Assembly: GCA_964529745.1 (NCBI GenBank)
Contig: CAZGZR010000001.1
Coordinates: 5,590 to 69,589 of the forward strand
Direction of reading: 5' to 3'
DNA from: an uncultured Candidatus Bathyarchaeia archaeon
GTDB lineage: Archaea > Thermoproteota > Bathyarchaeia > TCS64
DNA: 64,000 nucleotides
Part shown: positions 1 through 64,000 of the stretch, piece after piece
Numbering within the stretch: the first letter of the stretch is position 1
Layout: the number at the start of each line of letters is the position of its first letter
Notes under the pieces: model-generated
What the model was told of the DNA's origin: nothing
Database searches by the model: none
Seen by the model: only the letters and a program-made list of their open reading frames with translations
Position numbers and translations under genes: made by a program

Positions 1-203
1 CTGGTATCGACCTCGAGGAAGTGGTCGGGTCGCCTGATGCCGAGGTCCTTGAAGAATATCTCGTTGAGCTCGTAATCATAGTTTTGCCCGGTGTGCACAA
101 TCTTGTGGTCGAGGTGCCCGTCCAGCAAGGCCATGACCCGGCTCAGGCGTATTATCTCTGGTCGCGTACCGAGTATCGTAACTACCTTTAAACTGCTATT
201 CAC
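1..203 (-). CDS. UDP-N-acetylglucosamine 2-epimerase (CapG/FnlC/WbjD-like), N-terminal part; gene runs off the window start
   Basis: Minus-strand translation of 1-203 reads MNSSLKVVTILGTRPEIIRLSRVMALLDGHLDHKIVHTGQNYDYELNEIFFKDLGIRRPDHFLEV, a typical non-hydrolysing UDP-GlcNAc 2-epimerase N-terminus. GTG start overlaps the TGA of the upstream gene (GTGA). Self-derived coordinates. Confidence 0.6.
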   Translation of the reverse strand, partial: MNSSLKVVTILGTRPEIIRLSRVMALLDGHLDHKIVHTGQNYDYELNEIFFKDLGIRRPDHFLEVDT

Positions 204-1354
204 GGCGCGGCCTCCAAGATAATGGATCCATCCAACAACTTGGGCTCGTTCACCGGCTCGTAATACGTATCGGGGTCCTCAGGGTTATAGAGCTCACTTG
301 TCCAGAAGAGCATGAACAGCTCCTCTTCCCCGATATTGACTAGGTTATGGGTATGGAGCACCGGTATATCGATGTAGGCGGGGTTCTCCCCATCCAGAAC
401 ATAGTCTTGAACGGTTTCTGTTCCCACCCTTCTCAACTGGACAAGAGCTTGCCCCTTTACTATGCTGAACCTCTCCAGCTTCCTCCGGTGGTAATGGTTG
501 CCTCTTTCGACTCCTGGCTTCGTCGTAGAGAGGAAAGCTTGGCCCTTGTTGAGGGACCTTACAGCCTCGAATAGTCGCCCCCTGTGGTCCTTTTTCATGT
601 TGTGTAGGATCGGGTAGTGGCCTGGCTCGATGTAAGACCGGAAGGTGTTGAATAGATTGAGGTCGAAGGGGTCCGAGAGATCAGGAATGACTTTCTCCTC
701 CATGTACTGTTGCTTGAAGCCTTGGAGTTTGTCTAGTAGGTCGCTCACCTTTATCTCCAGGTTGGGCGGCACCACCATCTCGTCAGACTCCAGCTCATAC
801 ATTATTACCCGTTGGATCTTCTTGAGCACGTCGTCGATGTAAACGAGGCCCATGGTCTGGTCCTCCTTTATCTCTGGCTCCTGGCCATGGGTGAGCTGGT
901 GGCAGAACGTGGCGACCACCGAGTTATAAAAGGGGCTGCAGAAGGGCCCATAGACGTTAGGGATGATAAGACCGGTGAACTTGGCGTCGTTCTCGTGAGC
1001 CCATGCTGAAAATTTTCGTCTAGCGTGGAGCTTGGATCTGCCGTAAGCCGTGTCTCGGCTCTCGTGGATGGAGGAGGAATAGATCAGGTGGGGTGTGGAC
1101 CCTGTCCGTTTTAACGCCGACACGAGTATCTCGGCTAGCTGTACGTTAGTCTCATAGACTTCCTCGTCTGGCCCTCGGTTTGCTCCGGCTAGGTCGACGA
1201 CGGTGTCGCAGCGTTTGAGGTACTCGTCGAGTTCGTAGACATGCTCGAAGAATCTTCTCTGGTACGGGATAAGAGTCACATCTTTGTTGTTCTTCAGGTA
1301 GCTGTGTAGGTGTGATCCGATGAATCCCGACTGACCTGTTATCCCTACTCTCAC
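200..1354 (-). CDS. CapF/WbjC/FnlB-like bifunctional SDR reductase with C-terminal cupin domain (UDP-L-FucNAc pathway)
   Basis: 384 aa. N-terminal Rossmann motif GITGQSGFIGSHL. C-terminal half is cupin-like (HYHRRKLERFSIVKG...). Sits between CapE-like and epimerase genes. Confidence 0.7.
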   Translation of the reverse strand: MRVGITGQSGFIGSHLHSYLKNNKDVTLIPYQRRFFEHVYELDEYLKRCDTVVDLAGANRGPDEEVYETNVQLAEILVSALKRTGSTPHLIYSSSIHESRDTAYGRSKLHARRKFSAWAHENDAKFTGLIIPNVYGPFCSPFYNSVVATFCHQLTHGQEPEIKEDQTMGLVYIDDVLKKIQRVIMYELESDEMVVPPNLEIKVSDLLDKLQGFKQQYMEEKVIPDLSDPFDLNLFNTFRSYIEPGHYPILHNMKKDHRGRLFEAVRSLNKGQAFLSTTKPGVERGNHYHRRKLERFSIVKGQALVQLRRVGTETVQDYVLDGENPAYIDIPVLHTHNLVNIGEEELFMLFWTSELYNPEDPDTYYEPVNEPKLLDGSIILEAAP

Positions 1355-1364
1355 ACATTCACCT

Positions 1365-2444
1365 CTACACTGGCTGGGTTATGACCGGTAGTTGTTCAGA
1401 GGATGACGGCGGCTCGCCTCCCAGGTGCTCCTGCACCTCTCTGCATGACAGCAAGAGGGCTATCGTCTCGTCGAGGGTGAGCCTCCGTGTGTTGCTGGAC
1501 GTGTATCCATCGGCGGGGAGTTCCTCGTACTTCCCGGAGGAGAAAAACTCCTCGTAGTCGAGCCTCCTCAAGTTCCTTATCCTGTAGAACTCTTCGTTGC
1601 TCTCGGCCTTCATGAGCTCCTCTCGGGTCACCAACGTCTCGTGCATCTTCTCGCCCTCTCTGACGCCGATTGTCTTGACGCCCCTGTTGTGGTTGAAGAT
1701 GATGGTCATGGCCTCCGCTAGGGTGCCTATGGTGGCGGCTGGGCTTTTCTTCACCAGCAGGTCTCCGTTCTCACCGTACTCTATGGCGTAGAGTACCAGA
1801 TCGAGGGCCGTGTCAAGGGGAAGAAGGAACCGGGTCATGTCGGGGTTGGTGACTGTGAGCTGAGTGCCTTTTAATATCTGGCTTATGAAGAGGGGAAGCA
1901 CCGAGCCCCTGCTGAACATGACGTTGCCGTACCTGACGCCGCTGTAGACAGTGCCGCCGTTGAGCCTCGCCTTGGCAGTCATGAGCTTCTCCATGAGGGC
2001 CTTGGTCATGCCCATGGCGTTTATAGGGTAGACTGCCTTGTCGGTGCTCAGTATTATGACCTTCTCGGTGCCTGCGTCCTCGGCGGCGTCCAGAACATTA
2101 CTGGAGCCCTGGATGTTGGTCTTGACGGCCTCCATGGGGAAGAACTCGCATGTGGGAACCTGCTTCAGTGCCGCTGCGTGGAACACTATGTCCACACCCC
2201 TCATCACCCGTTTCACGGAGTCTCTGTCGCGTACGTCTCCTATGATGAACTTGACCCTGTCCGTGTTCAGGCGTCTGCGTAGGTCGTACTGTTTCTTCTC
2301 GTCCCGGCTGAAGACGATGATGTCTTTAGGGTGGTAATCTCTCAGGACTCGCTGGACCATGTTGCTGCCGAAAGAGCCGGTGCCCCCAGTGACCAATATG
2401 GTCTTTTCTTCGAGTAAGTCGTCTCTGGTCCTGTATGAATGCAA
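1365..2444 (-). CDS. UDP-N-acetylglucosamine 4,6-dehydratase / 5-epimerase (CapE/WbjB/FnlA/PseB family)
   Basis: 359 aa. Carries TGGTGSFGS and the polysaccharide biosynthesis CapD-type extended SDR signature. Confidence 0.8.
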   Translation of the reverse strand: MHSYRTRDDLLEEKTILVTGGTGSFGSNMVQRVLRDYHPKDIIVFSRDEKKQYDLRRRLNTDRVKFIIGDVRDRDSVKRVMRGVDIVFHAAALKQVPTCEFFPMEAVKTNIQGSSNVLDAAEDAGTEKVIILSTDKAVYPINAMGMTKALMEKLMTAKARLNGGTVYSGVRYGNVMFSRGSVLPLFISQILKGTQLTVTNPDMTRFLLPLDTALDLVLYAIEYGENGDLLVKKSPAATIGTLAEAMTIIFNHNRGVKTIGVREGEKMHETLVTREELMKAESNEEFYRIRNLRRLDYEEFFSSGKYEELPADGYTSSNTRRLTLDETIALLLSCREVQEHLGGEPPSSSEQLPVITQPV

Positions 2445-2808
2445 CTTGGTTGCCCCTATCTGTCTAGGGGTTTCGTGGAACAGTATTCCATATTAGATTG
2501 TATGTGTAGTCAAGCTAGACAACCATCACCTGTTGGTCTGTGAGGCTTCGTCGTAGTTCTTCTTGAGACGCTGTGCCTCCATTGAGATCGATGAAGTACT
2601 CGCCTTCGTCGGCGAGTACTAAGATGGGCTGCTTTTCATTGCTTTTTGGTAGTGGTCTGGGACGTATGAAAAATATCCGTAAAAAGCGTCCAAGGAACGA
2701 TTACTTTTCCCTATTACGTTTGATCTGGGTGATCATTATGCCTTATTCTATAGTTGTATTCGTTATCACTAACAAGTTCTTTTAACCTTTTTTCAACGAA
2801 GCCTAGGC

Positions 2809-4065
2809 ATGCCATACATGGAAACTGATACTGTTTACGATGGCCTAGAGAGATGCAGCCGATGCCTCTTACCAGACAGCTTTCCCGGTATCAGTTTCGA
2901 CGAGGACGGCGTGTGCAACTACTGCCACGATCAGCCACCATTCGAGGAGCTCGGCGAGGAAGCCTTCACCGAGCTGTTGGACCAATACCGGGGCAAGGGC
3001 GACGAGTATGATTGCATTGCCCCGATCAGCGGAGGCAGGGATAGCGCATACGTTTTGCACCAGCTGGTGACCAGGTACGACATGCGGGTGCTGGCGCTAA
3101 CGGTTGACAGTGGGTTCATAACGGATGAGGCTAACAGGAATATAGAGCAGGTTACTGGCAAGCTGAGCGTCGACCACGTCTGGCTAAGAGATGAAGCCCA
3201 GATAAGCGCGGCCAGGCGGAACGCGGAGATAAAGTTCAATGGGTGGCTCAAGGCCCCCTCCATTCACAACATCGTGCCTGTGCTCAACAGCGGCGACAAG
3301 CTCATGAACCTACGGATGTTCAGATACGCTTCGGAACACGGCATCCCCCTTCTACTGGGCGGGAACGTCGTGGGGACAAGCACTTACGAGCACGGCAACG
3401 CTCGGACGGGGTACCTCGGGGTTTTCCCGGACGACCACGGGGTATACTCCCTAGCCGACAAGCTGAGACTCATACTGTATTATGGTTGGGACTTCCTGGC
3501 TAACACGTACAACTGGCAACCCTCCATATTCAAGGAGTACCTCACAGGGGCGGCTGTCTACTTCTTCGACCGAGTCTTCAAGCCAAGCAGCGTGGACCTG
3601 GTGGGGTTCTACGACTATGTTCCCTGGAACGAGGAGAAGATCGTGTCAACGATAACAGGAGAGCTGGGTTGGAGGGGGGCAGACGACACCACGACCACGT
3701 GGCGTATAGACGACTCGGCCTACGCCGTCATCAATTACCTCTACTTCTACCTCGCCGGCATCGACGAGCACGTGGAGCTGTACAGCAAGATGATCAGGGC
3801 AGGCCAGATAACTAGGGAGGAGGCGTACCGTCGATGCCACACCGACTCCCGGCCCAGGATACCCAGCTTAGAGAAAGAGTTCAAGAACCTCGGGGTCACG
3901 GAGATAGAGGTCCATTGCGCACTTGATGAATACCGTCCCGCGTTCATTAGAAAACACCTGAAAGGAACAAGTTTCGAGAGATGCATGTCCTCATACTCGC
4001 CCAGTACTATCCACCAGACCTCGGTGGAAGCAGCACCAGAGCCTATAACGTCGCCCGCGGACTAA
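2809..4065 (+). CDS. N-acetyl sugar amidotransferase (WbuX family, PP-loop ATP pyrophosphatase)
   Basis: 418 aa. N-terminal Cys-x2-Cys...Cys-x2-Cys zinc ribbon. PP-loop SGGRDS. WbuX-family members convert 2-acetamido sugars to acetamidino sugars. 3' end overlaps the next gene by 85 nt in another frame. Confidence 0.65.
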   Translation: MPYMETDTVYDGLERCSRCLLPDSFPGISFDEDGVCNYCHDQPPFEELGEEAFTELLDQYRGKGDEYDCIAPISGGRDSAYVLHQLVTRYDMRVLALTVDSGFITDEANRNIEQVTGKLSVDHVWLRDEAQISAARRNAEIKFNGWLKAPSIHNIVPVLNSGDKLMNLRMFRYASEHGIPLLLGGNVVGTSTYEHGNARTGYLGVFPDDHGVYSLADKLRLILYYGWDFLANTYNWQPSIFKEYLTGAAVYFFDRVFKPSSVDLVGFYDYVPWNEEKIVSTITGELGWRGADDTTTTWRIDDSAYAVINYLYFYLAGIDEHVELYSKMIRAGQITREEAYRRCHTDSRPRIPSLEKEFKNLGVTEIEVHCALDEYRPAFIRKHLKGTSFERCMSSYSPSTIHQTSVEAAPEPITSPAD

Positions 4066-5189
4066 CGCGGAACGGCGTTAAGGCCACCGTGGTCGCTGCA
4101 TTCCCCCACTACCCCCACGGCGTAGTGCCGATGGAGTATCGGTGGAAGCCTTACCGCCGCGAACAGGTGGACGGCGTCGAAGTCATCAGGACCTTCATGC
4201 TACCCATTGAGTCCAAGGGGCTGCTGTACCGGGTCTTCACCTTCGTGACATTCATCCTCAGCAGCCTCATAGGGCTGCTGCTGGTAAAGGACGTGGACGT
4301 AGTCTGGGCCGCCAACCCAGACATCTTCGCCCTGATCCCAGGAACGCTGTATAAGCGGGTGTACCGCTGCCCACTCATCTTCAACGTTGACGACCTTAGC
4401 ATGGAGGACGTGAACAACCTTGGAATAATGGGGAGCGGAACAGTCGCTTACAGGTTAGCGAAAATACTCTCCACAGCTCTTTACAAAGGGATAGATGCCG
4501 TGACTCCCATTAGCCCCGGGTATTTCAACAGCATAGCTAGGTTCGGCGTACCGCGGGACAAGATGTATTTTATCAGAAGCGGAGTAGATCTCGAAGTCTT
4601 TAAGCAGGAAGAGAGAGGGCTAGGAAACAAGTTTACTGTGGCTTATAGTGGCTCCTTCTCTGTCGCATACGACTTCAATCAAATAATCCGGGCGGCTGAG
4701 CTTCTCAAGGACCAAGGAGTCGAGTTCTGGATTCAGGGGAAAGGTGAACAAGGTCTAGGGATAAGAGAAGCTATCCACGAGAGCAGGCTCTCAAACGTAA
4801 TGCTTTTTGACACAATTCTGACGAGGAAGCAGGTCGCGGAGTTCTTGGGAGAAGCCGACTCGTTGATCCTCCCCTTAAAGGATTTCAATGCACCTTATCC
4901 TGGGATCTCATCCAAACTTTACGAGTATCAAGCGCTTGGTAAACCAATCATCTGCTGCTCCGAGGGCCAGTCAGCTGAATATGTTGAGGAGACACGTTCC
5001 GGCGTCGTCGTGAAGCCAGGTGACCACGAAGCTCTGAAAGAGGCCGTGCTTTTTCTCCGTGATAACCCAGAAGAGGCCTCAAAACAAGGTATGTCTGGCA
5101 GAAGATACGTTGAGGAAAACGTGGGTTTTGTACAAATTGGAGTACAGATGATTGAGGTAGTCAACCAAGTAGTTTCTGGAGGAGTGTAG
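3981..5189 (+). CDS. GT4 family glycosyltransferase
   Basis: 402 aa. N-terminus MHVLILAQYYPPDLGGSS and C-terminal E-x7-E region typical of GT-B / GT4. Confidence 0.75.
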   Translation: MHVLILAQYYPPDLGGSSTRAYNVARGLTRNGVKATVVAAFPHYPHGVVPMEYRWKPYRREQVDGVEVIRTFMLPIESKGLLYRVFTFVTFILSSLIGLLLVKDVDVVWAANPDIFALIPGTLYKRVYRCPLIFNVDDLSMEDVNNLGIMGSGTVAYRLAKILSTALYKGIDAVTPISPGYFNSIARFGVPRDKMYFIRSGVDLEVFKQEERGLGNKFTVAYSGSFSVAYDFNQIIRAAELLKDQGVEFWIQGKGEQGLGIREAIHESRLSNVMLFDTILTRKQVAEFLGEADSLILPLKDFNAPYPGISSKLYEYQALGKPIICCSEGQSAEYVEETRSGVVVKPGDHEALKEAVLFLRDNPEEASKQGMSGRRYVEENVGFVQIGVQMIEVVNQVVSGGV

Positions 5190-5190
5190 C

Positions 5191-6345
5191 GTGAAAATCC
5201 TTCAGATCTGCGACAGAATGGATCCTAACTCCTCGGAAGGAAGAAGAGTAATAACTATCTCAAACGAGCTGTCAAAAAGAGGGTATGACGTTACAGTCGC
5301 TTCAGCCATACGAGCCCAGAAAGAGAAACAGAGAGTCGAATCCTGTTTAGAACACGGCGTAGACATTATCTGGCATAAACCGGCGTTCGGATTCAGTAAC
5401 TTCTCATACTCACCAAGCCTCTACCAGAATATATGTGAGAGAGAGTTTGATTTAATCCACGCACACAGTTACAGGCATTACGGGACTTATATAGGAGCCG
5501 TTCTCGGGAAAAAGAATAAAATCCCTTACATTATGAGTCCATACGGTTCCGTAGGCTATGAATCCACTAGATCCCTTAAACCCCTCTATTGGATGCAAGA
5601 CCTCGTCACCAGAAAACTACCGTTAAAACAGGCGGAAAAAATCCTCGCTAACACAAACTATGAAAAAAACCAGATAATCCGAATAGGCGTCGAGGAGAGT
5701 AAAATCGATGTCGTATACCGTGAGGTAAATACCAGCCTATTTACGAACCGGTGCAACAACTCGTATGATCCAAAAACCGTTCTTTTCGTCGGGCGAATAA
5801 CACCAATTAAAGGCATTGAACTCGTTATCAATGCTCTCAATCTTCTAGACAAAGAAATAACTCTAAAAATAATAGGTCAAGTTGAGAACTACGATTATTT
5901 TAAACGCCTTGAAAACTTGGTTAGACATTACAATCTTCAAGATAGAGTAAACTTCCTCGGTTCAGTGACGCATGAAGAACTCCCTGAACACTATTCCTCT
6001 GCCTTAACCTTGGTTCTTTCTTCCCTTTACGAGAATCTGGGAGGAGTCCTCTTAGAAGCACAAGCGTGCGCCTGCCCCGTTATAACCACTGCAACCGGAG
6101 GCACGGCAGAAGTCCTGGAGAATGGGAAAACCGGGTTCTTGTTGTCTTCGAGATCGCCAAAAGAAATTTCTGAAGCGATCAATCTATTGGCCAATGATCT
6201 ATCGCTAAGAGATCGAATGGGGGTAGAGGCCAGAAGGTTCGTAGAATCAAAGTTCTCAGTTGAACAATACATCGATAGAATCATTTGCTCATATGGAAGC
6301 GCGTTAACTCCATCTATCCACAAGAAAGAGTGTGTTTCTTCATGA
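5191..6345 (+). CDS. GT4 family glycosyltransferase
   Basis: 384 aa. Contains LLEAQACACPVITTATGGTAEVLENGKTGFL, a GT4 donor-binding motif. Starts 2 nt after the previous stop. Confidence 0.75.
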   Translation: MKILQICDRMDPNSSEGRRVITISNELSKRGYDVTVASAIRAQKEKQRVESCLEHGVDIIWHKPAFGFSNFSYSPSLYQNICEREFDLIHAHSYRHYGTYIGAVLGKKNKIPYIMSPYGSVGYESTRSLKPLYWMQDLVTRKLPLKQAEKILANTNYEKNQIIRIGVEESKIDVVYREVNTSLFTNRCNNSYDPKTVLFVGRITPIKGIELVINALNLLDKEITLKIIGQVENYDYFKRLENLVRHYNLQDRVNFLGSVTHEELPEHYSSALTLVLSSLYENLGGVLLEAQACACPVITTATGGTAEVLENGKTGFLLSSRSPKEISEAINLLANDLSLRDRMGVEARRFVESKFSVEQYIDRIICSYGSALTPSIHKKECVSS

Positions 6346-7403
6346 ATATCCTATTGTTGACTTTCAAGACAGATCGGGGAAACGCTTTAGCAGATGCATT
6401 GAATAAGATCGGGTATAATGTATCGGTTGATGAAATAGGTAAGAAAAAGTTATCGATAATCAGGAACCTATACCGCGTGGTATTCTCATATTTTAAGCAT
6501 CATGGGAAATATGATTTGGTAATTACCGAATGTTTTGACTATAACGGTATGCTTGCATTATTATTATCATTTTTTGAGGACACTCCCTACATTATATATG
6601 TGAAAGGGTTTTCACCCGATGATGCTAAAGAGAAATCAGGCAAGTTAACAAGGTTTCTTGATGAGAAATTAAACCATATGATATTTTCAAAAGCAAGTGC
6701 CATTGCATATATTAGTAATCACCTGAAACAGAAATACGAAGAGCATTTCGCAAAAAAACAAAAAGACGAATATTTAAGCGTACCATCAAAGGTAATACAT
6801 CATTCCATAGACGAATCATATTTTAAAAATGAGAAACGTAAAAGATCAGGAAACAGAGTGCTTTATGTTGGTAATCTTGATTTTAAAGGGAAAGCCGATG
6901 GGGCTGTTTTCCTATTAAATATGATGAAAAGCCGCGATGAAACTGAAAGTTATTATCTTTCTATAGTTGGCGGAGGCTCATATTTACCATTTATACAAAG
7001 TTTAGCCAAGGAATATGGACTAAGAAACGTGAAATTTCACGGCTATATAACTAAAAAGGAACTTCAAGCACTTTATAGAGACTCTTCTTTGTTTGTATAT
7101 CCATCTTTTCAAGATGCTTTTCCCACAGTAGTTATGGAGGCCCAGGCGATGGGGCTTCCAGCCATAGTTACTGATACATCAGGCGCAAAAGAGGTTATAA
7201 TCGATGGAAAAACAGGCTACGTGGTTGAAGCTGAGCCAGATGTATTTCATCATGCTTTATTCAAGCTCATTGAAAATGATGAGTTACTAAAATCCATGTC
7301 TGAAGCCTCAAAAACACATATAAAAAAGAATTTAACATGGGAAAAATCGGCTGAAAAATTTCATGAACTAATTACATCTTGCATTATGGAATCTAGGAGA
7401 TGA
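6342..7403 (+). CDS. GT4 family glycosyltransferase (AT-rich)
   Basis: Start taken at the ATG of MNILLLTF, which overlaps the upstream TGA (ATGA). Contains VMEAQAMGLPAIVTDTSGAKEVIIDGKTGYVV, a GT4 motif. GC drops sharply here. Confidence 0.7.
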   Translation: MNILLLTFKTDRGNALADALNKIGYNVSVDEIGKKKLSIIRNLYRVVFSYFKHHGKYDLVITECFDYNGMLALLLSFFEDTPYIIYVKGFSPDDAKEKSGKLTRFLDEKLNHMIFSKASAIAYISNHLKQKYEEHFAKKQKDEYLSVPSKVIHHSIDESYFKNEKRKRSGNRVLYVGNLDFKGKADGAVFLLNMMKSRDETESYYLSIVGGGSYLPFIQSLAKEYGLRNVKFHGYITKKELQALYRDSSLFVYPSFQDAFPTVVMEAQAMGLPAIVTDTSGAKEVIIDGKTGYVVEAEPDVFHHALFKLIENDELLKSMSEASKTHIKKNLTWEKSAEKFHELITSCIMESRR

Positions 7404-7407
7404 TGAT

Positions 7408-8091
7408 TTGAGATCACCTTTTTTCATTCTCTTTGATTCCCTATACAGAGAAAATGTATATGTTTTTGATTTTATTCAATTTATTACAAGACAACAATAT
7501 TACAACCCAACGGCAGATCTCTGTATCGATGGCTTTCCTCGTTCTGCCAATTCATTTGCCGTAAATTTAGTCCATACCGCTTGTCCAGATTTAAAAATAA
7601 ATCACCATCTGCATTCACCAGTAATAATTAAGAAAGCAGTTCGTGATGAGATCCCCATCTTTATACTTATTAGGAATCCTGAGGATGCGGTTACATCCGA
7701 GTACATCCGTTTAAAATATTCTGAAGAGAAAAACCCCGATGTTAAGTGGTTAATTAATAGATACGTTAAGTATTATAGTATCGTAAAAGTTTACGTTGAG
7801 GACATTTTTATTGTAACTTTTGAAAAAGTCACTCAAACTCCTGTTGAATACCTGAAACACGTTTTCTCAAAGTTGCGTCTTAATAATGAAAGGGATTATC
7901 TTGAAATTGTTGCTGAAACTAAGCTTATGGGAAAATCAAAAATTACGGAAGATATTATCTATACAACATCGATACCTACCAGAGAAAGAGATGACTATAA
8001 GAAGCATGTAAAAAGAAAAATTATGTCAAAACATGATTTTTCTCAAGCTAATCAAATATACCAAACGATTGCTGAACAGTTATCTCAATAA
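7408..8091 (+). CDS. sulfotransferase-like protein
   Basis: 227 aa. DGFPRSANSF resembles the PAPS 5'-phosphosulfate-binding loop. LIRNPEDAVTSEY matches the 3'-phosphate-binding R-x-P-x-D-x-x-V-S-x-Y motif. AT-rich. Confidence 0.5.
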   Translation: MRSPFFILFDSLYRENVYVFDFIQFITRQQYYNPTADLCIDGFPRSANSFAVNLVHTACPDLKINHHLHSPVIIKKAVRDEIPIFILIRNPEDAVTSEYIRLKYSEEKNPDVKWLINRYVKYYSIVKVYVEDIFIVTFEKVTQTPVEYLKHVFSKLRLNNERDYLEIVAETKLMGKSKITEDIIYTTSIPTRERDDYKKHVKRKIMSKHDFSQANQIYQTIAEQLSQ

Positions 8092-8207
8092 TGTTAGAGT
8101 GTGTGTATCTTTTTCCACTTATTTCATCTTATATTTACAAAATAAATTTTTAAATATACTAGGATAACATGTCGCGATATTTGACACACGTCTTTGAAGG
8201 TGATTAA

Positions 8208-8885
8208 ATGGGGTTCAAAGTTTTTTACGAACAAAAATATTCGACTAGGAGCGAAAAATTAAACCCCATGAAATTAAAGGCCTTGAGCTATTTCCCATCT
8301 CCACCAAGAAAGATTCTAGATGTAGGGTGTGGGTCAGGGCTCCTCACTCAGCTATTAACTGAGAGAGGCTATGATACAATCGGCATAGACATCTCTGAGA
8401 AAGCCATAGAAAAATGTAGGGAAAAAGGGCTATTGAGTTATCAACAAGATCTGAGTGAAGAACTTCTATTTGAGGATGAAACTTTCGATTGTATTTTAAT
8501 GAGCGAGGTAATTGAACATCTAGTGGATCCTTATTTTGCTCTTCATGAGATTCATAGAGTGCTTAAGAAAAAAGGGATTCTTATTATTACTACCCCAAAT
8601 TCGTCTTTCATTACTAGAAGACTTCGTTATGTATTGGGAAAAACAAGCACGGAAACCCAAAATTTTTCGCATCTACGTTTCTTTAATGTAAGACTACTCA
8701 CTAAAATATTGCATGAGGTAAATTACGATATTCTGGATCTTAAAGGATACTTATTCAATCCCTTCAACCTTAACACAGGGTTCACTTTAGATTTTTTAAA
8801 AAATCTTCTATCTGAAAATTTTATAGTAATAACACAAAAAAGGATAGAAGATAAACCGTACAAATATCCCTTAAATAATGTATGA
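8208..8885 (+). CDS. class I SAM-dependent methyltransferase
   Basis: 225 aa. Motif I ILDVGCGSGLLT, acidic residue after beta-2 (DIS), motif II FDCILMSEVIEH. Confidence 0.75.
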   Translation: MGFKVFYEQKYSTRSEKLNPMKLKALSYFPSPPRKILDVGCGSGLLTQLLTERGYDTIGIDISEKAIEKCREKGLLSYQQDLSEELLFEDETFDCILMSEVIEHLVDPYFALHEIHRVLKKKGILIITTPNSSFITRRLRYVLGKTSTETQNFSHLRFFNVRLLTKILHEVNYDILDLKGYLFNPFNLNTGFTLDFLKNLLSENFIVITQKRIEDKPYKYPLNNV

Positions 8886-8920
8886 TTGTATTCTTTTACA
8901 CTAATATTACTGACATAATA

Positions 8921-11860
8921 TTAATCAGTATTTTTTGGAATGCCTAGATATAATCCCTCTAAGTTGGCTTCATTTGACCAAACATAAAATAAATCAGAGA
9001 AATTTTGATTATCCCCAAAATGAACTGATTCAATACTATAATTTTCACCTGGATAATTTGAGTAATTAAATTTCCTAAAAATTCCGATGTTGGGAGTATC
9101 ATTGTTAAAATATATAGATCCAGTTTTCCATGTTTTCTTTAATGTTTTTTCCTCTGAATACAGTCTACATGAGTAATATAGACCATCTTTAAGTTTTTTA
9201 ATGTCTTTGACTAATATTTTAACGATGTTAAGATATTTATATGATTCATCAAATATATCCCAATTTATTTTTTCTTTATTTCCCCATTCTAAACCATTTG
9301 AAGTATTTACGCGAATTATATTATATGATGATTTGCACTCATTAACCATTGTTTCTGTATATATTAAATTAATTCCATTGTTTTGTATCCAGGCTATAGG
9401 AGAATCAGCTGACCAGTATAAACAAGATGTATTTGGTGTAATTATTTCTGTGATATTTGTCCAGTCATCGCCTTCTTTGCTACTCATAGAAATTATAGAA
9501 TTGTCTTTTAATGACTTGCAAAAGAGTATCAAATCATTATCTCTATTTATTACGTAGGGATCATCATAAAGACCTAGAATAATGGGATCTGTAGCTTTAG
9601 TCCAATTTAATCCATTGCTTGAATAAGCGTATCCAAGCCCAATGTGTCTATCGTCGTCTCCTTTGATGGAGTAATAAAACCTATAATGTGGAGAACTTTT
9701 ATTTATGAAAACTAAATTACTAGGATTTATTATCTGTTTTCCATCTGAATCAATTAAGTTAGACATTAGAGATTCTTTTTCCAAGGTAATATTTTCAGCG
9801 TAAATAATGTCGTTTCTATTATAAGGTAGGGAGATACTAAAAACGAGTAAAGAACCATAAATTATTTTTTTACAATACCTATTTAGATAATCTCTAGTCG
9901 GCGATATTTCTCTTTCACTATAGAACCAATCATCTGTAATGCAGTAATGGATTTTATTTATCTCATTCCTAGAATCGGGGACATTTTTTAATAAATCATA
10001 AGGCGTTTTGTTATAGGATTCTAGCATCCATTTCTTTTCGTCTAAAGTATTTATCATCATATTTCTAGGAGCATCTATAAATTCAAAAATATGTGATGTC
10101 CCAATGGGAAAAATAATCTCATTAGATTCTACAGTTTTAATAAATTGTCCAGCGTCTTCTATGTTTGATGAAGAATATGAGCTAGAATATCTGTTATCTC
10201 CTCCTATTCGATTAATTCCAGCATTTATCTGTGGAGCTAATAATAATATTATAAATAAAATTCTTCCATATTCCTTCCATTGCTCTTTCCGAAATTTACC
10301 TAAAACAAGTCCGCTTCCATTTAAAATAAAAATCTCTTTAATAAAAAATGAAGCAAAATAGGTGGCAATCAATGATATGTAAATTATCAGTCTATTAAGA
10401 GGAACTTGGCACCCAATTATTGAGGCAAGAAGGACTGCGGTTATGAATGTCATCAAATATAACACTATACGATTCGTTTCAGTGAAAGCTTTATACGCGA
10501 TACCTAAAAGGCCTGTAAATAAAATTAACCGATTGAACATATGCCATTTTATATAATCAAATTTAGGATTTACACTGAATAAAGAAGGTTTGATAATGGA
10601 TAAAATAAAAATCGTAATTGATAATGTAATAAAAATAGTTGCTAAATAATTATAATTTATATTCATTCGTAGGAGCATACTCCTATTTATTAATATGTAT
10701 ATACCTAAAAATAGAATAAAAATAACTATAACATAAATATACAAGTTTTGGCTTTCTAAAAAAAATAAATTTTTTATAGGATAAATAAAAAATCCATAAA
10801 ACGGTAGTATAAATAAAGACATAACAATTAGCGAAGCGGCGATGTTTTTAATTTTGTAATATCTTTTTTCAATATAATAATTTCCTATTTCTAATGCAAT
10901 TACTGTGAGGTTTATCGCTATGGGCAGCATATGGGAGGTTAAAGAGGATGCCAAAAATAAACCATTTACAAAAATATATGTGTATTTATATTTAAAGTCA
11001 TTTTTCTTTTCTAAAACTATTAAAAGTAGAAAACTTGATAACATTAATATTATTGAAAAGTTTTCCCTAAGCAACATCGCGAATCTTAACCCTGTCCAAG
11101 GATTCATGAGGACGAGGGTTCCTGTTAAAACACCAACCAAAGTCCCGGCTATTCGTTTAAATATGAGATAACTCAAAACGCAGAATAATCCAACAAAGGC
11201 TATTGGTCCGTACCGCATGATTTCTTGACTTTTAAAGCCTGTATATTTTGAAACCATCGTTACAAAATATGGGAACCCAAAGTTCCATAACGATAGATAA
11301 GCTCTAAACTGTTCCACTGATTCGTATGGAGATAAATCAAGTGTCACTAGTCTTCTGGATATTGTGGCTGTTTCCCAAGTGTCCCATCCTAACCAATATT
11401 CTCCAGGGGTTTGACGTGCCACGAAGTATCCTCCTGCAAGAAAAGGGATGAAAGCTGCTAACCAGCTTATTATGAAAGATTTTATCTCGATTTTGTAGTA
11501 AAATCGTGTTTCATAAAATTGGTAAAATAGAAACTCGCAGAAGATCAAGAAGAATGATGTCTGTAATAGAAGAAATCTTGTAACTTGATCAAAAAGAAGG
11601 GTGAGTAATATATATGTCCAGAGTAACAGAAGGGTACTCAACACAACATTTATGATTATAAACTCATCAAAGTTAAGATCCAATTCATTTTTTAAGATTG
11701 CACTTAGGTAGAAGCCGGGGATTATTATGAGAAAAAGAAGAGAGAAAAACTTGTAACTCATAGTATTTAGGTTAATAACCGATGAATAAATCCAGAAAAA
11801 AAATGATGCAAGTAAGGGCATATAATTAATTTTTTTATTAAATAGCCCTTGGTAATTCAT
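8921..11860 (-). CDS. large polytopic membrane protein (GT-C-like N-terminal domain, about 13 or more TM) fused to a C-terminal Asp-box/BNR-type beta-propeller; function unknown
   Basis: 979 aa, AT-rich. N-terminal approx. 500 aa are strongly hydrophobic, with a conserved acidic loop LKNELDLNFDEF and YWLGWDTWE. C-terminal approx. 400 aa contain repeated S-x-N-G-L-x-W blades (YSSNGLNW, NTSNGLEW). Paralog of 12878-15829. Confidence 0.6.
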   Translation of the reverse strand: MNYQGLFNKKINYMPLLASFFFWIYSSVINLNTMSYKFFSLLFLIIIPGFYLSAILKNELDLNFDEFIIINVVLSTLLLLWTYILLTLLFDQVTRFLLLQTSFFLIFCEFLFYQFYETRFYYKIEIKSFIISWLAAFIPFLAGGYFVARQTPGEYWLGWDTWETATISRRLVTLDLSPYESVEQFRAYLSLWNFGFPYFVTMVSKYTGFKSQEIMRYGPIAFVGLFCVLSYLIFKRIAGTLVGVLTGTLVLMNPWTGLRFAMLLRENFSIILMLSSFLLLIVLEKKNDFKYKYTYIFVNGLFLASSLTSHMLPIAINLTVIALEIGNYYIEKRYYKIKNIAASLIVMSLFILPFYGFFIYPIKNLFFLESQNLYIYVIVIFILFLGIYILINRSMLLRMNINYNYLATIFITLSITIFILSIIKPSLFSVNPKFDYIKWHMFNRLILFTGLLGIAYKAFTETNRIVLYLMTFITAVLLASIIGCQVPLNRLIIYISLIATYFASFFIKEIFILNGSGLVLGKFRKEQWKEYGRILFIILLLAPQINAGINRIGGDNRYSSSYSSSNIEDAGQFIKTVESNEIIFPIGTSHIFEFIDAPRNMMINTLDEKKWMLESYNKTPYDLLKNVPDSRNEINKIHYCITDDWFYSEREISPTRDYLNRYCKKIIYGSLLVFSISLPYNRNDIIYAENITLEKESLMSNLIDSDGKQIINPSNLVFINKSSPHYRFYYSIKGDDDRHIGLGYAYSSNGLNWTKATDPIILGLYDDPYVINRDNDLILFCKSLKDNSIISMSSKEGDDWTNITEIITPNTSCLYWSADSPIAWIQNNGINLIYTETMVNECKSSYNIIRVNTSNGLEWGNKEKINWDIFDESYKYLNIVKILVKDIKKLKDGLYYSCRLYSEEKTLKKTWKTGSIYFNNDTPNIGIFRKFNYSNYPGENYSIESVHFGDNQNFSDLFYVWSNEANLEGLYLGIPKNTD

Positions 11861-11995
11861 ACTTTACTAGCTAAGTTTTGAGGGATATTTATCAGATGTT
11901 GAGTAAAAAAATAATACATACCATTCCGGTTGATTTGTAACCGTTGTTCTCAAGTCTACTTCATGAATCCTTTCATGAACATATAACTTAAATGA

Positions 11996-12679
11996 TCATT
12001 TAACGGCTTTAGCCATAATATGGTAATAATAGGGAAATACGCCTAAAATGTGTTTTTCGGGGAACATCTTAACAAATTCAATCCCCGCCTCCTCAAGGAA
12101 TTTTTTCATTTCATTCACCGAGAAATATCTTCTATATGCATATACATCCTCTCCATCACCCGTTTTCCCAGCTGTCTTAATGTAATGTTCTTTTCTACCC
12201 AACATTTCTAGTATCTTTATGGGAATCTCTGAGAAGCATTGAGTTGTAGTAAGAGCAACAAACCCACCGGGCTTTACCACTCGCCCCATCTCGGAAATAA
12301 TTTCTTTGATAACTTCCTCATTTTTTATATGAATGATTACTTGCTCAGCAAAAGCTACATCGCAGGAATTGTCGGGCAATGAGAGGTCCTGGCCTAGCTC
12401 GTTTAAAAGGTCTACTCTGGAATCTTTTACCATGAAATGGTGATATAATTCACTTGGTTCGACAGCATAGTATTTGGATACACCATATTCCTCTAATATG
12501 GCTCGTGCTATTCTTCCTACTCCAGCACCTACATCCAGAACAACATCTCCGTCTTTTATAGGAAGTATTTTAGCGATATCTCGTGCATACGCTCTGCTTT
12601 TCTCTGACATCAATATCTTTGCGTAATCATCAGCAATGCTATCGTGCATCTCCACGCTGTCAAGTAATTTCATATCCAA
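11996..12679 (-). CDS. class I SAM-dependent methyltransferase
   Basis: 227 aa. Motif I VLDVGAGVGRIA, then VEPSEL, then post-II PGGFV. Confidence 0.7.
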   Translation of the reverse strand: MDMKLLDSVEMHDSIADDYAKILMSEKSRAYARDIAKILPIKDGDVVLDVGAGVGRIARAILEEYGVSKYYAVEPSELYHHFMVKDSRVDLLNELGQDLSLPDNSCDVAFAEQVIIHIKNEEVIKEIISEMGRVVKPGGFVALTTTQCFSEIPIKILEMLGRKEHYIKTAGKTGDGEDVYAYRRYFSVNEMKKFLEEAGIEFVKMFPEKHILGVFPYYYHIMAKAVK

Positions 12680-12877
12680 CTAGATGGAGTTTGATTTTAA
12701 GAGTTAAATAATCATGTAGGTACAATCTAAAACACTCAATGATTAACCCTCAATATGGTCGAAAAAATCCGTCTCCACTATCAAAGAGATCTAATAACTG
12801 GTGATATAATATCCAGGTAACTACAGTCTACAAATATTTGTATTCGCTGGTGTTGTGGTGTAATCTCCATTCACTTA

Positions 12878-15829
12878 TTGATATATACATTTGGATGGAA
12901 CTTGGAAATAATGTTGCGGTCGAGAGGCTCGATTAGCAGATTTACGCCATTTTTTTTCTCGCTCATCCTTACTCTTTACTCATACATTGGAATTAAATTT
13001 TGGTTTGTAGACTCACTTCTTATCCCCGTCTTTGTTTTCGCGGCCCCAGGCTTCCTGGTGAGCTACCGGCTTTCTCATGAACTCGATTTGTCTTTGGATG
13101 AGTTTCTAGTTATCACAATAATATTCAGCGGAGTAGTCCTGATGTTTCTCTACCTTGCTCTTACCTGTATGTTTGCCTATGTAGCTCCATACATGGTTTT
13201 TGGGGGCTTGACTTGCTTCCTCTTCGTATTGGGGTTTCTGGTTGACGTTTCAACAGAGACTTTAGGAACCATCGATGATGAGACGATTAAAGGCTTGGGG
13301 GGGCTACTAGCGAGTTATTTTTTAGGTTTTTGGGTTATTTCCTGTTATATGCCCCTGCAATATTGGAGGGGTCCCGATGGGTGGGAGAACATCAATGTTT
13401 TCAGGAAGATTTCTGAGATGGGGTTATCTCCGGTAGAAGCATACAATTTTTTCAGGTGTTACGTTAAGATTCCGAATCCTGGCTTCTATTACTATTTCTC
13501 GGTTTTACATCTGATGACAGGGTTCTCTGTTGAGTCCATCATGCGTTATGGCGGTATGATACAGACGGGGGTGTTCGTCTCGCTGGCTTATATAACCTTC
13601 AAACGAGTAAACGGCCTCCTGTCAGGGTTGTCAGGTGTTTTTCTCCTCGTTCTCAATCCTTACTTTAACCACAGATTCATGGTTCTTCTACGCGAAGAGT
13701 TCAGCCTCTTCTTTTTTTTTACCGGTTTGTTCCTTTATATCTGCAACAGAGAATCTGGAGATTGGTCTTATCCTCTTAGAATAATGGTCATGGGTAGCTT
13801 GTTGGCATCCTGTATGGTATCTCACCCCATGGTACCTGTTTTTTTTATCGGGTTATTGGTATGCCGGATGGGCTATTCTTTCATCGAGAGAAAATTTGAT
13901 GAGATAACCGTCGAATTATACTCTCTCGTCCTCAGCCTGATACTTGTATTACCTTTTCTAAACATAATGTTAGATCCACTTGGCATTTTCATGAATAAAA
14001 TTTCATTGCCATACTTGTTGATTGGCTCATGTTTAGTGATCGTAGTAATCTCATCAATGTATCTTATTTATTATCAAAAAATAGATGTTGAACGTCTTAT
14101 TCCTACGGTACAAAAAGTTATGATCGTCCTCATGTTTTTCCTCCCATTACTAGGAGTAACGGTCAAACCTAATCTAGGCGAATCGTATTCTTTTGGATTC
14201 ATCGATATCGAAGATTTCTCAAAAATTCTTGTCCCCTTGTCAGTAGCTGGGTATTTCCTTCATTCTCTAGGGAGAATGGAGAAAAATATTGTTGGATTGA
14301 ATCTCATCACAGTCATATTGATAGCCTTAAGCTATCTTAGGATCCCCTTGCCTCTGGATCGACTCTCTATTCCACTTATTTGGCTCATGAGTTTCTATGC
14401 TTCCTATCTAGTAAATGCTTCAAAGCAGGCGTCTTTCCATGAAACAGCTTCAATTACACAAGATTCTGAGCTAGTTTCTAACTTGTTAAAACATCGAATG
14501 ACACTGGTTTTCATCTTGATGATATTCGCCGGAGGCGTGCTCGAGCTATCAACTATTACCAGGAAGTTGTCTACCTTCGATGCGTCGTGTGTCGAAGATA
14601 CCAATCTGTTTGTCTCAGAGTTGGAGCCAGGGGAGCTTGTTTTTCCTTACGGTACCGCCGATCATATGCTGTACTATGCAAATATACCGCAGGATAACAT
14701 CGTCGCAGATCTGGAGGTTAAAAATAAGCTTGCACTACTGCTGGACCAAGATTCTATATACGAGATCTCGGAGCTGGTTCAGGAAAGTTATCCTGAAGTC
14801 AACTCCTTGATCTTCTACGTAGATAGCTGGTATGAAAATGATCTCCGCGAAAAACCTTTCTGCGATCTATTGGAGTTATACTTCGAGAAAGCTGTTAGGG
14901 GATGTTTCTCGTCTTACGGGTTAGAAATACCCTTTACCGTCGAGAAACTAAAGTTAAACCAGGTTAGATACATCAAGGATTTCCCCGAAGACCCTCTCTT
15001 CGGCTCACATTGCAATATCACTGCAACAAGTAACATTCTGACCCTACCCGATGAAGAGGCATCTTATAAGTTCATGTTTCTAAGTGCGGATGCTGATGGA
15101 ACAAAGTATATTGGTTTAGCCTCCTCAACAAACGGTCTAGATTGGAACATAGATTACGAGGATAAACTAGGCTATGAACTTGAATCTATAGGCCTCATCG
15201 AACGTGACGATCGATACTATCTATATGCAGGTACTTCCTCCAAGGTCCAAGTTGTTCGGCTTGATAGCAATGACTTACGCAATTGGGGCAACTATACCAT
15301 AGTCATTGATTCTTCATCGAGGGATGAACTGGTTTTCATAGAGTCTCCCCTGGTATGGCAGGAAGAAAGCGGTTTTCGAATGTTATGGTGGGAAACCACG
15401 ATAGGAGACTCCATGATGAATGGAGTCCATTACGCCACCTCGATAGACGGTGCTAATTGGGTTATAGAACATAGGTCTCTGGAATGGGCCTTATTGGATT
15501 CCAGATACAGAGCGAATGAATATGACAAGATACTTCCCTATGACTTGATGCGAATAGGTGAAGGCATTATCATTCTGGCAAGAATGCACAAGGCTGACGG
15601 GTTTTCCCCAAAGAAATGGGTTACGGGCTCAATTACTCTTGAAGATGTAACCTCTAAGGCAGCTGAGGTGCAGGGTTTTGTATACAAGGATCATATTGAA
15701 TCTGAAATGGACTCGATTCATGTGATAAGAGACCTCGACGGTGTTAACCTGAGGTTCATTTACCTTGAATATTGTAGAGGTCGAGTCTACATCGGGGCTG
15801 CCTCCGACCATTATGGTGTGGAAAAATGA
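12878..15829 (+). CDS. large polytopic membrane protein with C-terminal Asp-box beta-propeller (paralog of 8921-11860)
   Basis: 983 aa. Same N-terminal motifs (LSHELDLSLDEF, YWRGPDGWE). C-terminal blades GLASSTNGLDW, HYATSIDGANW (S-x-D-G-x-x-W Asp-box). Confidence 0.6.
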   Translation: MIYTFGWNLEIMLRSRGSISRFTPFFFSLILTLYSYIGIKFWFVDSLLIPVFVFAAPGFLVSYRLSHELDLSLDEFLVITIIFSGVVLMFLYLALTCMFAYVAPYMVFGGLTCFLFVLGFLVDVSTETLGTIDDETIKGLGGLLASYFLGFWVISCYMPLQYWRGPDGWENINVFRKISEMGLSPVEAYNFFRCYVKIPNPGFYYYFSVLHLMTGFSVESIMRYGGMIQTGVFVSLAYITFKRVNGLLSGLSGVFLLVLNPYFNHRFMVLLREEFSLFFFFTGLFLYICNRESGDWSYPLRIMVMGSLLASCMVSHPMVPVFFIGLLVCRMGYSFIERKFDEITVELYSLVLSLILVLPFLNIMLDPLGIFMNKISLPYLLIGSCLVIVVISSMYLIYYQKIDVERLIPTVQKVMIVLMFFLPLLGVTVKPNLGESYSFGFIDIEDFSKILVPLSVAGYFLHSLGRMEKNIVGLNLITVILIALSYLRIPLPLDRLSIPLIWLMSFYASYLVNASKQASFHETASITQDSELVSNLLKHRMTLVFILMIFAGGVLELSTITRKLSTFDASCVEDTNLFVSELEPGELVFPYGTADHMLYYANIPQDNIVADLEVKNKLALLLDQDSIYEISELVQESYPEVNSLIFYVDSWYENDLREKPFCDLLELYFEKAVRGCFSSYGLEIPFTVEKLKLNQVRYIKDFPEDPLFGSHCNITATSNILTLPDEEASYKFMFLSADADGTKYIGLASSTNGLDWNIDYEDKLGYELESIGLIERDDRYYLYAGTSSKVQVVRLDSNDLRNWGNYTIVIDSSSRDELVFIESPLVWQEESGFRMLWWETTIGDSMMNGVHYATSIDGANWVIEHRSLEWALLDSRYRANEYDKILPYDLMRIGEGIIILARMHKADGFSPKKWVTGSITLEDVTSKAAEVQGFVYKDHIESEMDSIHVIRDLDGVNLRFIYLEYCRGRVYIGAASDHYGVEK

Positions 15830-15928
15830 TTTTCAGTACTAAAATAATCGATTAAAGATAAAGGCAATCATTCAGCGTCTTTGTGTGAATACAACCGCAT
15901 CATTTACGTCATCAAATTTAAAATATTA

Positions 15929-16159
15929 TTATATTATGATTTTTCCTCTTTCAAATTGCTTATTGTACCATATCTTTCCACGGGATCTTCTGCTGATCTT
16001 CTTTGGATTCCCTAAGACCGCGAATTGCTTTACCATGCTGAGGGCACGGATTATTATATAACTCGTTACAGATAACACCATCTTTATAGTAGTATTTACT
16101 ATCCTGTGAGAATATACAAAGTCATCAGCTCCAAGTATTTCTCGGATATTGTATGCCAT
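15929..16159 (-). CDS. hypothetical small ORF at the island boundary (may be non-coding)
   Basis: 76-aa ORF in an AT-rich intergenic stretch. No recognisable motif. Confidence 0.15.
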   Translation of the reverse strand: MAYNIREILGADDFVYSHRIVNTTIKMVLSVTSYIIIRALSMVKQFAVLGNPKKISRRSRGKIWYNKQFERGKIII

Positions 16160-16347
16160 GAGTAACTGATGTTTCTTTAAACAGATTTAGCTATATGTCA
16201 GTGTTACATTTCTTCCGCAGACATATTTAATCATTAACACGCTGTTGCACTTGCATCGAGCTGTATGCATAAGCCTGAATGTTGTTGCCGACTGTGTGGT
16301 TTATAGGACTTTATATAATGTTTCTGTATAATTACTTGGCGCATCAT

Positions 16348-17073
16348 ATGTCGAGCATTGAGATCGTTGAAATAGCCGAGGTCACAGAGAAGAGGCGTGT
16401 AACCGTCACGGGTTTCGCGGGGGCGGGCTCCATAGGCAACACGGCCTTGATGCACATGGTCAGAGCCGAGGGATATAGGCAGGTGGCTTACGTCAAGGGC
16501 GACATGATGCCTCCTCTGATGATCCTGATACAGGGGAAGCCCAACCGTGGCTTCCGGATATATGCAGACAAGGAAGACAGGCATCTGTTGCTGGTGACCG
16601 AGGCGATGCTTTCCACCGGGGCCGCTTGGGCCGTCGGCCGGGAGCTTATGAGGTGGTTTAGGGAGAAAGGCGTTGATGAGATCATTGCTCTCGAGGGGTT
16701 CCCTTTCAGCCAGACCGGAAGGAGGATCTTCGGGTTCACCACGGGCGGAAGGGACCTTCAGGGCGTCGGCGTCCAGCCGCTGTCCGAGGGGGCTATTCCA
16801 GGGGTCAACGCTTCGCTGCTTGAGGAGGCGGTGAGGCTGGGCGTTGACTGGACCACCGTGTTCGTCCCGACTCAGGTCATCGGCGGCGTCGATTACCGGG
16901 GGGCTGCCGACGCAGTAGAGGTGCTCAACAAGATGCTGGGCCTAGATGTTGACACAGGGCAGCTTCATGTGATGGCGGAGACGATGGCTAGGGCGGCCAG
17001 ATCCGCGCAGAGGCGGGAGCAGAAGAAGGGTGGGTTGCTGGGCAGGATTTTTCCCGGGGAATCCGACGAGTAG
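16348..17073 (+). CDS. PAC2-family protein (proteasome assembly chaperone-like, ATP-grasp-like fold)
   Basis: Start moved to the internal ATG (MSSIEIV), because the upstream part of the ORF is AT-rich island sequence. VTGFAGAGSIGNTAL matches the PAC2 G-x-P/A-G-x-G-x-V/IG motif. Length about 240 aa. Confidence 0.5.
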   Translation: MSSIEIVEIAEVTEKRRVTVTGFAGAGSIGNTALMHMVRAEGYRQVAYVKGDMMPPLMILIQGKPNRGFRIYADKEDRHLLLVTEAMLSTGAAWAVGRELMRWFREKGVDEIIALEGFPFSQTGRRIFGFTTGGRDLQGVGVQPLSEGAIPGVNASLLEEAVRLGVDWTTVFVPTQVIGGVDYRGAADAVEVLNKMLGLDVDTGQLHVMAETMARAARSAQRREQKKGGLLGRIFPGESDE

Positions 17074-17096
17074 CATCATATTCAGTGGGTTAGGCG

Positions 17097-17172
17097 TGGT
17101 GGAGAGAGGAGGAGTCGAACCTCCACGCATACGCCAATCAAGGCGCCGTTCTCCCAGTTAAACTATCTCTCC
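17097..17172 (-). tRNA. tRNA gene with encoded CCA; anticodon loop reads UUGAUU (probably GAU, Ile) but the anticodon arm is non-canonical
   Basis: Minus strand reads GGAGAGAUAGUUUAACUGGGAGAACGGCGCCUUGAUUGGCGUAUGCGUGGAGGUUCGACUCCUCCUCUCUCCACCA. It has a 7-bp acceptor stem, a D-arm with GG, a T-arm GGAGG/UUCGACU/CCUCC, a 5-nt variable loop, and discriminator A plus CCA. The anticodon stem GCGCC/GGCGU closes only 6 nt. Confidence 0.75.
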
Positions 17173-17336
17173 TTGGAGGGGGATGGGATCGGTGGGGTTG
17201 GATCCCCGTTTTGATGATCCCCGTTATCATTTGAACCGATGACCGTGATAAAGCTATGGAGCGTTTTATGACTGGTCTGAGGGCGTGAGGATGGACACCC
17301 GAGGGTTGGGCTGACTCCTCATCTGGGTCTAGCCCG

Positions 17337-18176
17337 TTAGGTGTCTCCCATGTCTTTCCCCTCCGTGGCTTCCTCCAGGTCTCTGAGCCGTTTCCTGAGG
17401 GAGACCTCGGAGACGCCGGCCGCAGCCGCGATTTCCCACTGTCTGCACTTCTCGTTCTTGGCTTTGCACGCCATGTAGAGGGCTGCAGCGGCCGAGGCTC
17501 GAGGGTCCTTGCCCGCCAGAGCCTTCTGCTCAGCGGCCTCCCGGAGTATCTCCACCGCTAGCAGATCGGTCTCCATGCTGGCGCCCACCTCTGAGGCCAG
17601 CCTCGGCACGAGCTTCATGGGATCGTCCACGGGCATGCGTAGATCCAGCTCCGTTACAAGGAGCCTGTACATCCTCGCAACCTCCTTGACGTCCTCACCG
17701 CTCTTCTCGGAGACTTCGTGGAGGGTTCTCGGAAGACCGGCCTCGCGGCAGGCGGCGTAGACAGAGGCCGCGGCGAAGCCTGCTATAGTCCCCCTCACGA
17801 TGAGGTTTCTTTCATGAGCCATCCTGAAGATGGCCTGGGCTCTCCTCCTTTGGTTTCTGGCGAGATGCAGCTCGTCAACGAGCCTGTCCATCTCCGCTAC
17901 TGCCTGCCTTATGGTCCTTGGATCCAAGTCCTCAAGCTTGGCAAGCTCGTCGTATCTCTGCAGCCTTTTCATCCGGCGCATGGTTTCGGGGGGCACCCGT
18001 TTCCTCTCTGTTCTCGTTTCAGGCGGGTAGTCCTCGGGTGAGGGCCCTAGCTCCAAGGGTTCCTCCCGTATCACGGTGCCGCAGCTGGCACAGATCACCT
18101 CGCCGGTCTCTGGGTCGTAGATCAGGTCAGAGCCGCTGCATCGGGGGCACGAGTCCTCGATGGTTTTATTGTCCAT
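17337..18176 (-). CDS. tfb: transcription initiation factor IIB (TFB)
   Basis: Start set at MDNKTIEDSCPRCSGSDLIYDPETGEVICASCG (zinc ribbon C-x2-C...C-x2-C), followed by two cyclin-like repeats. The ORF stays open 61 codons further upstream, but these lack TFB features. Confidence 0.85.
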   Translation of the reverse strand: MDNKTIEDSCPRCSGSDLIYDPETGEVICASCGTVIREEPLELGPSPEDYPPETRTERKRVPPETMRRMKRLQRYDELAKLEDLDPRTIRQAVAEMDRLVDELHLARNQRRRAQAIFRMAHERNLIVRGTIAGFAAASVYAACREAGLPRTLHEVSEKSGEDVKEVARMYRLLVTELDLRMPVDDPMKLVPRLASEVGASMETDLLAVEILREAAEQKALAGKDPRASAAAALYMACKAKNEKCRQWEIAAAAGVSEVSLRKRLRDLEEATEGKDMGDT

Positions 18177-18459
18177 GGTTGATGCTCCTGGCTGAGAGCA
18201 GTATTCTAAGAGAATGTTTGAGTCGTGTGTATTAAGGTACGAGGCGGGGCATGGGCGGACAGGGTTAATGTCAGCTTTCTTGGGACGGGTGGCGGGTGTA
18301 TGATGGTTTGGGACTGGGTTCACATCGCGACCAATACGGGATGTCGGCTCAAGGATCATCGTTGGGGTTTGAGATAGTCGTGAGCTCGGGGTTTTGGATC
18401 ATGTATATCACTGGCTTCTACTTGAAGGTGGTTGCCTTCTATCAGTAACCAGAGTCTTA

Positions 18460-18485
18460 ATAACAAAAAATAATAGAAAAAGGGT
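18460..18485 (-). terminator. oligo-T tract downstream of csp (archaeal-type terminator)
   Basis: Minus strand reads CCCTTTTTCTATTATTTTTTGT, about 25-50 nt after the csp stop. Confidence 0.35.
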
Positions 18486-18509
18486 CACGGTATGTGTGGT
18501 ATTGAAAAC

Positions 18510-18719
18510 TTAGTTGTATACTATCTTCACGTTGACGGCCCTTGGGCCTTTCTCGGTCTTCTCGATCTCGAACTCGACCACGTCTCCCCGGTCGAGGTCG
18601 TAGCAGTTACGTATGTCTCTGCTGTGGCAGAAGACGTCTCTGCTGCTTCCCTCGGCCTCGATGAAACCGAAGCCGTGATCGTATAACCATTTCTTTACTA
18701 CGCCTCTCAGCTTTGTCAC
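18510..18719 (-). CDS. csp: cold-shock protein (CspA family)
   Basis: 69 aa. RNP1-like HGFGFI and RNP2-like VFCHS. GTG start. Confidence 0.85.
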   Translation of the reverse strand: MTKLRGVVKKWLYDHGFGFIEAEGSSRDVFCHSRDIRNCYDLDRGDVVEFEIEKTEKGPRAVNVKIVYN

Positions 18720-18973
18720 CTCTCAATTATAGCGTTTGATCGTATCCTTACCCACCGGATAAGTTACGCCTATAACGAAACTTATTCGTTATAAATATTT
18801 GGGATTTCACATAAAATTATTAAAAATGCTGGTGCCTGGACTCGGTTCAATGATGGCGTCTCCTGCGAAAATAGACAAGCCCGACGCCTAGTCCCGCCGA
18901 CCAGTAACGCATGACCGTGGCCTGCTGCGTCGATCGTTTTTTCCAGTATGCCGGATAATGAGTAGGGATCGAG

Positions 18974-21337
18974 TTGAACGAAAAGGAAAACCGTGAACCC
19001 GTGACCATAAGCGAGTTCACTGAGGGCATGGAGAGGCATCCCGGATACTTCACCTATTACTGGGACGATGAAATGGGCAAGATGTGGCTGGAGATCGATA
19101 AGCTTGAGACCGAGTTCCTGTATGTGACGGGCCTGAAGGCGGGGATAGGGAGCAACGACATAGGGCTTGACAGGAACCAGCTGGGCTCCACCATGATCGT
19201 CAGGTTCCAGCGCTTCGGCCCCAAGATATTGCTCACCCAGGTTAACTACAGGTACAGGGCCATCACCGATAACCCGAAGGAGTTGGAGGCCGTGGAGGAC
19301 GCCTTCGCCAAGTCGGTCGTCTGGGGCTTCGAGGTCGAGGCCGAGGAGGGTGGAAGGTTTCTGGTTGACGCTACCGGGTTCTTCCTCAGGGACGCCAAAG
19401 GGGTGCCTCAGCGGCTTAAGGAGAAGGAGCAGGGCGAGTACGAGCTGGATGGGGACCGTTCAGCCATATCCCTAGAGTCGACCAGGAACTTCCCCAAGAA
19501 CACCGAGGTGGAGGCCGTCCTGACCTTCCGTGGGAAGGAGCCGGGCGACTGGGTGAAGGCCGTGGTGCCTGATCCCGAGGCCATCACCGTGCGGGAGCAC
19601 CACAGTCTCATAGAGCTTCCAGACGACGGCTACGAGCCGAGGAGGTTCGACATTAGGTCGAGCTACTTCGGGGTCGCTTACAACGACTACGCGACGCCTG
19701 TCACGGAGCCCCTGGAGAAACGGTTCATCCGCAGGCACAGGCTCAAGAAGATGGATCCGGGCGCCGAGGTGAGCGAGCCCGTTGAGCCCATAGTGTACTA
19801 TATAGATCCGGGCATACCCGAGCCCATCAGGTCGGCGGTGGTCGAGGGAGCCCGGTGGTGGAACGACGCGTTCGAGGCGGCTGGCTACAGGGACGCTTTC
19901 AGGGTGGAGATGCTGCCCGAGGACGCGGACCCCATGGATATACGGTATAACGTGGTCAACTGGGTCCACAGGAGCACCCGTGGCTGGAGCTACGGGATGA
20001 CGGTCACCGACCCGCGGACGGGCGAGATCATCAAGGGCCACGTCAGCTTGGGAAGCCTCAGGATCAGGCAGGACTTCCTCATCGCCATGGGCCTCGTGGG
20101 TGAGTACACCGAGGAAGGCGATAACACAGGTGAGGCTCTGGTGATGGCGCTGGCCCGGATCAGGCAGCTCAGCGTCCACGAGATAGGGCACACCCTGGGG
20201 CTTGGGCACAACTACGCGTCCAACATCAACGGGCGTTCATCTGTCATGGACTACCCGGCCATGTGGGTCAAGGAGGTGGACGGCAGGCTAGACATCAGCG
20301 AAGCCTACGCCACGGGCGTAGGGGAGTGGGACCTGGTGAGCATCGAGTACGGCTACCAGGACTACCCGGAGGGGGTTGACGAGGAGAAGGAGCTGAGTCG
20401 GGTGCTGGACGACGCGTTCAAACGGGGGCTGCTGTTCCAGCCCAGCAGGGACGCCGGACCGGGGAGCGCCAGCCCCTACGCCGCGTACTGGATAAACGGG
20501 GTGGACCCAGTTGAGGAGCTCCACAGGGTAATGAGGGTTAGGCAGGTGGCCCTGGAGGGGTTCGGCGAGCACAGGGTGAGGTATGGGGCGCCGTTAGCCG
20601 AGATGGAGGAGCCCCTCGTCACGACGTACCTCTTCCACCGGTTCCAGCTGGAGGCGGCCGCCAGCGTCCTCGGCGGCCTGTACTACCACTACAAGGTCCG
20701 GGGGGACCCGCAGGAGCTGCCGAGGCTTGTGCCCGCGGAGGTGCAGACGCGGGGGCTCGGAGCCCTGCTTGAGACGATTACCCCTGAGGCGCTAGCGCTG
20801 CCCGGGTCGTTGCGGGACCTCATGCCCCCGCGTCCCCAGAGCCTGCCACAGACACGGGACCTGTTCCGGGGTAGGACGGGGCTCAGCTTCGATCCCTTGG
20901 CGGCGGCGGAGACGGCCGCTGGCATGACCGTTGGGTTGATGCTGCATCCTGAGCGCGCCGCCCGGCTGGTCGAGTACCACGCACGTGACCGGGGGCTGCC
21001 TGGGCTCGGGGAGGTCATGGACAGGCTGTTCGAGGCAACCTGGCTCACCGTCCACGAGGATGGCTACCGTCAGGAGCTCCAGAGGCTGGTCAACTACGTC
21101 GTCCTCTACCACGTGGTAGAGCTCATCAAGAACGGGGATGCCCCCCAGTCGGTGAGGAGTCTGGCCCACTACAAGCTGGCGCAACTGTACGAGCGCCTAT
21201 GTGAGGTCGAGTCTGTTGACGAGGCGCAGCTCAGCCAGCGCATGTGTCTGGGCGTTGTGCTGGGTAGGCTTGAGGATGCCCCTGAGTCTGTGAGGCTCAC
21301 GCCTCCAGCCGAGCCCCCGATGGGGGCTCCCATCTAA
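18974..21337 (+). CDS. zinc-dependent metalloprotease, metzincin-like (DUF5117/DUF4953-type architecture)
   Basis: 787 aa. Contains VHEIGHTLGLGHNY (HExxHxxGxxH). Long N-terminal beta-rich region. No obvious signal peptide. Confidence 0.65.
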   Translation: MNEKENREPVTISEFTEGMERHPGYFTYYWDDEMGKMWLEIDKLETEFLYVTGLKAGIGSNDIGLDRNQLGSTMIVRFQRFGPKILLTQVNYRYRAITDNPKELEAVEDAFAKSVVWGFEVEAEEGGRFLVDATGFFLRDAKGVPQRLKEKEQGEYELDGDRSAISLESTRNFPKNTEVEAVLTFRGKEPGDWVKAVVPDPEAITVREHHSLIELPDDGYEPRRFDIRSSYFGVAYNDYATPVTEPLEKRFIRRHRLKKMDPGAEVSEPVEPIVYYIDPGIPEPIRSAVVEGARWWNDAFEAAGYRDAFRVEMLPEDADPMDIRYNVVNWVHRSTRGWSYGMTVTDPRTGEIIKGHVSLGSLRIRQDFLIAMGLVGEYTEEGDNTGEALVMALARIRQLSVHEIGHTLGLGHNYASNINGRSSVMDYPAMWVKEVDGRLDISEAYATGVGEWDLVSIEYGYQDYPEGVDEEKELSRVLDDAFKRGLLFQPSRDAGPGSASPYAAYWINGVDPVEELHRVMRVRQVALEGFGEHRVRYGAPLAEMEEPLVTTYLFHRFQLEAAASVLGGLYYHYKVRGDPQELPRLVPAEVQTRGLGALLETITPEALALPGSLRDLMPPRPQSLPQTRDLFRGRTGLSFDPLAAAETAAGMTVGLMLHPERAARLVEYHARDRGLPGLGEVMDRLFEATWLTVHEDGYRQELQRLVNYVVLYHVVELIKNGDAPQSVRSLAHYKLAQLYERLCEVESVDEAQLSQRMCLGVVLGRLEDAPESVRLTPPAEPPMGAPI

Positions 21338-21728
21338 ACCTTCTCCAAGTATTTTTCTGTAGCTTGGTGGGTTCGTTGTTCCTGTTTGTGGGGGTCCCGG
21401 GAAACGGGCTCGCTGATGTGATTGGGATGAGCGGCTTGCCTTCGAGGACGTGTTTATTCGTCCAGCGGGTCTAGTAGCCTGTATTTTTTATGTGGGTGCC
21501 TTTGTCTGAACTCTTTGATGGCGTCGGTTTTTGAGGCGGCCTCTATGGCTACTATCATGTATTTTGTGTCCAGGCTGGACCAGTACTCGAACTCGTATCT
21601 CAAGGTGGGGTTCCTCCTTGGTTGTTATCCTGTGTATGGAGATGAGTTTTATGGTTGGGGACCGGCTCGGGAAAAGGGGTGCCTTCGATGGCTGGGATAT
21701 ATGCGTGAACGTGTGGGAAACATAATTA

Positions 21729-22619
21729 TTGAATGGTCTTTCAGATGGTAATGTGATGCACTTGGACACCGTTGCTTTCTTGAGGTGCCGTGGAGATTTC
21801 AGGGAGACTCTTGGGGAGGCCGTAGAACTCATCGGGGGGGTGGGGGATCTGGGGTCCCCGCTCATACTGAAGCCAAACATCTGCACGGGCAACGACCACA
21901 CCGGCTGCGCCAACGTGAAGGTGGAGGCGGTAGAGGCCCTCGTGGACTGCGTCCTCAGGGAGGATCCGGGCATCGAGATCAGGATCGTGGAGTCCGACAG
22001 CATGTCCAAGTACGCCGACAAGGCCTTCGAGAGGTACGGCTACACGGCCTTCGTGGACCGGCTACGCGGCCTGGGGGCGGACGTCTCCATCGTTAACCTG
22101 AGCAGGTCGCCGTTGACGGGGTTCAGGTTCGACGGGCGCTACTTCGAGGACCCGATGCTGCCCGCCCCGCTGGCGGACGCGGGGGGCTTCGCGTCGGTGG
22201 CCCTCGCCAAGACCCACAGCCTCACCATGGTCACGGGCTGCCTCAAGAACATGTTCGGCCTCCTTCCCCGGAAGGACCAGTCTTTCTACCACCCGGATAT
22301 ACATGGGGTCATACTGGACCTTAACACGTTGTTCAGGAGCGGCCTGTGTCTGATAGACGGCAGGACCGGCCTGGAGGGTGTCATAAGCGGCAGGCCCCGG
22401 AGCCTAGGATGCGTGATCCTGGGCCGGAACCCGGTGTCGGTGGACGCCACCATGGCGAGGGTCATGGGGTTCGACCCCGGGAGGATCAGGCACATCGTGG
22501 AAGCCGGGAGCCGCGGGCTCGGGAGCCTGCATCCTAGGGTCGTCGGCGACGACGTGGAGGCTTCCCGCGTGGAGTTCAGGGCTCCGTCTGGTTTGAGGGC
22601 CGACGCGGTTCTGGGGTGA
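21729..22619 (+). CDS. DUF362-like protein
   Basis: 296 aa. ILKPNICTG-type motif near the N-terminus, as in DUF362 proteins. True start may be the ATG at about 21756. Confidence 0.45.
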   Translation: MNGLSDGNVMHLDTVAFLRCRGDFRETLGEAVELIGGVGDLGSPLILKPNICTGNDHTGCANVKVEAVEALVDCVLREDPGIEIRIVESDSMSKYADKAFERYGYTAFVDRLRGLGADVSIVNLSRSPLTGFRFDGRYFEDPMLPAPLADAGGFASVALAKTHSLTMVTGCLKNMFGLLPRKDQSFYHPDIHGVILDLNTLFRSGLCLIDGRTGLEGVISGRPRSLGCVILGRNPVSVDATMARVMGFDPGRIRHIVEAGSRGLGSLHPRVVGDDVEASRVEFRAPSGLRADAVLG

Positions 22620-22911
22620 GGATGGGCTTTCAGGTTGGTATCTGTATCCGTGGTATGGAGCCGGGTTCCACCGTCTTTAAACGTGGGTCCGATTGACGCG
22701 GAGACGTGGTTGAGAGAGATAGAGTGGTGATCGATGACCGGGATCACACTATACGCGGTTTCGGTGGCGTCGATGTCCGGCGGTTTATCCGTCAGGACGA
22801 CAGGGTGAGGGGGTTCATCTACAGGGTCATAGAGGACCTGTAGTCGTGGTGCTGGCGTGTGGCTTGGTTCGGGGGGAAACCCTCTTTTACCCCGGTTCCT
22901 CTGGGTGTTTC

Positions 22912-23298
22912 ATGAGATCTTTCATCAAGGTGATGGGTCCGCCTCTCTTGGAGGCCGTGAGGGCGCTGGAGAAGATCGCTGTGGACATGCCGCAGGTCTG
23001 TGTGATGGATGAGGCTATCCTGCTTGATGTCCCCCGTGCCGTGGCGAGGGATATAGGTGAGCCTTTCGAGTATCCTGATTATGTCTCGGATTTCTTCACT
23101 CGTAGGACGGGTGTGAGCGTCAAGACCGAGAGGTGTCACAACATCATCAGCGAGTCGGGTGAGGAGCTGGGGGAGTACGACTTCTTCTTCGAGTGGTTCG
23201 AGGAGCCTAGCTTGGGGCAGCTCAACCAGTTGGTGGAGAAGGTTGACGCGGCTCTGGGGTCCCTGGGGTGTCTGTACTCCATAACGACCAGGAAGTAG
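22912..23298 (+). CDS. hypothetical protein
   Basis: Start moved to the first ATG (MRSFIKVMGPPLLEA). The table ORF begins at a GTG. Acidic C-terminal half. No motif recognised. Confidence 0.35.
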   Translation: MRSFIKVMGPPLLEAVRALEKIAVDMPQVCVMDEAILLDVPRAVARDIGEPFEYPDYVSDFFTRRTGVSVKTERCHNIISESGEELGEYDFFFEWFEEPSLGQLNQLVEKVDAALGSLGCLYSITTRK

Positions 23299-23340
23299 TT
23301 TCTTACCTCTAGTCGCTGGGCGGGTGGAGTCTGCTTTTTC

Positions 23341-23373
23341 CTTATAATTGGTTACTTATTATAAGCGTTTTTT
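23341..23373 (+). terminator. hairpin (8-bp stem CTTATAAT/ATTATAAG, 9-nt loop TGGTTACTT) followed by T6; start of repeat copy 1
   Basis: Seen in sequence. Sits directly after the stop of 22912-23298. A homologous copy with compensatory stem changes lies at 37506-37538. Confidence 0.45.
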
Positions 23374-23530
23374 CGGGTGGGGGTTCAGCGTATGTGTGAG
23401 GCGTGGCTGTGCGGGTGTTTTTGGTTTAGGTGTTGTTGTTTTTCTTTGTGAAGGTGCGTCTTCCGTTGAACGGGGGGGGGGGCAGCTGTTTTTAGTTGGT
23501 TTCATTGTTTTTTGGTTGGTGGTTTCGTGT
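23374..23530 (+). repeat. G+T-rich repeat body, copy 1 (contains a G12 run)
   Basis: Shares GGTTTCATTG(G)TTTTTTGGTT-type segments with 37539-37680. Overlaps the low-complexity C-terminus of the GAF gene on the opposite strand. Confidence 0.4.
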
Positions 23531-24329
23531 GTTTGGGCGGTGAAGGGGTCAGCTTGGCCGTTATGCCGTCGTAGGTCTTCATGGCCTTTATGCCTTCGTC
23601 GGTGATCTTGTATGCGTATCGGGCGGCGGATATCTTTTCTCTTCTGAGGTAGCCCTTGGTGACCAGGTTGTTCACCATCTCCTTGCCGCGTTTCCAGGGC
23701 AGGACCACCCTGTGGATTATCCTGTTGAGTACCGTTTCGCCGTTGTAGGCGGCGACGAGGATGCCGTAGTAGTTGTCCATGGTGGACCGGTTCTTGACGC
23801 TGTAGAGCTCCCACGGCTTGCCTGTCGGCGCCTCTACCCGTACCCTGTGTATGGCTTCCGCGATCTCGTGTGCATACGCCTCGGTCAGCCTCCTGTCCTC
23901 GTCCGTGAAGCGGCCGGGTTGGCGGCACTCCAGGTTGATTGTGCCCAGGGTCTCGCCCCCGTGCATGAGGGGGACGCATAGCTCGGAGAGCATGGTGACG
24001 GCGTCGCGGCCGTCGCCGGGGAAGTAGTCGGGGTCCAGGCGTGTGTCGTTTACGAGCTGGGTCTCCCCGGTCTTGACGGTCCGCGTGTTTATGCTGGGCC
24101 AGTCCAGTTTGAGGTCGATTATCACCCGTTCGCCTATTGTGGTGACGGACTTGAGGGTGTCGCCCTCGATGACCGCCAGGGCGATCTTGTCTGTGGGTAT
24201 GGTGGAGTGGAGCATGGTGGTGGCGAACATGGCCACGTCCTCCAGGATGGTGTACTGGGCAAGCGTGTAACGCATGAAGCTCAGCTTGGCCCCGATATCA
24301 CCCTTCCCGCGTGATATCTCGTGGGACAT
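23502..24329 (-). CDS. GAF domain protein with C-terminal winged-helix DNA-binding domain
   Basis: 275 aa. GAF-like core (…ETQLVNDTRLDPDYFPGDGRDAVTMLSELCVPLMHGGETLGTINLE…). C-terminal wHTH (NNLVTKGYLRREKISAARYAYKITDEG). Confidence 0.6.
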   Translation of the reverse strand: MSHEISRGKGDIGAKLSFMRYTLAQYTILEDVAMFATTMLHSTIPTDKIALAVIEGDTLKSVTTIGERVIIDLKLDWPSINTRTVKTGETQLVNDTRLDPDYFPGDGRDAVTMLSELCVPLMHGGETLGTINLECRQPGRFTDEDRRLTEAYAHEIAEAIHRVRVEAPTGKPWELYSVKNRSTMDNYYGILVAAYNGETVLNRIIHRVVLPWKRGKEMVNNLVTKGYLRREKISAARYAYKITDEGIKAMKTYDGITAKLTPSPPKHTKPPTKKQ

Positions 24330-24451
24330 TGTAGAAAATGGAAGCTGGTGGACATATAAAAGTCAATGTGTCGTTCGTCGCCACAAAACCGGAGCGTCAC
24401 GTTCCTTTGCCCAGAACCATGAAATACGCAGATAGCCGTTATCTTAAACGG

Positions 24452-25240
24452 ATGGTTATGCCTTTCAAGGACCTGATAGTCGAGAGGGAGGGTAGGAGGC
24501 TCCTGGTCAAGATAAACAGGCCGGAGGTGCTCAACGCGCTACGGGGGGAGACCTTCCTGGAGCTGGAGGAGGCGCTCAGGATGCTGGAGGACTCGGACGA
24601 GGCCGGGGCCATGATAATCACCGGGGCGGGGGACAGGGCGTTCTCGGCGGGGGGAGACATCAAGGCCCTCGCCGGGATGGGGCCGGCCGACGCGGCCCAG
24701 TTCGCCGCCATGACCCACAGGGTCCTGGATAGGCTGGAGCGGGTCCCCAAGCCCGTCATAGCGGCGGTGAACGGCTACGCCCTGGGGGCCGGGTGCGACC
24801 TCGTCGCCGCGTGCGACCTTGTGGTGGCGTCCGAGAGGGCCAGGTTCGGGGAGCCCATGGCGGGGCTGGGGATAACGACGCCCTTCGGCGGCTCCCAGAG
24901 GCTCCCCCGCATAGTCGGCCCCAGGAGGGCGAAAGAACTGTTCCTCACGGGAGACGTCATCGACGCCGTGGAGGCTCACAGGATCGGCCTGGCTAACAGG
25001 GTCGTCGAGCACGGAGAACTGCTGCAGGAGGCGGGGAGGCTGGCGGACAGGGTGCTTGAGCGGGCGCCCATAGCCGTGGGCTACTTCAAGCGGCTCATAA
25101 ACCACAGCGTCTACGGGGGCCTGGGTGAGGGCGACGAGCTGGAGCAGGAGCTGTTCGCGCGGTGCTTCGAGACCGCGGACAAGGCCGAGGGGGTGGCCGC
25201 GTTCCTCGAGAAGAGGAAGCCGGTGTTCAAGGGCAGGTAA
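24452..25240 (+). CDS. enoyl-CoA hydratase/isomerase (crotonase family)
   Basis: Start set at the ATG of MVMPFKDLIVEREGRRLLVKINRPEVLNAL. Oxyanion-hole motifs ITGAGDRAFSAGGDIK and GYALGAGCDL. Confidence 0.8.
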   Translation: MVMPFKDLIVEREGRRLLVKINRPEVLNALRGETFLELEEALRMLEDSDEAGAMIITGAGDRAFSAGGDIKALAGMGPADAAQFAAMTHRVLDRLERVPKPVIAAVNGYALGAGCDLVAACDLVVASERARFGEPMAGLGITTPFGGSQRLPRIVGPRRAKELFLTGDVIDAVEAHRIGLANRVVEHGELLQEAGRLADRVLERAPIAVGYFKRLINHSVYGGLGEGDELEQELFARCFETADKAEGVAAFLEKRKPVFKGR

Positions 25241-25333
25241 TTTCATTACGTTGGTTAAACTCGACGGAGGACCCTGGCGTAAATATGCGTGACGCTCAAG
25301 GGTATCAACGGCGTTGCCTTGATGGTGAATGTT

Positions 25334-25852
25334 TCACTGGAGAATGGTTTGGAGTATTTGGAGGGTGTTTTCTTCCTCCGCTTTCTGCTTGACCTTTTCG
25401 GTATCGATTTGAGTGTACTCTAGTATCGACTTTACGTCATCCTTGTCCTTGGCAGTCTTAGCCGGGTCTATTGTTGCCCTTATCATCCTCAACTTGGCCA
25501 GTATAAGGGACTCCGGCGTCTGTACGTAGGTTGGCTGGCCCAGCAGGGTGCAGGGCCTCTTCTCCAACCGCTCCCCTGTCAAGATTAAGTCCACCGTGTA
25601 GGGGGAAAGGGTGTCCTGGAGGGTGGCTATGTTGTACCCTGTTTCAAGCGCGTCTCTGAGCCTCTGCTCGTCTACCTGCAGCCGCGTCTCCCGTAGGGCG
25701 TGCACCAGTTTTCCTTGGCCGGCGCCGCGTAGAGAGACTATTATGTCTATGTCCATGGTGGTTCTGGGGGTCCCGTAATAGCTTGCGGCCAGCGCCCCCG
25801 TGAACATGTAGTCTTGCTGAGTCTGGTTGAGCCGCGTTATGAGGCGTCTCAC
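25334..25852 (-). CDS. nucleotidyltransferase-fold protein (minimal NTase, GA...DIDII motif); possible TA component
   Basis: 172 aa, GTG start. GALAASYYGTPRTTMDIDIIV matches the G[SA]x9-13DxD pol-beta NTase motif. Confidence 0.5.
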   Translation of the reverse strand: MRRLITRLNQTQQDYMFTGALAASYYGTPRTTMDIDIIVSLRGAGQGKLVHALRETRLQVDEQRLRDALETGYNIATLQDTLSPYTVDLILTGERLEKRPCTLLGQPTYVQTPESLILAKLRMIRATIDPAKTAKDKDDVKSILEYTQIDTEKVKQKAEEENTLQILQTILQ

Positions 25853-25873
25853 CAGGCCTTGGAATGTGTCCAG

Positions 25874-25996
25874 TTAGGTTCTCCTCTCCTGAATTCGTCT
25901 GCGCAGCTCGGCGGCTACCTCTTCCTCGGTCATGCCGGGGTTTTGCGCCCGTATCCCCTCGGCGCATATCGCCGTGACTGCCTCGGTCATCTCCAT
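25874..25996 (-). CDS. small ORF upstream of and in frame with the NTase gene (MEMTEAVTAICAEGIRAQNPGMTEEEVAAELRRRIQERRT)
   Basis: Self-derived. Separated from the NTase reading frame by a single TAA and 7 sense codons. Could extend to a TTG at about 26043. Confidence 0.3.
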   Translation of the reverse strand: MEMTEAVTAICAEGIRAQNPGMTEEEVAAELRRRIQERRT

Positions 25997-26165
25997 CGCG
26001 AGCCTGGTTTTTTCTTCTGGAGACAGCCGGAGCTTCTTCAACTAGCCTCAAGTTGTTTCTGGTGTTCTTGTTGCTTTAAGTGTTGTTGAGCGTTTTTCGA
26101 GGTTCGACTTTTGATCCGGGTGTTATAGGCCGCTTTGGTGCTTGAAAGGGTTCAGGATCCCTTAG

Positions 26166-27560
26166 TCAATGCTCCGCTGAAAGATGGTTGGTGAACTCGT
26201 TGATGTCGGAGTACTCTGTGATGCGTTTAATCTCCTCGTAGATGGTTCTTGACTTCTCTTCGCTGTGGACGAAGCTGGAGCACTCCATGAACTTGTCTTC
26301 GACGTCTCTTTCCCGTAGCGGTTTCTCGGGGGTGCCCCTCGCGTCCTCGGCTAGGCGGGTGAACACTCTTCCGTCGGTTAGCTCCACCTCCACGACGCTC
26401 CTCATCTTTTCTGTCCCCATGCGGGCTATCTCGGGGTCGTTTATGGTCTTGACCCGGCGCATCGTCTCCCGTACCATTGGGCTGTTGACGAACTCGTCGG
26501 TGTACTCCCTGAGGCCGGCCCTGCCCTTGAGCAGGATGCTGGACAGCCCGAACTGGAGGCTGAACTTGGCCTCAAGCTCGTTCACGGGTGCCTGGTAGCG
26601 AAGAGGCTCCAGTATGTTGGGGCCGGCGCGGAGCCTGACCTCCTTGACGTTGTCTGGTGTCAGGTGGTGCTCCTCCACCATCTCCAAGAGGGCGTCCATG
26701 CTAGGCTGGCCCAGGGAGCCACACGGGTACATCTTCAGCGTGGCCCCGGGTTCTATGATGGAGTAGGGGTTGCCCAGCTTCCCCGTTATTCTGTCCCTGT
26801 CGTAGCCGCCTCCAAGCACCTGGAAGAAGCCCCACCGCCCGTCCAGGGCGTCGGTGTCCGCCGTGTACCCCATCCTCGCCAAGGCCGCGGCGGTGACGCC
26901 GTTCATGGCGGCCCTCCCCGCGTGGAGGGGCTTGGTCATGGTCCCGAAGTTGACCCTTATCCCCGACGCCAGGCTCGACGTTATGCCCAGGCCGTGCCTC
27001 ATCTCCGTCTCGTCGAGTCCATTCAACGTGGCCGCCGCCGCGTAGGCGCCGAACGTGCCGACGGTGGCCGTTGTGTGGAAGCCTTCACGGTAGTGTCTGG
27101 GGTTGATGGCCTCCGCCATCTTGCACTCCACCTCGAACCCGGCGATGAATGCCTCGACGAGTGCCGAGCCGCTGCAGTGGACCTGCTCCCCCACGGCGAG
27201 GGCGGCGGCCAGCGCCGGGACGGTGGGGTGGGTCAGCAGGCCGTATATCCTGTCCGGGGAGGAGGCGAGCTGGGTGTCGTCGTAGTCGTCGGCGTGGCCG
27301 CTCGCGCCGTTCACGAGGGCGGCGAAGGAAGGCGCAGCCCTAGCGTCGAAGCCGATGAGGGTGGATGTGGATGGCCTCGTCTCCTCGAGGGCGTAAGTGG
27401 CAAGCTTCACGGCGCAATCCGTCCGTGAGCCCGCGAGCATCACCGCCAACCCGTCGGTGATGTGGGTGATGGCCTTGGCCTTCAAAGGTTCACTGATTTT
27501 CTTCTTCCTCATCAGGAACCCCACTATCTCGGAGCTGCAGGTGTCGGTCATAGAATCCAT
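26166..27560 (-). CDS. MmgE/PrpD family protein (2-methylcitrate dehydratase-like)
   Basis: 464 aa. Overall architecture and conserved stretches typical of PrpD/MmgE. Confidence 0.8.
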   Translation of the reverse strand: MDSMTDTCSSEIVGFLMRKKKISEPLKAKAITHITDGLAVMLAGSRTDCAVKLATYALEETRPSTSTLIGFDARAAPSFAALVNGASGHADDYDDTQLASSPDRIYGLLTHPTVPALAAALAVGEQVHCSGSALVEAFIAGFEVECKMAEAINPRHYREGFHTTATVGTFGAYAAAATLNGLDETEMRHGLGITSSLASGIRVNFGTMTKPLHAGRAAMNGVTAAALARMGYTADTDALDGRWGFFQVLGGGYDRDRITGKLGNPYSIIEPGATLKMYPCGSLGQPSMDALLEMVEEHHLTPDNVKEVRLRAGPNILEPLRYQAPVNELEAKFSLQFGLSSILLKGRAGLREYTDEFVNSPMVRETMRRVKTINDPEIARMGTEKMRSVVEVELTDGRVFTRLAEDARGTPEKPLRERDVEDKFMECSSFVHSEEKSRTIYEEIKRITEYSDINEFTNHLSAEH

Positions 27561-27625
27561 GTGTTAGTGTTGACCACGTTTTTAGAGTTTATCTATGCGT
27601 ACACACCTGAGCGCTACGAAGGGGA

Positions 27626-28192
27626 TCATCGCTCATCCGATATGTACCTCTCGTAGAGCGATCTCATGCGTTGATGCGTGTATACTAATACCATCTCCAC
27701 GTTACCGGAGGCGTCCGAAGACACCGTCTCGAAGCCGAGCCTGCCCCACATCTGTGTCAGGGGCCTCCCCTTTTCGTCCAGTTCCTCGGTCGTTTGCCTC
27801 GTCCTCCTGTAACCCCGATGGTAAGAATGGAGTATCTCCAACGCGAATAGGGTGCTGCCCACCCTCTTCCCCTCGATGAGGGTGGCCGTGGTGTCGGAGA
27901 AGAACGTGTCCTCTTCCTCGTCGTCGTAGCCGTAGTCGAAGGCCACGGCTCTCCCGTCGAGGCTCACCAACAGGCATAGAAACCCCTTCTTCCCGGTTCT
28001 CGTGTCGAGTTCGTCGCGGCTGTACCGTAGCTCCTGCCTGAATTTCTCGTGGTCGATGGCCTGGATGGCCGTCTTCAGGTCTTCATCGAGTTCACGGTGG
28101 ACCGAGATCACGCAACATCCCTCAAGTACCCTGCTCAGCCTCTTCTCGGCCTCTCTCACCAGCTCGGGAAAAGGGGGAACCGTCTGCGTCAT
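27626..28192 (-). CDS. GNAT family N-acetyltransferase (putative)
   Basis: 188 aa. IEGKRVGSTLFALEILH resembles the acetyl-CoA-binding motif A (R/Q-x-x-G-x-G/A). Confidence 0.45.
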   Translation of the reverse strand: MTQTVPPFPELVREAEKRLSRVLEGCCVISVHRELDEDLKTAIQAIDHEKFRQELRYSRDELDTRTGKKGFLCLLVSLDGRAVAFDYGYDDEEEDTFFSDTTATLIEGKRVGSTLFALEILHSYHRGYRRTRQTTEELDEKGRPLTQMWGRLGFETVSSDASGNVEMVLVYTHQRMRSLYERYISDER

Positions 28193-28357
28193 AGGGGAAA
28201 CTAAGAAGAAATATCATCAGACATAAAAAATGATTCTTTGCCGTCTAGCTCGATCACTACAGGGGTTTGAAGTGAGGAGGGTTCTATACGCCTACCTACG
28301 CCACCTAGGCACAAGGGAATTAATACCGGATCAACAAGGTAAGCATGGGGTTTTGAT

Positions 28358-30082
28358 TTGCCTAGTTTCGATCTGCTTATCAAGAACGGCACGGTTATCG
28401 ATGGCTCCGGGTCGGCGATGTCTAAGGGCGGTGTCGGTGTCTCCGGGGGCAGGATCGTGGAGACGGGTGACCTCGCGGGTGAGGACGGTGCCACGGTCCT
28501 CGACGCGACGGGTAGGTACGTCGCTCCGGGTTTCATCGACAACCACGCCCACTCGGACTGGACCATCCTAGTCCACCCCACAGGCGACAGCAAGGTGATG
28601 CAGGGCGTTACCACCGAGCTGGGAGGGCTATGCGGCTACGCTGCGGCGCCCATCGACCGCGACGAGTGGTGGAAGCTGCTGTACGTCAGGATGACGGTGG
28701 GGTGGAGCATGCACTACTCGGCCGCCGCCTACAACTCGTGGCCCCTCCCCTACGGCAGGCAGATCGACGTCGATTGGTCGTCCCTAGGCGAGTACCTGGA
28801 TAGGTTGGAGAAGACTGGGCTGGGGCTCAACTACGGGATGCTGTTCGGCCACGGGGCCGTCAGGTACTACGTCATGGGGCTGGAGGCCAGGAGGGCTGAG
28901 AGGCGTGAGCTGGACGACATGAAGGAGGTGGCCAGGCAGGCCATGGAGGACGGCGGCTTCGGCATGTCCGCGGGGCTGTCCGGGTGCCCGGGGTGCTGGG
29001 CCGACACCGGTGAGCTCGTGGAGCTGTGTAGGGTCGTGGCGGGCTACGGCGGCGTCTACATGCCTCACATGAGGAACTCGTACCTCAGGTCGTCGGTCGA
29101 GGAGACCATCGAGATCGCCGAGGGGTCGGGTGTGCGCACCTGCATGTCCCACACCCGCCTCAACCCCGAGACGAGGAGGCTGGTGGACGAGGCGAGGGCG
29201 AGGGGCGTCGATATATCGTTTGACATGTACCCGTATCCGGGGTCCATCGCGGGGAACATAGTCTACATGCTCCCCCACTGGCTCAGCAGGCGCAGGGAGG
29301 AGGGCTTCGAGTGGATAGTGGAGCGGTTCAGGGACCCCGAGGTCCGCAGAAGGTTCGTCGAGGAGGATTACCCCGAGTGGCGCAGCATACAGGCCAGCGT
29401 GCCGGGTAAGCCACGGCATCAATGGGACGCGGAGGAGCTGGAGCCGTCGTGGTCCAAGATGCAGGTCCAGCAGGTGTGGACGGCCGACAACAAGAGGTAC
29501 GTCGGCATGACGTTCAGCGAGATCGCGGAGAGCAGGGGTGTGGACCCTTGGACGGCCTGGTTCGACATGATGGTGGAGGAGGGAGGCTACCTCAGGTGGC
29601 TCAACTTCAGGGGCACGTCCTACGAAGACATGTACAGTCCCATCTTCGCCGAGCAGCTGAAGGTGCCATACGTCTCCATCGAGTCCGACGCCCCCATCGA
29701 GTCGCCCCGAGGCGTCACGGCCACCTCGGCCGACCCCCGGGCCTACGGCACGTTCCCTCTGGTCCTAGGAGAGTACGTGAGGGAGAGGGGGCTCCTGTCG
29801 TGGGAGGACGCCGTCATGAAGATGACGAGTAACCCTGCAGCGACGATGGGCCTCACAGACAGGGGGCTCCTCAGGGAGGGTTACTGGGCCGACATAGTCA
29901 TCTTCGACCCGGCGACGATCTCCCACAGAGCCAACTTCCGTAACTGCTTTGAGCTCTCACAGGGCATCAACCACGACGTGTACCCCGTCGGCATTGACTA
30001 CACGATAGTCAACGGCGTCATCGTCGTAGAGAAGGGGATGTTAACCGGAGAAAGGCCGGGGCATGTGTTAAGGCACAGATAA
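28358..30082 (+). CDS. N-acyl-D-amino-acid deacylase (D-aminoacylase) family amidohydrolase
   Basis: 574 aa. N-terminus LLIKNGTVIDGSG...APGFIDNHAHSD, with the amidohydrolase HxH motif. Confidence 0.8.
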   Translation: MPSFDLLIKNGTVIDGSGSAMSKGGVGVSGGRIVETGDLAGEDGATVLDATGRYVAPGFIDNHAHSDWTILVHPTGDSKVMQGVTTELGGLCGYAAAPIDRDEWWKLLYVRMTVGWSMHYSAAAYNSWPLPYGRQIDVDWSSLGEYLDRLEKTGLGLNYGMLFGHGAVRYYVMGLEARRAERRELDDMKEVARQAMEDGGFGMSAGLSGCPGCWADTGELVELCRVVAGYGGVYMPHMRNSYLRSSVEETIEIAEGSGVRTCMSHTRLNPETRRLVDEARARGVDISFDMYPYPGSIAGNIVYMLPHWLSRRREEGFEWIVERFRDPEVRRRFVEEDYPEWRSIQASVPGKPRHQWDAEELEPSWSKMQVQQVWTADNKRYVGMTFSEIAESRGVDPWTAWFDMMVEEGGYLRWLNFRGTSYEDMYSPIFAEQLKVPYVSIESDAPIESPRGVTATSADPRAYGTFPLVLGEYVRERGLLSWEDAVMKMTSNPAATMGLTDRGLLREGYWADIVIFDPATISHRANFRNCFELSQGINHDVYPVGIDYTIVNGVIVVEKGMLTGERPGHVLRHR

Positions 30083-30216
30083 CGGGGAAAATAGGGGTTT
30101 TATTTATTCTCCCTTTAATATGATGCATGAGGTGGCTCCAGTTTGCCTGGATTTCTCAGCTACGGGTACGTTGTTAACGATGACATACTCTATACCTTTC
30201 GGCTTTACCCTGCGGA

Positions 30217-30638
30217 TTAGAATAAGTAGTGTACCAACAGATCGAGTCTGCCACGCTTTATCAGGTGCATCCCAGAGTGCCTCATGACCTCCCTTATCCT
30301 GGCTCTCATTGATGGCTCGTAGCAGTGGATGTGACAGTTTTTGCAGGAAGGCTTGGGGTCCAAGGGGCAGCGTTCCCGTCTCTCTGTGGCATAGGAGAGA
30401 AGCTCAGCGCATTCTGGGCACAGCCCCAAGGTCGAGCCATCCTCGTGGCTCGTTCCTTGAGCGCCCTATGTTTGGTTTCGCAGTAGATCCTGATGAACCG
30501 GTTTAGGGTCTCTATGTCCTTGCTTAATGCGCTTCGATCCATGGCTATTCGGGTTGAGGGGCGGGTGATAAAATTGTTCACAGGGGACCTCGGTGGCTCT
30601 GTCGCTTCATGTGTGACTTTGTGGAGAGGAGGTCGCAA
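30217..30638 (-). pseudogene. nitrous-oxide-stimulated-promoter (YgbA) family gene split by a frameshift
   Basis: The N-terminal piece (...IETLNRFIRIYCETKH) is in the frame of ORF 30306-30638. The C-terminal piece (GLCPECAELLSYATERRERCPLDPKPSCKNCHIHCYEPSMRARIREVMRHSGMHLIKRG) is in the frame of ORF 30217-30429. The frame switch is at about 30440-30470. Confidence 0.45.
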
Positions 30639-30845
30639 TAGATTCAGGAGAGATTGCTATCTATTTCGGTGTCTGCCTCTCCTTGTGGGAGGGCTGTATC
30701 ATTGTTTATAAAGTTGAGGTAAACCGGTTCACTCGGCTTAGCTATGTACGCTATATGGGGCGTGCCGTGTCTATGACATGGTACCTAATTTTATTCATAT
30801 TGAGGAACATAACACTCATAAACTGTTTGTACGGTAATGTACAGT

Positions 30846-31022
30846 ATGCCTAGGAAGGGATTCAGGTCTATAACGGTACGAGAAGAGATCTACGACGAAC
30901 TCATGCAGCAGTACACGGAGAACAGGGAGGAGCTTCTCAAGCAGGGGATCACCAGCTTCTCAGGCTACGTGACGAGGTTCCTCTACGACGCCTTGGAACG
31001 GGTCGCCGAACAGACTAACTGA
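30846..31022 (+). CDS. small ribbon-helix-helix-like protein (hypothetical)
   Basis: MPRKGFRSITVREEIYDELMQ resembles a CopG/RHH N-terminal strand-helix. Confidence 0.3.
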   Translation: MPRKGFRSITVREEIYDELMQQYTENREELLKQGITSFSGYVTRFLYDALERVAEQTN

Positions 31023-31164
31023 CAGCCTCCTCTATCTGGTCTATATTTTCGCGGTGGAGGCGGGCTGAGACGGCTTTAGCCAAGACCATCACTCAGTATG
31101 TATCTGTTCTACGCTGGACATGAAAAGGATAGACATAGTTTACGTACGCGTGCCTTTATCAGAT

Positions 31165-31608
31165 TTATATGAGTCTCAATATGTCTGATTCCTTCGCCTT
31201 CTCGTAGAACTTTCTGTCTGATGTGTAGACTTCGATTCCCATTAGTTCACCGAGGGCGAGGTAGCATGAGTCGTAGACCGTTGTATCGTAGAGGTACGCG
31301 TCTTCGATGGATTGTTGGAGGAGTTCTCTCCCAGGGTTTATCAGGTCGATCTGTAGGTCGATGAGGTCGGACAGGGCTTGCGCTGCTTTCTCGTCGTCGA
31401 AGTCTGGCTTGTATCTGAGGGCGTTCGCCAGCTCGTAGAGGAGGAGATCGGGGGCCGATAGAATGGTGGTTCCTTCTATGTGTTCCTCTCTCAGTTTTAG
31501 GGCGGCTTGGGTTCCTTCTTCCTCGGAGAGCCACTTGACGGCGACGGAGGCGTCTACTACCGCTTCCGTTTGTCTCGCCATCTCCGTATCTCCTCGGCTC
31601 CGGACCAC
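31165..31608 (-). CDS. vapC: PIN-domain ribonuclease toxin VapC
   Basis: AVVDASVAVKWL, the PIN N-terminal acidic motif. Partner antitoxin immediately upstream, overlapping. Confidence 0.7.
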   Translation of the reverse strand: MVRSRGDTEMARQTEAVVDASVAVKWLSEEEGTQAALKLREEHIEGTTILSAPDLLLYELANALRYKPDFDDEKAAQALSDLIDLQIDLINPGRELLQQSIEDAYLYDTTVYDSCYLALGELMGIEVYTSDRKFYEKAKESDILRLI

Positions 31609-31823
31609 TTAATCTCGCTTTTGTTTCTAAGCGCGTCCATGTCTTCGGCTGCCTTTCGCATGCGTTCTTCGTCTCTTTGTCTTGTCTGTCTCTTTGAGGC
31701 TACCCAGAGCCTGAAGGCTTCGGTCGCGGCTTCGCTTACCTTCATTCCGTGGCGAATGGCTTCGGCCTTGAGGTTTCTGTAGGCATTCTCGTCTAGGCCC
31801 TTGATGCTGACGCTCATACGCAT
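31557..31823 (-). CDS. vapB: VapB-type antitoxin (RHH/Arc-like)
   Basis: MSVSIKGLDENAYRNLKAEAIRHGMKVSEAATEAFRLWV, a ribbon-helix-helix fold. Overlaps the vapC start. Confidence 0.65.
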   Translation of the reverse strand: MRMSVSIKGLDENAYRNLKAEAIRHGMKVSEAATEAFRLWVASKRQTRQRDEERMRKAAEDMDALRNKSEIKWSGAEEIRRWRDKRKR

Positions 31824-32188
31824 TTTCCTAGGTTTCCATAATTATATACTTTTCTAACTTTTCCATCTCTTAATATACAAAGAGAGCCTAAAGCATCCCG
31901 AGCAGCGGGCTCTAGCTTCTATGTTTACTGTGTCTTAGGACGAGTCTTTCAACTAGCTCGCTGACTGTTAGCCCCTCTTTCTCGGCTTCTTGCTCTAGCC
32001 TCCGGTATGTGTCTTCTCGCACCCAGATCCGAGGCAAGCTTGGCCACCCGGTCTTGGATAGTGTTAGTGTCATTTAAAGGAGGCGTATGTACCGGTACCT
32101 AGGAGAGATATGAAAATGCCGTACAGATTAGCTTAAAGGCAGGTAAGGTGTCTCGGTAAGCCTTGAACGCCGGTGTTTTAGGAATTTC

Positions 32189-33397
32189 TTAGATTATACC
32201 CGGTTTCTGGTGGATTTCTTTCATCGCCGAGGCTACCTGGGCGGCGAGGACTTCTAAGAGGTAGTGGTCGAATACGGTGAAGGCGTCGAGCTCGAGGCTC
32301 TCTATGTTCAGCACGGCCACGGTCTCCTCCTCCACGGTCACGGGGACGGACAGCTCCGAGAGGGAGTCCGTTGAGCCCTTCATGAAGCCAGGGTCCAGCC
32401 TTGTGTCCGGGACGTACTGGGTTTCCCCCTTCTTTGCGGCCTTCACAGTGATGCCTGCCCCGCTCAGAGGCATCTCTCTGACGTTGTCAAGAAGGGGGGC
32501 TCCCCTCGTGCCGAGGGTTTGGAGGGTGGAGCCCCGGACCGCGTGGAACGAGGCGTACGTGAAGCCGAGGATCTTCTCCATGATATCCAGGGTGGTCTCG
32601 CCGATCTCCTCGACGTTCTCGGCGGTCTTCAGGAGGGTGGCGTGGTCGTGCAGGGCCTGCAGCAGGTTCTCTTTCTTCACCCTGTCCGTAATGTCTCGCA
32701 CGAAGGCGAGGAGGGCGGGTTCCCCGTGGTATCTGATGAAGCTTATGGACGCCTCGAACCTTCTGTCGAGCCTCTCGCCGAAGCCGTACAGGTAGTCGTA
32801 CGTGTAGGGGTGGCGACCCTCCCGTTCCCTGGCTTCTATGCTCTCGAATATCTTTTGCTCCGCCGGGTCCAGGAAGTCCACGGCGGAGGCCCCGATGATC
32901 TCTGATCTGTCTTCTACGTCGAAGATGTGGAGGGCGGCTGGGTTGACGTACTCGATGGTGCCGTCGACTATGATGAGTATGGCGTCGCGGCTGTTCTCCA
33001 CGATGTCCTTGTAGAGTCTGCGCTGCCAGCGGATCTCCACGGCGTCCTCCATGGTCCTGGCGAGGATGTTGAAGTGGTCTATGCCTCTTTCTCTTCTGAC
33101 CACGGAGTCTACTCCGCTCTGGTATGCCTGTTCCACCAGCTCCTCGTCTATTCGCGAGGTGTAGAGGATGAAGGGCGTGTCTCGGGTCTTCTTTACCTCC
33201 TCTCCCAGGAGTATGCCGTCGGTGTCGGGGAGAGCGTACTCAGAGACGACGCAATCGTAGTCGTCTGAGCCTAGTCTCTCTAGGGCCGTTTCTCTTGAGG
33301 ACGCCAGCTCGGTCTCTATCTGGGGGTCTATTATGTTGAGGTTTATTTTTATGAATCTCAGTGCCTCGTGGTCGCTACCTACTAGTAGTGCCTTCAC
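32189..33397 (-). CDS. response-regulator receiver domain protein with PAS and GAF domains
   Basis: 402 aa. N-terminal REC (DCVVSEYALPDTDG; phospho-acceptor Asp context). Central PAS. C-terminal GAF. Confidence 0.75.
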   Translation of the reverse strand: MKALLVGSDHEALRFIKINLNIIDPQIETELASSRETALERLGSDDYDCVVSEYALPDTDGILLGEEVKKTRDTPFILYTSRIDEELVEQAYQSGVDSVVRRERGIDHFNILARTMEDAVEIRWQRRLYKDIVENSRDAILIIVDGTIEYVNPAALHIFDVEDRSEIIGASAVDFLDPAEQKIFESIEAREREGRHPYTYDYLYGFGERLDRRFEASISFIRYHGEPALLAFVRDITDRVKKENLLQALHDHATLLKTAENVEEIGETTLDIMEKILGFTYASFHAVRGSTLQTLGTRGAPLLDNVREMPLSGAGITVKAAKKGETQYVPDTRLDPGFMKGSTDSLSELSVPVTVEEETVAVLNIESLELDAFTVFDHYLLEVLAAQVASAMKEIHQKPGII

Positions 33398-33545
33398 CTC
33401 GCGCTCACCGCCGCAGGCTATGAGTTGTACTGGTTTTACTCTCGTAATAATGTTTTTAATTTTAGTAAACCTGAGCGCCGAGAATCATTTTTTATTCTTC
33501 GTATTCGACAGGTTTTTTAATTAAAAACTGTAGATAATTAGTTCT

Positions 33546-33911
33546 ATGCCGCTTGAACTCGACACGGGGAGAGATCACTTGGAGATGTTCTTCAAGGACT
33601 GGCAGGTGGAGGCTCTACGCTACCTCTGGAGCATAAGACCTGGTGACGCCAACAGCAGGGCAGTCTGGGAAAACGTTAACCAGAGCTTCCAGGGCAGCAT
33701 CAGCAGGGCCAGCGTAATCAACTTCCTCAATGCTATGGTGGATGAAGGTCTGCTTACCTATACGGAGAGAACGGGCAAAGGCGGGCATCGAAGATTGTAC
33801 ACCATAGCTTTCGACGAGCAGGGATTCAAGACTCATGTTGCAGGACTCTTGATCAAAAAGTTGATCGAGGAATTCCCACAGGAAACCAGGAAAGTAATCC
33901 AAAGTATATAA
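33546..33911 (+). CDS. winged-helix DNA-binding protein (hypothetical regulator)
   Basis: 121 aa. ISRASVINFLNAMVDEGLLTYTERTGKGGHRRLYTI has the look of a wHTH recognition helix and wing. Confidence 0.4.
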   Translation: MPLELDTGRDHLEMFFKDWQVEALRYLWSIRPGDANSRAVWENVNQSFQGSISRASVINFLNAMVDEGLLTYTERTGKGGHRRLYTIAFDEQGFKTHVAGLLIKKLIEEFPQETRKVIQSI

Positions 33912-34076
33912 ACTAAAAATAGCCACAGCCTCTCTAATTATTTCTGTAGAGAAGACGCTTTAGATCGGCGTCCACACACAATATTACATTTAAATCTCTC
34001 TGAATCCTAGAAAATTAGGGATCATACACTCTCACCCAGTTGGGCACTGTTCGGCGCCTCCTTATGTTAATTCTTC

Positions 34077-34088
34077 AGCTTTATTATT
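34077..34088 (+). promoter_or_regulatory. TATA-like element AGCTTTATTATT about 25-30 nt upstream of the MEDLRG ATG (leaderless transcript likely)
   Basis: The same element occurs at the same spacing upstream of the paralog at 37166-37177. Confidence 0.4.
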
Positions 34089-34109
34089 CAAGATACCATG
34101 GATGCTATC

Positions 34110-34394
34110 ATGGAGGATCTACGAGGGAAGGCTCTCAAGGCCTATGAGGCGCTCTTCGACAACCAGGAAACCGTTGAGATCGATGGCATGGTCTATCACC
34201 TTGAGCACACTTCGATCCAGGAGCTGCGTAAATTCAGGGTGGAAGGCTATAACTTCATCGAGCAGAATCCGGACAAGGGCAGCAGGTGGGGTGAGTTGGC
34301 GAAAGAGGGGCACCAGATTATGTGGGTGATGAGAGGCAGAAAGTATCTCGCCCAGGTACGTGATGGTGAGTTCTTTGATTTCAGGAAACAATAG
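34110..34394 (+). CDS. small conserved hypothetical protein, duplicated family (copy 1)
   Basis: MEDLRGKALKAYEALF...VEIDGMVYHLEHTS...FIEQNPDKGSRWGELAKEGHQIMWVMRGRKYLAQVRDGEFFDF. About 70% identical to 37199-37486. Start chosen at the second ATG because of TATA spacing and paralog alignment. Confidence 0.5.
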   Translation: MEDLRGKALKAYEALFDNQETVEIDGMVYHLEHTSIQELRKFRVEGYNFIEQNPDKGSRWGELAKEGHQIMWVMRGRKYLAQVRDGEFFDFRKQ

Positions 34395-34511
34395 AAAGTG
34401 TTTTTTCGAAAATATGCTAATAATGTTAAATTTTAATCTCTAAATTTTACTAAGAAATCGTAATCAGGCTAATTACCGGTCTGAAAATCCTTTTTAAATA
34501 TAAAGGGGTGT

Positions 34512-35165
34512 TTATTTTGAGAACTTTTTTTCTATTATGTATATTTTATCTGATTGACGATCTATTTGCTTCGAATTAACGTATAGATAAGCGTATATTG
34601 TATATTGGCCTTCAATCTGCGGTATGAAAGTGATTACATCCTTTTCTATACCTACCTTTTGTATGGTTATTTTCTCTTGTCCTAGATTGTTGAAGACCCC
34701 CTCTGGGGTATTTACCCAATAATCAATATTTATTGATGAATTAGGTTTCAAGCCTTTAATGGTTGTCTCAACTTTTATTGATTGACCCACTTCTTGTTTC
34801 GCTTCTCCAAGTATTAGCAGGTTTATGATCTCTGCTGCTTCTTCGCCTACCTTTATTCTTAGTGCCGGTGATTCCCATGAGAATCTCTCATCGTCCATGT
34901 ACCCAAAGATTCTGATGTATAGTCTGGCGGAACCATGTGCTGATATGCTAAAGGGTACGATGATGGTCTCTTTTGGGTCGATGTTTTTTACCCATTTTAG
35001 AGAGTCTTTGACGTTTATGAGCCGTTGGTCTAGTGAGGCTAGTCCAACTTCGAGTGTTTCAATTTCTTTGTTTCCATGGTTTTTGATATTCAGGTTTATC
35101 CGACTCTTTCCCTTTTTTATTTCCATGGGAGCGAGTTTAACGGATATCGGTAATCTTCTCATCAT
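34512..35165 (-). CDS. two-domain beta-rich protein (paralog B), function unknown
   Basis: 217 aa, AT-rich. Aligns over its full length with 35570-36205 (shared ...LY..I.GY.....W.SP...I.VG and ...G.....I.F.P...G...I.AYLY...). Confidence 0.5.
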   Translation of the reverse strand: MMRRLPISVKLAPMEIKKGKSRINLNIKNHGNKEIETLEVGLASLDQRLINVKDSLKWVKNIDPKETIIVPFSISAHGSARLYIRIFGYMDDERFSWESPALRIKVGEEAAEIINLLILGEAKQEVGQSIKVETTIKGLKPNSSINIDYWVNTPEGVFNNLGQEKITIQKVGIEKDVITFIPQIEGQYTIYAYLYVNSKQIDRQSDKIYIIEKKFSK

Positions 35166-35485
35166 CCTTGTTTTTCCACCTTTTTTTCTTGGGTAAGGTT
35201 GAGTGAGTTTGCTATTTTCTCTCTATCGAAGCCTATTATCTTGGTATCGTCTACAACGATTATAGGAAAGGCGATGCTTATCCCTCCTTGGGGGATGTCC
35301 CAGCCGAAGATGCCGGCTGCATCCTGTCTGTGTTCTGGATCGGCTTTATCTATGTCGAGGTACCTGAACTTTACATCCCTTTCTTTTAGGTACGCTTTTG
35401 CTTCATCACAGGCGTGGCAATAGCTCAAAGAGTAAACTGAGATTTCTTTATCGTCTTTTTCTCCATCAACGGTTACCCAGCTCAT
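35162..35485 (-). CDS. glutaredoxin-like protein (CxxC = CHAC)
   Basis: 107 aa. VYSLSYCHACDEAKAYLKERDVKFRYLDID, a thioredoxin-fold Grx/NrdH-like motif. Confidence 0.7.
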   Translation of the reverse strand: MSWVTVDGEKDDKEISVYSLSYCHACDEAKAYLKERDVKFRYLDIDKADPEHRQDAAGIFGWDIPQGGISIAFPIIVVDDTKIIGFDREKIANSLNLTQEKKVEKQG

Positions 35486-35569
35486 ACCAGATTTTAAGAA
35501 GGGTGTTTTAAAAATCTAAAGCCATGGTTTTTATATCTTTAATTTTTTTACCAAAAAAAAATTGGGGAT

Positions 35570-36205
35570 TTATTCTACCCAGATGACGTCGGAGTCGGTT
35601 CCTATGTAACGATGGTCGTCGTAGAGATAGGCGTGGATCTCGTGTCTTCCCGACTCGTTAGGTGTGAACTCTATGGAGCTTTTCTTTACTTCTCCGGGGC
35701 CTAGTTTCTCGATCTTCGTTTCTCCCAGTTTCTCGAAGCTTGACGGTGAGTCGTGCCAGAAGGTTATCAAGAAGTTATCTCCGCCGGTTACCCCCTCCAC
35801 AACGGCTTCTGCTTCGAGGGTTTCTCCGCCGACGGCGTATGGGTGGGTTAGCGCGAATACGTTTCTGAGCTTCGCGGTGGTTATGCCTACGTAGATCTCG
35901 ATGTTCGGTGACGTCCAGAAGAAGTAGATTCCTTCTCGGTAGCCTGATACCGTTACATAGAGCTTTGTGGTTTGGTTTGCGTAGATCTGGAAGGGGAAGA
36001 ATCGTTCGTCTCCGGGTTTGATCTCGGAGGTGTATGTTCCTGTTCCCCAGACGTCGATGAAGGTCTGGTTCCTGGAGTACAGCTTTATGTCTAGTTGGGT
36101 TAGCGTGTCGGTGCTCACGTTTTTTAGGTGTACGGATACCCAGTGTGTTCCTGTCTTGAGTTCACTTGGGGTGATGTCAAATTCGAAGGGTCTCTTGATC
36201 CTCAT
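35570..36205 (-). CDS. two-domain beta-rich protein (paralog A), function unknown
   Basis: 211 aa. No signal peptide. Paralog of 34512-35165. Confidence 0.5.
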   Translation of the reverse strand: MRIKRPFEFDITPSELKTGTHWVSVHLKNVSTDTLTQLDIKLYSRNQTFIDVWGTGTYTSEIKPGDERFFPFQIYANQTTKLYVTVSGYREGIYFFWTSPNIEIYVGITTAKLRNVFALTHPYAVGGETLEAEAVVEGVTGGDNFLITFWHDSPSSFEKLGETKIEKLGPGEVKKSSIEFTPNESGRHEIHAYLYDDHRYIGTDSDVIWVE

Positions 36206-36414
36206 TTTTCATCATTTATTTCTGAAATAACATGTTATTTAAACCTGAAAAACGAGTTAAGATGAAATTAATTTTTTACACTATTTTATAATAATATGAT
36301 ATGTGGGCTATGCCTTTAATGGAGATTTTAGAGGTCTCGTGGTGACCTTGGTTGGCTGTGTTCTTGCTCAATAAAGCTTATTTCTACATATGTATATGTA
36401 GATGTAGATGAGTT

Positions 36415-36657
36415 TTGACGTCTAAAACGATATCGGTGTCGGAGGACGCCTACGAGCTCCTCAAGAAGATGAAGCTCAAGGGAGAGAGCTTCACGGAGAC
36501 CATCAGGAGGCTCGCCAGACGCCGTAGGCTCGCTGACTGCGCCGGGCTGTGGTCGGACGCCTCCGAGGAGGAGATGGAGGCTTACTGGGGCGGTATATCC
36601 GAGTTGAGGAGGAGGGCCGCGGAGTCCATGGAGATGCGCCGCGTTGAAGGTAGTTGA
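36415..36657 (+). CDS. vapB: VapB-type antitoxin
   Basis: MTSKTISVSEDAYELLKKMKLKGESFTETIRRL, the UPF0330/VapB antitoxin pattern. Confidence 0.6.
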   Translation: MTSKTISVSEDAYELLKKMKLKGESFTETIRRLARRRRLADCAGLWSDASEEEMEAYWGGISELRRRAAESMEMRRVEGS

Positions 36658-37042
36658 CACGACGTTCCTGGTTTGCCTCCTCCGCGAAGATTCATCGACC
36701 CTCGGCAAGGCTGAGGAGCTGGACGGTGAGGGCGGCGCCGCCACTACCGTCGTAAACGTCTATGAGGCATGTTATGGGGTTTACAGGGCCATGTCGGATC
36801 CGCCGAGGAGGATGGAGGCCTTAGAGCGTCTCGTCGCGAACTTGGAGGTGTTGGATCTGGACTATGAGGCCGCTGTGAGGGCCGCCGAGATATCGGGGAC
36901 GCTGGACAAGGAGGGGAGGGGGATCGATCCCTTCGACTCGCTCATCGCGGGGATCGCGCTCACCAGCGGAGCCGAGGCTCTGGTCACCAGAAACGTTACC
37001 CACTTCGAGAGGGTGCAGGGTCTGAAGGTAGAAGAACATTAA
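36644..37042 (+). CDS. vapC: PIN-domain toxin VapC
   Basis: TTG start. VVDTTFLV N-terminal and FDSLIAGIAL C-terminal PIN motifs. Overlaps vapB by 14 nt. Confidence 0.7.
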   Translation: MKVVDTTFLVCLLREDSSTLGKAEELDGEGGAATTVVNVYEACYGVYRAMSDPPRRMEALERLVANLEVLDLDYEAAVRAAEISGTLDKEGRGIDPFDSLIAGIALTSGAEALVTRNVTHFERVQGLKVEEH

Positions 37043-37165
37043 ACGAAGGCCGCTCATCCATAGCTTTGGCTCCGCCCAGGCATGGTACCCCGTTTCACCT
37101 GGTTTTCTGGGTGATTGTGGGGTGAAAGACTCATAGGCTTTCATTCATCCTTGGAAGAAGTCTTT

Positions 37166-37177
37166 AGCTTTATTATC
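37166..37177 (+). promoter_or_regulatory. TATA-like element AGCTTTATTATC upstream of paralog copy 2
   Basis: Same sequence and spacing as 34077-34088. Confidence 0.4.
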
Positions 37178-37198
37178 CGAGATTCCGTGGATCCTGTT

Positions 37199-37486
37199 AT
37201 GGAGGATCTCCGCGGAAAGGCCCTCAAGGCTTATGATGCGCTCTTCAATTACCGACGGACCGTTGAGATCGATGGCAGGGTCTATCGCTTGGAGCATACT
37301 TCGGTCAAGGGGCTGCGTAGGTTCAGTGTGGGGGGTTATGATTTCATCGAGCAGAACCCGGACAAGGGCAGCAGGTGGGGTGAGATGGCGAGGGAGGGCC
37401 ACCGGATATTGTGGGTGATGAGGGGTGGTAGTTATCTGGCTCAGGTGCGTGACGGTGTGTTCCATGATTTCAGGGAACGGGGCTAG
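37199..37486 (+). CDS. small conserved hypothetical protein, duplicated family (copy 2)
   Basis: MEDLRGKALKAYDALFNYRRTVEIDGRVYRLEHTS...FIEQNPDKGSRWGEMAREGHRILWVMRGGSYLAQVRDGVFHDF. Confidence 0.5.
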   Translation: MEDLRGKALKAYDALFNYRRTVEIDGRVYRLEHTSVKGLRRFSVGGYDFIEQNPDKGSRWGEMAREGHRILWVMRGGSYLAQVRDGVFHDFRERG

Positions 37487-37505
37487 AGGCGAGTTTGCGT
37501 TTTTC

Positions 37506-37538
37506 CTTGTAACTGGTTACTTGTTACAAGCGTTTTTT
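37506..37538 (+). terminator. hairpin (stem CTTGTAAC/GTTACAAG, loop TGGTTACTT) followed by T6; start of repeat copy 2
   Basis: Identical loop to 23341-23373. Two compensatory base-pair changes in the stem. Confidence 0.45.
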
Positions 37539-37680
37539 CCGGGTTGGGTGGTTATTGGTTTTGTGTTGGTTTCATTGGTTTTTGGTTTGTTTATTGTGTT
37601 TTCCTTGGTTTTGTGGCTGGGTTTGGTTAAATTTTTTTCGTCATGATCTTTCCTTTTTTTAGCGGCAGTTGGATGTGTTT
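37539..37680 (+). repeat. G+T-rich repeat body, copy 2
   Basis: GT-rich 140 nt sharing motifs with 23374-23530. The only ORF across it is a hydrophobic low-complexity artefact. Confidence 0.4.
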
Positions 37681-37835
37681 GGTTGGGGGAGGCCCGGATG
37701 CCTGGCGGGGTGACGTGGGTGCTGGGTTTTCCTGGGAGGCTTGTCTGGTTTTGGAGAGAAGTTTATGCTTGTAGCTTGTCGTTTATCCATTCGACGTATC
37801 TTTCTGCGTCTCTGACGGCCGTGGCTGCCCCTTTT

Positions 37836-38165
37836 TTACTGATGAGCCGCTCCTCGTACTCGGAGGCGTTCTTTATGCCTAGCAGCCTGCTGAGCTGTCT
37901 GCTCTTGTTTCTCAGCTCGTTTTTTAGGGAGGTTTAGGGTTTGGAGCAGCGAGAGGGCGTCTTCGTGTCGTTGTCCCACGTGTCTTACGCCTATTATGAA
38001 TACGGTTAAGGCGTCTGTGGCGCTTTTTCCGCTGTGGACCGCGTTTATCGTGGCGGCGTTCCGCCGTCTGGCTTGCAGGGATTCTTTCGCAGTCTCCAGG
38101 TTTTCCCTTGCTTTCTGGAGGTAGTTGCGGTATAGCTCCTTGTTCACCTTCCTCGTCTTGGACAC
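37836..38165 (-). CDS. HEPN domain protein (putative toxin of HEPN/MNT pair)
   Basis: 109 aa. GVRHVGQRHEDAL contains the R-x4-6-H HEPN motif. Confidence 0.55.
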   Translation of the reverse strand: MSKTRKVNKELYRNYLQKARENLETAKESLQARRRNAATINAVHSGKSATDALTVFIIGVRHVGQRHEDALSLLQTLNLPKKRAEKQEQTAQQAARHKERLRVRGAAHQ

Positions 38166-38171
38166 GTCCTG

Positions 38172-38504
38172 TCACCGGTCTCTGCTGCAGATGGGGATGT
38201 TGTTTTCACGTATTTCTTTTACTAGCTGCTGATTGTCCATGTTTTCTTCTTCGGGGGTCAGTATGTAGGGGTTTATGGGGTTACCGTATTTTTTGCTGCA
38301 GTGTATCTGCAGCTCCGTGAGCCTTTCCTCTGTTTCCTCTCTTTCATGGGTTATTACGAGGAGGTCGATGTCGCTTCGCGGCTCTTCCCGGCCTGTGGCT
38401 ACGCTTCCGAATATCTTGGCTGACTCTACTGCGGGGAGGGGGCAGAGGCGCTGCTTGATGTCTTCTCGGAGTTTTTGGACGGTTTTTTCCTCGTAGTCGA
38501 ACAT
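38172..38504 (-). CDS. minimal nucleotidyltransferase (MNT, putative antitoxin)
   Basis: 110 aa. FGSVATGREEPRSDIDLLV (GS...DxD). Sits 6 nt upstream of the HEPN gene. Confidence 0.7.
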   Translation of the reverse strand: MFDYEEKTVQKLREDIKQRLCPLPAVESAKIFGSVATGREEPRSDIDLLVITHEREETEERLTELQIHCSKKYGNPINPYILTPEEENMDNQQLVKEIRENNIPICSRDR

Positions 38505-38887
38505 GTGTGAGAGCAGGGGTGCTAGGACGCTTTCCTGGTTCAGGTGTATCCCTGCCGGACTGCTTCACCCTGTCCCTGGCGAAGCGCCTGTCCGTGCCAT
38601 ACCTCTTCGCCGGAAGAGAGAGGGAGCTGCTGGCGGAGACGGAGAGAAAAGCCTTCGACGTCGAGATAGCGTACCTGGAGGACTACGTGACAGACTAGGA
38701 TCCGAGCCACGCGGTTCACGCCGGCTCAAGAACCTAAGCCTCACCAGACCGCATAAGGTCCACGGACCCGTCGTCACACAACACCAGCCCATCCACCCAC
38801 TACATCATCCTCCTCGCCCAGAAGACCCACAGACCCCAGATACGTGCACACATCCACATCACACATGCACTCGAAGCTGACACGTGC

Positions 38888-40519
38888 TCACATCTTTTTC
38901 CTTATCTCGATAGGCGCGAGGAAAAGAGAAACGACGGCGGCGCCTAACACAAAAAACCCCGAATACGATATGGATGTCCTCGTCGCCTCTACTATACCTT
39001 GACGGATGTCATCCTCTAGGATCAACGAAACGTTCACCGGTAGAGAATCGTAGAGCCGCTGCAGCTGCTTACTGTCCAGCCCGTTCTCGGAGAGGGTGCT
39101 CTCTACCCGAGACTTAACCTCATCGGGTATTCTAGGATCACTCTGTATCCTCACGCCTGCGCTGGTGAACATCGAACCCACGAGAATGGCCCCGAGTATA
39201 GCCACCCCTATGCTACCTCCCACCTGACGCATCGTCGCGCTGATGGCCGACGCCTCGCCTGCAACGTTTAGAGGCGCAGAGGATAATATGATGTTGTTTA
39301 GCTGGCTCGACCCTAAGCCGAACCCCAGCCCGAATAGAGAGAGAGCGGGAAAAAGATCGATGTAGGTAGCACCCACCGATATCGCGCCCCGCAAAACGAA
39401 GGTACCAAGAGCCAAAACGAATAGCCCAGATATGACCAGATACTTTACGTCAACCCTCTTTGAGATGAAACCCGAGAGAAGCCCGAACACGAGTATACCG
39501 ATCGAGGCTGGAAGAAAATACAGCCCAGTCTGGAACGCGTTCAAACCCAAGACGTTCTCAAAAAAAATGGGCAACATGAAGAAAGTACCAGACTGCCCAA
39601 AGGCCAGTATCGCCAAAATGGCTAAACCGATGCTGAACGCCCTTGATCGAAACATGCTCAACTCTAGGAGAGGAGAACGGCCTTCCTCTTCCAGCACAGA
39701 TTCATGGCGTATAAACGACCTGATCAACAGAACGGATAACGCGAAGAAAAAGGGTATAACGGAGACAGCATCCCACGGCCACCTGTAGGAGAGAAAAGTA
39801 AACTCCTGTTTAGGCCTAAACCAGCCGTAATTGTCACCCTCGATGAAGCCATATACTAGGAACAGCAGCCCCGACGAAGATAAAAGAGTCCCCACCCAAT
39901 CGAACCTCTTCTCCTTCTCACCACAGGACTCAACGATCAAAACAGAGCCCGCTAAAGCAGCCATGCCCACGAAAATGTTGATCCTGAAGGACCACCTCCA
40001 CGAGAAAGACGAGGTAAGGTACCCCCCAAGCAGAGGCCCCACCGTCGCCGAGGCACCGGCTATGGCGCCCCACACGCCGAAGGCTATGGCCCTCTCTTCG
40101 CCCTTGAAGGTGCCGTCGATCAGGCTCAGCGCGGAGGTCAACGTCATCGCCGCACCCACGGCCTGAATGAGGCTCCTACCGAGAAGAAGATGAAATATGC
40201 CGGTCGACTCTGAGCCGATGAATGACCCCATCATAAAAACGATGACGCCAGCGACGAAGACCTTTCTCCTGCCAACCAGGTCGCCTAACCGCCCCACCGT
40301 TATCAACACCGCGGATATGGTAAGCGAGTAGCCCGAGATCACGAACTCGAGGGAGCTCAGCTGGACCCCGAGGTCACTTATCATATAAGGTATCGAGACG
40401 TTCAGAATGGTGTTATCGATCACGACTATGGCCAAGCCCAGCGAGATAATGATTAAGGCATACCAGCGGTTCTCATATTTTGCGTACGAGGAGATGCCCA
40501 TGATCTCCTTACATGGCAC
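38888..40519 (-). CDS. MFS transporter (14-TM DHA2/EmrB-like)
   Basis: 543 aa. MFS signature GRLGDLVGRRKVFVAG. 14 predicted hydrophobic segments. Confidence 0.85.
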   Translation of the reverse strand: MPCKEIMGISSYAKYENRWYALIIISLGLAIVVIDNTILNVSIPYMISDLGVQLSSLEFVISGYSLTISAVLITVGRLGDLVGRRKVFVAGVIVFMMGSFIGSESTGIFHLLLGRSLIQAVGAAMTLTSALSLIDGTFKGEERAIAFGVWGAIAGASATVGPLLGGYLTSSFSWRWSFRINIFVGMAALAGSVLIVESCGEKEKRFDWVGTLLSSSGLLFLVYGFIEGDNYGWFRPKQEFTFLSYRWPWDAVSVIPFFFALSVLLIRSFIRHESVLEEEGRSPLLELSMFRSRAFSIGLAILAILAFGQSGTFFMLPIFFENVLGLNAFQTGLYFLPASIGILVFGLLSGFISKRVDVKYLVISGLFVLALGTFVLRGAISVGATYIDLFPALSLFGLGFGLGSSQLNNIILSSAPLNVAGEASAISATMRQVGGSIGVAILGAILVGSMFTSAGVRIQSDPRIPDEVKSRVESTLSENGLDSKQLQRLYDSLPVNVSLILEDDIRQGIVEATRTSISYSGFFVLGAAVVSLFLAPIEIRKKM

Positions 40520-40922
40520 ATTCTATATAAACCAAAAAATGGAGTCCCCCAGCCTTCGTCGATTAAAGCACCAACAGGATGCTCAGCCCCGCGAGAAATC
40601 ATACGCCGCCTCCAACCCCATCAAACAGGGAGAAAACCCCGAGGACCGGGAAACAGAGCTCCCGTCCATACCCGGGCTCCGAACCCCCTTTCAACCAAGT
40701 TTAAAAGACACGATCCACCCACCACGGGCTAACGTGGAGACCCAGAACATCACCGCGGCGAAGACCGCCTTCCTCTTCCCCGACGAGCTGGACATATAGA
40801 AGTCGTGGTCCCCAAGTTCCACGCCGAGAACTGGTTCAAATACATCTCAGACGAGCTGAAAAAGAAACCATAACCGATACGCACACACATAGTAATAATA
40901 ACTTTATAGTTTACCAAGACAC

Positions 40923-41429
40923 ATGGGTCGTCAACTAAACCAACTGAATGTGTACCTTCTCGTGGCGGCTCTGATAGTTGGCGGCGTCACCGGATACGTT
41001 CTCGGCATAAAACCCATTCAGGAGATGTCGACTAAGGTGAACCAGTTGGAGAACGAGTTAGCGTCATTGAAGGAGGAGTTCACCGCATACTCTGGGAGGG
41101 ACTGGCGTCTCGCCTTCAACTATGGCGAATCCTTCGGCCAGGACACCCACCAGGTAGTACGCAACTCTCTCGGGCCCTTCCATCTAAACGGTAACGAGGT
41201 CAGGTTCGTCTGGCTCTTCCAGTCTCAGAAACTCGATGATGGAGTCCCCGGGACCCTGGAGATCACACTGAGATACGCCAACGGCACCTCTGTCGGGCGA
41301 CGCACAACGTCCTCGGTCTTCTCAATCGGATCGGCGGACATGGACCTCCGCGCCGCAGGCAACTACACGATCGGGTTCATGGCCACGGGATGCGTTGACA
41401 CGTTCATATGGGTCTGGGACTACGGCTGA
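40923..41429 (+). CDS. membrane-anchored hypothetical protein
   Basis: 168 aa. N-terminal TM helix, a short coiled-coil (NQLENELASLKEEF), then a beta-rich domain. Confidence 0.4.
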   Translation: MGRQLNQLNVYLLVAALIVGGVTGYVLGIKPIQEMSTKVNQLENELASLKEEFTAYSGRDWRLAFNYGESFGQDTHQVVRNSLGPFHLNGNEVRFVWLFQSQKLDDGVPGTLEITLRYANGTSVGRRTTSSVFSIGSADMDLRAAGNYTIGFMATGCVDTFIWVWDYG

Positions 41430-41608
41430 CAACATCGCATGCGTACCTCAGAATCGTCTCAACGCACGCTGGCTGCGCACATAGTGTCAGGCTCTCATAC
41501 TGGACGCTGTGAGGAAAGGCATTAGCCTACCCCTCAAACACCACAGTTGCGCCCAATGCATCGTTCATGCAAAACCAATAAAAAGGAAACCCGGAATCCC
41601 GTTGTGGC

Positions 41609-42562
41609 ATGAACACCGAGGCAAACTACAAGACCCGGGACCTGGAACCCGGAAACCTGGCGCTGTTCTTCGTGACCGCGTTCGCCTGGACCTGGGCCTT
41701 CTGGTCACCCTTCATACTCGGCATACTCAGACTCCCAATGGGAACCGGCACACCCAACGTAGACCTCGGCGAGATGGGACTGATCCTGCCCATCATCCTC
41801 GTCAGCCCCTTCGGGCCAACCATCGCCGCCTTCGTGACCAGCTACCTGAGCGAAGGCAGGGAAGGCCCCCGCAGGCTCTGGAGACGATTCAGAGACTGTA
41901 AACCCTCGAAAACATGGCTCATCATAACCCTGGCCTTTTACCCAGCCATCTTCCTATTGATCAGGGTATCCTCGGCGACGATCTTCAACGTCCCCCAACC
42001 CACACCGGCATGGACAGACAACCCGCTAATCATACTCGCGCCCCTCGCCGCGAGCGTGCTCCACGGGGGCCTGAGCGAGGAGTTCGGCTGGAGAGGATAC
42101 GCCTTACCCAGACTCCAGTCCCGGCTCAACGCGACACAAGCCAGCATGGCCCTGGGCCTCATGGAGGGCCTATGGCACGTGCCCCTCGTCTTCTGGGTGG
42201 GCGACGCCCGCTACGGCATGTCGATCCCGTTGCTGATACTGTGGCAGACGATAGCGACGTTCTACAGGACCTGGATATACAACAACACCGAGGGAAGCCT
42301 CCTGGCCGCGGTGCTCTTCCACGCCATGGGTAACACGGCCAGCGACATCGCGCCAATCAACATTCCCTCCATCCCCTGGCTTCCCAGATACAAGTTCGTG
42401 CCTCTACCTCTGTTGATTGTGTTCAGCGCGATCGTCCTGGTGATCGTGGGTGTTTACGGGCCCGAGGACATGATAAGAAAAAATAAATCTGACTCAAAAG
42501 GCACAAAAGAGAACTACAACTCTGTTTTGTTGGTTCAGCTGATGGCGGCAAGAACCCCGTGA
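41609..42562 (+). CDS. CPBP family intramembrane metalloprotease (CAAX protease / Abi)
   Basis: 317 aa. Motifs EEFGWRGY, FxxxH (LWHVPLVF) and HAMGN. Confidence 0.75.
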   Translation: MNTEANYKTRDLEPGNLALFFVTAFAWTWAFWSPFILGILRLPMGTGTPNVDLGEMGLILPIILVSPFGPTIAAFVTSYLSEGREGPRRLWRRFRDCKPSKTWLIITLAFYPAIFLLIRVSSATIFNVPQPTPAWTDNPLIILAPLAASVLHGGLSEEFGWRGYALPRLQSRLNATQASMALGLMEGLWHVPLVFWVGDARYGMSIPLLILWQTIATFYRTWIYNNTEGSLLAAVLFHAMGNTASDIAPINIPSIPWLPRYKFVPLPLLIVFSAIVLVIVGVYGPEDMIRKNKSDSKGTKENYNSVLLVQLMAARTP

Positions 42563-42662
42563 AGACAAGGTTATAAGCCCCTGGATTAAATGGGTCCGAC
42601 GTTCGCAGAGCTACACCACGAGGTAAGCTCCACGACTCGCCTCCTGCAGTCGAGGCGTCTCC

Positions 42663-43205
42663 TCACCTGATGGACCTGACAGGTATCCTCAGCGTAACTG
42701 TATCATCACCGATATCCGCTTTCACATCTACATCCAGGATGTTCATCACCATGGCATCAAGGTAAGACCTAATAAACACACTCCACTTCCTGTCCAACAC
42801 GTGCCTAAGATGAAACATATGCTCACCGTTCATCTGATGATAATCGCACGCAAACCATCCATCATACCCCGCCATAACCTCCTCGATAAACCACTTGACA
42901 GACGGGAAATTCAGCTTCATCCCACGCATCAGCATATCAACCCTGGCACGGGTGCAACCCGCATGCTCACCCACCCCAGCCGCCTCCTCGTCACTCAACG
43001 CCATGAAGATCAATGAAATGGTTTTTCGATCGATGCAGAGCAGCTGAGAGCTGCTGTAGAACTTCCCATGGTATAAGTACTTATGGACCAAGTGATTTAT
43101 CAACGAGTTCACGCTCTGATTCAATGCCTTCGCTTCCTCTATCAGCATCTCGTTGATATTATCAGGAAACCTAAATGTCCTCGTGACATATTTGTCCGAT
43201 GACAC
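42663..43205 (-). CDS. hypothetical protein with N-terminal RHH-like segment
   Basis: 180 aa. VTRTFRFPDNINEMLIEEAKALNQSVNSLINHLV. AT-rich. Confidence 0.35.
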   Translation of the reverse strand: MSSDKYVTRTFRFPDNINEMLIEEAKALNQSVNSLINHLVHKYLYHGKFYSSSQLLCIDRKTISLIFMALSDEEAAGVGEHAGCTRARVDMLMRGMKLNFPSVKWFIEEVMAGYDGWFACDYHQMNGEHMFHLRHVLDRKWSVFIRSYLDAMVMNILDVDVKADIGDDTVTLRIPVRSIR

Positions 43206-43254
43206 ATCATTACAATATGATAAACTTAAATAAAAAAAGAACGACTGTTCTTAA

Positions 43255-43578
43255 TTGGAACCGACAATTGTTTATAAAACATATCTTACTACAACACTCA
43301 TGGACTCGGTGTTCTTAGAACTTATAAACGAAATTATTTGTTCTTACAGCGATGACGAGAACCTCAAGATCGTATCAGACTTCTGGAATAGCATCGAGCC
43401 CGCAATTGGAGACGATAACCGTACAGCGTTCCTCCTAGGAAGCGTCTACGGTCAATGCCTCTTCCTCTACAACAGCTACTACGACGACAGCAGGGACCCC
43501 GAAAACAGGAAAAAGTTCCAGCACCTCTTATCAAAGATAATCAAGGGAATGAAAGACAACTTCAACGAAACCCCATAA
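43255..43578 (+). CDS. hypothetical protein
   Basis: 107 aa, AT-rich, no motif. Confidence 0.3.
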   Translation: MEPTIVYKTYLTTTLMDSVFLELINEIICSYSDDENLKIVSDFWNSIEPAIGDDNRTAFLLGSVYGQCLFLYNSYYDDSRDPENRKKFQHLLSKIIKGMKDNFNETP

Positions 43579-44044
43579 ACGTCTCGTATCCGCGTATATC
43601 CAAGCCGCTAAACATCACAGACAAGACCCTACACACATGCATCGAGAGCGTAACGAGCATAACCGTAGTTTTTGTATCAACATGATGCACAACAATGCAT
43701 CACCCAATGTAAATACAAATGTATTAAAAACTCTATAAAAAAATGACGTTATTAACATGAATAGATGAATCTTCTTTGTTATTTTTTTAATATTAAGGAA
43801 AATAAAGGTAAAGCGGGTCATCTTCTTTTTGCGATGGCATATAACGCAATATTGGTTCGTAAAGAGGACGATTACCGTTAGATTGTGCGAAATAAGAACA
43901 TTTCCATATTCAATAATATAAAAAAGGCGAAATCAGTGTCCTAACCAGAGTCAAGTCTCCTCGAGACAACGGATCATGCTCTCATATGGTATTCATTGGC
44001 TTAGGAATTTCAATCAACCAATGCTTGGAGTGGAAGCATGACAG

Positions 44045-44533
44045 ATGATGGCGTTAAGTCGTTTATCAAAAAAAGAGAAAGCGTACATCGGTGTGGCGGA
44101 GCAGTGCACCCAGTGCGGTAAATGCTCCAGCGGGTGCCCAGCCGCCAGATACCTCGAGCTGAGGCCACGGAGGATCGCGTTGATGGCCCAGAGAGACCTC
44201 GTCGAGGAGCTTCTCGGCTCCGACATAATATGGATGTGTACCCAGTGTCATCAATGCATGGAACGCTGCCCACGGGAGATAACCCCCTACGACATCATCA
44301 TATACCTCCAGAACCTGTCGGTGCTAAAAGGCTACGACTACCCCAAGGATCTTGACATACTGTTCGCATCCATCAAGAGGTACGGAGCCATTCAGCTACC
44401 CCAGGAGATATTCGACAGGGAATTCGAGAACTACGAGAGGAGTGACCTTAACCTGCCCGACCTCGAAGGCCCAGCCGACATCGAGGGGTTCCTAAAGGGA
44501 TTGACCAAGGTTCTGGGGGAGTCGAGGCGTTGA
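44045..44533 (+). CDS. hdrC: heterodisulfide reductase subunit C
   Basis: Two ferredoxin-type motifs, CTQCGKCSSGCP and CTQCHQCMERCP. Confidence 0.85.
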   Translation: MMALSRLSKKEKAYIGVAEQCTQCGKCSSGCPAARYLELRPRRIALMAQRDLVEELLGSDIIWMCTQCHQCMERCPREITPYDIIIYLQNLSVLKGYDYPKDLDILFASIKRYGAIQLPQEIFDREFENYERSDLNLPDLEGPADIEGFLKGLTKVLGESRR

Positions 44534-45405
44534 GATACGCGCTGTTCCTAGGCTGCTGGATACACACCCAGCAGTACGGCTACGAGATGTCCACCAGAAG
44601 AACCCTGCCCAGGCTAGGGGTGGAGCTCCACGACCCCGAGGGCTTCAGCTGCTGCGGCTACCCCCTGAGGAGCTTCAACGACTCGGCGTGGTTCTACCTC
44701 TCGGCGAGAAACCTCGCGATAGCCGAGAGGGACGGCCTCGACATACTCCCACTCTGCAACGGCTGCTACGCTTCCCTGAACGAAGTGAAGCACTACCTAG
44801 ACTCCGACGAGGAGTTCAAAGACTACATCAACGAGGCTCTCAGCAACGAGGGCTTGGAGTATAGAGGAGGCAAAAGGGTCAGGCACATACTGGAGGTTCT
44901 TCACGAGGACATCGGAGTTGAAAGGATAGAAGGAGAGATAGAAAAGCCGTTATCGGGTCTAAGCTTCGCCACGCACTGCGGCTGCCACGCGTTGAGGCCC
45001 AGCGACTTCAAGTACACCGACGACCCCGAGGACCCTAGGCTGCTGGACGAGGTGACCCAGGCTCTGGGAGCCGAGACGCGCTACTACCCGGAGAAGATGG
45101 ACTGCTGCGGAGCGACCCTGGTACTAAGCAACTACGAGGCGGCTTTCAAGCTGACGGGCTACAAGATCCAAGCCATCCAGAGACGGGGCTTCGATGGACT
45201 CGTGACCAACTGCCCGTTCTGCCTCAAGATGTTCGACTCAAGGCAGGAAGCCGCTGGCAAGATCATACACGACGAGGGTCTGAGCCTCCCAGTCTTCTAC
45301 ATCACCCAGCTCCTGGGACTAGCCCTAGGCATGGACGCGTTCGAGCTGGGTCTCGATTTCAACATGAGTCCGGTTGATGAAGTGATCGATAAAATTGGAG
45401 GCTGA
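44530..45405 (+). CDS. hdrB: heterodisulfide reductase subunit B (two CCG Cys-rich domains)
   Basis: 291 aa. CCGYP and CCGATL cysteine-rich motifs. ATGA-type overlap with hdrC. Confidence 0.85.
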   Translation: MRYALFLGCWIHTQQYGYEMSTRRTLPRLGVELHDPEGFSCCGYPLRSFNDSAWFYLSARNLAIAERDGLDILPLCNGCYASLNEVKHYLDSDEEFKDYINEALSNEGLEYRGGKRVRHILEVLHEDIGVERIEGEIEKPLSGLSFATHCGCHALRPSDFKYTDDPEDPRLLDEVTQALGAETRYYPEKMDCCGATLVLSNYEAAFKLTGYKIQAIQRRGFDGLVTNCPFCLKMFDSRQEAAGKIIHDEGLSLPVFYITQLLGLALGMDAFELGLDFNMSPVDEVIDKIGG

Positions 45406-46720
45406 GGCGATGGAGTCATCCGTAGTAGTGATTGGCGGAGGAATAGCCGGAATCCAAGCCTCCCTTGACCTGGCAGACGGCGGCCACAAAGTGTACCTCG
45501 TTGAGAGGACGCCAAGCATAGGGGGCAAGATGGCGCTGCTTGACAAGACCTTCCCGACCCTCGACTGCGCCATCTGCATACTCGCGCCAAAGATGATCGA
45601 GGTATACAGGCATCCCAACATCAGGCTCCTCACCAACTCCACGGTAACCAAGGTCTCCGGGGAAGCCGGGAACTTCGCCGTGAAGGTGACAAGGAAACCC
45701 AGGTACGTTGACGAGGACAAGTGCATAGGCTGCGGCGTATGCGCCCAGAAGTGCCCCGTACGCGTGCCAGACGAGTACCAGATGGGGCTCAGCGACAGGA
45801 AAGCCATCTACCTGCCGTTCCCCCAGTCGGTGCCGCTCGTCTACAGCATCGACCCGGAGCACTGCCTCCACTTGACGCAGGGCGTCTGCGGAGCCTGCGA
45901 GAAGCTCTGCGAAGCAGGAGCCATAGACTACGACCAGAAAGAGGAGACCCTTGAGATAAATGCCTCAGGGATAGTCGTGGCCACGGGGCTTGAGCCCTTC
46001 GATCCCACCATCATCAACGAGTATGGGTACAGGAGGTACAGCGACGTCGTCACCGCCATGGAGTTCGAGCGCATGATAACGGCCACCGGCCCCACCGAGG
46101 GGGAGCTGCTCCGTCCTTCAAACAGCCAGCACCCACATAGCATCACCTTCATCCAGTGCGTCGGCTCCAGAAGCCTGCGTGAGGGATACCCCTACTGCTC
46201 CGCGGTGTGCTGCATGCACGCCACGAAAGAGGCGATGCTAGCGAAGGAGCACGCCCCGGACGTGGAGGCAACCATCTACTACACAGACCTCAGAGCCTTC
46301 GGGAAAGATTTCAGAGAGTTCATAGAGAGGGCGAAGAAAGAGTATGGAGTCAATTACGTCAGGGGTAAGCCGGGAGAGATCAGGGAAGACCCCGAGACCA
46401 AGACGCTTCAATTCTGGTACGAGGACACCCACACCGGCGACGTAAGGCTAGCAGAGACGGACATGATCGTGCTCTGCACGGCCCTCCGCCCGAGCCCTGG
46501 AAACAGGGATCTAGCCGAGACCCTGAAGGTTGATGTCGACGAGTACGGTTTCTTCACCCAGCCAAGGCCCCTCATGGAACCGGTTGGTACGACTCGTGGA
46601 GGCGTCTACGTCTGCGGATTCTGCCAAGGCCCGAAGGACATACCAGACTCCATCGCGGAGGCCAGCGGAGCGGCGTCCATGATATCGGTAATCGCTGCAA
46701 AGAGGAGGGCTGGAGGATGA
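45395..46720 (+). CDS. HdrA-like FAD-dependent oxidoreductase with inserted ferredoxin domain (lacks HdrA N-terminal domain)
   Basis: 441 aa. VVVIGGGIAGIQASLDLA FAD motif. CIGCGVCAQKCPV and CGACEKLCEAGAI [4Fe-4S] motifs. Confidence 0.75.
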   Translation: MEAEAMESSVVVIGGGIAGIQASLDLADGGHKVYLVERTPSIGGKMALLDKTFPTLDCAICILAPKMIEVYRHPNIRLLTNSTVTKVSGEAGNFAVKVTRKPRYVDEDKCIGCGVCAQKCPVRVPDEYQMGLSDRKAIYLPFPQSVPLVYSIDPEHCLHLTQGVCGACEKLCEAGAIDYDQKEETLEINASGIVVATGLEPFDPTIINEYGYRRYSDVVTAMEFERMITATGPTEGELLRPSNSQHPHSITFIQCVGSRSLREGYPYCSAVCCMHATKEAMLAKEHAPDVEATIYYTDLRAFGKDFREFIERAKKEYGVNYVRGKPGEIREDPETKTLQFWYEDTHTGDVRLAETDMIVLCTALRPSPGNRDLAETLKVDVDEYGFFTQPRPLMEPVGTTRGGVYVCGFCQGPKDIPDSIAEASGAASMISVIAAKRRAGG

Positions 46721-48873
46721 GCGAGGAAGAGGCACCCAAGATTGGGGTGTTCCTCTGCCACTGCGGAACCAACATAGCTGGGGTGGTAGACGTGCCCAGC
46801 GTCGCCGAGTACGCCCGCAAGATACCGGGGGTACACTACGTCGAGGAGAATCTCCACACCTGCAGCTCCGAGGGCATCAACCACATCAAGGAGGCCATCG
46901 TGAGGGAAGGGTTGGAGAGGGTCGTCGTAGCCGCGTGCACCCCCCGAACCCACGAACCATTGTTCATGGACGCTGTGGAGGAGGCGGGGCTCAACAGGTA
47001 CCTCTTCCAGATGGTCAACGTACGCGAACACGACTCATGGGTCCACGGGGACAGGGAAGCCGCGACGGCGAAGGCTAAACAACTGGTCCACATGGCCGCG
47101 GCGAAGGCGATGTACCTGGAGCCTGAGGAGAGGAGAAAGATCGATGTCACCCCCACATCCCTCGTGGTGGGGGCCGGCGTGGCCGGGATGACCGCCGCCC
47201 TCGCCTTGGCGGAACAGGGTTTCCAGGTCATATTGGTGGAGAAGGAGAGCGAGCCCGGGGGCCTGGTGAAGAAGCTGCACGACCTGTCTCCGACCCGCCA
47301 AGACGCCGAGGAGTTCCTCGAACCCATGATCGCCGCGGTGCGAAGCAACGACAAGATACAGCTCTACACAGGGTCAAGGGTGGTGGATGTCAGCGGATTC
47401 ATAGGCCATTTCAGCGTGGGGATCCAGACCAACCAGAACCATCTCTCCACCGAGGTGGGCACCATCATCGTGGCCACCGGCGCAGAGGTCTTCGTCCCCG
47501 AAGGATACTATTCCTATGGTGAGACACCCAACATAGTAACACAGCTAGAACTCGAGGAAAAGCTCCGTGAAGGCTCGTTCAATGTTCCAGACCATGTGGC
47601 GTTCATCCAATGCGTGGGCAGCATGGAGGAGAAAAGGAGAACGTACTGCTCCAGAATATGCTGCGGCGTGGCGCTGAAGAACGCCATACGGCTGAAGGAG
47701 CTTAACCCAGACTCGGACATCCACATACTCTACAGGCAGCTTCAGGCATACGGAATAGAGTTAGAGGAACTATACAGGGAGGCCCTAAACAAGGAAGTCA
47801 AGTTCATCAACTATATCCCGGAGAAGCCGCCGGAGGTATCAGCTCAGAGCGGCGCCATCAACCTGAGGGTCTACGACACGCTTAAGGGATCAGAGATAGA
47901 GCTGCAGCCAGGCCTGATCGTCCTCTCCACCCCCCTGGTGCAACATGAGGAGGGGCGAGCCCTGGCTAGGCTGCTGCGGGTCCCGCTGGGCTCAGACGGT
48001 TTCTTCCTCGAGGCGCACCCCAAGATGCGGCCCGTCGACTTCTCGTCTGACGGCATCTACCTCTGTGGGACGGCTCACGCCCCCAAGAACATAGCGGAGA
48101 GCGTCACCCAGGGATACGCCGCGGCCTCACGGGCGGCAATACCCATGAGGCTTGGCGAGATCAGCGTAGACGCCGTCACCGCGGTCCTCGACCCGGAACT
48201 CTGCGTAGGATGCGGGGCGTGCGCCAGTGGATGCCCCTTCGACGCCATAGAGTGGTTGCCTTCGGGGAAGCCCCACGTGGTCGAGGCCGCGTGCAAAGGC
48301 TGCGGCGTCTGCACCGTGGAGTGCCCCGTCGGCGCCATGCAGCTGAGATACTTCAAAGACAGCCAGCTGATGCCCGCCGTCAAAGCCCTCACGCAGCAGG
48401 AACCATGGATGGAGGCAGAGGACTCCTCGAACCCGACGGTGCTTGTCTTCGCGTGCAGGTGGTGCAGCTACGCCGCAGCCGACTTCGCAGGCGTGATGAG
48501 GCTAAGCTACCCGGCCAACGTCCGAATACTCATGGTGCCATGCTCCGGCAGGGTCGACTTCAGACACATCTACGAGGGACTCAGCAGAGGCGCCGACGGA
48601 GTAATAGTGACAGGATGCCTCAAGGAGCAGTGCCACTACATAGACGGCAACCTCCTCGCCGAGAGGAGGGTGGAGGTAGCGAAGAAGGCCTTAGAGGTCC
48701 TGGGCATAAGCGGCGACAGGCTGGAGATGTTCTTCTGCAGCGCCGGTATGCCCAGGGAGTTCGCGGAGTACATGCGGAGCTTCACCGAGAGAATCAAGCG
48801 GCTTGGGAAGATCGAACGCGAGACCGTCCGGGCGTTCAAGGAAGTAGAGTTGGCGACAGCGGCTGGAGGGTGA
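46717..48873 (+). CDS. hdrA: heterodisulfide reductase subunit A fused to MvhD (methyl-viologen-reducing hydrogenase delta subunit domain)
   Basis: 718 aa. N-terminal IGVFLCHCGTNIAG. FAD motif LVVGAGVAGMTAAL. Ferredoxin CVGCGACASGCP...CKGCGVCTVECP. C-terminal approx. 140 aa (VLVFACRWCSYAAADFAG...VMVPCSGRVD) is MvhD-like. Confidence 0.85.
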   Translation: MSEEEAPKIGVFLCHCGTNIAGVVDVPSVAEYARKIPGVHYVEENLHTCSSEGINHIKEAIVREGLERVVVAACTPRTHEPLFMDAVEEAGLNRYLFQMVNVREHDSWVHGDREAATAKAKQLVHMAAAKAMYLEPEERRKIDVTPTSLVVGAGVAGMTAALALAEQGFQVILVEKESEPGGLVKKLHDLSPTRQDAEEFLEPMIAAVRSNDKIQLYTGSRVVDVSGFIGHFSVGIQTNQNHLSTEVGTIIVATGAEVFVPEGYYSYGETPNIVTQLELEEKLREGSFNVPDHVAFIQCVGSMEEKRRTYCSRICCGVALKNAIRLKELNPDSDIHILYRQLQAYGIELEELYREALNKEVKFINYIPEKPPEVSAQSGAINLRVYDTLKGSEIELQPGLIVLSTPLVQHEEGRALARLLRVPLGSDGFFLEAHPKMRPVDFSSDGIYLCGTAHAPKNIAESVTQGYAAASRAAIPMRLGEISVDAVTAVLDPELCVGCGACASGCPFDAIEWLPSGKPHVVEAACKGCGVCTVECPVGAMQLRYFKDSQLMPAVKALTQQEPWMEAEDSSNPTVLVFACRWCSYAAADFAGVMRLSYPANVRILMVPCSGRVDFRHIYEGLSRGADGVIVTGCLKEQCHYIDGNLLAERRVEVAKKALEVLGISGDRLEMFFCSAGMPREFAEYMRSFTERIKRLGKIERETVRAFKEVELATAAGG

Positions 48874-48877
48874 CGGC

Positions 48878-49699
48878 GTGTACAGGATAACAAAGAAACA
48901 TGATATACCGCCAAACATCAAGATGTTCAAGGTATACGCACCAGCCGTGTCGAGGAAGGCGGAGCCAGGACAGTTCGTAATAATCAGAAGCCACGAGAGA
49001 GGCGAGCGAATACCAATTACGATAGCGGGGAAAGACCCCAATGAAGGTACAGTCACAATATACTTCGCCGAGGTAGGCGTCTCATCCAAGGAGCTTGGAG
49101 CCCTAGGTGAAGGAGACACGATACTCAACTTCTCTGGCCCCCTCGGAAACGCCATTACTGTAGAGAAGTATGGAGAGGTTCTCTGCGTCGGTGGAGGAGT
49201 ATTCCAGGGAGCTAACCACTATCTGTCAAGGAGGCTCAGCGAGGCAGGTAACGAGGTAACCAACATCATCTGTGTCCCAAGCGAAGACCACTTGTTTCTC
49301 TTGGACGAGATAAAGAACGCAAGTAAGAACGTGCTAATAGCCATCGACGAAGCTGAAAACGGAGCCGGCTTACCGGAGTTATTGGAGGGAGCGTTCAAGG
49401 AAACTCACTTTGACAGAGTCTTCACGTTTGGACCCACCTCCATGCAGAAGCTGGTAGCAGAGACAACGAGGCCGCTGAACATCCCCACCAGGGTGAACCT
49501 CTTCCCTATAATGGTGGACGGCACAGGGATGTGCGGAGCGTGCAGGGTGACGGTGGGCGGAGCGACTCGCTTCGCCTGCATAGACGGCCCAGAGTTCGAC
49601 GGCCACCAGGTCGACTTCGACGAGCTCATCTCCCGGATGAGGTACTACACCGCCCAGGAGAAGATCGCCATGGTTCTCCAGGAAAGGAGGATCGTTTGA
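48878..49699 (+). CDS. NfnA/SudB-like ferredoxin:NAD(P) oxidoreductase small subunit (FNR-like with C-terminal [2Fe-2S])
   Basis: 273 aa. FAD/NAD FNR-like fold. C-terminal cysteines GMCGACRV...FACIDGPEF. Confidence 0.7.
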   Translation: MYRITKKHDIPPNIKMFKVYAPAVSRKAEPGQFVIIRSHERGERIPITIAGKDPNEGTVTIYFAEVGVSSKELGALGEGDTILNFSGPLGNAITVEKYGEVLCVGGGVFQGANHYLSRRLSEAGNEVTNIICVPSEDHLFLLDEIKNASKNVLIAIDEAENGAGLPELLEGAFKETHFDRVFTFGPTSMQKLVAETTRPLNIPTRVNLFPIMVDGTGMCGACRVTVGGATRFACIDGPEFDGHQVDFDELISRMRYYTAQEKIAMVLQERRIV

Positions 49700-51099
49700 T
49701 GGCCTTCGACGTCCCACAGGTGGAGATGCCAAAGCAGACACCGGAGGAGCGCGTAAACAACTTCGACGAGGTCGCGCTCGGCTACACCGAGGAGCAGGCC
49801 ATCCAAGAGGCGTCCAGATGCCTCGGCTGCAAGAACCCTCAGTGCATCAAGGGATGCCCGGTCGACGTCGACATCCCGAGTTTCATACAACTCATCAAGA
49901 CAGGAAACTTCGTCGAGGCAGCCACCAAGATCAAGGAAACCAACGCCTTGCCAGCCATATGCGGCCGCGTTTGCCCGCAGGAGAACCAATGCCAGAAACA
50001 CTGCGTCCTCGGCGTAAGAGGCGAGCCTTTGGCAATCGGCAGACTTGAGCGGTTCGCCGCAGACTACGAAAGAAAGCACGGAGAACCCTCAAAACCTGTT
50101 GAAGGCAAAAAACTTGGCCGCGTGGCCGTCGTAGGAGCGGGACCCGCTGGCTTAACGGTGACAGCCGAGCTTCTGATGAAAGGCTGCGACGTGGAGGTCT
50201 TCGAGTCCCTCCACGAGGCGGGTGGAGTGCTGATGTACGGCATACCGGAGTTCAGGCTGCCCAAAGCCATAGTCCAAGCGGAGGTAGACTATGTTAAGAG
50301 CCTGGGGGCAAAGATACACCTCGACGCCACAATAGGAAGACTCCACACAGTTTCAGAGCTTTTCGAGAGAGGCTTCCAAGCGATCTTCATAGGGAGCGGC
50401 GCGGGGCTCCCCAGGTTCATGAACCTACCCGGAGAGAACCTCAAGGGGATCTACTCGGCCAACGAGTTCCTGATCAGGACCAACTTGATGAAGGCGTACA
50501 GGTTCCCAGAGTATCGGACCCCCATCACGGTGGGCAGGAACGTGGCGGTCATCGGCGGCGGGAACGTGGCCATGGACTCGGCTCGGTGTGCCAAGAGATT
50601 GGGCGCCGAGGAAGTCTACATAGTGTACCGGAGGGGCAGAGAAGAGCTCCCCGCGAGGGAGGAGGAGGTAGAGAACGCCGAGGAGGAGGGCATAATATTC
50701 AGGTTCCTCACAAACCCAGTCGGGTTCATCGGCGACGACAGAGGCTATGTCACTCAAATGGAGTGTATCAGCATGAAGCTGGGGGAGCCAGATGAATCTG
50801 GAAGGCGACGGCCCATAGCTGTGGAGGATTCAGAGTTCCTCATGGATGTAGACAACGTGGTGGTGGCGATAGGGCAGACTCCTAACCCAATCATACAGCA
50901 GACCACTAAAGGATTAGAGGCAACTAGATGGGGCACCATAGTCGTTGACGAGGATACGATGAAGACGAGTATCGACGGCGTATACGCCGGCGGGGACGTG
51001 GTGAGCGGCGCAGCAACTGTGATAAGCGCTATGGGAGCAGGCAAAAAGGCTGCTAGAGCCATCCTCGAGTATCTGAACAAGTCTCACTCGGCGACGTAA
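49699..51099 (+). CDS. NfnB/SudA/GltD-like NAD(P)H oxidoreductase (glutamate synthase small-subunit family)
   Basis: Start at the ATG overlapping the nfnA TGA (ATGA). N-terminal [4Fe-4S] pair (CLGCKNPQCIKGCP; CGRVCPQENQCQKHC). Two Rossmann motifs (VAVVGAGPAG; VAVIGGGNVAMD). Confidence 0.8.
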   Translation: MAFDVPQVEMPKQTPEERVNNFDEVALGYTEEQAIQEASRCLGCKNPQCIKGCPVDVDIPSFIQLIKTGNFVEAATKIKETNALPAICGRVCPQENQCQKHCVLGVRGEPLAIGRLERFAADYERKHGEPSKPVEGKKLGRVAVVGAGPAGLTVTAELLMKGCDVEVFESLHEAGGVLMYGIPEFRLPKAIVQAEVDYVKSLGAKIHLDATIGRLHTVSELFERGFQAIFIGSGAGLPRFMNLPGENLKGIYSANEFLIRTNLMKAYRFPEYRTPITVGRNVAVIGGGNVAMDSARCAKRLGAEEVYIVYRRGREELPAREEEVENAEEEGIIFRFLTNPVGFIGDDRGYVTQMECISMKLGEPDESGRRRPIAVEDSEFLMDVDNVVVAIGQTPNPIIQQTTKGLEATRWGTIVVDEDTMKTSIDGVYAGGDVVSGAATVISAMGAGKKAARAILEYLNKSHSAT

Positions 51100-51341
51100 C
51101 AGGTCGTCGTGGATATTATGCCGTATAGATTTCTAATCTTGTCAAGCACAATGTCCTGCAGCAACTCTATGTCGTCGATCTCGACTTCAACATACATGTC
51201 ATAAGGCCCGTAAATGTAGTGGGCTTCCTTGACCCCTTCTATGCTTAGTATCTCTTTCTTTAGCATATTCTCTATCCTTGAGTCTACTCTAAGAAAAACC
51301 AGAGCCCTATGAGGGTCTAACTGGTTAAGGCCGTCACGCAT
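51084..51341 (-). CDS. stand-alone Lrp/AsnC C-terminal ligand-binding (RAM) domain protein
   Basis: 85 aa. ...HYIYGPYDMYVEVEIDDIELLQDIVLDKI... typical of the AsnC-type effector domain. No HTH. Confidence 0.55.
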   Translation of the reverse strand: MRDGLNQLDPHRALVFLRVDSRIENMLKKEILSIEGVKEAHYIYGPYDMYVEVEIDDIELLQDIVLDKIRNLYGIISTTTCYVAE

Positions 51342-51550
51342 TCTATTATGGTATAGATCTTCGCGTTATTGGATGTATTGAAGTCATAATTGTACGCGTT
51401 TCGTATAATTCTAGGAATAACTGTGTGTTCCGCATTATTAAAGTCCCGTAAAAACGCTCTCGAAACGAGACATATAAATACTATAAATACTATAATTATT
51501 TTAAAAGAGAGCGAAAACGTAGATTACATGATCGTGTAAAACTAACGCCA

Positions 51551-52033
51551 ATGATCCACGTTCTCTTTAGAGAGAAGAGAAAGAAATTGCGGATAGATCG
51601 ACTGGATCTACAGATACTTAGATCTTTAAGTAGAGATGGCCGCAAACCATTTAGAGAAATCGCTCGAGAGCTAGATGTAAGTGACGCTACTGTACGGAAA
51701 CGCGTCAGACGGATGCAGAAAGACGAGATCATAAGACAATTCCATGTGCTAATCAACTATGACAAGATAGGTAACTTCATCAAGGCTTTCATAGGGCTTA
51801 ACGTAAGCCCCGTGAAAATACCAATTATTGTTGAAGAACTCATGAAGTACCCAGACATTCAAGTAATATACAGAACCACGGGGGGGTGGGACATCTTCGT
51901 CGAAGTCGTTTTTAAAGATATGCGGGAACTTAAATGGTTTATAGAGAATAAGCTGAATTTCGAAGGTATAATCAGTACCGATGTAAACGTGGTAATAACA
52001 CCATACAAACGGTGTCCATGCACAAACATCTAG
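51551..52033 (+). CDS. Lrp/AsnC family transcriptional regulator
   Basis: 160 aa. N-terminal HTH (LDLQILRSLSRDGRKPFREIARELDVSDATVRKRV) plus C-terminal RAM domain. Confidence 0.8.
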   Translation: MIHVLFREKRKKLRIDRLDLQILRSLSRDGRKPFREIARELDVSDATVRKRVRRMQKDEIIRQFHVLINYDKIGNFIKAFIGLNVSPVKIPIIVEELMKYPDIQVIYRTTGGWDIFVEVVFKDMRELKWFIENKLNFEGIISTDVNVVITPYKRCPCTNI

Positions 52034-52149
52034 AGCAGTCATTTAACGAGTTTACGATCAACAGAGCGCTCACCTCTAACCCATCTTCAGTCTCCACAAT
52101 CACATAGTTACTAAGTGAGAATGCAAAGAACCGCGCGAACCTAAACACT

Positions 52150-53190
52150 TTACACCTCTCTCCTTCTGACCACACGGTCCTCAAGGCTTGACAGGAGTAT
52201 CATGTCCAGCGTGGCCTGCAGCGCCAGCATCTCCCCGGGCGCGGTCAGCGGCGCCTCGCCACCCTCGATGCATTCCACGAAGTGCCTCATCTCCTCCAGG
52301 TAAGGGTCGGTCTCCTCGTACGCGATGGGGACATCCACCCCGCCGTCCATGTACAGCGTCATGGTCTCCAGGTCCAGCCCAGCCTCATCCCCCAGCACCC
52401 TCACCGTGTACCGGGGCCCGGGCACGTGGGCGGCCCAGCTCACCTCGAAAACGACGGTGACCCCGCTCCTCATCTTCACCAGCGCCGCCGCAAGATCCTC
52501 CACGTCATAGTAACCATCGAAGTCGTGGACGCCCCACTCGCCCAGCCCCCTCCTCTTCGGGCCGAGCTTGGAGTAGCTCGACGCCAGCACCCTCTCGGCC
52601 TCGAAATCAGACATCAGCCAGCACGCGTTATCCAGGGCGTGCACCCCGATGTCGTATATAGGGCCGGCGCCTGCAAGCTCCCTCCTGGTGAACTGGCTCC
52701 CCCACCCGGGTATCCCGCTCCTCCGCACCCACTCGGCCCTAGAGTAATACACCTGCCCCAGCCCGCCGCCGTCCACGATCCTCTTGGCGGCCATGGACTC
52801 CCCGGTGAACCTCTTGGTGAGCCCGATGAGCAGCCTCCTGTCGTTCCTCTCCGCGGCCTCCACCATACGCTCCGCCTCGGCGAGGCTCGTGGCCATGGGC
52901 TTCTCACAGAGGACGTGAAGCCCAGCCTCCATGGCCTCCACCGACACCCTCGAGTGCATGCTGTTGGGCAGGCAGACGACCACCGCATTCAATCCCTCGT
53001 GCCCCAGCATATCAGAGACATCCGAGTACAGCGACCCCGATGACAGCCCCGCTTCCGCTCCGAACCTCTCCCGAGGCCCGGGGCTCCTGTTATAGGCCGC
53101 CACGATCTCCGCGGAGCCCAGCGACTGGATCGCCCTCAGATGGTACCACGAGATGCTGCCACACCCGATCACGCCGATTCCGACAACCAA
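52150..53190 (-). CDS. Gfo/Idh/MocA family NAD(P)-dependent oxidoreductase
   Basis: 346 aa. MVVGIGVIGCGSISWYHL Rossmann N-terminus. EKP motif (VLCEKPMA). Confidence 0.85.
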   Translation of the reverse strand: MVVGIGVIGCGSISWYHLRAIQSLGSAEIVAAYNRSPGPRERFGAEAGLSSGSLYSDVSDMLGHEGLNAVVVCLPNSMHSRVSVEAMEAGLHVLCEKPMATSLAEAERMVEAAERNDRRLLIGLTKRFTGESMAAKRIVDGGGLGQVYYSRAEWVRRSGIPGWGSQFTRRELAGAGPIYDIGVHALDNACWLMSDFEAERVLASSYSKLGPKRRGLGEWGVHDFDGYYDVEDLAAALVKMRSGVTVVFEVSWAAHVPGPRYTVRVLGDEAGLDLETMTLYMDGGVDVPIAYEETDPYLEEMRHFVECIEGGEAPLTAPGEMLALQATLDMILLSSLEDRVVRRREV

Positions 53191-53291
53191 AACCGCAACC
53201 AGTTATACATATACCCTGGAATAATAAAAAATGAAGGAGGGTCAAGTAAAGCTTATATGTAAATACAAATCGTATATACAAGATGTAACAC

Positions 53292-53516
53292 ATGTCCTCC
53301 GTTTCTGTCAGAGTCGAAGACGACCTTAAGAAGGAGATGAGCGCCCTAGACGTCAACTGGTCCGAGTACATACGCGAGGCCATAAGAACCAAGATCGCCG
53401 CAGAGAAACGCAGGAAAGCCGGGGAACGACTCCTCACGAGCCTGGAGAAACACGAGCACACAGTTCCAGACGGATTCATAAACGAAGTTATAAAGACAGC
53501 AAGGGAAACCCGATGA
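53292..53516 (+). CDS. vapB: VapB-type antitoxin
   Basis: 74 aa. MSSVSVRVEDDLKKEMSALDVNWSEYIREAI. Confidence 0.5.
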   Translation: MSSVSVRVEDDLKKEMSALDVNWSEYIREAIRTKIAAEKRRKAGERLLTSLEKHEHTVPDGFINEVIKTARETR

Positions 53517-53986
53517 CGCGATACCTACTAGATGCCAGCGTCGCAGCAAGGTTCCTCCTGACGGAGTCCCTCTCCAAGGAGGCAGCCGCCGTGCTCCGCG
53601 ACTACATCGAGGAACGCATAGAGCTGGCGGCCCCGGACATCCTAGCTTACGAAGTCGGTAACGCCCTATGGAAAGCCGTGCGAGGCAAACACGTGGAGCT
53701 GGACGCCGCCACCGAGAAACAGTGGGACTTTCATAGCCTGGAAATCCCCACGGTGGAGCTCGACGGCGGTGACCATCATGACATCTTGGAATGGGTCCAT
53801 ACGCGAGACGTCACCTACTACGACGCCGCCTACGCAGTCGCGGCGAAAAAACTCGAGGCCACGCTCCTCACAGCCGACAACGAGCTGCACAGAAAATCCT
53901 CGGATGGACAACCGACACAACACCTAAAGGACTACTTCTCAGAACGGCCCACGAACCAAGCAGCCAACGTGAGGCCAGCCGCGTAG
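53513..53986 (+). CDS. vapC: PIN-domain toxin VapC
   Basis: 157 aa. YLLDASVAARFL and YYDAAYAVAAKKLEATLLTAD PIN motifs. ATGA overlap with vapB. Confidence 0.7.
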   Translation: MTRYLLDASVAARFLLTESLSKEAAAVLRDYIEERIELAAPDILAYEVGNALWKAVRGKHVELDAATEKQWDFHSLEIPTVELDGGDHHDILEWVHTRDVTYYDAAYAVAAKKLEATLLTADNELHRKSSDGQPTQHLKDYFSERPTNQAANVRPAA

Positions 53987-54081
53987 CGCTACTCGTATAA
54001 AGCAGGAATAATTGCCACAATCACCAATAGATATTGATGCCGTACGTATTTACGAACTTTAATCCAACTTGAAAAAAGGTG

Positions 54082-54603
54082 TTAATATTTTATGTTATGA
54101 GTGGTCCCGCTCAGCGTACCAGTCAACGCATGATCTTTGGTAATCTCGATGACACGAAACCCATAATCTAGCCAGTGCCAGTAAGGCCGAAGCGTCACAG
54201 GATCATGGTGCTTAGCATGCACCATCAGATCCACCCCGAGGACGCAGGTATCACCGCTTATAGTAACGTTGTGTACCTCCGCGAAATAGTATTTGAAGTG
54301 GTCAACGGTCCCAACGGCCTGGTCATACTCGTGGGCGCCCTCACCACCCAGGTTCAACTCCCTGTAATGTGAATGAAACACGACCACATACTCGTCGCCA
54401 ACCATTCTTACCTCGATGTTCCAGTGTCCACCCAGTATCTCCGCATGGGGATCTGGTGGAAGGTACTCATCCCAGCTACCTTGAGCCTTGTACACGACCT
54501 TGTTCTTAGCCGATACGGGTGCCACGAGCATCATCGAGACTAAGACTACACTGAAAAGAATCAACGACTCTCTCTTCATAAACACCATACAACCGTGAAA
54601 CAA
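54082..54603 (-). CDS. secreted hypothetical protein (signal peptide)
   Basis: 173 aa. MKRESLILFSVVLVSMMLVAPVSA is signal-peptide-like. His-rich mature part. True start probably the third Met (about 54579). Confidence 0.45.
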   Translation of the reverse strand: MFHGCMVFMKRESLILFSVVLVSMMLVAPVSAKNKVVYKAQGSWDEYLPPDPHAEILGGHWNIEVRMVGDEYVVVFHSHYRELNLGGEGAHEYDQAVGTVDHFKYYFAEVHNVTISGDTCVLGVDLMVHAKHHDPVTLRPYWHWLDYGFRVIEITKDHALTGTLSGTTHNIKY

Positions 54604-54726
54604 TCAATAATGTGACAATAGCGTCACTGGAACGCCCTCATACGAGTAACAGACACGGGCTTCTTGGTCGCCCTCCTCAGAGGCGACCATGAAACTAGTA
54701 TAATACGGTTCTACAGGGCGATCTTC

Positions 54727-55122
54727 TCATTTCCACTCCTTTATATCTATGACCTCCAACCAGGGGGTTCCCAGTATCTGTTGGTGGTCTTCCGACTCCG
54801 GCTCCAAATCAGTTATACAGAGGTGCCAATGATCAGGATAAGAGCCGTACTTGCCCTCCATGATGACCGCCTTGTAAGTGTAACCAAATATATCCCTTAG
54901 ACGTTGTCGTATGACTGGGGTCTGCGTCACCCATGAGAAGTCGTATGATATGTGTGGCGGTATATCCGCTAGATGCCTTTTGAGGATCAGCATCACCCTC
55001 TCATGGTGTCCCTTAAGGTCTCTCGTCCTGATTATCGCGAAGTGTTCGTCTTCATATAACACGTTCTCGGGCTCTCTCTCACATATACCACATAGAGGGC
55101 AACCCTCTACTCTTTCCTTCAT
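54727..55122 (-). CDS. HIT-like domain protein (degenerate histidine triad H-x-H-x-C)
   Basis: 131 aa. CPLCGICE...VLYEDEHFAIIRTRDLKGHHERVMLILKRH parallels the HIT N-terminal region. PDHWHLCI sits in place of HxHxHxx. Confidence 0.4.
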   Translation of the reverse strand: MKERVEGCPLCGICEREPENVLYEDEHFAIIRTRDLKGHHERVMLILKRHLADIPPHISYDFSWVTQTPVIRQRLRDIFGYTYKAVIMEGKYGSYPDHWHLCITDLEPESEDHQQILGTPWLEVIDIKEWK

Positions 55123-55286
55123 ACTTCTCTCCCCACCCTTATGCAGGCGACGCGCACGCGTTCGCCCTATATAGCATCTCGTCGAAGGGAATAATAGCTA
55201 TATCGAAACCTTAACCGTCGTCTATTCTTAGAAGTTTATGGAAGGAACTCTAACTGCTGGATCAGTGAACCATATACCCTATCACC

Positions 55287-55742
55287 ATGAACAGGGACCT
55301 TACCCACGGGGGACGCGGCTGCATGCCTGCCTACGATCTGGGTGAGGTGATCAGAAACCACGTCTACGTGAGACAGGTATACTCAGCTGACAGAAGAGAG
55401 GCGGGGGACTGCCTATTCTCGTCGAAGGAACTGCATGGAAAGCTAGCGGCCATATACGACAGGCTCGGCGTCGAGCCGCGGACCGAGGACGAGCTAGGTG
55501 TCGTCGTCAAGCTGCCGAGAAACCAGAACCCCATACTAAGGGATTGGTGGCACCCAACAACCATAAAGTGGACGGACGAACGGCCCCAAGTGATGAGGCT
55601 GGACAGCCTCGCCGGATGCCTGAGAAACGAGGCCGTGCTGGCGACGAGATCATGGATAAACAGGTTCGAGTCCAAGCCGGGGGACCAGGTCATCATCTCC
55701 CCCTGCTTACCGGTCCCCGACTTGAGCCAAATATGGAGATAA
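55287..55742 (+). CDS. hypothetical protein
   Basis: 151 aa, no motif. An equally long antisense ORF exists (55364-55867), so strand is uncertain. Confidence 0.3.
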   Translation: MNRDLTHGGRGCMPAYDLGEVIRNHVYVRQVYSADRREAGDCLFSSKELHGKLAAIYDRLGVEPRTEDELGVVVKLPRNQNPILRDWWHPTTIKWTDERPQVMRLDSLAGCLRNEAVLATRSWINRFESKPGDQVIISPCLPVPDLSQIWR

Positions 55743-55799
55743 CGATGGAGACCAGTTAGATCTCCTTCTCGGCTATCTCCTCCCACATGGCCAGCCTCT

Positions 55800-56147
55800 A
55801 TGAAGCTAGTCACCGATAACCCGTTCCAAGCCTCCACGGCCTCGTCAGGATCGAAGACGTACGCCATGTGGTCGTCGCATCCCCAGACGGTGGCTGAACT
55901 TTATATTCAATCCCGTGCATGGTCTCCCATGTCGAGCGACGAGTTAAAGGAGATTCTCGAGGACAGCATCCACCTCGCAGCCACGGTCGTGAACGAACAC
56001 TTCGGCAGCATGGAAGACATCAGAGAAGAGAACCAAGACAGGGAGGAGGTCGAGTACGTGAAGGAGATGAAGATCAGGACCTACGATACCCTGCTCCAGG
56101 AACTCATCAAATGGAACCTAAACAACGAAACACTGTTAAACGAGTAG
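55800..56147 (+). CDS. hypothetical protein
   Basis: 115 aa. Acidic, helical C-terminal half. Confidence 0.3.
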   Translation: MKLVTDNPFQASTASSGSKTYAMWSSHPQTVAELYIQSRAWSPMSSDELKEILEDSIHLAATVVNEHFGSMEDIREENQDREEVEYVKEMKIRTYDTLLQELIKWNLNNETLLNE

Positions 56148-56238
56148 CAGTCCACACCCCTCTTTTTTTCTTCGGCTCACCAAGCACTCATTTTTATCTC
56201 ACGCCGTTTTCATGAGTACCGCGTAAAAGGGATACGGT

Positions 56239-56700
56239 ATGAGCGAGAAAAAGAGGCTTCTCATAGTATGCTCCAAGGGAACGCTCGACATGGCCTTCCC
56301 GCCCTTCATGATGGCGACCACTGCGGCCTCGATGGGCTGGGACGTTCACCTATACTTCACCTTCTGGGGTATGGACATTATAACGAACAGCAAGGCGTTG
56401 AAGATGTCACCGGTGGGGAACCCGTCACTGGGCATACCCAACATCGTCGGCATCATCCCCGGCATGACGGCCGTCGCGACCTGGATGATGAAGAGGAAGA
56501 TGCGTGAAAGCCACATGCCTACGCTGGAGTCCCTCATAGACATGGCGAAACAAGCCGGCGTCAAGTTCCACGCCTGTTCACCGACCATGAAGCTGGCCGG
56601 CATCACGAAAGAGGACCTCATCCCACAGTGTGACGACATCATCGGCGCGGCCACGTTCCTGGACCTGGCGGGAGACGACGCGGTGACCCTCTTCATCTAG
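56239..56700 (+). CDS. DsrE/DsrF-like (YchN-like) sulfur-relay family protein
   Basis: 153 aa. LLIVCSKGTLDMAFPPFMMATTAASMGWDVHLYFTFWGMD, typical DsrE-like fold signature. Confidence 0.65.
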   Translation: MSEKKRLLIVCSKGTLDMAFPPFMMATTAASMGWDVHLYFTFWGMDIITNSKALKMSPVGNPSLGIPNIVGIIPGMTAVATWMMKRKMRESHMPTLESLIDMAKQAGVKFHACSPTMKLAGITKEDLIPQCDDIIGAATFLDLAGDDAVTLFI

Positions 56701-56743
56701 CCACTGAGCCCAAATCAGCGGGTGTACCGAGGAAAGCACATGC

Positions 56744-57829
56744 TCAATACTTGGGGAAAGACCCATCCACCGACTCGGACCAGCCGTGGATACCCCCCTC
56801 GAGGCTCCTCAGCTTCCTGAACCCGGCGTCCTGAAGCACCCTCAACGCTCTGCAGCTTCGCACCCCGGTCCTGCAGTAAAGAACTATGTCATCACCTTTG
56901 TCCAGCTCACCCAGCCTAGCCGGCAGCTCAGGCTCCGGTATGAGCCGGGCGCCGGGGAGGCGGCAGATCTCCCACTCGAAAGGGTCTCTGACGTCGATCA
57001 GGACGAGGTTCGGGTTATCGCTGATCTCGGCCGACAGCTCGTTCGGCGAGACCACCCACTCATCGCCGAGCGCCCCGACACGGCTCCCGGAGACACCACA
57101 AAACCGCTCGTAGTCAACCAGCTCATCGATGGAAGGGTCCTCCCCGCAGATGGGGCACCCGGGATCCCTCATGACCTCCACCTCCTTGACACGCATGGTT
57201 AACGCGTTGTAGAGAAGCAGGCGCCCTATGAGGGGCTCCCCGACCCCCAGTATCAGCTTGATGGCCTCCGTCGCCTGGATGACGCCCATCACCCCCGGCA
57301 AAACCCCAAGCACCCCGGCTTCGGCGCAGCTCGGGACCGTCCCCGGCGGCGGGGGCTCCGGGTAGAGACACCTGTAGCATGGGCCTTTCTCCGCGTAGAA
57401 AACGGATGCCTGCCCTTCGAACCGGAAGACGCTGGCGTACACGTTCGGTTTCCCGAGAAGCACACACACGTCGTTGACGAGGTACCTCGCAGGGAAGTTA
57501 TCCGTCCCATCGGCCACGACGTCGTAGTCCTTGCATATCTGCGCCGCGTTGGCCGAGCTGAACGCCTCCTCATGTCTAACGACTTCGATCTCGGGGTTGA
57601 GAGCCCTCAGCCTGGCTGCCGCCGCTTCGAGCTTGGGCTCCCCCACATCGTCTGAACAGTACAGGATCTGGCGTTGAAGGTTACTATAATCGACTACATC
57701 GAAATCGACGAGCCCGATCCTGCCGACGCCGGCCGCGGCCAAGTACATTGATAGGGGAGAACCCAGGCCCCCAGCTCCTACGCATAACACGCTGGCCTCC
57801 TTGAGCCTCCTCTGCCCGTCCACCCCCAC
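56744..57829 (-). CDS. MoeB/ThiF/MoeZ-type E1-like adenylyltransferase fused to a C-terminal rhodanese domain
   Basis: 361 aa, GTG start. VLCVGAGGLGSP nucleotide motif. C-x2-C...C-x2-C zinc site. Rhodanese with active-site CRTGVRS. In frame upstream the sequence continues QEIRRYSRHLLLPGVG, so the true N-terminus is probably about 20 aa longer. Confidence 0.8.
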   Translation of the reverse strand: MGVDGQRRLKEASVLCVGAGGLGSPLSMYLAAAGVGRIGLVDFDVVDYSNLQRQILYCSDDVGEPKLEAAAARLRALNPEIEVVRHEEAFSSANAAQICKDYDVVADGTDNFPARYLVNDVCVLLGKPNVYASVFRFEGQASVFYAEKGPCYRCLYPEPPPPGTVPSCAEAGVLGVLPGVMGVIQATEAIKLILGVGEPLIGRLLLYNALTMRVKEVEVMRDPGCPICGEDPSIDELVDYERFCGVSGSRVGALGDEWVVSPNELSAEISDNPNLVLIDVRDPFEWEICRLPGARLIPEPELPARLGELDKGDDIVLYCRTGVRSCRALRVLQDAGFRKLRSLEGGIHGWSESVDGSFPKY

Positions 57830-57897
57830 CCCTGGGAGCAGAAGATGACGGCTATACCTCCTTATCTCCTGGTTCGAAAACGCGGCTGTGAAAACGG

Positions 57898-58176
57898 TCA
57901 GCCTCCGCTCACCGCCGGAATCAAAGAGACCTCGTCGTTAGAATAGAGCTCGGTGGACAGCTTCTTCAGGAAACGAAAGTCCCTTCCATTCACGTAGACG
58001 TTTATGAAGCGCCTCGGGTTTCCGTCCTGGTCGTAGAGTTTCTCGCGGAAGCCTTCCCCGTATCGGGCTGAAAGCGCCTCAAGGGCCCCGGAGACGGTGG
58101 CCGCCTCCACGGAGGTGGCCGCAGCGCCCGCGACGGATGCCAGGCTCCCGTACAGTAGAACGGTTACAGACGCCAT
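57898..58176 (-). CDS. ThiS/MoaD-like sulfur carrier protein (C-terminal GG)
   Basis: 92 aa ending ...IPAVSGG. Beta-grasp-sized. Confidence 0.7.
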   Translation of the reverse strand: MASVTVLLYGSLASVAGAAATSVEAATVSGALEALSARYGEGFREKLYDQDGNPRRFINVYVNGRDFRFLKKLSTELYSNDEVSLIPAVSGG

Positions 58177-59465
58177 CGCTCGGCCTCCAGGCTCGTTTCC
58201 CCTCTCTGGGCTCCGGTTGAAGAGTATGGGGGTGTCTCCACGTCCGCGTCTGCCTTGTTAAGTAACTCCATCAACGCGTTCAACGTTGGCTCGATGAGGG
58301 CTGGCTTGTTTAGAGACCGCTGGATGGTGTCCGCCGCCTTGAACCCGTTCCCGGTGACGGCACAGACCACCTTCTCGTCCGCCTCGAAGTAGCCCTCCTC
58401 GGCGAGCCTCTTCAGGACCGCTATCGTCACGCCTCCCGCGGGCTCGGTGAAGACGCCCTCCTTCTCCGCGACGAGCTTGATGGCCTCGAGTATCTCCTCG
58501 TCGGAGACGGCCTCCACCGTGCCGCCGGTGGCCCTGGCGTTCCTCAGCACGTAGTACCCGTCACCGGGATCGCCTATCGCCAGGCTCTTGGCCAAGGTGT
58601 GTGGGTGCTCGATGGGCCTTACGTCGTCGAGCCCGGCTTTAAACGCGTCAGCGATGGGTGCACAGCCCTCTGCCTGGGCGCCGATGAGCCTGGTGGGTTT
58701 GTCCTCAATGAGACCCACCTTCTTGAACTGCTCTAGTCCCCTATGGACGGCGCAGAAAAGCGCCCCGCTTCCCAAGGGTATGATGAAGCTGTCCGGCGCC
58801 TCCCAGCCCAGCTGTTCGCACACCTCGAAGGCGAGGGTCTTGGAGCCCTCCACGTAGTAGCTTCTTAGGTTGATGTTAGCGAAGGCCCAGCCGTAGTGTT
58901 CAGCCGCCTGCGCCGCCAGCCTGTTGGCCTGGTCATAGGTGCCGTTCACGGCGATGATGCGGGCACCGTAGACCGAGGCCTGAAGAACCTTGTTTAACTC
59001 GGTGTCGGATGGGACGAAGATGTAGCAAGGCAGCTCCGCCTTAGCCGCGTGAGCCGCAACGCTCGCCGCCAGGTTGCCTGTCGAGGGGCATCCCACCGCC
59101 ACCGCCCCGAGCTCTCTCGCCTTCGAGACGGCCACCGACGCGGGTCTATCCTTGAACGAGTTGGTGGGGTTAACCGTGTCGTCCTTGATGTAGAGGTTGT
59201 TCAAGCCCAGCTGCTTCCCGAGGTTAGCGGCCTTATGCAGTGTTGATAGACCCGTTCCCAGGTCTACTGCCGACTCGTAGCTGTTCAGGGGCAGAAGCTC
59301 CCTGTACCTCCAAATGTTTCTAGGTCGCCGTGATATCTCCTCCCTCGTCACCCTGATTCCATCTAGGTCGTATGATACCTCGAGGGGGGCGAAGCAGTTA
59401 TCACAGGCGTGTATGAGTTTCTGGGGGAAAGTTGCGCCGCATTCACGGCACACAAGCCCTTTCAC
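58164..59465 (-). CDS. threonine-synthase-like PLP enzyme with N-terminal zinc ribbon
   Basis: 433 aa. CRECG...CDNC N-terminal ribbon. PLP lysine motif NPTNSFKDR. Fold-type II PLP architecture. Confidence 0.75.
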   Translation of the reverse strand: MKGLVCRECGATFPQKLIHACDNCFAPLEVSYDLDGIRVTREEISRRPRNIWRYRELLPLNSYESAVDLGTGLSTLHKAANLGKQLGLNNLYIKDDTVNPTNSFKDRPASVAVSKARELGAVAVGCPSTGNLAASVAAHAAKAELPCYIFVPSDTELNKVLQASVYGARIIAVNGTYDQANRLAAQAAEHYGWAFANINLRSYYVEGSKTLAFEVCEQLGWEAPDSFIIPLGSGALFCAVHRGLEQFKKVGLIEDKPTRLIGAQAEGCAPIADAFKAGLDDVRPIEHPHTLAKSLAIGDPGDGYYVLRNARATGGTVEAVSDEEILEAIKLVAEKEGVFTEPAGGVTIAVLKRLAEEGYFEADEKVVCAVTGNGFKAADTIQRSLNKPALIEPTLNALMELLNKADADVETPPYSSTGAQRGETSLEAERWRL

Positions 59466-59620
59466 ATATCGATTGAGTTATTTACGCCTCCTGTGTACCC
59501 ACACAATCCATCATTACTATATTAATATCTTATTGTCAATTCAATTAGCCTAGGAATAAACCGGGCTGCCTACTAAGCCGTATCCGTTTGGCGTGGACAC
59601 ACCTCCCTGCTCGAACGGCT

Positions 59621-60787
59621 TCAACCCCACAGGAGGAGGCGTAGCCCACCGATGGTGGCGACGTACCAGTAATTAACCATCTTCTTCAGCAGCCTCGCTA
59701 GTAAGCCCCTGAACTTGAAGCCAAAGAGGACACCTACGGCGTCGGACCTGCCCAGGGTCACTATCTCCCCAACCCTCTCGAACCGGTACTCCTCCATGCG
59801 GCTCCCTCTCACCTGGGCCAGTATGTTGTGCGCCACCACACCTCCCTGAGCCATGGCGATGTGCGCGGTGGGGGGCTGAGGCTGGCCCTCCGAGTCCACG
59901 GCACACGCAGAGTCGCCGGCTACGAACACTCTCTCGTGACCCACGGCGCGGCAGAACTTGTCCACCGCTATCCTGCGGCCGTTGACCTCGAAGCCCAGGC
60001 CACAGGCGGGATCATGCTCCACGCCGCCCGTCCAGATGAAAAGATCTTTTTTTAAGACTAGGCCGCTCCTCGTCTCCAACCGGTCCTCCCCAACACGCGT
60101 CACGGGATCGTTGAAGACGAACTCCGCGCCTCTACCCTCCAGGTTCCTCTGAGCCTCCAAGCTGAGGCTCTTTTCCCACCCTGGGAGAATGGAGGGAAAA
60201 GCCTCAACCACAGTCAACAGCTTCTCCGGGGGAGCGAGGCCGTTCTCCTCGTATAGACGGGGGAGCCAGTCGAGAAGCTCGCCAGCCAGCTCGACGCCGC
60301 TGAACCCCCCGCCCCCGATTACTATCTTGACCGAGTCTCCAGTCTCCCTCGTCTCCGTGAACAGCTGAAGTATCCTAGACCTGATCTCCAGAGCCTGTTC
60401 GTAGCTCCCCAGGGTGAGGCTGTGCCCCCGTATCCCCTCGATTCCAAAGTAGGCTGGGTGGCTCCCGAGGCAGACGGCGAGCAGGTCATAACCCATCTCC
60501 CCCTCGTCTGTGATCACCAGGCCCCTATCCGGGTCTACGGACTCCACCTTCACCCTCCTGAACTCGGTCTCATCCATATCGACTATTTTCTCGAGGGGGA
60601 CGATTATATCCTCTTCCTGGAACTCGGCGTTGCAGACCTCATGTATCCGGTAGAGGTACTGATGGTAATCGTTCTCGTCTACTAGGACCAGCCTCCATGC
60701 ATCGGGCAGCCTCCTCTGCAGCTCTTTGACGATCTTTATCCCAGCGACACCTGCTCCGAGAACCACGACGCTTTTCGGCGACTCCAT
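59621..60787 (-). CDS. FAD-dependent pyridine nucleotide-disulfide oxidoreductase (NDH-2 / sulfide:quinone oxidoreductase family)
   Basis: Start set at MESPKSVVVLGAGVAG (the table ORF extends 45 hydrophobic codons upstream). Second Rossmann motif IVIGGGGFSGVELAGEL. Confidence 0.65.
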   Translation of the reverse strand: MESPKSVVVLGAGVAGIKIVKELQRRLPDAWRLVLVDENDYHQYLYRIHEVCNAEFQEEDIIVPLEKIVDMDETEFRRVKVESVDPDRGLVITDEGEMGYDLLAVCLGSHPAYFGIEGIRGHSLTLGSYEQALEIRSRILQLFTETRETGDSVKIVIGGGGFSGVELAGELLDWLPRLYEENGLAPPEKLLTVVEAFPSILPGWEKSLSLEAQRNLEGRGAEFVFNDPVTRVGEDRLETRSGLVLKKDLFIWTGGVEHDPACGLGFEVNGRRIAVDKFCRAVGHERVFVAGDSACAVDSEGQPQPPTAHIAMAQGGVVAHNILAQVRGSRMEEYRFERVGEIVTLGRSDAVGVLFGFKFRGLLARLLKKMVNYWYVATIGGLRLLLWG

Positions 60788-60975
60788 ACACACATACTCC
60801 ATCAGAGAATCAATGGCTACCCGCATAGTGAGGGACGTAATTACACCCATCAGTAAAACCATACAATAAAAACCTACATACACGGCACACCAACGCTTCG
60901 ACTCAATGCATGCGGTCAACATATGTATGCCCGGTGCGCGGAGACTTTATCTCACCAATCCGTCAAGAATAATCC

Positions 60976-61860
60976 ATGAGGCCTGACCAAGACCTGCTCC
61001 AGGGAGCCATCGATCTCCATCTCCACGCCGGGCCCAGCGTCTTCCCGCGTCTCATGGACGCCGTCGATACGGCGAATGCCGCGAGGGCCTCCGGAATGAG
61101 GGGGATCGTGATCAAACACCACCACACCCCATCCGTAGATCGGGGGTACCTCGTCCACAGGGCCGTGCCGGAGGTCGAGGTGTATGGCGGGGTCACGCTC
61201 AACTACGCCGCAGGCGGGCTGAACCCCTACGCCGTGGACGCCGCCCTCAGGCTCGGCGGAAGGATGGTCTGGATGCCGTCGGTTGATGCCCGTAACCACA
61301 AGACCCACTTCGGCGAGCTCGGGAAATACGGCTCACGGCTAGACTACGACAAGCCCGGCATATACAGCGATGCCCCGGGCATCACCATACTCGACGAAGG
61401 CGTCCTCAAACCGGAGATCGGTCAGATACTGGACGTCGTGGCGGACCACGACGCGGCCGTAGCCACCTCCCACCTAGACCTGGAGGAGTCTAGGGCCCTG
61501 GTGGAGGAGGCCCGGAGGAGAGACATCAAGACCGTGGTGACCCACGTCAACTTCGTCACCGCCTCTCTGCCGCCGGAGGACCAGAGGTGGATGGCGGACA
61601 AGGGCGCGTACTTGGAGCTATGTTACTCTTCCCTGTCGCCGGCATGGAGAAGCACGTCCATCGACGAGGTAGCCGAGACCGTGAGAAGCGTTGGCCCCGA
61701 GCACTACGTTCTAGCCAGCGACCTAGGCCAGATCCATAACCCCGCACCGCCGGAGGGCCTCCGCATCTACATCAGCCTGCTCCTGGAGCGTGGACTAGAC
61801 CCCGAGGAAATCAGGGTCATGGTCAAGGATAACCCAGAGAAAATTCTTGGTCTTGATTAG
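60976..61860 (+). CDS. metal-dependent TIM-barrel hydrolase (amidohydrolase-like)
   Basis: 294 aa. N-terminal IDLHLHAGPS (HxH metal ligands). Later conserved His and Asp. Confidence 0.45.
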   Translation: MRPDQDLLQGAIDLHLHAGPSVFPRLMDAVDTANAARASGMRGIVIKHHHTPSVDRGYLVHRAVPEVEVYGGVTLNYAAGGLNPYAVDAALRLGGRMVWMPSVDARNHKTHFGELGKYGSRLDYDKPGIYSDAPGITILDEGVLKPEIGQILDVVADHDAAVATSHLDLEESRALVEEARRRDIKTVVTHVNFVTASLPPEDQRWMADKGAYLELCYSSLSPAWRSTSIDEVAETVRSVGPEHYVLASDLGQIHNPAPPEGLRIYISLLLERGLDPEEIRVMVKDNPEKILGLD

Positions 61861-61925
61861 CTCACGTAAACTCGTTGTTTGCTAAGCATCAGCTTCGAAG
61901 ATTAGGGGGATCGACTCGCCTCAGG

Positions 61926-62579
61926 CTAGATGACGAGCCGCGTCGCCTCGACGCCGTCACCATACACCATCCTCAGGTACCCTAATATGGTGGACAGATG
62001 CTCGTCAACCATCTCATGGCTTATCCCCACCGGACACCACGCGAAGTAGAGGGGGTTCAATGTCTCCATACCGATGGACGTCTTCGCCGCCGGCCCGAAG
62101 AGGACGCTGGCCAACACCCCCTCATCGTCCCTGAGCACTACGTCGTTCTTCACGAGGACCTGCTTCTTGCCGTTGAGCTTGACGTATTCCTCGCCGTCGT
62201 CGGCGAGATCATAGACAAGCTCCCCCTGGATTGCGTCCCTGTCGTGCCCAGAGGTAAGGATCCTGTCCTCCAGCTCGGCCATGAACATGCAGTCCACGTG
62301 GGTTGAAACCTGGGGGAACGTCCTCCCCTTCTTGACGCTCTTGATCTGATACTCGATGGGGTAGGTCCTCCCCCACCTGTCGAAGTACCCTGCGTACGCC
62401 TGGATCACAGAGTCATCCTCGGGGTCCGGGTATTCATCCCTGATCCTACTCTCTAGCTGGCGTTTGGCCTGCTCTAGGCTCGAGTGCTTCTTCTTGTTCT
62501 GCTGGTTGGCTATGGTGATGCAACCAAAGACGGCTGTCGGGTACATCATTTTGAGTTCGGGTCTGACCTTGAAATCCAT
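61926..62579 (-). CDS. B3/B4 domain protein (phenylalanyl-tRNA synthetase beta-subunit-like, COG3382-type)
   Basis: 217 aa. Pattern ...YVKLNGKKQVLVKNDVVLRDDEGVLASVLFGPAAKTSIGMETLNPLYF... matches solo B3/4 domain proteins. Confidence 0.45.
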   Translation of the reverse strand: MDFKVRPELKMMYPTAVFGCITIANQQNKKKHSSLEQAKRQLESRIRDEYPDPEDDSVIQAYAGYFDRWGRTYPIEYQIKSVKKGRTFPQVSTHVDCMFMAELEDRILTSGHDRDAIQGELVYDLADDGEEYVKLNGKKQVLVKNDVVLRDDEGVLASVLFGPAAKTSIGMETLNPLYFAWCPVGISHEMVDEHLSTILGYLRMVYGDGVEATRLVI

Positions 62580-62687
62580 TCCATGTAATATTATGGCTTT
62601 AACTAAGAAATATCTATGGATGGCTGCCTCCCCCCGCGTCTAAATGGTTGAAAAGGCTCCTCGGAACTGTGACTTAGCGAGTCGAGC

Positions 62688-63206
62688 CTAGGGATACTCT
62701 ATCTCCACGCCCACCTCGTTCCTCCGAAGGAACCCGGGCACATAGGGAGGGTTGTACTGCATCAGGAAGGGAGCGCCCCTGGCCTCGATGCCCTCCGCCT
62801 CCAGCCACCCTAAGAGCTTCTCCTTCTGTCTCCTGACGCTCTCCTTCCAAGCGAAGCCCCTGAACCTGACGGTGGCGACAACCCGTTCAGGCACCGTGTT
62901 GATGGTGACCCTCTCGTCCGTGGGCTCGGGCACCGTCTCGGCGTCATACTCCGAGGGCACCATGAAGCTCATGGATCCGGTGTCGCTGAACACCGGGGAA
63001 GTCATGGCGATCTCAGTGGATGTGATGACCGGGCTGGTCATTGCTATCTTGGACCTCGAACGGTTGGCTCCGGTGATATACTTGAATAGGACGCTGAACC
63101 GTGACGGAGCGTCCTCGACGGTGGCGACAAGCATAGCCGGGTACCTCCTGATCTCATACTCCCCATCGCCCCGTAACACGGTGTACTTCGCCGTCTCCAC
63201 CATCAC
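62688..63206 (-). CDS. SOUL/HBP family heme-binding protein
   Basis: 172 aa. Internal IAMTSPV duplicate and C-terminal YNPPYVPGFLRRNEV characteristic of the SOUL family. Confidence 0.7.
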   Translation of the reverse strand: MMVETAKYTVLRGDGEYEIRRYPAMLVATVEDAPSRFSVLFKYITGANRSRSKIAMTSPVITSTEIAMTSPVFSDTGSMSFMVPSEYDAETVPEPTDERVTINTVPERVVATVRFRGFAWKESVRRQKEKLLGWLEAEGIEARGAPFLMQYNPPYVPGFLRRNEVGVEIEYP

Positions 63207-63733
63207 CTGATCCTCTCCTTGAACTCCTTCCTAACCTTCCTAAGTTTTGGCTCGATGACGTACCGGCTGTAGCCCTGACGCCTGTTCCTCTCGTAGTATT
63301 TCCTGTGGTAATCCTCGGCCTCGTAGAAACCCGTGAAGGGCTCCACTTTGGTAACGACGGGTAATTTGAAGACGTTGCTCTCGTTCAACTCGGCTACGAA
63401 CTCCTCGGCGATCCTTCTCTGAGCCTCGTCGTTGTAGAATATGACGGAACGGTACTGTGGGCCCACGTCGGCGCCCTGCCTGTCGAGCGAGGTCGGGTCG
63501 TGCATCGTGAAGAAGACCTCCAGTATCTCCCTGAAAGATATGATCTCGGGGCTGAAGGTGACCTGCACAACCTCGACGTGGCCCGTGGTGCCCGTAACCA
63601 CCTGCCGATACGTCGGGTTCTCAACGTGTCCACCGGAGTAGCCGGGGACGACCTTGAGCACCCCCTCGATCTCCATGAAAACGGCCTCGGTACACCAGAA
63701 ACAGCCGCCGCCAAGAGTAGCCACCTCCACCAT
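63203..63733 (-). CDS. msrA: peptide methionine sulfoxide reductase MsrA
   Basis: 176 aa. Active-site GGGCFWCTEAVF. 4-nt overlap with the SOUL gene. Confidence 0.9.
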   Translation of the reverse strand: MVEVATLGGGCFWCTEAVFMEIEGVLKVVPGYSGGHVENPTYRQVVTGTTGHVEVVQVTFSPEIISFREILEVFFTMHDPTSLDRQGADVGPQYRSVIFYNDEAQRRIAEEFVAELNESNVFKLPVVTKVEPFTGFYEAEDYHRKYYERNRRQGYSRYVIEPKLRKVRKEFKERIR

Positions 63734-63839
63734 GGATAGCCCCGTAGAACCGCGTACTATAATGGTTACCCATTATCCGGTCACGTTTATCCAATCAGCC
63801 GAGACCAGCCTTTAACTCCAGCCGTTCATCACAAAACAT

Positions 63840-64000
63840 ATGCCAAAAGTTAAGGTCGGTGACGAGGCGCCGGAATTCACTCTACACGACCAGGACGGCA
63901 AACCAGTGTCGCTTAGCGACTACACAGGCAGAAGCAACGTGGTGCTGTTTTTCTACCCGAAGGACTTCTCTCCAGGCTGCACGAAACAGGTCTGCAGCTT
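63840..64000 (+). CDS. bcp: peroxiredoxin (Bcp / AhpC-TSA family), 5' part; runs off the window end
   Basis: MPKVKVGDEAPEFTLHDQDGKPVSLSDYTGRSNVVLFFYPKDFSPGCTKQVCS, with peroxidatic Cys in FSPGCT. Self-derived start. Confidence 0.75.
   Translation, partial: MPKVKVGDEAPEFTLHDQDGKPVSLSDYTGRSNVVLFFYPKDFSPGCTKQVCS

Follow-up and report, generated by a model that had tools for sequence, protein, structure and literature searches.

A probable bathyarchaeal surface-glycan locus with UDP-L-FucNAc genes and a divergent NASAT-like amidotransferase, a candidate acetamidino-sugar pathway

The closest described gene set is that for L-FucNAm in E. coli O118/O151 (and O145), which runs in the order NASAT (WbuX)-HisH-AglZ/HisF2-fnlA-wbjC(fnlB)-wecB(fnlC)-WbuB-type GT4-WbuC (locus L010, NZ_CP027472.1). 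The UDP-L-FucNAm route in E. coli is itself a proposed route (PMC7685785). In the archaeon Methanococcus maripaludis, deletion of MMP1081, a WbpG homologue, links this gene to the acetamidino group at position 3 of ManNAc3NAmA, a sugar of the archaellin N-glycan (PMC2952790), and the paper on the Legionella pneumophila NASAT (PDB 8WEX) aligns the protein with canonical NASATs. The original prediction for the locus described here held that an acetamidino pathway would be unusual in an archaeon; MMP1081, a NASAT-family protein encoded in a glycan locus and tied to an acetamidino sugar, is an archaeal precedent (PMC2952790). However, MMP1081 acts on a 2,3-diamino-mannuronic acid, unlike the substrate considered below.

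We analysed a 64-kb stretch of DNA (the window), whose proteins have their closest homologues in Bathyarchaeota/Bathyarchaeia MAGs. Its left end is best explained as part of a bathyarchaeal surface-glycan locus with two divergent operons, and contains the following features:

1-203 (coding positions 3-203), minus strand: first 67 codons of a gene for a non-hydrolysing UDP-HexNAc 2-epimerase of the FnlC/CapG/WecB type (TIGR00236, PF02350)
200-1354, minus strand: FnlB/CapF/WbjC-type UDP-2-acetamido-2,6-dideoxy-L-arabino-hex-4-ulose reductase, 384 aa, complete (NF047837)
1365-2444, minus strand: FnlA/CapE-type UDP-GlcNAc 4,6-dehydratase/5-epimerase, 359 aa, complete (TIGR04130, PF02719, PF08485, PDB matches)
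2445-2808, no strand: 364-bp divergent intergenic region separating the fnlABC and NASAT-like-GT4 operons (alignment of the window with L004 and L090)
2809-4065, plus strand: NASAT-like PP-loop ATP pyrophosphatase, 418 aa, transcribed divergently from the fnl genes, with zinc ribbon and PP-loop motifs
3981-5189, plus strand: GT4 glycosyltransferase of the WcaI/WbuB-like subgroup (NF007640 (PRK10307), E 4.9e-37, full length)
5191-6345, plus strand: GT4 glycosyltransferase in the NASAT-like operon (PF00534/PF13692/PF13439)
6285-7403, plus strand: GT4 glycosyltransferase in the NASAT-like operon (PF00534/PF13692/PF13439)
7408-15829, no strand: remainder of the low-GC (30-40%) glycan island, including a 227-aa ORF (GC profile; Pfam, NCBIfam)
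8208-8885, plus strand: class-I methyltransferase (Pfam/NCBIfam)
8921-11860, minus strand: polytopic membrane protein of ~980 aa with TM-like segments, paralogue of 12878-15829
11996-12679, minus strand: class-I methyltransferase (Pfam/NCBIfam)
12878-15829, plus strand: polytopic membrane protein of ~980 aa with TM-like segments, paralogue of 8921-11860

The minus-strand genes are predicted to encode the standard, ordinary three-enzyme route to UDP-L-FucNAc. In profile searches the FnlA-type protein scored 376.6 bits with the FnlA model TIGR04130 versus 314.5 for PseB, its second-best NCBIfam match, and Pfam searches gave 324 bits for PF02719 together with a C-terminal PF08485 domain. PDB matches were 4j2o (E 1.7e-103) and CapE 3vvb (E 1.7e-101), with FlaA1 2gn4 at 2.8e-65 (~345 bits for FnlA/CapE versus 224 for FlaA1). 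The MxxxK motif, with Met for Tyr, is present, and the segment STDKAVYPINAMGMTK aligns with STDKAAYPINAMGISK of CapE. The FnlB-type protein, an N-terminal SDR (PF01370) followed by a C-terminal cupin (PF14667), matched positions 1-369 of the 372 in NF047837 (E 1.3e-70, 238.2 bits) and S. aureus CapF (2zkl) from end to end (E 1.2e-65), with the YGxSK and cupin GNHxH...E / HTHN residues lining up. The 2-epimerase fragment begins WecB-like, VVTILGTRPEIIRLS (TIGR00236 E 1.4e-11; PF02350 31.7 bits), and its GTG start codon and the stop codon of the preceding fnlB-type gene overlap in the predicted GTGA at 200-203. The FnlA/B/C assignment made earlier holds, as do two complete co-oriented genes and the start of the third; because the window edge cuts the 2-epimerase after 67 codons, the window does not show the module to be "complete", as had been claimed. 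L003 carries a complete 380-aa gene whose start matches the fragment at 88% identity, and in L003/L021 and L091 the complete 380-aa epimerase has the same position and 4-nt overlap.

Compared with S. aureus CapE/CapF/CapG and P. aeruginosa WbjB/WbjC/WbjD (3vvb, 2zkl, 4j2o), the window proteins show full-length matches and equal domain architecture, and the CapE MxxxK, CapF SDR YxxxK and cupin metal ligands are all retained. The window set differs from these in that its proteins fall under the NCBI equivalog cut-offs and the third enzyme is a 67-aa fragment. For all four pathway proteins the family match is the best match yet lies under the curated cut-off (score/cut-off: FnlA 376.6/730, WbcJ-type reductase 238.2/500, WbuX 150.7/203.2, WecB fragment 44.2/210). 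The exact window proteins were absent from the public collections searched, in which the nearest was 88% identical. The window and E. coli O118/O151 have the three sugar-nucleotide enzymes in common, at identities of 51% (fnlA), 31% (wbjC) and 71% (wecB, over 59 aa), a PP-loop/zinc-ribbon amidotransferase homologue adjoins them, and a PRK10307-type GT4 is available for transfer; the E. coli GT4 after fnlC likewise has NF007640 (PRK10307) as its best model. By contrast, the window locus lacks HisH, HisF2 and WbuC, its genes are divergent rather than collinear, its host is archaeal, and its amidotransferase is just 26% identical, over the N-terminal half.

The sugar route is already known; the novelty sits in the amidotransferase variant. 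The NASAT-like protein contains an N-terminal four-cysteine zinc ribbon (C16, C19, C36, C39; CSRC...GVCNYC) and the PP-loop S74-GGRDS-79 (SGGRDS). These motifs bear out the homology to WbuX that had been predicted for this divergent gene, but not family membership in the curated sense, as the protein scored 150.7 bits with the WbuX model TIGR03573 (cut-off 203.2) versus 268.3 for the E. coli protein. By sequence, we place it as a WbuX homologue outside the curated family, in a distinct clade that stands apart from all characterised NASATs at 22% identity. It shares 21% identity with the Legionella NASAT, a sequence-level match limited to residues 28-130, and unlike 8WEX it carries clade-specific insertions, for example WLKAPSIHNIVPVLNSGDK, and other conserved residues in the C-terminal half. 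Clade-specific conserved residues include TTTWRIDD where canonical NASATs have an HHHES-type stretch, and the substrate or chemistry may therefore differ.

Among more distant relatives (31-36% identity), 46 of 58 are ~675-aa fusions in which a NASAT-like domain follows an N-terminal MCGIFG class-II glutaminase domain (GlmS/PurF/AsnB-like), and these fusions form the sister group of the NASAT-like clade. This layout is that of asparagine synthetase B, with an N-terminal class-II glutaminase and a C-terminal PP-loop synthetase (e.g. L087:1640-3667); unlike asparagine synthetase B, the window protein has no glutaminase domain and its synthetase domain is NASAT-like, not Asn_synthase. The fused glutaminase of the sister group supports ammonia-transfer chemistry for the clade. 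A fold search returned asparagine synthetase, carbapenam synthetase, nitrile synthetase, LarE and TtuA as PP-loop relatives. The NASAT-like protein itself sits in an unstudied sister clade that merits biochemical follow-up.

A tblastn search of the 64-kb window with E. coli HisH, HisF, HisH2 and HisF2 (E<=1e-2) found no HisH/HisF-like sequence, in agreement with the predicted lack of WbuY/WbuZ partners. HisH/HisF were likewise found beside the NASAT-like clade gene in 0 of 26 close-relative loci (within +-7-10 kb), and in each of the four loci that have them they adjoin a separate, canonical NASAT. The canonical NASATs of L054, L069 and L088 also lack adjacent HisH/HisF. Next to MMP1081 lie MMP1082 and MMP1083, the HisH/HisF-like AglY/AglZ.

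The WcaI/WbuB-like GT4 gene begins 85 nt before the NASAT-like gene ends, an overlap common to L001, L003, L004 and L013, and in 13 close-relative loci a GT4 orthologue (>=45% identity) directly follows the NASAT-like gene. The downstream GT4 is a steadier partner of the NASAT-like gene (18/24 close-relative loci) than FnlABC, whose linkage recurs in a minority of ~8 of 84 loci, which weakens the predicted tie between amidotransferase and FnlABC. Loci where the clade adjoins FnlABC are the window, L004, L090, L003/L021 and L014, plus three bacterial ones from more distant relatives, L061, L074 and L082. L014 is a tight co-oriented fnlA-fnlB-fnlC-NASAT-like-WbuB-like GT4 cluster, which matches E. 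coli fnlABC-wbuB in order except that the amidotransferase stands between sugar synthesis and transfer. Elsewhere the NASAT-like gene adjoins generic GalE/TviC-like SDR pairs (L007, L011, L019, L022) or, in L001 (77% identical to the window's protein), aminotransferase, formyltransferase and acetyltransferase genes.

Our best single guess for the locus product, held tentatively, is L-FucNAm; that product was named in the original prediction and is still inferred, as are every catalytic step, the ammonia source and the stage of amidination (nucleotide sugar or after transfer). FnlA, FnlB and FnlC would convert UDP-GlcNAc to UDP-L-FucNAc in three steps: 4,6-dehydration with C5 (and C3) epimerisation by FnlA/CapE; C3 epimerisation by the cupin and C4 reduction by the SDR of FnlB/CapF, giving UDP-6-deoxy-L-TalNAc; and C2 epimerisation by FnlC/CapG. 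The NASAT-like enzyme would most likely adenylate the 2-acetamido carbonyl oxygen of the sugar (ATP to AMP + PPi), with AMP then displaced by ammonia to yield L-FucNAm or a closely related 2-acetamidino sugar. Because L-FucNAc is a 6-deoxy sugar without a carboxylate, the acetamido group would, from PP-loop chemistry, be its only adenylatable carbonyl. With no glutaminase fused to it or encoded beside it, the enzyme probably takes free ammonia, like NH3-dependent NAD synthetase, in place of the HisH/HisF2 ammonia-channelling pair of canonical WbuX/WbpG enzymes. A lipid-linked acceptor would receive the sugar from the overlapping GT4, and the two further GT4s would lengthen the glycan. Gene identities, motifs, fold, synteny and missing partner genes are observed; the original observation is largely real and partly confirmed, and its interpretation is partly supported.

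Counting against L-FucNAm are the sub-cut-off WbuX score, separate clade and clade-specific conserved residues of the enzyme, as well as the position of most clade members away from FnlABC, and L091, where fnlABC (80% identity) occurs with the amidotransferase missing. A somewhat unlikely alternative is that the acetamidino group is made on another N-acetyl sugar, or on a lipid-linked oligosaccharide after transfer, with FnlABC supplying plain L-FucNAc (or L-PneNAc) and its adjacency reflecting modular glycan-island shuffling. The constant GT4 beside a varying upstream sugar module, L091 and the mosaic GC profile favour this, while the recurrence of FnlABC adjacency in archaeal and bacterial clade members, including the compact L014 operon, and profile searches that found no second N-acetyl-sugar pathway in the window's first 16 kb argue against it. 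Less probable is a use of the PP-loop fold for different chemistry with no acetamidino sugar made, such as uronic-acid carboxylate amidation, nitrile or thio-derivative formation or another amine ligation; the clade's distance from characterised NASATs and its own conserved residues, the range of fold-search relatives, and UDP-sugar 6-dehydrogenases near some members (L001, L009) point that way.

It is more doubtful still that this is a canonical WbuX-type system with HisH/HisF2-like partners encoded at another genomic site or recruited from histidine biosynthesis. The visible sequence is 64 kb of the genome and some canonical NASATs also lack adjacent partners; however, the 26 close-relative loci contain none within 7-10 kb, HisH/HisF where present go with a separate canonical NASAT, and the sister group's ammonia supply is a fused class-II glutaminase. 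A pseudaminic/legionaminic acid or dTDP-sugar pathway, for which the second-best PseB match could be cited, is effectively refuted: the FnlA model scores higher, MxxxK, the C-terminal latch domain and a CapF-type cupin reductase partner are present, and no aminotransferase or PseC/PseH/PseI/NeuB-type gene lies nearby.

In the alignment of the window with L004 and L090, the 2445-2808 region shows two fully conserved blocks, with invariant runs adjoining each start codon around a variable or deleted middle, and presumably houses promoters and 5' leaders. The synteny of the two further GT4s (5191-7403) is kept in L004 and L090. The window also carries the archaeal markers TFIIB/TFB (17337-18359), a proteasome assembly chaperone and HdrA2/HdrB.

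Three genes on the minus strand and one divergent gene account for the first 4,065 nucleotides of the window. FnlABC denotes the CapE/CapF/CapG-type UDP-L-FucNAc genes, and NASAT an N-acetyl sugar amidotransferase of the WbuX/WbpG type.

1365-2444, minus strand, FnlA-type ORF of 359 aa (ORF calling)
200-1354, minus strand, FnlB-type ORF of 384 aa (ORF calling)
GTG start at 203, minus strand, running off the window edge, FnlC-type fragment of 67 codons (VNSSLKVVTILGTRPEIIRLS...)
2809-4065, opposite strand, across a 364-bp spacer, NASAT-like ORF of 418 aa

The third ORF starts with a GTG at 203 that shares bases with the TGA stop codon of the second ORF (GTGA). The ORFs, this overlap and the motifs of the original prediction were seen again in the sequence, and its gene layout is real; its description of the FnlABC module as complete is unjustified from the window, because only a 67-codon fragment of the third gene lies inside. 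A full 380-aa Epimerase_2 gene occupies the third-gene position, likewise with a 4-nt overlap, in L003/L021 and L091 (L001-L091 are loci with homologues of window genes, fetched from other genomes). The L003/L021 (Bathyarchaeota) proteins share 73% (FnlA) and 62% (FnlB) identity with those of the window, and the L091 FnlB shares 80%. Across the divergent junction, L004 and L090 keep the gene order of the window. Within the intergenic region (2445-2808), two blocks, ~2468-2512 by fnlA and ~2748-2800 by the NASAT-like gene, are 100% identical in the window, L004 and L090; the stretch between them varies or, in L090, is deleted. The conservation of these blocks exceeds that of the flanking coding sequences (84-92% amino acid identity), suggesting that they are candidate promoter or leader elements. 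A TTTTAA box lies ~30 nt upstream of the ATG at 2809.

The FnlA-type protein matches the Polysacc_synt_2 extended-SDR family (PF02719, 324 bits over residues 16-290), with a GxxGxxG motif in TGGTGSFG (residues 19-26), and has a C-terminal PF08485 domain. Its best NCBIfam model is TIGR04130 (FnlA), at 376.6 bits against a cut-off of 730, with PseB second (314.5 bits). Its matches to Acinetobacter FnlA (4j2o, E 1.7e-103) and S. aureus CapE (E 1.7e-101) are much stronger than that to H. pylori FlaA1/PseB (E 2.8e-65), and in the PDB comparison FnlA scores 349.7 bits versus 224.1 for FlaA1. CapE has a methionine in place of the SDR catalytic tyrosine (MxxxK), and the PDB alignments set AMGMTK of the window protein against AMGISK of CapE and FnlA. 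The FnlB-type protein combines an SDR domain (PF01370, residues 5-184) with a cupin domain (PF14667, residues 255-364). Its residues 1-365 align to residues 1-366 of S. aureus CapF (E 1.2e-65) with YGxSK, GNHYH..E and HTHN conserved, and it covers positions 1-369 of the 372 in NF047837 (WbcJ/WbjC-type reductase), scoring 238.2 bits, below the curated equivalog cut-off of 500. The FnlB family counts >6,500 proteins at E ≤ 1e-20, and its bacterial members are ~50% identical. The FnlC fragment, of which only the 67 N-terminal residues are available for fold comparison with TIGR00236/PF02350, shares 71% identity over 59 residues with the FnlC-type epimerase encoded in an E. coli L-FucNAm-type cluster. 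All three scores fall under the NCBI equivalog cut-offs, which we attribute to divergence rather than to membership in another family.

The assignment of the three minus-strand genes to the FnlABC type, upheld by the profile and PDB matches, had been open to displacement by the Pse/Leg and dTDP-sugar families. Profile searches found no DegT or NeuB family member among the nine proteins of 1-8885 or the checked ORFs up to 16 kb, and the first 16 kb hold no aminotransferase, NeuB-type synthase or dTDP-sugar gene; thus neither family takes the place of FnlABC. We rejected a Pse/Leg pathway on this lack of DegT and NeuB families together with the MxxxK, not YxxxK, motif of the dehydratase, and a dTDP-sugar pathway on the FnlA best match, the CapF-type SDR-cupin partner and the lack of a dTDP-sugar gene. 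The FnlABC route is well established in bacteria; in this part of the locus the pathway is ordinary and the host unusual.

The divergent gene is less conventional. Its product carries a PP-loop, S74-G-G-R-D-S79, and a tetracysteine motif, C16-S-R-C19...G34-V-C36-N-Y-C39, both invariant in 48 relatives from the clade, by which we mean the window protein and its relatives without HisH/HisF partners. SGGxDS and CxxC-Xn-[GN]xCxxC are features of the NASAT family according to the paper describing 8WEX (PMC10607449). The protein has the overall NASAT fold, including the C-terminal helical part, and its AlphaFold model, built on the 48 relatives, is confident (pLDDT 87); the C-terminal tail is poorly conserved, with pLDDT <50 for residues 399-418. 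No Pfam match was obtained. The best NCBIfam match is TIGR03573 (WbuX; E 6.8e-44, whole profile), yet the score of 150.7 bits lies below the curated cut-off of 203.2, compared with 268.3 for the E. coli NASAT control, and BLASTP to the E. coli NASAT gives 26% identity over the N-terminal 190 residues only. In a small midpoint-rooted neighbour-joining tree without bootstrap, the eight canonical NASATs found in the fetched loci and 77 clade members split at the root rather than grouping together (mean between-group identity 22%). Clade-specific conserved residues and an insertion also set the clade apart from canonical NASATs. The proposal of a WbuX-family PP-loop amidotransferase therefore stands as to motifs and best profile, but not as to the cut-off or a place within the canonical group. 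Judged by these sequence criteria, the window gene is a member of an unannotated sister clade of NASAT.

The exact window FnlB-like and NASAT-like sequences were absent from public collections on exact look-up. A scan of one genome per species (185,579 species) returned 420 relatives, and 79 loci were fetched, their genes being called by a simple longest-ORF heuristic; the best matches were 75% identical at full length and 87% on a 1.5-kb fragment. Close relatives (47-87% identity) are stand-alone proteins of ~390 aa from Bathyarchaeia, Methanobacteriota, Thermoplasmatota, Nitrososphaerota, Woesearchaeota, Brockarchaeota, and Dehalococcoidales and other Chloroflexota. More distant relatives (31-36%) come mostly from Bacteroidota, Ignavibacteria and related bacteria.

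Adjacent genes for HisH and AglZ/HisF2, the WbuY/WbuZ-type ammonia partners, are typical of the NASAT family though not universal. As originally predicted, such partners are absent here: tblastn with E. coli HisH, HisF, HisH2 and HisF2 detected none in the 64-kb window, nor in nine context loci of close homologues, and HisH/HisF are missing within 7-10 kb in all 26 close-relative loci. HisH/HisF were seen in four more distant loci (L047, L048, L063 and L081); in each, they adjoin not the clade member but a second protein, a canonical NASAT with 33-38% identity to the E. coli enzyme over ~350 aa. Each of these loci holds the canonical NASAT-HisH-HisF2 triad and a second-clade member within 10 kb, which argues that the two are functionally non-redundant.

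How the clade might obtain ammonia is suggested by a ~675-aa fusion present in 46 of the 58 more distant loci (for example L087:1640-3667 and L005:5754-7865). The N-terminus of these proteins starts MCGIFG and matches the class-II (Ntn) glutaminase domains of GlmS, PurF and AsnB, and the C-terminus matches TIGR03573, likewise below the cut-off. The fusions thus share the layout of asparagine synthetase B, except that the synthetase domain is NASAT-like. This layout gives good, though indirect, support for ammonia transfer as the chemistry of the clade, with a supply that would be solved differently than in WbuX/WbpG. The fusions are common in Bacteroidota and Ignavibacteria glycan loci, where some are annotated as GlmS, and in L005 a stand-alone paralogue follows immediately downstream of the fusion. 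No glutaminase partner recurs consistently among the proteins of 560-800 aa encoded in the close-relative loci; L005 alone has the fused paralogue, and L009 encodes an AsnB-like protein. Given a stand-alone window form that lacks a glutaminase and has no consistent partner in these loci, direct use of ammonia by the window enzyme appears the simplest reading.

The most constant neighbour of the close relatives is a GT4 glycosyltransferase gene: of the 24 close-relative loci having downstream sequence, 18 carry one immediately downstream and co-oriented, and 13 of the 18 are orthologues (at least 45% identity) of the window GT4 at 3981-5189. The 3' end of the NASAT-like gene overlaps the GT4 start by 85 nt (3981-4065) in the window, and the same overlap in L001, L003, L004 and L013 suggests that expression of the two genes is coupled. 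The GT4 N-terminus, MHVLILAQYYPPDLGG, is a canonical first strand and loop. Both the window GT4 and the E. coli GT4 that follows fnlC have PRK10307 (WcaI family) as their best NCBIfam model, at full length. We call the window enzyme WbuB-like because of this common model only, there being no direct BLAST link (E. coli WbuB gave no tblastn match in the window at E ≤ 1e-2).

A DNA search with the window fnlA found the E. coli 2014C-3050 O118/O151 cluster, from which the reference proteins for our comparisons were taken. Its order, the canonical arrangement behind the original prediction, is GT4, N-acetyl sugar amidotransferase, HisH, AglZ/HisF2, fnlA, wbjC, wecB, GT4 and WbuC, and HisH/HisF2/WbuX is a recognised annotation unit. 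By raw counts, adjacency of the clade to FnlABC is recurrent but confined to a minority of loci: the window, L004, L090, L003/L021 and L014 among close relatives, and L061, L074 and L082 among more distant bacterial loci; L027 has an FnlA-like protein at 40% identity. The most telling case is L014, with fnlA, fnlB, fnlC, the NASAT-like gene and GT4 co-oriented and tightly packed, an order that matches E. coli fnlABC-wbuB except that the amidotransferase gene stands between the synthesis genes and the transferase gene. L-FucNAc is a 6-deoxy sugar with no carboxylate, and its acetamido carbonyl would therefore be the sole group activatable by known PP-loop chemistry. The best-supported mechanism, to which we give nearly an even chance, is that FnlA, FnlB and FnlC turn UDP-GlcNAc into UDP-L-FucNAc, whose acetamido oxygen the NASAT-like enzyme would adenylate; ammonia would then displace AMP to yield an acetamidine, and the WbuB-like GT4 would transfer the sugar.

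Other neighbourhoods bear on the choice of substrate. The clade member of L001 is flanked by aminotransferase, formyltransferase, acetyltransferase and deacetylase genes. L007, L011, L019 and L022 have, where FnlABC would be, two generic SDRs, sometimes with a 2-epimerase, and these SDR pairs give only generic NCBIfam matches at the RfbB/GalE/TviC/LegB level; L091 has fnlABC and no amidotransferase. Set beside the L014 order, these loci leave the same chemistry on another sugar, or at a lipid-linked stage, as an unlikely though appreciable alternative. A different PP-loop chemistry is improbable. That partner genes lie elsewhere in the genome, of which 64 kb is visible, we consider very unlikely alongside the partner-free close-relative loci. 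We tentatively propose, at somewhat less than an even chance, that the clade comprises widespread acetamido-activating PP-loop enzymes without a HisH/HisF2 channel. The archaeal stand-alone form would act on free ammonia and the bacterial sister through its fused class-II glutaminase, a new amidotransferase architecture; with its dedicated WbuB-like GT4, the enzyme would form a portable two-gene module that equips archaeal surface glycans with a positively charged, L-FucNAm-like acetamidino 6-deoxy-L-hexosamine.

Acetamidino sugars give surface glycans positive charge and in bacteria shape serotype and phage and immune recognition, yet their biosynthesis is poorly understood. The literature searched yielded no demonstrated in vitro reaction for any NASAT, and the E. 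coli UDP-L-FucNAm pathway is proposed only (PMC7685785). The original view that an acetamidino-sugar pathway is unusual in an archaeon holds for the host of FnlABC but not for acetamidino sugars as such, since M. maripaludis MMP1081, a WbpG homologue, has been tied by deletion to an acetamidino sugar (PMC2952790). We found neither a report of an L-FucNAm-like acetamidino 6-deoxy-L-hexosamine in archaea nor publications on the clade in the open-access literature. What is new here is a NASAT sister clade whose partners differ from the canonical ones (they are absent, or replaced by a fused class-II glutaminase) and whose pairing with a WbuB-like GT4 is conserved. If the proposal is true, enzymes that dispense with HisH/HisF2, or bring their own glutaminase, would offer a simpler system for the chemistry and represent a second evolutionary solution to ammonia delivery, and the known surface-sugar repertoire of uncultured Bathyarchaeia would widen. 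Clade proteins are now annotated as hypothetical proteins or, wrongly, as GlmS, and their recognition would better annotate several hundred genomes.

The window also encodes TFIIB/TFB (17337-18359), a proteasome assembly chaperone and HdrA2/HdrB-like proteins, and the nearest homologues of the amidotransferase-like protein and the reductase are from Bathyarchaeota/Bathyarchaeia MAGs; the host is accordingly archaeal and probably belongs to the Bathyarchaeia. GC content falls from ~54% to 30-40% over the distal glycosyltransferase, methyltransferase and membrane-protein genes (6000-16000) and is 55-62% past 16 kb. The glycan locus is thus a mosaic in composition, the GC of its fnlABC/NASAT-like part resembling that of the backbone. 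A tRNA gene (17100-17172, minus strand; Rfam 51.6 bits) with an encoded 3' CCA sits where the glycan island of low GC (30-40%, ~6-16 kb) meets the backbone (55-60% GC). Its anticodon arm, GCGCC-UUGAUU-GGCGU, has a 6-nt loop, and ARAGORN reports "tRNA-??? (ga)"; the gene may mark the island integration site or be a degenerate copy. Within the island, 8921-11860 (minus strand) and 12878-15829 (plus strand) encode paralogues of ~980 aa, 25% identical over 929 aa, neither of which has a Pfam match. In each, 9-12 hydrophobic segments occupy the first ~550 residues and a large C-terminal domain follows. Similar pairs recur in the bathyarchaeal loci L001, L003, L004 and L012, and candidate roles are those of GT-C-type transferases or polymerases, or of surface proteins. 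Just past the TFB gene, 18974-21337 (plus strand) encodes a 787-aa protein with DUF5117 and DUF4953 (Met-zincin), a secreted metalloprotease architecture better known from Bacteroidota.

What the first reader, a model, noticed from the sequence alone, without database searches (positions are those of the whole stretch)
6300..16250. About 10 kb AT-rich compositional island of glycan-modifying genes embedded in GC-rich chromosome
GC falls from roughly 58-60% to roughly 35-40% between about 6.3 kb and about 16.25 kb, then returns abruptly. The transition occurs inside the run of three GT4 genes, which themselves go from GC-rich to AT-rich. The island carries a GT4, a sulfotransferase-like gene, two SAM methyltransferases and two giant membrane/propeller proteins. 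This indicates horizontal acquisition (or strong amelioration lag) of a glycan-decoration cassette appended to a native glycosylation operon. No integrase, transposase or flanking direct repeat was seen, so the acquisition mechanism is unclear.
Basis: seen in the sequence. Interest (0 to 1): 0.55.

Follow-up and report, generated by a model that had tools for sequence, protein, structure and literature searches.

The report
Low-GC variable core, archaeal glycan locus
The AT-rich block is real, but it is not a recent foreign insertion: it is the variable core of a cell-surface sugar-chain gene cluster that has the same GC trough at the same chromosomal site in every related archaeal (Bathyarchaeia) genome found, and lineages swap it by recombination through its conserved borders, which is a known pattern for surface-glycan loci.

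Summary
Observation confirmed. GC is 0.353 over 6300-16250 against 0.557 for the rest of the window, with a minimum of 0.27. GC3 is 0.26-0.46 against 0.745±0.08. The tetranucleotide signature is also distinct.

Interpretation partly supported. The host is an archaeon (TFB, PAC2; nearest genome is a Bathyarchaeia MAG). All eight or so related loci recovered, including one with giants only about 35% identical, carry the same cluster with a GC trough between the same conserved genes. So the trough is old and locus-specific, not a strain-specific acquisition. Polarised substitutions show no drift toward host GC.

Lateral exchange does occur. Against one relative the cassette is 94-97% identical in DNA, but the PAC2 flank is about 80%. 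The breakpoint lies inside the second giant gene. Recombination through conserved borders explains why there is no integrase and no repeats.

The two giant proteins belong to a family with no Pfam model. A confident model (pLDDT 91) shows a GT-C-fold membrane glycosyltransferase fused to a GH130/GH43-type five-bladed propeller. It lacks the WWDYG motif, so it is not a canonical oligosaccharyltransferase.

Verdict: a new archaeal member of the known "replacement flexible genomic island" / O-antigen-like class. Moderate interest.

The parts
200..1354 (-). Conserved GC-rich left arm: FnlB/WbcJ/CapF-type reductase (SDR plus cupin), for UDP-2-acetamido-2,6-dideoxy-L-hexose synthesis
   Evidence: Pfam Epimerase + Polysacc_synt_C. 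NCBIfam WbcJ-type reductase at 1.3e-70, below the curated cut-off. 80-89% identical in L005 and L007. GC3 0.69.
1365..2444 (-). Conserved left arm: FnlA/CapE-like UDP-GlcNAc 4,6-dehydratase/5-epimerase
   Evidence: Pfam Polysacc_synt_2 at 1e-96. NCBIfam FnlA at 9e-113. 88-92% identical in L005/L007. GC3 0.78.
2809..4065 (+). Conserved left arm: WbuX-like N-acetyl-sugar amidotransferase (PP-loop, SGGRDS motif)
   Evidence: NCBIfam TIGR03573 WbuX at 6.8e-44, below the curated cut-off. 88-90% identical in L004/L007 and 72% in L018. GC3 0.73.
3981..5189 (+). GT4 glycosyltransferase a, the border gene where GC and conservation begin to fall
   Evidence: Pfam Glycos_transf_1/Glyco_trans_4_4. GC3 0.61. 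63-77% identical to orthologs. Gene callers start it later (366 aa).
5191..6345 (+). GT4 glycosyltransferase b, in the transition zone
   Evidence: Pfam Glycos_transf_1 at 1.4e-40. GC3 0.45. 51-57% identical in L004/L005/L007. The part covered by L003 is about 91% identical in protein and about 94-96% in DNA.
6342..7403 (+). GT4 glycosyltransferase c, first gene of the low-GC central cassette
   Evidence: Pfam Glycos_transf_1 at 2.4e-33. GC3 0.30. Identity is 92% (L003), 79% (L007), 43% (L004) and 25%, i.e. no ortholog, in L005.
7408..8091 (+). Putative sulfotransferase-like protein (central cassette)
   Evidence: No family hit at default thresholds. Sulfotransfer_1 below threshold in 5/5 orthologs (best E 0.0056) and Sulfotransfer_3 in 2/5. 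Invariant GFPRSANS and IR-P-D--S motifs. A 33%-identical homolog lies next to a sulfatase-family gene in L018. Absent from L004 and L005.
8208..8885 (+). SAM-dependent methyltransferase 1 (central cassette)
   Evidence: Pfam Methyltransf_23/11/25. GC3 0.31. 97% (L003), 85% (L007), 69% (L004) identical.
8921..11860 (-). Giant A: GT-C-fold membrane glycosyltransferase with a C-terminal five-bladed propeller. The most variable and most AT-rich gene (GC 0.298).
   Evidence: Full-length paralog of giant B (25% identity, E 4e-74). No Pfam hit. Carries the family's D/R/E/R signature. Identity is 94% (L003), 70% (L007, L006) and only 27-28% in L004/L005.
11996..12679 (-). SAM-dependent methyltransferase 2 (central cassette)
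   Evidence: Pfam Methyltransf_11/25/23. GC3 0.36. 97% (L003), 79-80% (L007, L006) identical. Absent from L004/L005.
12878..15829 (+). Giant B: GT-C-fold membrane glycosyltransferase, a small alpha/beta domain, and a GH130/GH43-type five-bladed propeller. Right border gene with an internal GC and divergence gradient.
14085..14884 (.). Recombination breakpoint zone relative to L003, inside giant B
   Evidence: DNA identity in 400-bp bins is 94-97% up to 14084, 90% at 14085-14884, 83-84% at 14885-15684, and about 80% beyond. dS in giant B is 0.19 (aa 0-400), 0.27 (400-650) and 0.47 (650-980).
15830..16278 (.). AT-rich intergenic spacer and right compositional boundary
   Evidence: GC is 0.33-0.39, then rises to 0.59-0.64 by 16.4-16.7 kb. 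Poorly alignable with L003. A 76-aa ORF is called here in L001.
16279..17073 (+). PAC2 proteasome-assembly-chaperone family gene: conserved right flank and anchor of the locus
   Evidence: Pfam PAC2 at 6e-29. GC3 0.74-0.76. Follows giant B in L001, L003, L004, L005 and L013. 77-83% identical.

Best explanation
The AT-rich block is the variable core of a chromosomal cell-surface glycan biosynthesis locus of a Bathyarchaeia archaeon. In the terms used for aquatic prokaryotes it is a 'replacement' flexible genomic island, and it is the archaeal counterpart of an O-antigen or capsule locus.

Anatomy:
- A conserved GC-rich left arm makes an activated 2-acetamido(-amidino)-2,6-dideoxy-L-hexose (FnlA-, FnlB/WbcJ- and WbuX-like enzymes).
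- GT4 enzymes build an oligosaccharide on a lipid carrier at the cytoplasmic face (inferred).
- The cassette's methyltransferases and its sulfotransferase-like protein decorate the oligosaccharide (inferred).
- The two GT-C-fold proteins with outward-facing propellers add or process sugars on the outer face, using polyprenyl-phosphate-linked donors. This would resemble AglS, GtrC, ArnT or PMT rather than an oligosaccharyltransferase (inferred from fold and conserved residues).

Evolution:
- The locus sits at one fixed site between conserved genes in all relatives (shown).
- Its centre exists as highly divergent alternative cassettes (shown).
- Cassettes move between lineages by homologous recombination in the conserved borders. 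This needs no integrase or repeats (shown for one pair, with a breakpoint inside giant B).
- The low GC is an old, self-maintaining property of the locus, not a fading mark of recent import. The trough is present in all lineages, scales with host GC, tracks divergence, and is near compositional equilibrium (shown).
- Its likely cause is that the GC-favouring force acting on the core genome is weak where alleles are too divergent to recombine and where codon adaptation is relaxed, so AT-biased mutation sets the composition. That force could be biased gene conversion, selection on codon usage, or both (inferred).
- Diversifying selection by viruses or other agents that recognise surface glycans is the presumed driver (inferred by analogy, not tested).
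For: Host and locus:
- TFIIB and PAC2 genes flank the island. The nearest genome is a Bathyarchaeia MAG.
- The right flank is core metabolism, syntenic with L004.

Same locus and same trough in all relatives:
- L003, L004, L005; L006-L009; L013/14; distant L018 with flanks at 0.46-0.52 GC and the cluster at 0.32-0.39. The STT3-like cluster L010/11 shows it too.

Different content at one site:
- Methyltransferases, the sulfotransferase-like gene and an extra GT4 are present or absent. The orientation of giant A differs.
- Giant A is 27-28% identical where the left-arm genes are 88-92% identical (PAC2 is about 80%).

Mosaicism:
- The window's cassette is closest to L003/L007, but its giant B is closer to L004/L005 than to L007.
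- Identity correlates with GC3 (rho 0.61, p 0.001, n = 26).

Recent exchange:
- 94-97% DNA identity over at least 8.4 kb against about 80% in the flank, with a stepwise breakpoint.
- dS is 0.05-0.16 in the cassette against 0.41-0.47 in the flank. dN/dS is 0.09-0.44, so the genes are functional.

No mobility genes or repeats.

No amelioration:
- In the cassette, AT>GC is 76 against GC>AT 59, which implies an equilibrium GC of 0.34-0.38.
- The per-site AT>GC/GC>AT rate ratio is 0.61 in the cassette and 0.58 in the left arm, against 1.05 in a core gene (p = 0.002).
- The amino-acid shift shows long residence at low GC.

Giants:
- Confident model and fold matches.
- One family member passes Pfam's STT3 threshold and another gives a sub-threshold PMT_2 match.
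- Distant relatives of the C-terminal domain are GH130/GH43/GH32 proteins.

Concept: PMC4033161 describes replacement islands for surface glycans, without integrases, exchanged through conserved borders, including in an archaeon. PMC10715155 reports that O-polysaccharide clusters generally have lower GC than their genomes.
Against: - All relatives are metagenome contigs or MAG fragments. Their relationships are judged from a few flank genes, not from genomes.
- The 'recent exchange' rests on one pair (window vs L003). The flank evidence there is only about 420 bp of PAC2 plus the end of giant B. Lower dS in AT-rich genes could partly reflect constraint or a different mutation rate.
- The substitution polarisation uses parsimony with outgroups only 77-88% identical. 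The GC-rich controls themselves show a GC>AT excess, so absolute equilibrium values are unreliable. Only the contrast between regions is meaningful, together with the known direction of the bias (common to rare), which makes the cassette result conservative.
- The island's tetranucleotide signature is far from the host's, as a foreign origin would also predict.
- No glycan, target protein, lipid carrier, flippase, initiating transferase or canonical AglB was identified in the window. The biochemical roles are inferred.
- The cause of the low GC (weak gene conversion or selection, as opposed to positive selection for AT-richness) was not tested.
Confidence: 0.7

Rival explanations
1. A single recent horizontal acquisition by this genome of a glycan-decoration cassette from a low-GC donor, not yet ameliorated.
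For: Strong GC, GC3 and tetranucleotide anomaly. Sharp right boundary. A tRNA gene lies 850 bp from the right edge.
Against: The same cluster and trough occur at the same site in all relatives, including ones whose orthologs are only 35-60% identical. The left boundary is a gradient through three genes. There is no integrase or att-like repeat. Native-composition PAC2 separates the tRNA from the island. There is no net AT>GC flux. Amino-acid composition is deeply shifted.
Confidence: 0.04
2. The locus is old, but its low GC is imported. Cassettes are repeatedly replaced from a pool that resides in low-GC organisms, for example low-GC Asgard or other archaea, so each cassette arrives AT-rich and is replaced before it ameliorates.
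For: One 70%-identical giant A homolog is deposited under a Hodarchaeales (Asgard) MAG. The island's tetranucleotide signature differs from the host's. Cassette exchange between lineages is demonstrated. The substitutions separating the window from L003 could have occurred in a donor.
Against: The 'Hodarchaeales' contig (L006) is 9.2 kb of island only. It has the same gene order as the Bathyarchaeia loci, and its GC rises to 0.46-0.52 at both ends. A sister contig is labelled 'Deltaproteobacteria' yet ends in the archaeal PAC2 gene. Composition-driven misbinning is therefore the simpler reading. No homolog was found on a uniformly low-GC contig. The trough is V-shaped, with gradients running through conserved border genes, rather than a step. 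The depth of the trough scales with host GC. The conserved left arm shows the same AT-ward rate ratio as the cassette, which points to a local regime.
Confidence: 0.17
3. The low GC is kept by positive selection for AT-richness itself rather than by weak GC-favouring forces. Possible reasons are tuning expression or translation speed of membrane enzymes, local chromatin or transcription properties, or raising mutability of a contingency locus.
For: The trough persists over deep divergence and sits at compositional equilibrium. Purifying selection acts on the proteins. The most AT-rich gene is a polytopic membrane protein.
Against: Nothing here separates this from the neutral or weak-gene-conversion explanation. 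AT-richness also affects soluble methyltransferases and intergenic DNA. The correlation with divergence is predicted by the recombination-based model and not obviously by this one.
Confidence: 0.08
4. Assembly or binning artefact: a chimeric contig that joins DNA of a low-GC organism to a GC-rich archaeal chromosome.
For: Metagenome-derived sequence. The nearest MAG contig breaks exactly at the island edge. Island contigs are visibly misbinned in public MAGs.
Against: The same junctions on both sides are found in independent assemblies from different samples and pipelines: Logan SRR14802572, Logan SRR21285571, ENA 124-kb and 22.8-kb contigs, JGI contigs and NCBI MAGs. GC changes gradually inside intact, conserved ORFs.
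Confidence: 0.01

Closest known systems
Replacement flexible genomic islands ('glycotype' islands) of aquatic bacteria and Haloquadratum walsbyi (Lopez-Perez, Martin-Cuadrado & Rodriguez-Valera 2014, PMC4033161)
   Same: Fixed chromosomal site in all strains. Equivalent function (surface glycan) with different or very divergent genes. No integrases or boundary repeats. The same cassette shared by divergent backgrounds. Raised divergence in the bordering genes. Exchange by homologous recombination in conserved borders.
   Different: The published cases compare strains of one species (over 96-98% ANI) with nearly identical exchanged islands. Here the backgrounds differ by about 10-20% in flank proteins and the shared cassette is 94-97% identical, so the exchange is older or spans a wider group. 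The host is an uncultured Bathyarchaeia. The persistent, V-shaped GC trough near equilibrium was analysed here, and the term 'GC content' does not occur in that paper's main text. Phage-driven selection and under-recruitment in metagenomes were not tested.
Bacterial O-antigen / capsule gene clusters (e.g. enterobacterial galF-gnd loci; Pseudomonas OBC3, PMC10715155)
   Same: Nucleotide-sugar genes, several GTs and modification enzymes in one cluster. Markedly lower GC than the genome. Serotype-like allelic diversity between conserved flanks. An FnlA/FnlB/WbuX-type L-FucNAc(Am) pathway, as in some O-antigen clusters (own knowledge of E. coli O145-type clusters, plus NCBIfam hits).
   Different: Archaeal host with no LPS. 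No Wzx/Wzy/WaaL homologs were detected in the window. In their place are two GT-C/propeller proteins. Low GC in O-antigen loci is usually read as a sign of foreign origin, but here the data favour in-situ maintenance.
Archaeal N-glycosylation (agl) gene clusters, e.g. Haloferax volcanii agl cluster and second pathway (PMC3892788; PMC5898192)
   Same: Clustered GTs, sugar methyltransferase(s), nucleotide-sugar enzymes and a PMT/STT3-like GT-C protein next to them. [quoted passage not shown] One relative (L018) lies next to an archaellin gene, a typical N-glycoprotein.
   Different: No canonical AglB (WWDYG) in the window or in any fetched locus. No experimental link to N-glycans. The GT-C proteins here carry a GH130/GH43-like propeller and an extra N-terminal membrane segment.
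GT-C-fold, polyprenyl-phosphate-sugar-dependent glycosyltransferases acting on the outer face: AglS, GtrC, ArnT, PMT, DPY19, ALG mannosyltransferases, STT3/AglB/PglB
   Different: Sequence similarity is marginal: only 1 of 13 members scanned reaches the STT3 threshold and another member gives a sub-threshold PMT_2 match. No solved GT-C structure is hit by the sequence profile. No WWDYG or DxD. The architecture found here (DUF1616-like N-terminal helices, GT-C core, small alpha/beta domain, five-bladed propeller) has no Pfam model. It did not turn up in the one literature search that targeted GT-C/propeller fusions.
GH130 / GH43 / GH32 five-bladed beta-propellers and GT108 mannosyltransferases (PMC12814180)
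   Different: Fused to a membrane GT and presumably extracellular, where phosphorolysis is unlikely (inference). Conservation is mostly of structural Ser/Gly/Trp positions. The GH130 catalytic and phosphate-binding residues were not mapped.

Membership tests
Replacement flexible genomic island (surface-glycan 'glycotype' island) | Present at the same chromosomal position in related genomes | tested here: met
   The cluster lies between the FnlA/WbuX/GT4a arm and PAC2 (or the Met-zincin) in L001, L003, L004, L005, L007-9 and L013/14. L018 has the same left arm.
Replacement flexible genomic island (surface-glycan 'glycotype' island) | Equivalent function, but different or highly divergent genes in different lineages | tested here: met
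   The centre differs in methyltransferases, the sulfotransferase-like gene, an extra GT4 and gene orientation. Giant A is 27-28% and GT4c 25-43% identical where the left-arm genes are 88-92% identical (PAC2 about 80%).
Replacement flexible genomic island (surface-glycan 'glycotype' island) | No integrase, transposase or att-like repeats at the boundaries | tested here: met
   Pfam on all genes from 200 to 21337. The repeat search found only short, imperfect matches at chance level. One relative (L017) has a DUF772 transposase fragment nearby.
Replacement flexible genomic island (surface-glycan 'glycotype' island) | Near-identical island shared by divergent backgrounds (evidence of recent replacement by homologous recombination) | tested here: met
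   Window vs L003: 94-97% DNA identity over 5685 to about 14100, against about 80% at PAC2, with a stepwise breakpoint in giant B. dS is 0.05-0.16 against 0.41-0.47. Caveat: one pair, a short flank, and not 'nearly identical' as in the published within-species cases.
Replacement flexible genomic island (surface-glycan 'glycotype' island) | Raised, mostly synonymous, divergence in the bordering shared genes | tested here: inconclusive
   Border genes are more divergent than distal flank genes: GT4a 63-77%, GT4b 51-57%, giant B 51-62% and PAC2 about 80%, against CapE and PP-loop at 88-92%, TFB at 90% and the Met-zincin at 92% DNA identity. At these distances dS is saturated, so 'mostly synonymous' could not be checked.
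Replacement flexible genomic island (surface-glycan 'glycotype' island) | Encodes an exposed surface structure; under-recruits metagenomic reads; diversity linked to virus recognition | not testable with these tools
   Surface exposure is inferred from gene functions only. No read-level data or virus information is available.
Classical integrative genomic island (tRNA-targeted, integrase-mediated) | Integrase or recombinase gene, flanking direct repeats, insertion into a tRNA gene | tested here: not met
   No integrase. No flanking repeats. The only tRNA (17100-17172) is intact and separated from the island by PAC2.
Classical integrative genomic island (tRNA-targeted, integrase-mediated) | Sporadic presence or absence among close relatives | tested here: not met
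   Present in every related locus recovered.
GT-C-fold glycosyltransferases (the two giant proteins) | Polytopic membrane domain with the GT-C fold | tested here: met
GT-C-fold glycosyltransferases (the two giant proteins) | Conserved acidic residue in the first extracytoplasmic loop, plus basic residues for the lipid-phosphate donor | tested here: inconclusive
   D167 (YWxGxDPW motif), R266, E273 and R495 are invariant in 52 relatives. R223, R272 and H316 are at least 90% conserved. Their placement at the active site was not checked by residue-level superposition.
GT-C-fold glycosyltransferases (the two giant proteins) | Uses a polyprenyl-phosphate-linked sugar donor | not testable with these tools
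   Needs biochemistry.
Oligosaccharyltransferase STT3/AglB/PglB | WWDYG motif in the C-terminal soluble domain and DxD/ExD motifs in the membrane domain | tested here: not met
   No WWDYG-like motif (W[WY]D[YWF][GN]) in any of the 14 sequences examined; one (P0013) has a bare WWD tripeptide near its C-terminus. No conserved DxD motif: only two members have an isolated, non-aligned DxD in their first 350 residues. The C-terminal domain is a five-bladed propeller, not the OST core domain. It is therefore not filed as an OST, although the membrane fold is closest to STT3/AglB.
GH130 / GH43 / GH32 five-bladed propeller (furanosidase-type clan) | Five-bladed beta-propeller fold | tested here: met
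GH130 / GH43 / GH32 five-bladed propeller (furanosidase-type clan) | Catalytic acid/base residues and, for GH130, phosphate-binding residues | not tested
   No residue-level structural alignment was available. The giants themselves fall below all Pfam thresholds.
Sulfotransferase (gene 7408-8091) | Significant match to a sulfotransferase family, with PAPS-binding 5'-PSB and 3'-PB motifs | tested here: inconclusive
   Sulfotransfer_1 at E 0.0056-0.024 in 5/5 orthologs and Sulfotransfer_3 in 2/5, all below threshold. Nothing in PDB or NCBIfam. The invariant GFPRSANS and IR-P-D--S resemble the two motifs by eye (own knowledge).
Archaeal N-glycosylation (agl) cluster | Linked canonical AglB, or demonstrated N-glycan product | tested here: not met
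   No AglB/STT3 Pfam hit among the window genes tested or in the gene tables of the fetched loci. The product is unknown.

The most novel reading that the evidence does not exclude
Two linked claims. (1) The long-noted low GC of surface-glycan islands is not a footprint of foreign origin here. It is an equilibrium state produced in place, because the GC-favouring force of the core genome (biased gene conversion and/or codon selection) fails where alleles are too divergent to recombine. If so, this archaeal locus, with its V-shaped trough conserved across deep divergence and a locus-wide AT-ward rate ratio of about 0.6 against about 1.05 in the core, would be a natural test system for that question. 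(2) The paired GT-C/propeller proteins are a previously undescribed family of cassette-specific, outer-face glycan-modifying enzymes of archaea. There are about 20 full-length clusters at 50% identity, and the family has no Pfam model.
Probability: 0.3. Interest if true: 0.6.

Novelty: new member of a known kind. Interest (0 to 1): 0.4.

Why it matters
For genome interpretation: a strong GC, codon and tetranucleotide anomaly is routinely read as recent horizontal acquisition. Here the same anomaly is an old, stable feature of one locus, and that changes how such islands should be annotated.

For metagenomics: this island breaks assemblies at its edge. It also gets its contigs binned into unrelated MAGs (labelled 'Deltaproteobacteria' and 'Hodarchaeales'), which could seed false claims of cross-domain gene transfer.

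For archaeal biology: Bathyarchaeia are abundant and largely uncultured. This locus gives a first picture of a strain-variable surface-glycan system in them. It also identifies a GT-C/propeller protein family, with no Pfam model, as its constant core.

For evolution: the locus offers a tractable case for why surface-polysaccharide clusters are AT-rich.

Tried and rejected
- Exact look-up of PAC2 found nothing.
- The genome-contig scan with PAC2 gave one relative whose contig starts at PAC2, so synteny could not be read there.
- The first AF2 model, from 13 sequences, was unusable (pLDDT 48). A 52-sequence alignment fixed this.
- The third homologous-protein search, with the broad alignment, returned nothing new.
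- The metagenome scan added only copies of loci already held.
- Sequence-profile searches of the PDB never hit a GT-C structure. Only fold comparison did.
- The AFDB50 fold library was unavailable. The taxonomic spread of the fused architecture among annotated proteins is therefore unknown.
- The promoter/terminator scan was at chance level and uses bacterial consensus patterns, so it says nothing for an archaeon.
- The repeat search found no boundary repeats.
- Canonical oligosaccharyltransferase was considered for the giants and rejected (no WWDYG or DxD).
- tRNA-targeted integration was considered and rejected (PAC2 intervenes and there is no integrase).
- Chimeric assembly was considered and rejected (independent assemblies share the junctions).
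- My first amelioration test assumed the host is at equilibrium at its present GC. The controls showed that the GC-rich genes themselves give a GC>AT excess with this crude method. I therefore re-based the test on the core gene's empirical rate ratio, and I treat absolute equilibrium values as unreliable.
- Literature searches found nothing specifically on Bathyarchaeia glycan islands.

Full report
**1. The observation**

The compositional island is real and strong.
- GC is 0.353 for 6300-16250 against 0.557 for the rest of the window. In 1 kb windows it reaches 0.27-0.30 between 8.5 and 11.5 kb.
- Third-codon-position GC of the seven island genes is 0.26-0.46. For 43 other ORFs the mean is 0.745 (sd 0.079). 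That gives z = -3.6 to -6.1 and Mann-Whitney p = 2.7e-5.
- The tetranucleotide z-score profile of the island correlates with the host at r = 0.49. Ten host segments of the same size give 0.82±0.035.
- Island proteins are enriched in AT-codon amino acids (FYMINK 0.31-0.42 against 0.18-0.27 in the flanks).
- The left boundary is a gradient. It begins near 4.3-4.5 kb and runs through three GT4 genes (GC3 0.61, 0.45, 0.30). The right boundary is sharp, at about 16.2-16.4 kb.
- The island has two composition classes: about 30-35% GC at 6.3-11.9 kb and about 39-44% at 12-15.8 kb.
- The other dips in the window (34-36, 43-44, 51-52 kb) are 1-2 kb or less.

**2. Genes**

Left of the island, at native composition:
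- an FnlB/WbcJ-type reductase (200-1354)
- an FnlA/CapE-type UDP-GlcNAc 4,6-dehydratase/5-epimerase (1365-2444)
- a WbuX-like N-acetyl-sugar amidotransferase (2809-4065)

 Relatives also have the FnlC-type 2-epimerase just beyond the window start.

Then, in order: GT4a, GT4b, GT4c, a 227-aa protein, methyltransferase 1, giant A (979 aa, minus strand), methyltransferase 2 (minus strand) and giant B (983 aa).

The 227-aa protein has only sub-threshold sulfotransferase matches, but they are consistent: Sulfotransfer_1 in 5/5 orthologs, best E 0.0056. It has invariant GFPRSANS and IR-P-D--S motifs.

Right of the island are PAC2, a tRNA, TFIIB, a Met-zincin and core metabolic genes. The host is therefore an archaeon, and the nearest genome in the species collection is a Bathyarchaeia MAG.

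There is no integrase or transposase, and no meaningful boundary repeat.

**3. The giant proteins**

They are full-length paralogs (25% identity, E 4e-74) with no Pfam or NCBIfam match.

The family is rare. Word-indexed searches of 5.8 billion proteins gave 9 and 4 hits. An exhaustive profile search of 1.84 billion representatives gave 44 hits at E ≤ 1e-30, of which about 20 are full-length.

That search also showed the family is modular:
- Proteins of about 650-700 aa match only the membrane and middle part. Two of these carry DUF1616.
- Hundreds match only the C-terminal unit. These carry Pfam GH130, GH43 or GH32N.

A 13-sequence alignment gave a useless model (pLDDT 48). A 52-sequence alignment gave pLDDT 91 and pTM 0.85.

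Fold comparison of the membrane half:
- Foldseek: yeast and human STT3, DPY19, AglB, PglB, ArnT and AftA, at E 5e-8 to 5e-5.

Sequence evidence:
- One family member passes Pfam's STT3 gathering score and another gives a sub-threshold PMT_2 match over the same segment.
- Across 52 relatives D167, R266, E273 and R495 are invariant.
- The oligosaccharyltransferase hallmarks WWDYG and DxD are absent.

I therefore file the giants as GT-C-fold glycosyltransferases but not as AglB-type oligosaccharyltransferases. By analogy with AglS, GtrC, ArnT and PMT (own knowledge), they most likely add or remodel sugars on the outer face from polyprenyl-phosphate-linked donors. The propeller would be a glycan-binding module or a second catalytic module. 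That fold can hydrolyse, phosphorolyse or transfer sugars (PMC12814180).

**4. Comparison with relatives: the decisive evidence**

Contexts of the giants' homologs were fetched. Every related locus has the cluster at the same place and has a GC trough there.

| Locus | Gene order | Composition |
|---|---|---|
| L004 (124 kb contig) | WbuX-like / GT4 / GT4 / MT / MT / giant(-) / GT4 / giant / PAC2 | GC3 0.66, 0.69, 0.58, 0.45, 0.37, 0.40, 0.45, 0.60, 0.83 |
| L005 | FnlC / FnlB / FnlA / GT4 x3 / giant / giant / PAC2 | GC3 0.75, 0.84, 0.58, 0.43, 0.20, 0.37, 0.55, 0.71 (FnlB onward) |
| L007-9 | Met-zincin / giant B / MT / giant A / MT / ST-like / GT4 x3 / WbuX / FnlA-C | V-shaped trough, about 0.28-0.32 GC in the centre |
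| L018 (much more distant: WbuX 72%, giants about 35%) | archaellin / GT2 / WbuX / GT4 / GT4 / MT / ST-like / sulfatase-family / giant / giant | flanks 0.46-0.52 GC, cluster 0.32-0.39 |

**5. Hypervariability and mosaicism**

Identities of the window's proteins to their counterparts:

| Against | Identities (%) |
|---|---|
| L004 | WbuX 88, GT4a 77, GT4b 51, GT4c 43, MT1 69, giant A 28, giant B 62, PAC2 80 |
| L005 | FnlB 89, FnlA 92, GT4a 63, GT4b 51, GT4c 25, giant A 27, giant B 58 |
| L007 | the centre is much closer (GT4c 79, ST 73, MT1 85, giant A 70, MT2 79), but giant B is only 51 |

Flanks that are about equally distant therefore enclose centres ranging from unrelated to close, and modules have different nearest relatives. 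Identity correlates with GC3 (rho 0.61, p 0.001, n = 26).

**6. Evidence of exchange**

Against L003, DNA identity in 400-bp bins changes as follows:
- 94-97% from 5685 to 14084
- 90% at 14085-14884
- 83-84% at 14885-15684
- about 80% in the spacer and PAC2

Synonymous divergence is 0.05-0.16 in the cassette. Along giant B it is 0.19, 0.27 and 0.47, and it is 0.41 in PAC2. dN/dS is 0.09-0.44 throughout.

The cassette therefore has a common ancestor 3-4 times younger than the flank, is under purifying selection, and has a recombination breakpoint inside giant B. That breakpoint is not at the GC boundary. This is the pattern described for replacement flexible genomic islands (PMC4033161), and it explains why no integrase or repeats are present.

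Caveats: this is one pair, and the flank is short.

**7. Is the island ameliorating?**

I polarised the differences between the window and L003 using L007 and L006 as outgroups.
- The cassette shows AT>GC 76 and GC>AT 59. At third positions the counts are 40 and 30.
- If it were evolving toward the host's present composition, the AT>GC fraction should be 0.75 (0.90 at third positions). The observed fractions are 0.56 and 0.57 (p = 4e-6 and 7e-13).
- Controls showed that this crude method also gives a GC>AT excess in GC-rich genes: 204 vs 97 in the left arm and 59 vs 38 in the Met-zincin. Absolute equilibria are therefore unreliable.
- Re-based on the core gene's empirical per-site rate ratio (1.05), the cassette's ratio is 0.61 and the left arm's is 0.58. 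The cassette's AT>GC fraction is still below expectation (0.56 against 0.69, p = 0.002).
- Parsimony bias runs from common to rare states, so it would inflate AT>GC in AT-rich DNA. The result is therefore conservative.

The locus evolves under a more AT-ward regime than the core and shows no sign of amelioration.

**8. Explanation**

The block is the variable core of a surface-glycan locus of the replacement-island / O-antigen-like kind.
- Shown: fixed site, alternative cassettes, exchange through conserved borders, and an old trough near equilibrium.
- Inferred: the biochemical roles, the surface location of the product, diversifying selection, and the cause of the low GC.

For the cause of the low GC, I favour weak biased gene conversion and/or weak codon selection where alleles are too divergent to recombine, which leaves AT-biased mutation to set the composition. 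This accounts for three things: the V shape through conserved border genes, the correlation with divergence, and the way the trough scales with host GC.

The main rival is a cassette pool held in low-GC organisms. It is not excluded, but it has no positive support:
- The only non-Bathyarchaeia labels are 'Hodarchaeales' (L006) and 'Deltaproteobacteria' (L005).
- Both sit on short contigs with this locus's gene order. The GC of L006 rises to 0.46-0.52 at both ends.
- L005 carries the archaeal PAC2 gene and the FnlA/FnlB arm at 79-92% identity.

**9. Novelty and score**

Low-GC, hypervariable surface-polysaccharide loci without integrases are well known in bacteria and have been seen in haloarchaea. 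The finding as stated is therefore a new member of a known kind.

Three things go beyond the ordinary:
- the demonstration, in an uncultured archaeal lineage, that the trough is ancient and near equilibrium
- the GT-C/propeller family as the constant core of the locus
- the misassembly and misbinning that the island causes

Interest 0.4.

Noticed in passing
window 34098-37486: The smaller GC dip at 34-36 kb holds AT-rich copies of neighbouring GC-richer genes. 34098-34394 vs 37115-37486 is 72% identical. 34512-35165 (GC3 0.37) vs 35570-36205 (GC3 0.64) is 29% identical, E 5e-34. A glutaredoxin-like ORF lies between them (35162-35485). It looks like a duplicated or imported small module of different composition.
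   Followed up: partly
L005 (JGI Ga0366832_1017916 / NCBI MBW1736733.1), L006 (NCBI JBQSKJ010000174.1), L002 (CAZBUI010000178.1): Public MAG labels for island-bearing contigs are inconsistent with their content. L005 is labelled 'Deltaproteobacteria' but carries archaeal PAC2 and the FnlA/FnlB arm at 79-92% identity to this locus. L006 is labelled 'Hodarchaeales' but consists only of island sequence in the same gene order. The nearest Bathyarchaeia MAG contig (L002) begins exactly at PAC2. The island appears to break assemblies and misdirect composition-based binning.
   Followed up: partly
window 17100-17172 (-): tRNA gene between PAC2 and TFB. Rfam scores it 51.6 bits, but ARAGORN could not name its anticodon ('tRNA-???'). 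It is 93-96% identical in DNA in L004 and L007, even where the neighbouring gene order differs.
   Followed up: no
P0045 and other hits: The roughly 150-residue C-terminal unit of the giants (profile positions about 710-855) also occurs as tandem repeats in very large proteins, up to 25 matched stretches in a 5844-aa protein. Smaller multi-repeat relatives carry several GH130 Pfam matches.
   Followed up: partly
L017 (ENA ERZ23498525 scaffold_4337), 1-7600: A giant B homolog (54-55% identical) sits outside the usual context. It has a GT4c-like fragment and a DUF772 transposase-domain ORF upstream and a PIN gene downstream. It has no PAC2 and no second giant. The gene still shows the 5'-to-3' GC rise (0.41 to 0.58). 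Possibly a disrupted or relocated copy of the locus.
   Followed up: partly
L018 (NCBI GCA_026014815.1 JAOZHP010000047.1), 388-16123: In this distant relative the cluster lies next to an archaellin gene and a GT2. The homolog of the sulfotransferase-like protein sits beside a sulfatase-family (PF00884) gene, and a 1256-aa transglutaminase-core protein follows the giants.
   Followed up: partly
L010 / L011 (ENA ERZ27251159, Logan SRR6056555): A more distant, 830-aa member of the giant family (P0013) passes Pfam's STT3 threshold. It lies in a different glycan cluster (polysaccharide deacetylase, hexapeptide acyltransferase, 2 GT4, MT, GT2, DUF2304) that also shows a GC trough (0.26 in the centre, about 0.5 at the contig ends).
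   Followed up: partly
window 3981-4065 and 6285-6345: The longest-ORF starts of GT4a and GT4c overlap the preceding genes by 85 and 61 bases. Gene callers on the identical Logan contig start them later (366 and 353 aa), as they do giant B (972 aa) and PAC2 (241 aa).
   Followed up: no
window 15830-16278: The AT-rich spacer between giant B and PAC2 aligns poorly even with L003. It contains a 76-aa ORF called on the minus strand of the window in the identical contig L001 (1021-1251). Function unknown.
   Followed up: no
window 43000-44000 and 51551-52033: Two further short GC dips. One is a mostly intergenic stretch with small ORFs at 43-44 kb (GC 0.39). The other is a 160-aa ORF resembling an Lrp/AsnC-type regulator by eye (GC3 0.46) at 51.5-52 kb.
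   Followed up: no

Follow-up and report, generated by a model that had tools for sequence, protein, structure and literature searches.

The oligosaccharyltransferases (OSTs) STT3, AglB, and PglB are treated as the signature enzymes of N-glycosylation and are recognized by the motif WWDYG. In true OSTs, the acceptor Asn-X-Ser/Thr peptide is held by two elements: WWDYG, a motif of the external domain that contacts the +2 Ser/Thr, and the Glu of the TIXE/SVSE motif of external loop 5, to which the acceptor Asn and a metal bind. The mycobacterial arabinosyltransferases EmbA/B/C and AftD are GT-C enzymes that depend on polyprenyl-phosphate sugars and carry periplasmic carbohydrate-binding domains. 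Here, we compare these systems with two paralogous proteins, each with an STT3/AglB-like transferase core and a C-terminal five-bladed propeller, that are encoded in a 64,000-nucleotide stretch of DNA from an uncultured Candidatus Bathyarchaeia archaeon (the window).

Two paralogs with an STT3/AglB-like membrane core

Paralog A (8921..11860, minus strand, 979 aa) and paralog B (12878..15829, plus strand, 983 aa from a TTG start) are open reading frames situated exactly where the initial annotation had placed them. The NCBI gene models start 13 (A) and 11 (B) codons downstream and predict proteins of 966 and 972 aa, the shorter form of B beginning at the ATG at 12911. Neither protein has a match in Pfam or NCBIfam. 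Their end-to-end alignment covers 929 residues at 25% identity (E 4e-74), a similarity that is far above chance, identifies them as full-length paralogs, and agrees with the 25–30% identity first claimed. A class I SAM-dependent methyltransferase of 227 aa (11996..12679, minus strand; Pfam Methyltransf_11/25/23, E 1e-12 to 1e-13) precedes A in the same orientation. The paralogs had been described as diverging around this gene; they are indeed divergent, but the methyltransferase is part of the A unit, so that B and a methyltransferase-A unit point away from each other across an AT-rich spacer of 198 bp (12680..12877), the presumed divergent promoter region. The GC content is 29.8% in A, 39.3% in the methyltransferase, and 41.9% in B vs 55–62% in the flanks, and the pair lies among glycan-biosynthesis genes, as expected of the AT-rich glycan island to which it had been assigned.

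The membrane part of each protein comprises ∼555 aa and ∼17 helices, longer than the ∼480 aa proposed earlier. Four extra N-terminal helices precede a 13-helix STT3-like core, which spans residues 132–552 in A (10205..11467, minus strand; delimited by hhalign and conserved motifs) and 139–558 in B (13292..14551, plus strand; delimited by hhalign). Comparison by hhalign of a 47-member family alignment with 58 AglB/STT3 sequences gave a probability of 98.4% (E 4.4e-15, 416 columns) vs 1.1% for a reversed-sequence control. Against the AglB alignment, the probability was 94.4% (E 8.8e-8) for the A clade, 82.5% for the B clade, and 96.5% for both clades together; a single AglB sequence gave 89.7%. 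The match begins at residue 148 of B (∼141 of A), in the helix aligned with TM1 of AglB, pairs residues 148–602 of the B query with residues 12–465 of AglB, and covers the α/β domain, ending just past the WWDYG position. Additionally, the distant family member P0013 exceeds the Pfam STT3 cut-off (25.8 vs 24.5 bits), and the full-length member P0017 is labeled STT3 by NCBI. A and B themselves have no match to this profile (PF02516), even at E 1, and plain profile-to-sequence searches of the PDB found no GT-C proteins. Because the AF2 model of the full-length protein is poor (pLDDT 49), the STT3-like fold of the core rests on profile-profile alignment and not on structure. By this measure, A and B are distant and highly diverged derivatives of STT3/AglB rather than an unrelated GT-C family; the GT-C-like character that the initial annotation had assigned to the membrane domain is borne out, and its view that the family is not recognizable is superseded. 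No homology to ArnT-type GT-C proteins (GT83) was detected, hhalign of the family against Escherichia coli ArnT giving only 0.18%. For PMT-type GT-C proteins (GT39), the Pfam profile PMT_2 yielded sub-threshold matches in two of the 47 members (best E 0.004).

The extra N-terminal module of ∼4 membrane helices (residues 1–131 in A, 11468..11860, minus strand, with boundaries inferred from alignment with B; residues 1–138 in B, 12878..13291, plus strand, with helices from the AF2 model) is outside the STT3-homologous region matched by hhalign. In four remote members of the 47, the first ∼130 residues match positions ∼3–138 of the DUF1616 profile (PF07760; best E 2e-11); Pfam finds no DUF1616 match in A or B themselves. 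The module contains one of two acidic motifs that had been likened to GT-C catalytic loops, L-x-x-E-L-D-L-x-x-D-E-F, which reads ELDLNFDEF in A and ELDLSLDEF in B (ELDL[SN][LF]DEF, at positions 59 and 68, respectively). The motif is present as reported, is weakly conserved over the wider family, and is probably on the cytoplasmic side; it sits outside the STT3-homologous core, and a catalytic role is unlikely. The likeness does hold for the other motif, YW.G.D.WE.

Active-site residues and the probable acceptor

The YW.G.D.WE motif (position 155 in A, 162 in B) aligns with the external loop 1 Asp of STT3 ('DP[WYF]'), pairing D160 of A and D167 of B with the consensus Asp of AglB ('e-D-P-y'). 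The conserved core motifs of A are YWLGWD160TWE, NPWTGLR259FAMLLR265E266, SH310, and VPLNR490L, and the key residues D160, R259, R265, E266, H310, and R490 correspond to D167, R266, R272, E273, H316, and R495 in B. Across 47 diverse family sequences, the sole invariant columns are D167, R266, E273, and R495 (B numbering). The second acidic motif, in loop 2, is represented by R266-x5-R272-E273, which is invariant or nearly so and has one acidic residue only; R266 aligns with the AglB Arg and E273 with the first acidic residue of the D-x-D/E motif. An outward-facing His is retained (H310 in A, H316 in B), and R490 of A and R495 of B align with the lipid-phosphate-binding Arg that precedes TM12 in STT3/PglB.

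WWDYG is absent from A and B, as had been noted, and no clade has WWD at the aligned position. The site is variable across the family and reads PIG-TSH in A and PYGTADH in B (within the strings 'IIFPIG' and 'LVFPYGTADH'), and only the flanking β-strand and an LL.Y motif are retained around it. No conserved acidic column corresponding to the loop-5 TIXE/SVSE Glu occurs in any clade in the segment bounded by the counterparts of TM9 and TM10; alignment confidence is low in this loop, so a displaced functional equivalent is possible. The loss of the peptide-recognition motifs and the gain of an outward propeller suggest that the surface glycan is probably attached elsewhere than at Asn-X-Ser/Thr. 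We consider it fairly probable that A and B are AglB/STT3-derived enzymes acting at the last, outward-facing step of the glycan pathway that the island encodes, where they would transfer a lipid-linked glycan to a non-sequon acceptor.

The neighborhood of the pair is compatible with such a step. Co-conserved glycan-assembly genes, assigned by Pfam and NCBIfam, span 200..8885. They encode a WbcJ/FnlB-like reductase (200-1354) and an FnlA-like UDP-GlcNAc 4,6-dehydratase/5-epimerase (1365-2444), both on the minus strand, followed on the plus strand by a WbuX-like N-acetyl-sugar amidotransferase (2809-4065), three GT4 glycosyltransferases (3981-5189, 5191-6345, and 6285-7403), a 227-aa protein with a faint sulfotransferase match (7408-8091), and a SAM methyltransferase (8208-8885). 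The same set flanks family members in loci L001, L004–L006, L131–L133, and L136. Counting against this proposal, the visible portion of the window's cluster contains neither an initiating transferase nor a flippase. In the proposed pathway, FnlA/B-type 6-deoxy-hexosamine synthesis, the WbuX-like amidotransferase, the three GT4 enzymes, and the methyltransferases would build, in the cytoplasm, a methylated glycan on dolichol phosphate that probably contains FucNAc-type or acetamidino sugars. The dolichol-linked glycan would be flipped outside, where the STT3-like core, through the metal- and phosphate-binding site that it keeps, would pass it on to a non-N-sequon acceptor. This acceptor would most likely be a carbohydrate, either a chain under elongation or a glycan already anchored at the surface, which the propeller would position over the active site.

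The same pairing is seen in further metagenomic loci (L001, L004–L006, L131, L132, and L136), with orthologs in independent metagenomes at 50–87% identity (B homologs P0001–P0009; A orthologs P0010–P0012) and the methyltransferase at the equivalent position in L004–L006. Family members terminate agl-like or O-antigen-like clusters of GT4, GT2, methyltransferase, and sugar-nucleotide genes in all 10 distinct loci inspected, one of which has a Wzx-like flippase. Clustered at 50% identity, the family forms several dozen groups; the named members found derive from a MAG of the Asgard order Hodarchaeales, from Bathyarchaeota MAGs, from an unclassified 'archaeon', and from one 'Deltaproteobacteria'-labeled MAG that is probably mis-binned. 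B orthologs share 51–61% identity across the window, L001, L004, and L136, whereas A has 69, 27, and 25% identity with the proteins that fill its slot in the last three: the partner slot is swapped among deep variants while B is conserved between related loci. B would probably carry out a generic step, such as final attachment, and the A slot probably a glycan-structure-specific step, such as polymerization or branch addition. Several genomes have a single copy (L133 and L137), which indicates that a two-enzyme division of labor is not obligatory.

The strongest alternative is that A and B are non-canonical protein OSTs, which would transfer a lipid-linked glycan to Ser/Thr or to a non-sequon Asn and use the propeller to recognize the target glycoprotein or its glycans. 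Loss of WWDYG argues against an Asn-X-Ser/Thr acceptor, not against other protein acceptors, and the STT3/AglB-derived scaffold retains its donor-side residues. The genes take the place of AglB in agl clusters, and in L131 an archaellin gene lies close to the pair. Also in favor of this reading, the machinery of archaeal O-glycosylation has no known enzyme, and Haloferax volcanii possesses an AglB-independent route of N-glycosylation (PMC6098224). However, both OST peptide-binding elements are missing, no substitute peptide-binding feature was identified, and the appended domain is of a carbohydrate-active fold class. In addition, no haloarchaeal member was seen among the named members found, yet it was in haloarchaea that these open questions were defined. 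We regard this alternative as rather unlikely.

The extracellular domains

The C-terminal soluble part had been described as a propeller of ∼400 aa. Its length, ∼420 aa, is close to that estimate, but it consists of two domains. The first is an α/β domain of ∼130 aa that corresponds by homology to the beginning of the external domain of AglB (residues 553–695 in A, 9776..10204, minus strand, delimited by hhalign, the AF2 secondary structure of the B region, and the family alignment; residues 559–700 in B, 14552..14977, plus strand, delimited by hhalign, with an AF2 pLDDT of 70–88). The second is the propeller proper, of ∼285 aa (residues 696–979 in A, 8924..9775, minus strand; residues 701–983 in B, 14978..15826, plus strand). 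In the AF2 model of B (pLDDT 69.8), the propeller is five-bladed, with four strands per blade, and of the GH130/GH43/GH32 fold class; the A propeller is assigned by homology to that of B, whose model provides the fold evidence. Sequence relatives of the propeller carry Pfam GH130, GH43, GH32N, and GINT1_N matches, and profile searches of the PDB returned repeated weak GH130 matches (E 0.07–2.6). B contains three copies of the motif S-x-[DNE]-[GL]-x-x-W; the pattern retrieves two from A, in which a third copy (SNGLEW) can be seen in the aligned blade. The S-x-[DN]-G-x-x-W motifs cited in the initial annotation are thus genuine, but the six-bladed, sialidase-type BNR/Asp-box propeller was rejected because the domain has five blades. 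Other motifs of the A propeller are PSN (blade 1), YDDPYV (blade 2), DSP (blade 3), and WKTGSI (blade 5).

STT3 topology homology and the distribution of Lys/Arg, which concentrate in the predicted inside loops of an inferred 17-helix map (helices from the AF2 model), place the propeller on the extracytoplasmic side, as had been supposed. Likewise, the claim that the fusion architecture is previously undescribed stands for the literature searched, in which no fusion of an STT3-like membrane core to a propeller was found.

The conservation of S-N in blade 1 and [ED]-[SA]-P in blade 3 suggests that the propeller may be an enzyme instead of a binding module. A second alternative goes further and holds that A and B serve membrane-anchored glycan processing, in which the propeller would be catalytic, as a GH130-like phosphorylase, hydrolase, or transglycosylase trimming or remodeling surface or environmental glycans, and the STT3-like domain would serve as an inactive anchor or as a pseudoenzyme that presents the substrate. 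These conserved residues aside, the propeller has its nearest relatives, in both fold and sequence, among glycoside hydrolases and phosphorylases, and the A clade has YD[DN]PY at the position of the GH130 E-D-P-R motif, which contains the catalytic Asp. However, in the weak PDB alignment the A clade has D or N at this Asp position and the B clade has S, with E, S, or N in the other clades, and blade 1 has an Asn in place of the GH43/GH32 catalytic Asp. Moreover, the putative active-site residues in the membrane are the most conserved positions of the family, which would be unexpected for a pseudoenzyme, many members keep the core without a propeller, and the genomic context is biosynthetic, not catabolic. 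We regard this alternative as very improbable. Least likely is a three-component, Gtr/ArnT-like decoration with single sugars, in which a GT2 would make a dolichol-phosphate-monosaccharide, a small flippase would export it, and the GT-C protein would add it to the finished glycan rather than act en bloc: three-component GT-C systems are a known theme (PMC11127046), and a GT2 with a DUF2304 small membrane protein adjoins the short-form members in L002 and L134, with GT2 genes present in L131–L133 and L137, but neither a GT2 nor a small flippase is visible in the window cluster, L004, or L136, the nearest family, STT3, transfers oligosaccharides, similarity to ArnT was not found, and the retained R495, which aligns with the OST donor-phosphate Arg, does not discriminate donor types.

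For the preferred reading, in which STT3-derived enzymes transfer a lipid-linked glycan to a non-sequon acceptor, the originally suggested coupling of a polymerase or transferase to a glycan-binding or trimming propeller is plausible. More tentatively, A and B might exemplify a distinct class in which archaea have repurposed the STT3 scaffold, keeping the donor site and holding the acceptor with the propeller. The paralogs, perhaps heteromeric, might then act as a Wzy/WaaL-like polymerase and ligase pair or as an O-linked or sequon-independent OST.

Significance and comparison with known systems

A conserved STT3 derivative that looks functional yet lacks both acceptor-peptide motifs would show that acceptors of other kinds are accessible to a retargeted OST scaffold. 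If the proposal is correct, these are candidate genes for archaeal non-N-linked glycan polymerization or attachment, for O-glycosylation, and for AglB-independent glycosylation (PMC6098224), and the automatic labels 'STT3' and 'hypothetical' on such genes would both be misleading. The occurrence of a conserved gene next to an exchangeable one within a low-GC island further suggests that surface glycans vary at the strain level in uncultured archaea, which would be relevant to virus and partner recognition.

With AglB, STT3, and PglB (GT66, PF02516), A and B share homology over the 13-helix GT-C core and the initial portion of the external α/β domain, as well as the loop-1 'D-P-aromatic' Asp, the loop-2 Arg and acidic residue, and the Arg before TM12; like that of AglB, their genes end an agl-like lipid-linked glycan cluster. 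Unlike these enzymes, they lack WWDYG and a conserved TIXE/SVSE Glu, carry four extra N-terminal helices, fall below the Pfam STT3 threshold, and often occur as adjacent paralog pairs, and a five-bladed propeller replaces the peripheral β-units of AglB. The S-x-D-G-x-x-W blade motifs recall the five-bladed GH130/GH43/GH32/GH68/GH117/GH62 class, Pfam domains of which are carried by propeller relatives. In contrast to GH130, GH43, and GH32 proteins, A and B have no Pfam match and their catalytic constellations appear unconserved (the blade-1 Asn and the variable GH130 Asp), and their propeller, unlike soluble GH130-class enzymes, is tethered to a membrane transferase. A related propeller fused to a glycosyltransferase is found, by Pfam description only, in plant GINT1 (GT64 with an N-terminal GH130-like domain, PF24793), but the GINT1 transferase is GT-A-type and Golgi-resident, whereas that of A and B is GT-C. 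The principle proposed for A and B, a GT-C core with external domains that hold an acceptor polysaccharide, is analogous to that of mycobacterial EmbA/B/C and AftD; those bacterial enzymes are classed in a different GT-C family and bear CBM-type β-sandwiches, in place of which the archaeal proteins have a propeller. Finally, in role alone, the pair resembles the Wzy/WaaL O-antigen loci, with polytopic enzymes at the outer face, lipid-linked units, low-GC variable islands, and one hypervariable gene, and the exchange of partners in the A slot resembles the variation of Wzy and other serotype-specific genes in bacterial O-antigen loci.

Two divergent paralogs at the edge of a glycan gene cluster

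Paralog A is encoded on the minus strand at 8921-11860 (979 residues) and paralog B on the plus strand at 12878-15829 (983 residues, counted from a TTG start), as the initial annotation had placed them; the NCBI gene models on the 83.7-kb contig start slightly later, affording products of 966 and 972 residues. The two proteins align end to end by BLASTP over 929 residues with 25% identity (E = 4e-74). A SAM-dependent methyltransferase gene (11996-12679, minus strand) lies between them, also as described. The two genes do diverge, but not around the methyltransferase: because it shares the strand of A, the layout is a methyltransferase-A unit that diverges from B, with a 198-bp AT-rich spacer between the two. 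GC contents of 29.8% for A, 39.3% for the methyltransferase and 41.9% for B, against 55-62% in the flanks, bear out the description of this region as an AT-rich island. Two further GC dips, at 34001-36000 (0.42) and 42001-44000 (0.47) against a background of 0.52-0.62, may be other islands.

Upstream of A are genes for a WbcJ/FnlB-like reductase and an FnlA-like dehydratase/epimerase of the UDP-6-deoxy-L-hexosamine pathway, a WbuX-like N-acetyl-sugar amidotransferase (2809-4065), three GT4 glycosyltransferases (3981-5189, 5191-6345 and 6285-7403) and a second methyltransferase. With the longest TTG/GTG starts, the WbuX-like ORF overlaps the first GT4 ORF by 85 nt, and the second GT4 ORF overlaps the third by 61 nt; translation probably begins further downstream than these starts, or else the genes are translationally coupled. 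A 227-residue ORF at 7408-8091 gives a faint match to Sulfotransfer_1 (E = 0.024). An ORF of 210-230 residues is kept at this position in four of the metagenomic loci compared below (L004-L006 and L133), and the product may act in the pathway as a sulfotransferase or modify the glycan in some other way.

The flanks code for a PAC2 protein, a TFB transcription factor and HdrA/MvhD-like proteins, which identify the host as an anaerobic archaeon. A series of flavin and iron-sulfur oxidoreductase genes extends over 44530-51099. Among them are one for an HdrA-like protein with a fused MvhD/FlpD domain (46717-48873) and one for a GltD-like subunit (49531-51099); the series is consistent with an anaerobic, electron-bifurcating metabolism.

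An STT3-like core and a five-bladed propeller

Neither protein matches any Pfam or NCBIfam model, even at E = 1, and phmmer and hmmsearch searches of PDB sequences, using A, B and profiles of 13 sequences, 47 sequences or the conserved core as queries, returned no GT-C protein. The initial annotation had called the family unrecognizable, a verdict that did not survive profile-profile comparison. Metagenome contigs were scanned with a degenerate DNA pattern for WWDYG, yielding 58 complete AglB/STT3 ORFs, and hhalign matched an alignment of 47 diverse family members to this set at 98.4% (E = 4.4e-15), as opposed to 1.1% (E = 0.049) for the reversed AglB/STT3 control. The match was also obtained with the A clade alone (94.4%, E = 8.8e-8), the B clade alone (82.5%, E = 9.8e-6), both clades together (96.5%, E = 7.1e-10) and the 47-member family against a single AglB (89.7%, E = 1.8e-6). 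Escherichia coli ArnT gave 0.18% (E = 0.33), ruling out an ArnT-like GT-C enzyme. These alignments show that A and B are homologs of STT3/AglB, and thus that the initial description of the membrane domain as GT-C-like was sound. This homology, together with the conserved residues of catalytic type, also rules out a transporter.

The main match spans 416 columns and places residues 148-602 of B (whose numbering is used throughout) on residues 12-465 of AglB. Across the 47 members only Asp167, Arg266, Glu273 and Arg495 are invariant, and Gly202, Arg272 and His316 are nearly so. The family motif G-x-D-P-W falls on the loop-1 'e-D-P-y' of AglB, Arg266 on a conserved Arg, and Glu273 on the first acidic residue of the D-x-D/E motif. 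Arg495 aligns with the conserved Arg that precedes the penultimate helix, a residue that contacts the donor phosphate in PglB and Stt3. The match extends beyond the last helix and enters the soluble domain as far as the V-x-S-W-W-D-Y-G-Y-w-I segment of AglB, where the family has I-V-x-P-......-L-L-x-Y; the scaffold is retained while the WWD is lost (PYGTADH in B and PIG-TSH in A), in agreement with the earlier observation that both proteins lack WWDYG. At the site aligned with the loop-5 TIXE Glu, in a part of the alignment that is of low confidence, no clade has a conserved acidic residue. The family has thus retained the donor- and metal-side residues of STT3 and lost the two peptide-acceptor motifs.

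The first ~140 residues, comprising about four helices, lie outside the match to AglB; the domain sizes and boundaries first proposed required correction. This extra module of ~135 residues is encoded at 12878-13291 in B and 11468-11860 in A. In remote relatives, the N-terminal part matches the N-terminal part of the Pfam model DUF1616, an uncharacterized archaeal membrane-protein family. One DUF1616 protein of Haloferax, HVO_2173, is an AglB-dependent glycoprotein (PMC8241124). All of the sequence motifs quoted in the initial annotation are found in A and B, but the first, ELDL..DEF, had been likened to a catalytic loop and is unlikely to serve as one: it lies in this module, outside the homologous core, in a short loop that our helix map puts on the cytoplasmic side, and it is weakly conserved across the family.

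Hydropathy-based prediction gave overlapping transmembrane segments, and the helix map (4 + 13 helices, in the STT3 orientation) is based on homology. It would place the N-terminus inside and the catalytic loop, His316, Arg495 and the whole 420-residue C-terminal region outside. Lys and Arg residues are concentrated in the loops predicted to be inside, and both lines of evidence favor the extracytoplasmic propeller originally proposed.

An AF2 model of residues 560-983 of B, computed from an 11-sequence alignment (pLDDT 69.8, pTM 0.62), consists of an alpha/beta domain and, after it, five blades of four strands each, twenty strands in all. Relatives consisting only of the propeller carry Pfam GH130, GH43, GH32N and GINT1_N domains, and the sole plausible matches in PDB sequence searches were weak ones of the propeller to GH130 and GH43, the remainder being spurious hits to designed helical proteins. 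On the basis of the model and these sequence matches, the C-terminal domain is a five-bladed propeller of the GH130/43/32 class, with no demonstrable membership of a single GH family. The initial annotation had called it typical of extracellular glycoside-hydrolase or lectin propellers. Its subtype had been given as Asp-box/BNR-like; the five blades rule out a six-bladed propeller of that kind, and an Asp-box has one residue more than the S-x-[DN]-G-x-x-W motif. The full-length AF2 model (13 sequences, pLDDT 49) is unusable in the membrane domain, and a Foldseek search with it returned propeller matches only. Structure prediction thus supports the propeller but not the GT-C fold, and the latter rests on the profile-profile alignment.

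Distribution of the family and its gene neighborhoods

Word-indexed searches of 5.8 billion proteins recovered nine relatives of B (50-100% identity), three close relatives of A, and a distant 830-residue protein that lacks the C-terminal domain (P0013, E = 8e-34) and scores just above the cut-off of the Pfam STT3 N-terminal model (25.8 versus 24.5 bits). Using an alignment as query in the word-indexed search added no relatives to those already known. The family profile, run exhaustively with HMMER over 1.84 billion cluster representatives, yielded 604 matches at E ≤ 1e-3, 44 of them at E ≤ 1e-30. Full-length fusions of 850-1007 residues account for about 20 representatives, and a shorter group of 640-700 residues has only the membrane domain and the first soluble domain. 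Among the matches listed, most others cover only profile positions ~700-890, corresponding to the propeller, in many architectures; also among those listed, P0045 (5844 residues) has 25 stretches that match the profile. P0045 and five other giant proteins (P0078, P0079, P0081, P0084 and P0129) have 1.8-5.8 thousand residues and 8-25 propeller-profile matches each (positions ~710-855), and look like extended arrays of GH130/GH43-like propeller units.

No relative turned up in two scans of the genomes that represent GTDB species, so the phyletic spread is known from a few NCBI names: the named members come from genomes labeled Candidatus Hodarchaeales, Candidatus Bathyarchaeota (including two adjacent genes), 'archaeon' and 'Deltaproteobacteria'. 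The last label belongs to the 15.5-kb contig of P0005 (MBW1736733.1; locus L136, 'Deltaproteobacteria bacterium'). It carries no archaeal marker gene and shares with the archaeal loci the cluster of FnlABC, three GT4 genes and the paralog pair; because of this shared cluster, the label is probably a binning error. The full-length fusion P0017 (MCB2171308.1, L133, 'archaeon') is named 'dolichyl-diphosphooligosaccharide--protein glycosyltransferase subunit STT3' by NCBI, which may over-assign N-oligosaccharyltransferase function to a family without WWDYG.

Nearly the same set of glycan genes adjoins the family in nine further, distinct loci, which come from independent metagenomes and MAGs; some of these loci add a GT2 (sometimes with DUF2304), a Wzx-like flippase, a sulfatase-family protein or a radical SAM enzyme. 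In every locus inspected the STT3-like gene or genes stand at the end of the cluster, and no canonical AglB, Wzy or WaaL was found in the stretches inspected. The layout is that of an agl or O-antigen-type cluster, with the A/B-type genes at the position of the final outward-facing enzyme.

Paired paralogs occur in the window and in L001, L004-L006, L131, L132 and L136, and single copies in L133, L137 and the short-form loci L002 and L134. Across four closely related loci (the window, L001, L004 and L136) the B orthologs are 51-61% identical. The partner is 69% identical to A in L004 and 25-27% in L001 and L136, and the latter two partners share 34% identity with each other. One slot is therefore conserved, whereas the other is swapped among deep variants. 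Together with the gap in GC content between A and B, the divergence of the partner slot suggests that one gene of this surface-glycan locus has undergone allelic replacement or been exchanged horizontally.

In L131 and L132, both from Bathyarchaeota, a block of genes downstream of the pair is conserved and encodes a ~1256-residue transglutaminase-core protein with Big and MG4 domains, UCP019236, a MoxR-type AAA ATPase and DUF58. The short forms without a propeller (P0013 in L002 and P0031 in L134) adjoin a GT2 and a small DUF2304 membrane protein, and in L134 also a Wzx/MurJ-like flippase. The L002 and L134 layout is similar to that of bacterial three-component extracytoplasmic glycosylation systems.

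Proposed role and comparison with known systems

The family is constantly associated with genes for the assembly of lipid-linked glycans. We consider it fairly probable that A and B catalyze an STT3-like transfer: they would take the dolichol-phosphate-linked glycan built by the cluster and move it to an acceptor other than the N-X-S/T sequon. The acceptor is the main uncertainty; the likeliest would be a carbohydrate that the propeller holds, be it a growing chain or a glycan anchored to the surface. B would then perform a conserved step and its variable partner a structure-specific one.

A non-canonical protein oligosaccharyltransferase, O-linked or sequon-independent, is a less probable reading that would share the STT3 ancestry and the retained donor-side residues, and has to be set against the two missing peptide-acceptor motifs. 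A 2018 review lists the archaeal O-glycosylation machinery as unknown and notes that an AglB-independent N-glycosylation route exists (PMC6098224). That the proteins are glycan-remodeling enzymes in which the propeller is the catalyst and the membrane domain a degenerate anchor seems quite improbable. All fusion clades do keep S-N in blade 1, [ED]-[SA]-P in blade 3 and W-x-T-G-S in blade 5 of the propeller. The position weakly aligned with the Asp of the GH130 E-D-P-R motif, however, is not conserved (D/N in the A clade, S in the B clade and E/S/N elsewhere), and we therefore lean towards carbohydrate binding over catalysis. We give similarly little weight to a single-sugar decorating enzyme of a three-component system, which the neighbors of the short forms recall.

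Literature searches turned up neither this family nor any STT3-like protein that lacks WWDYG and is fused to a GH130/43/32-class propeller. A and B are related to the GT66 oligosaccharyltransferases, yet they lack two of their defining features (WWDYG and the TIXE Glu) and fall below the Pfam threshold; for these reasons we do not file them as AglB, and they form a separate subfamily that derives from STT3. Their best functional parallels are the mycobacterial Emb/AftD GT-C enzymes, with their external carbohydrate-binding domains, and, in genetic logic, the Wzy and WaaL enzymes of O-antigen loci.
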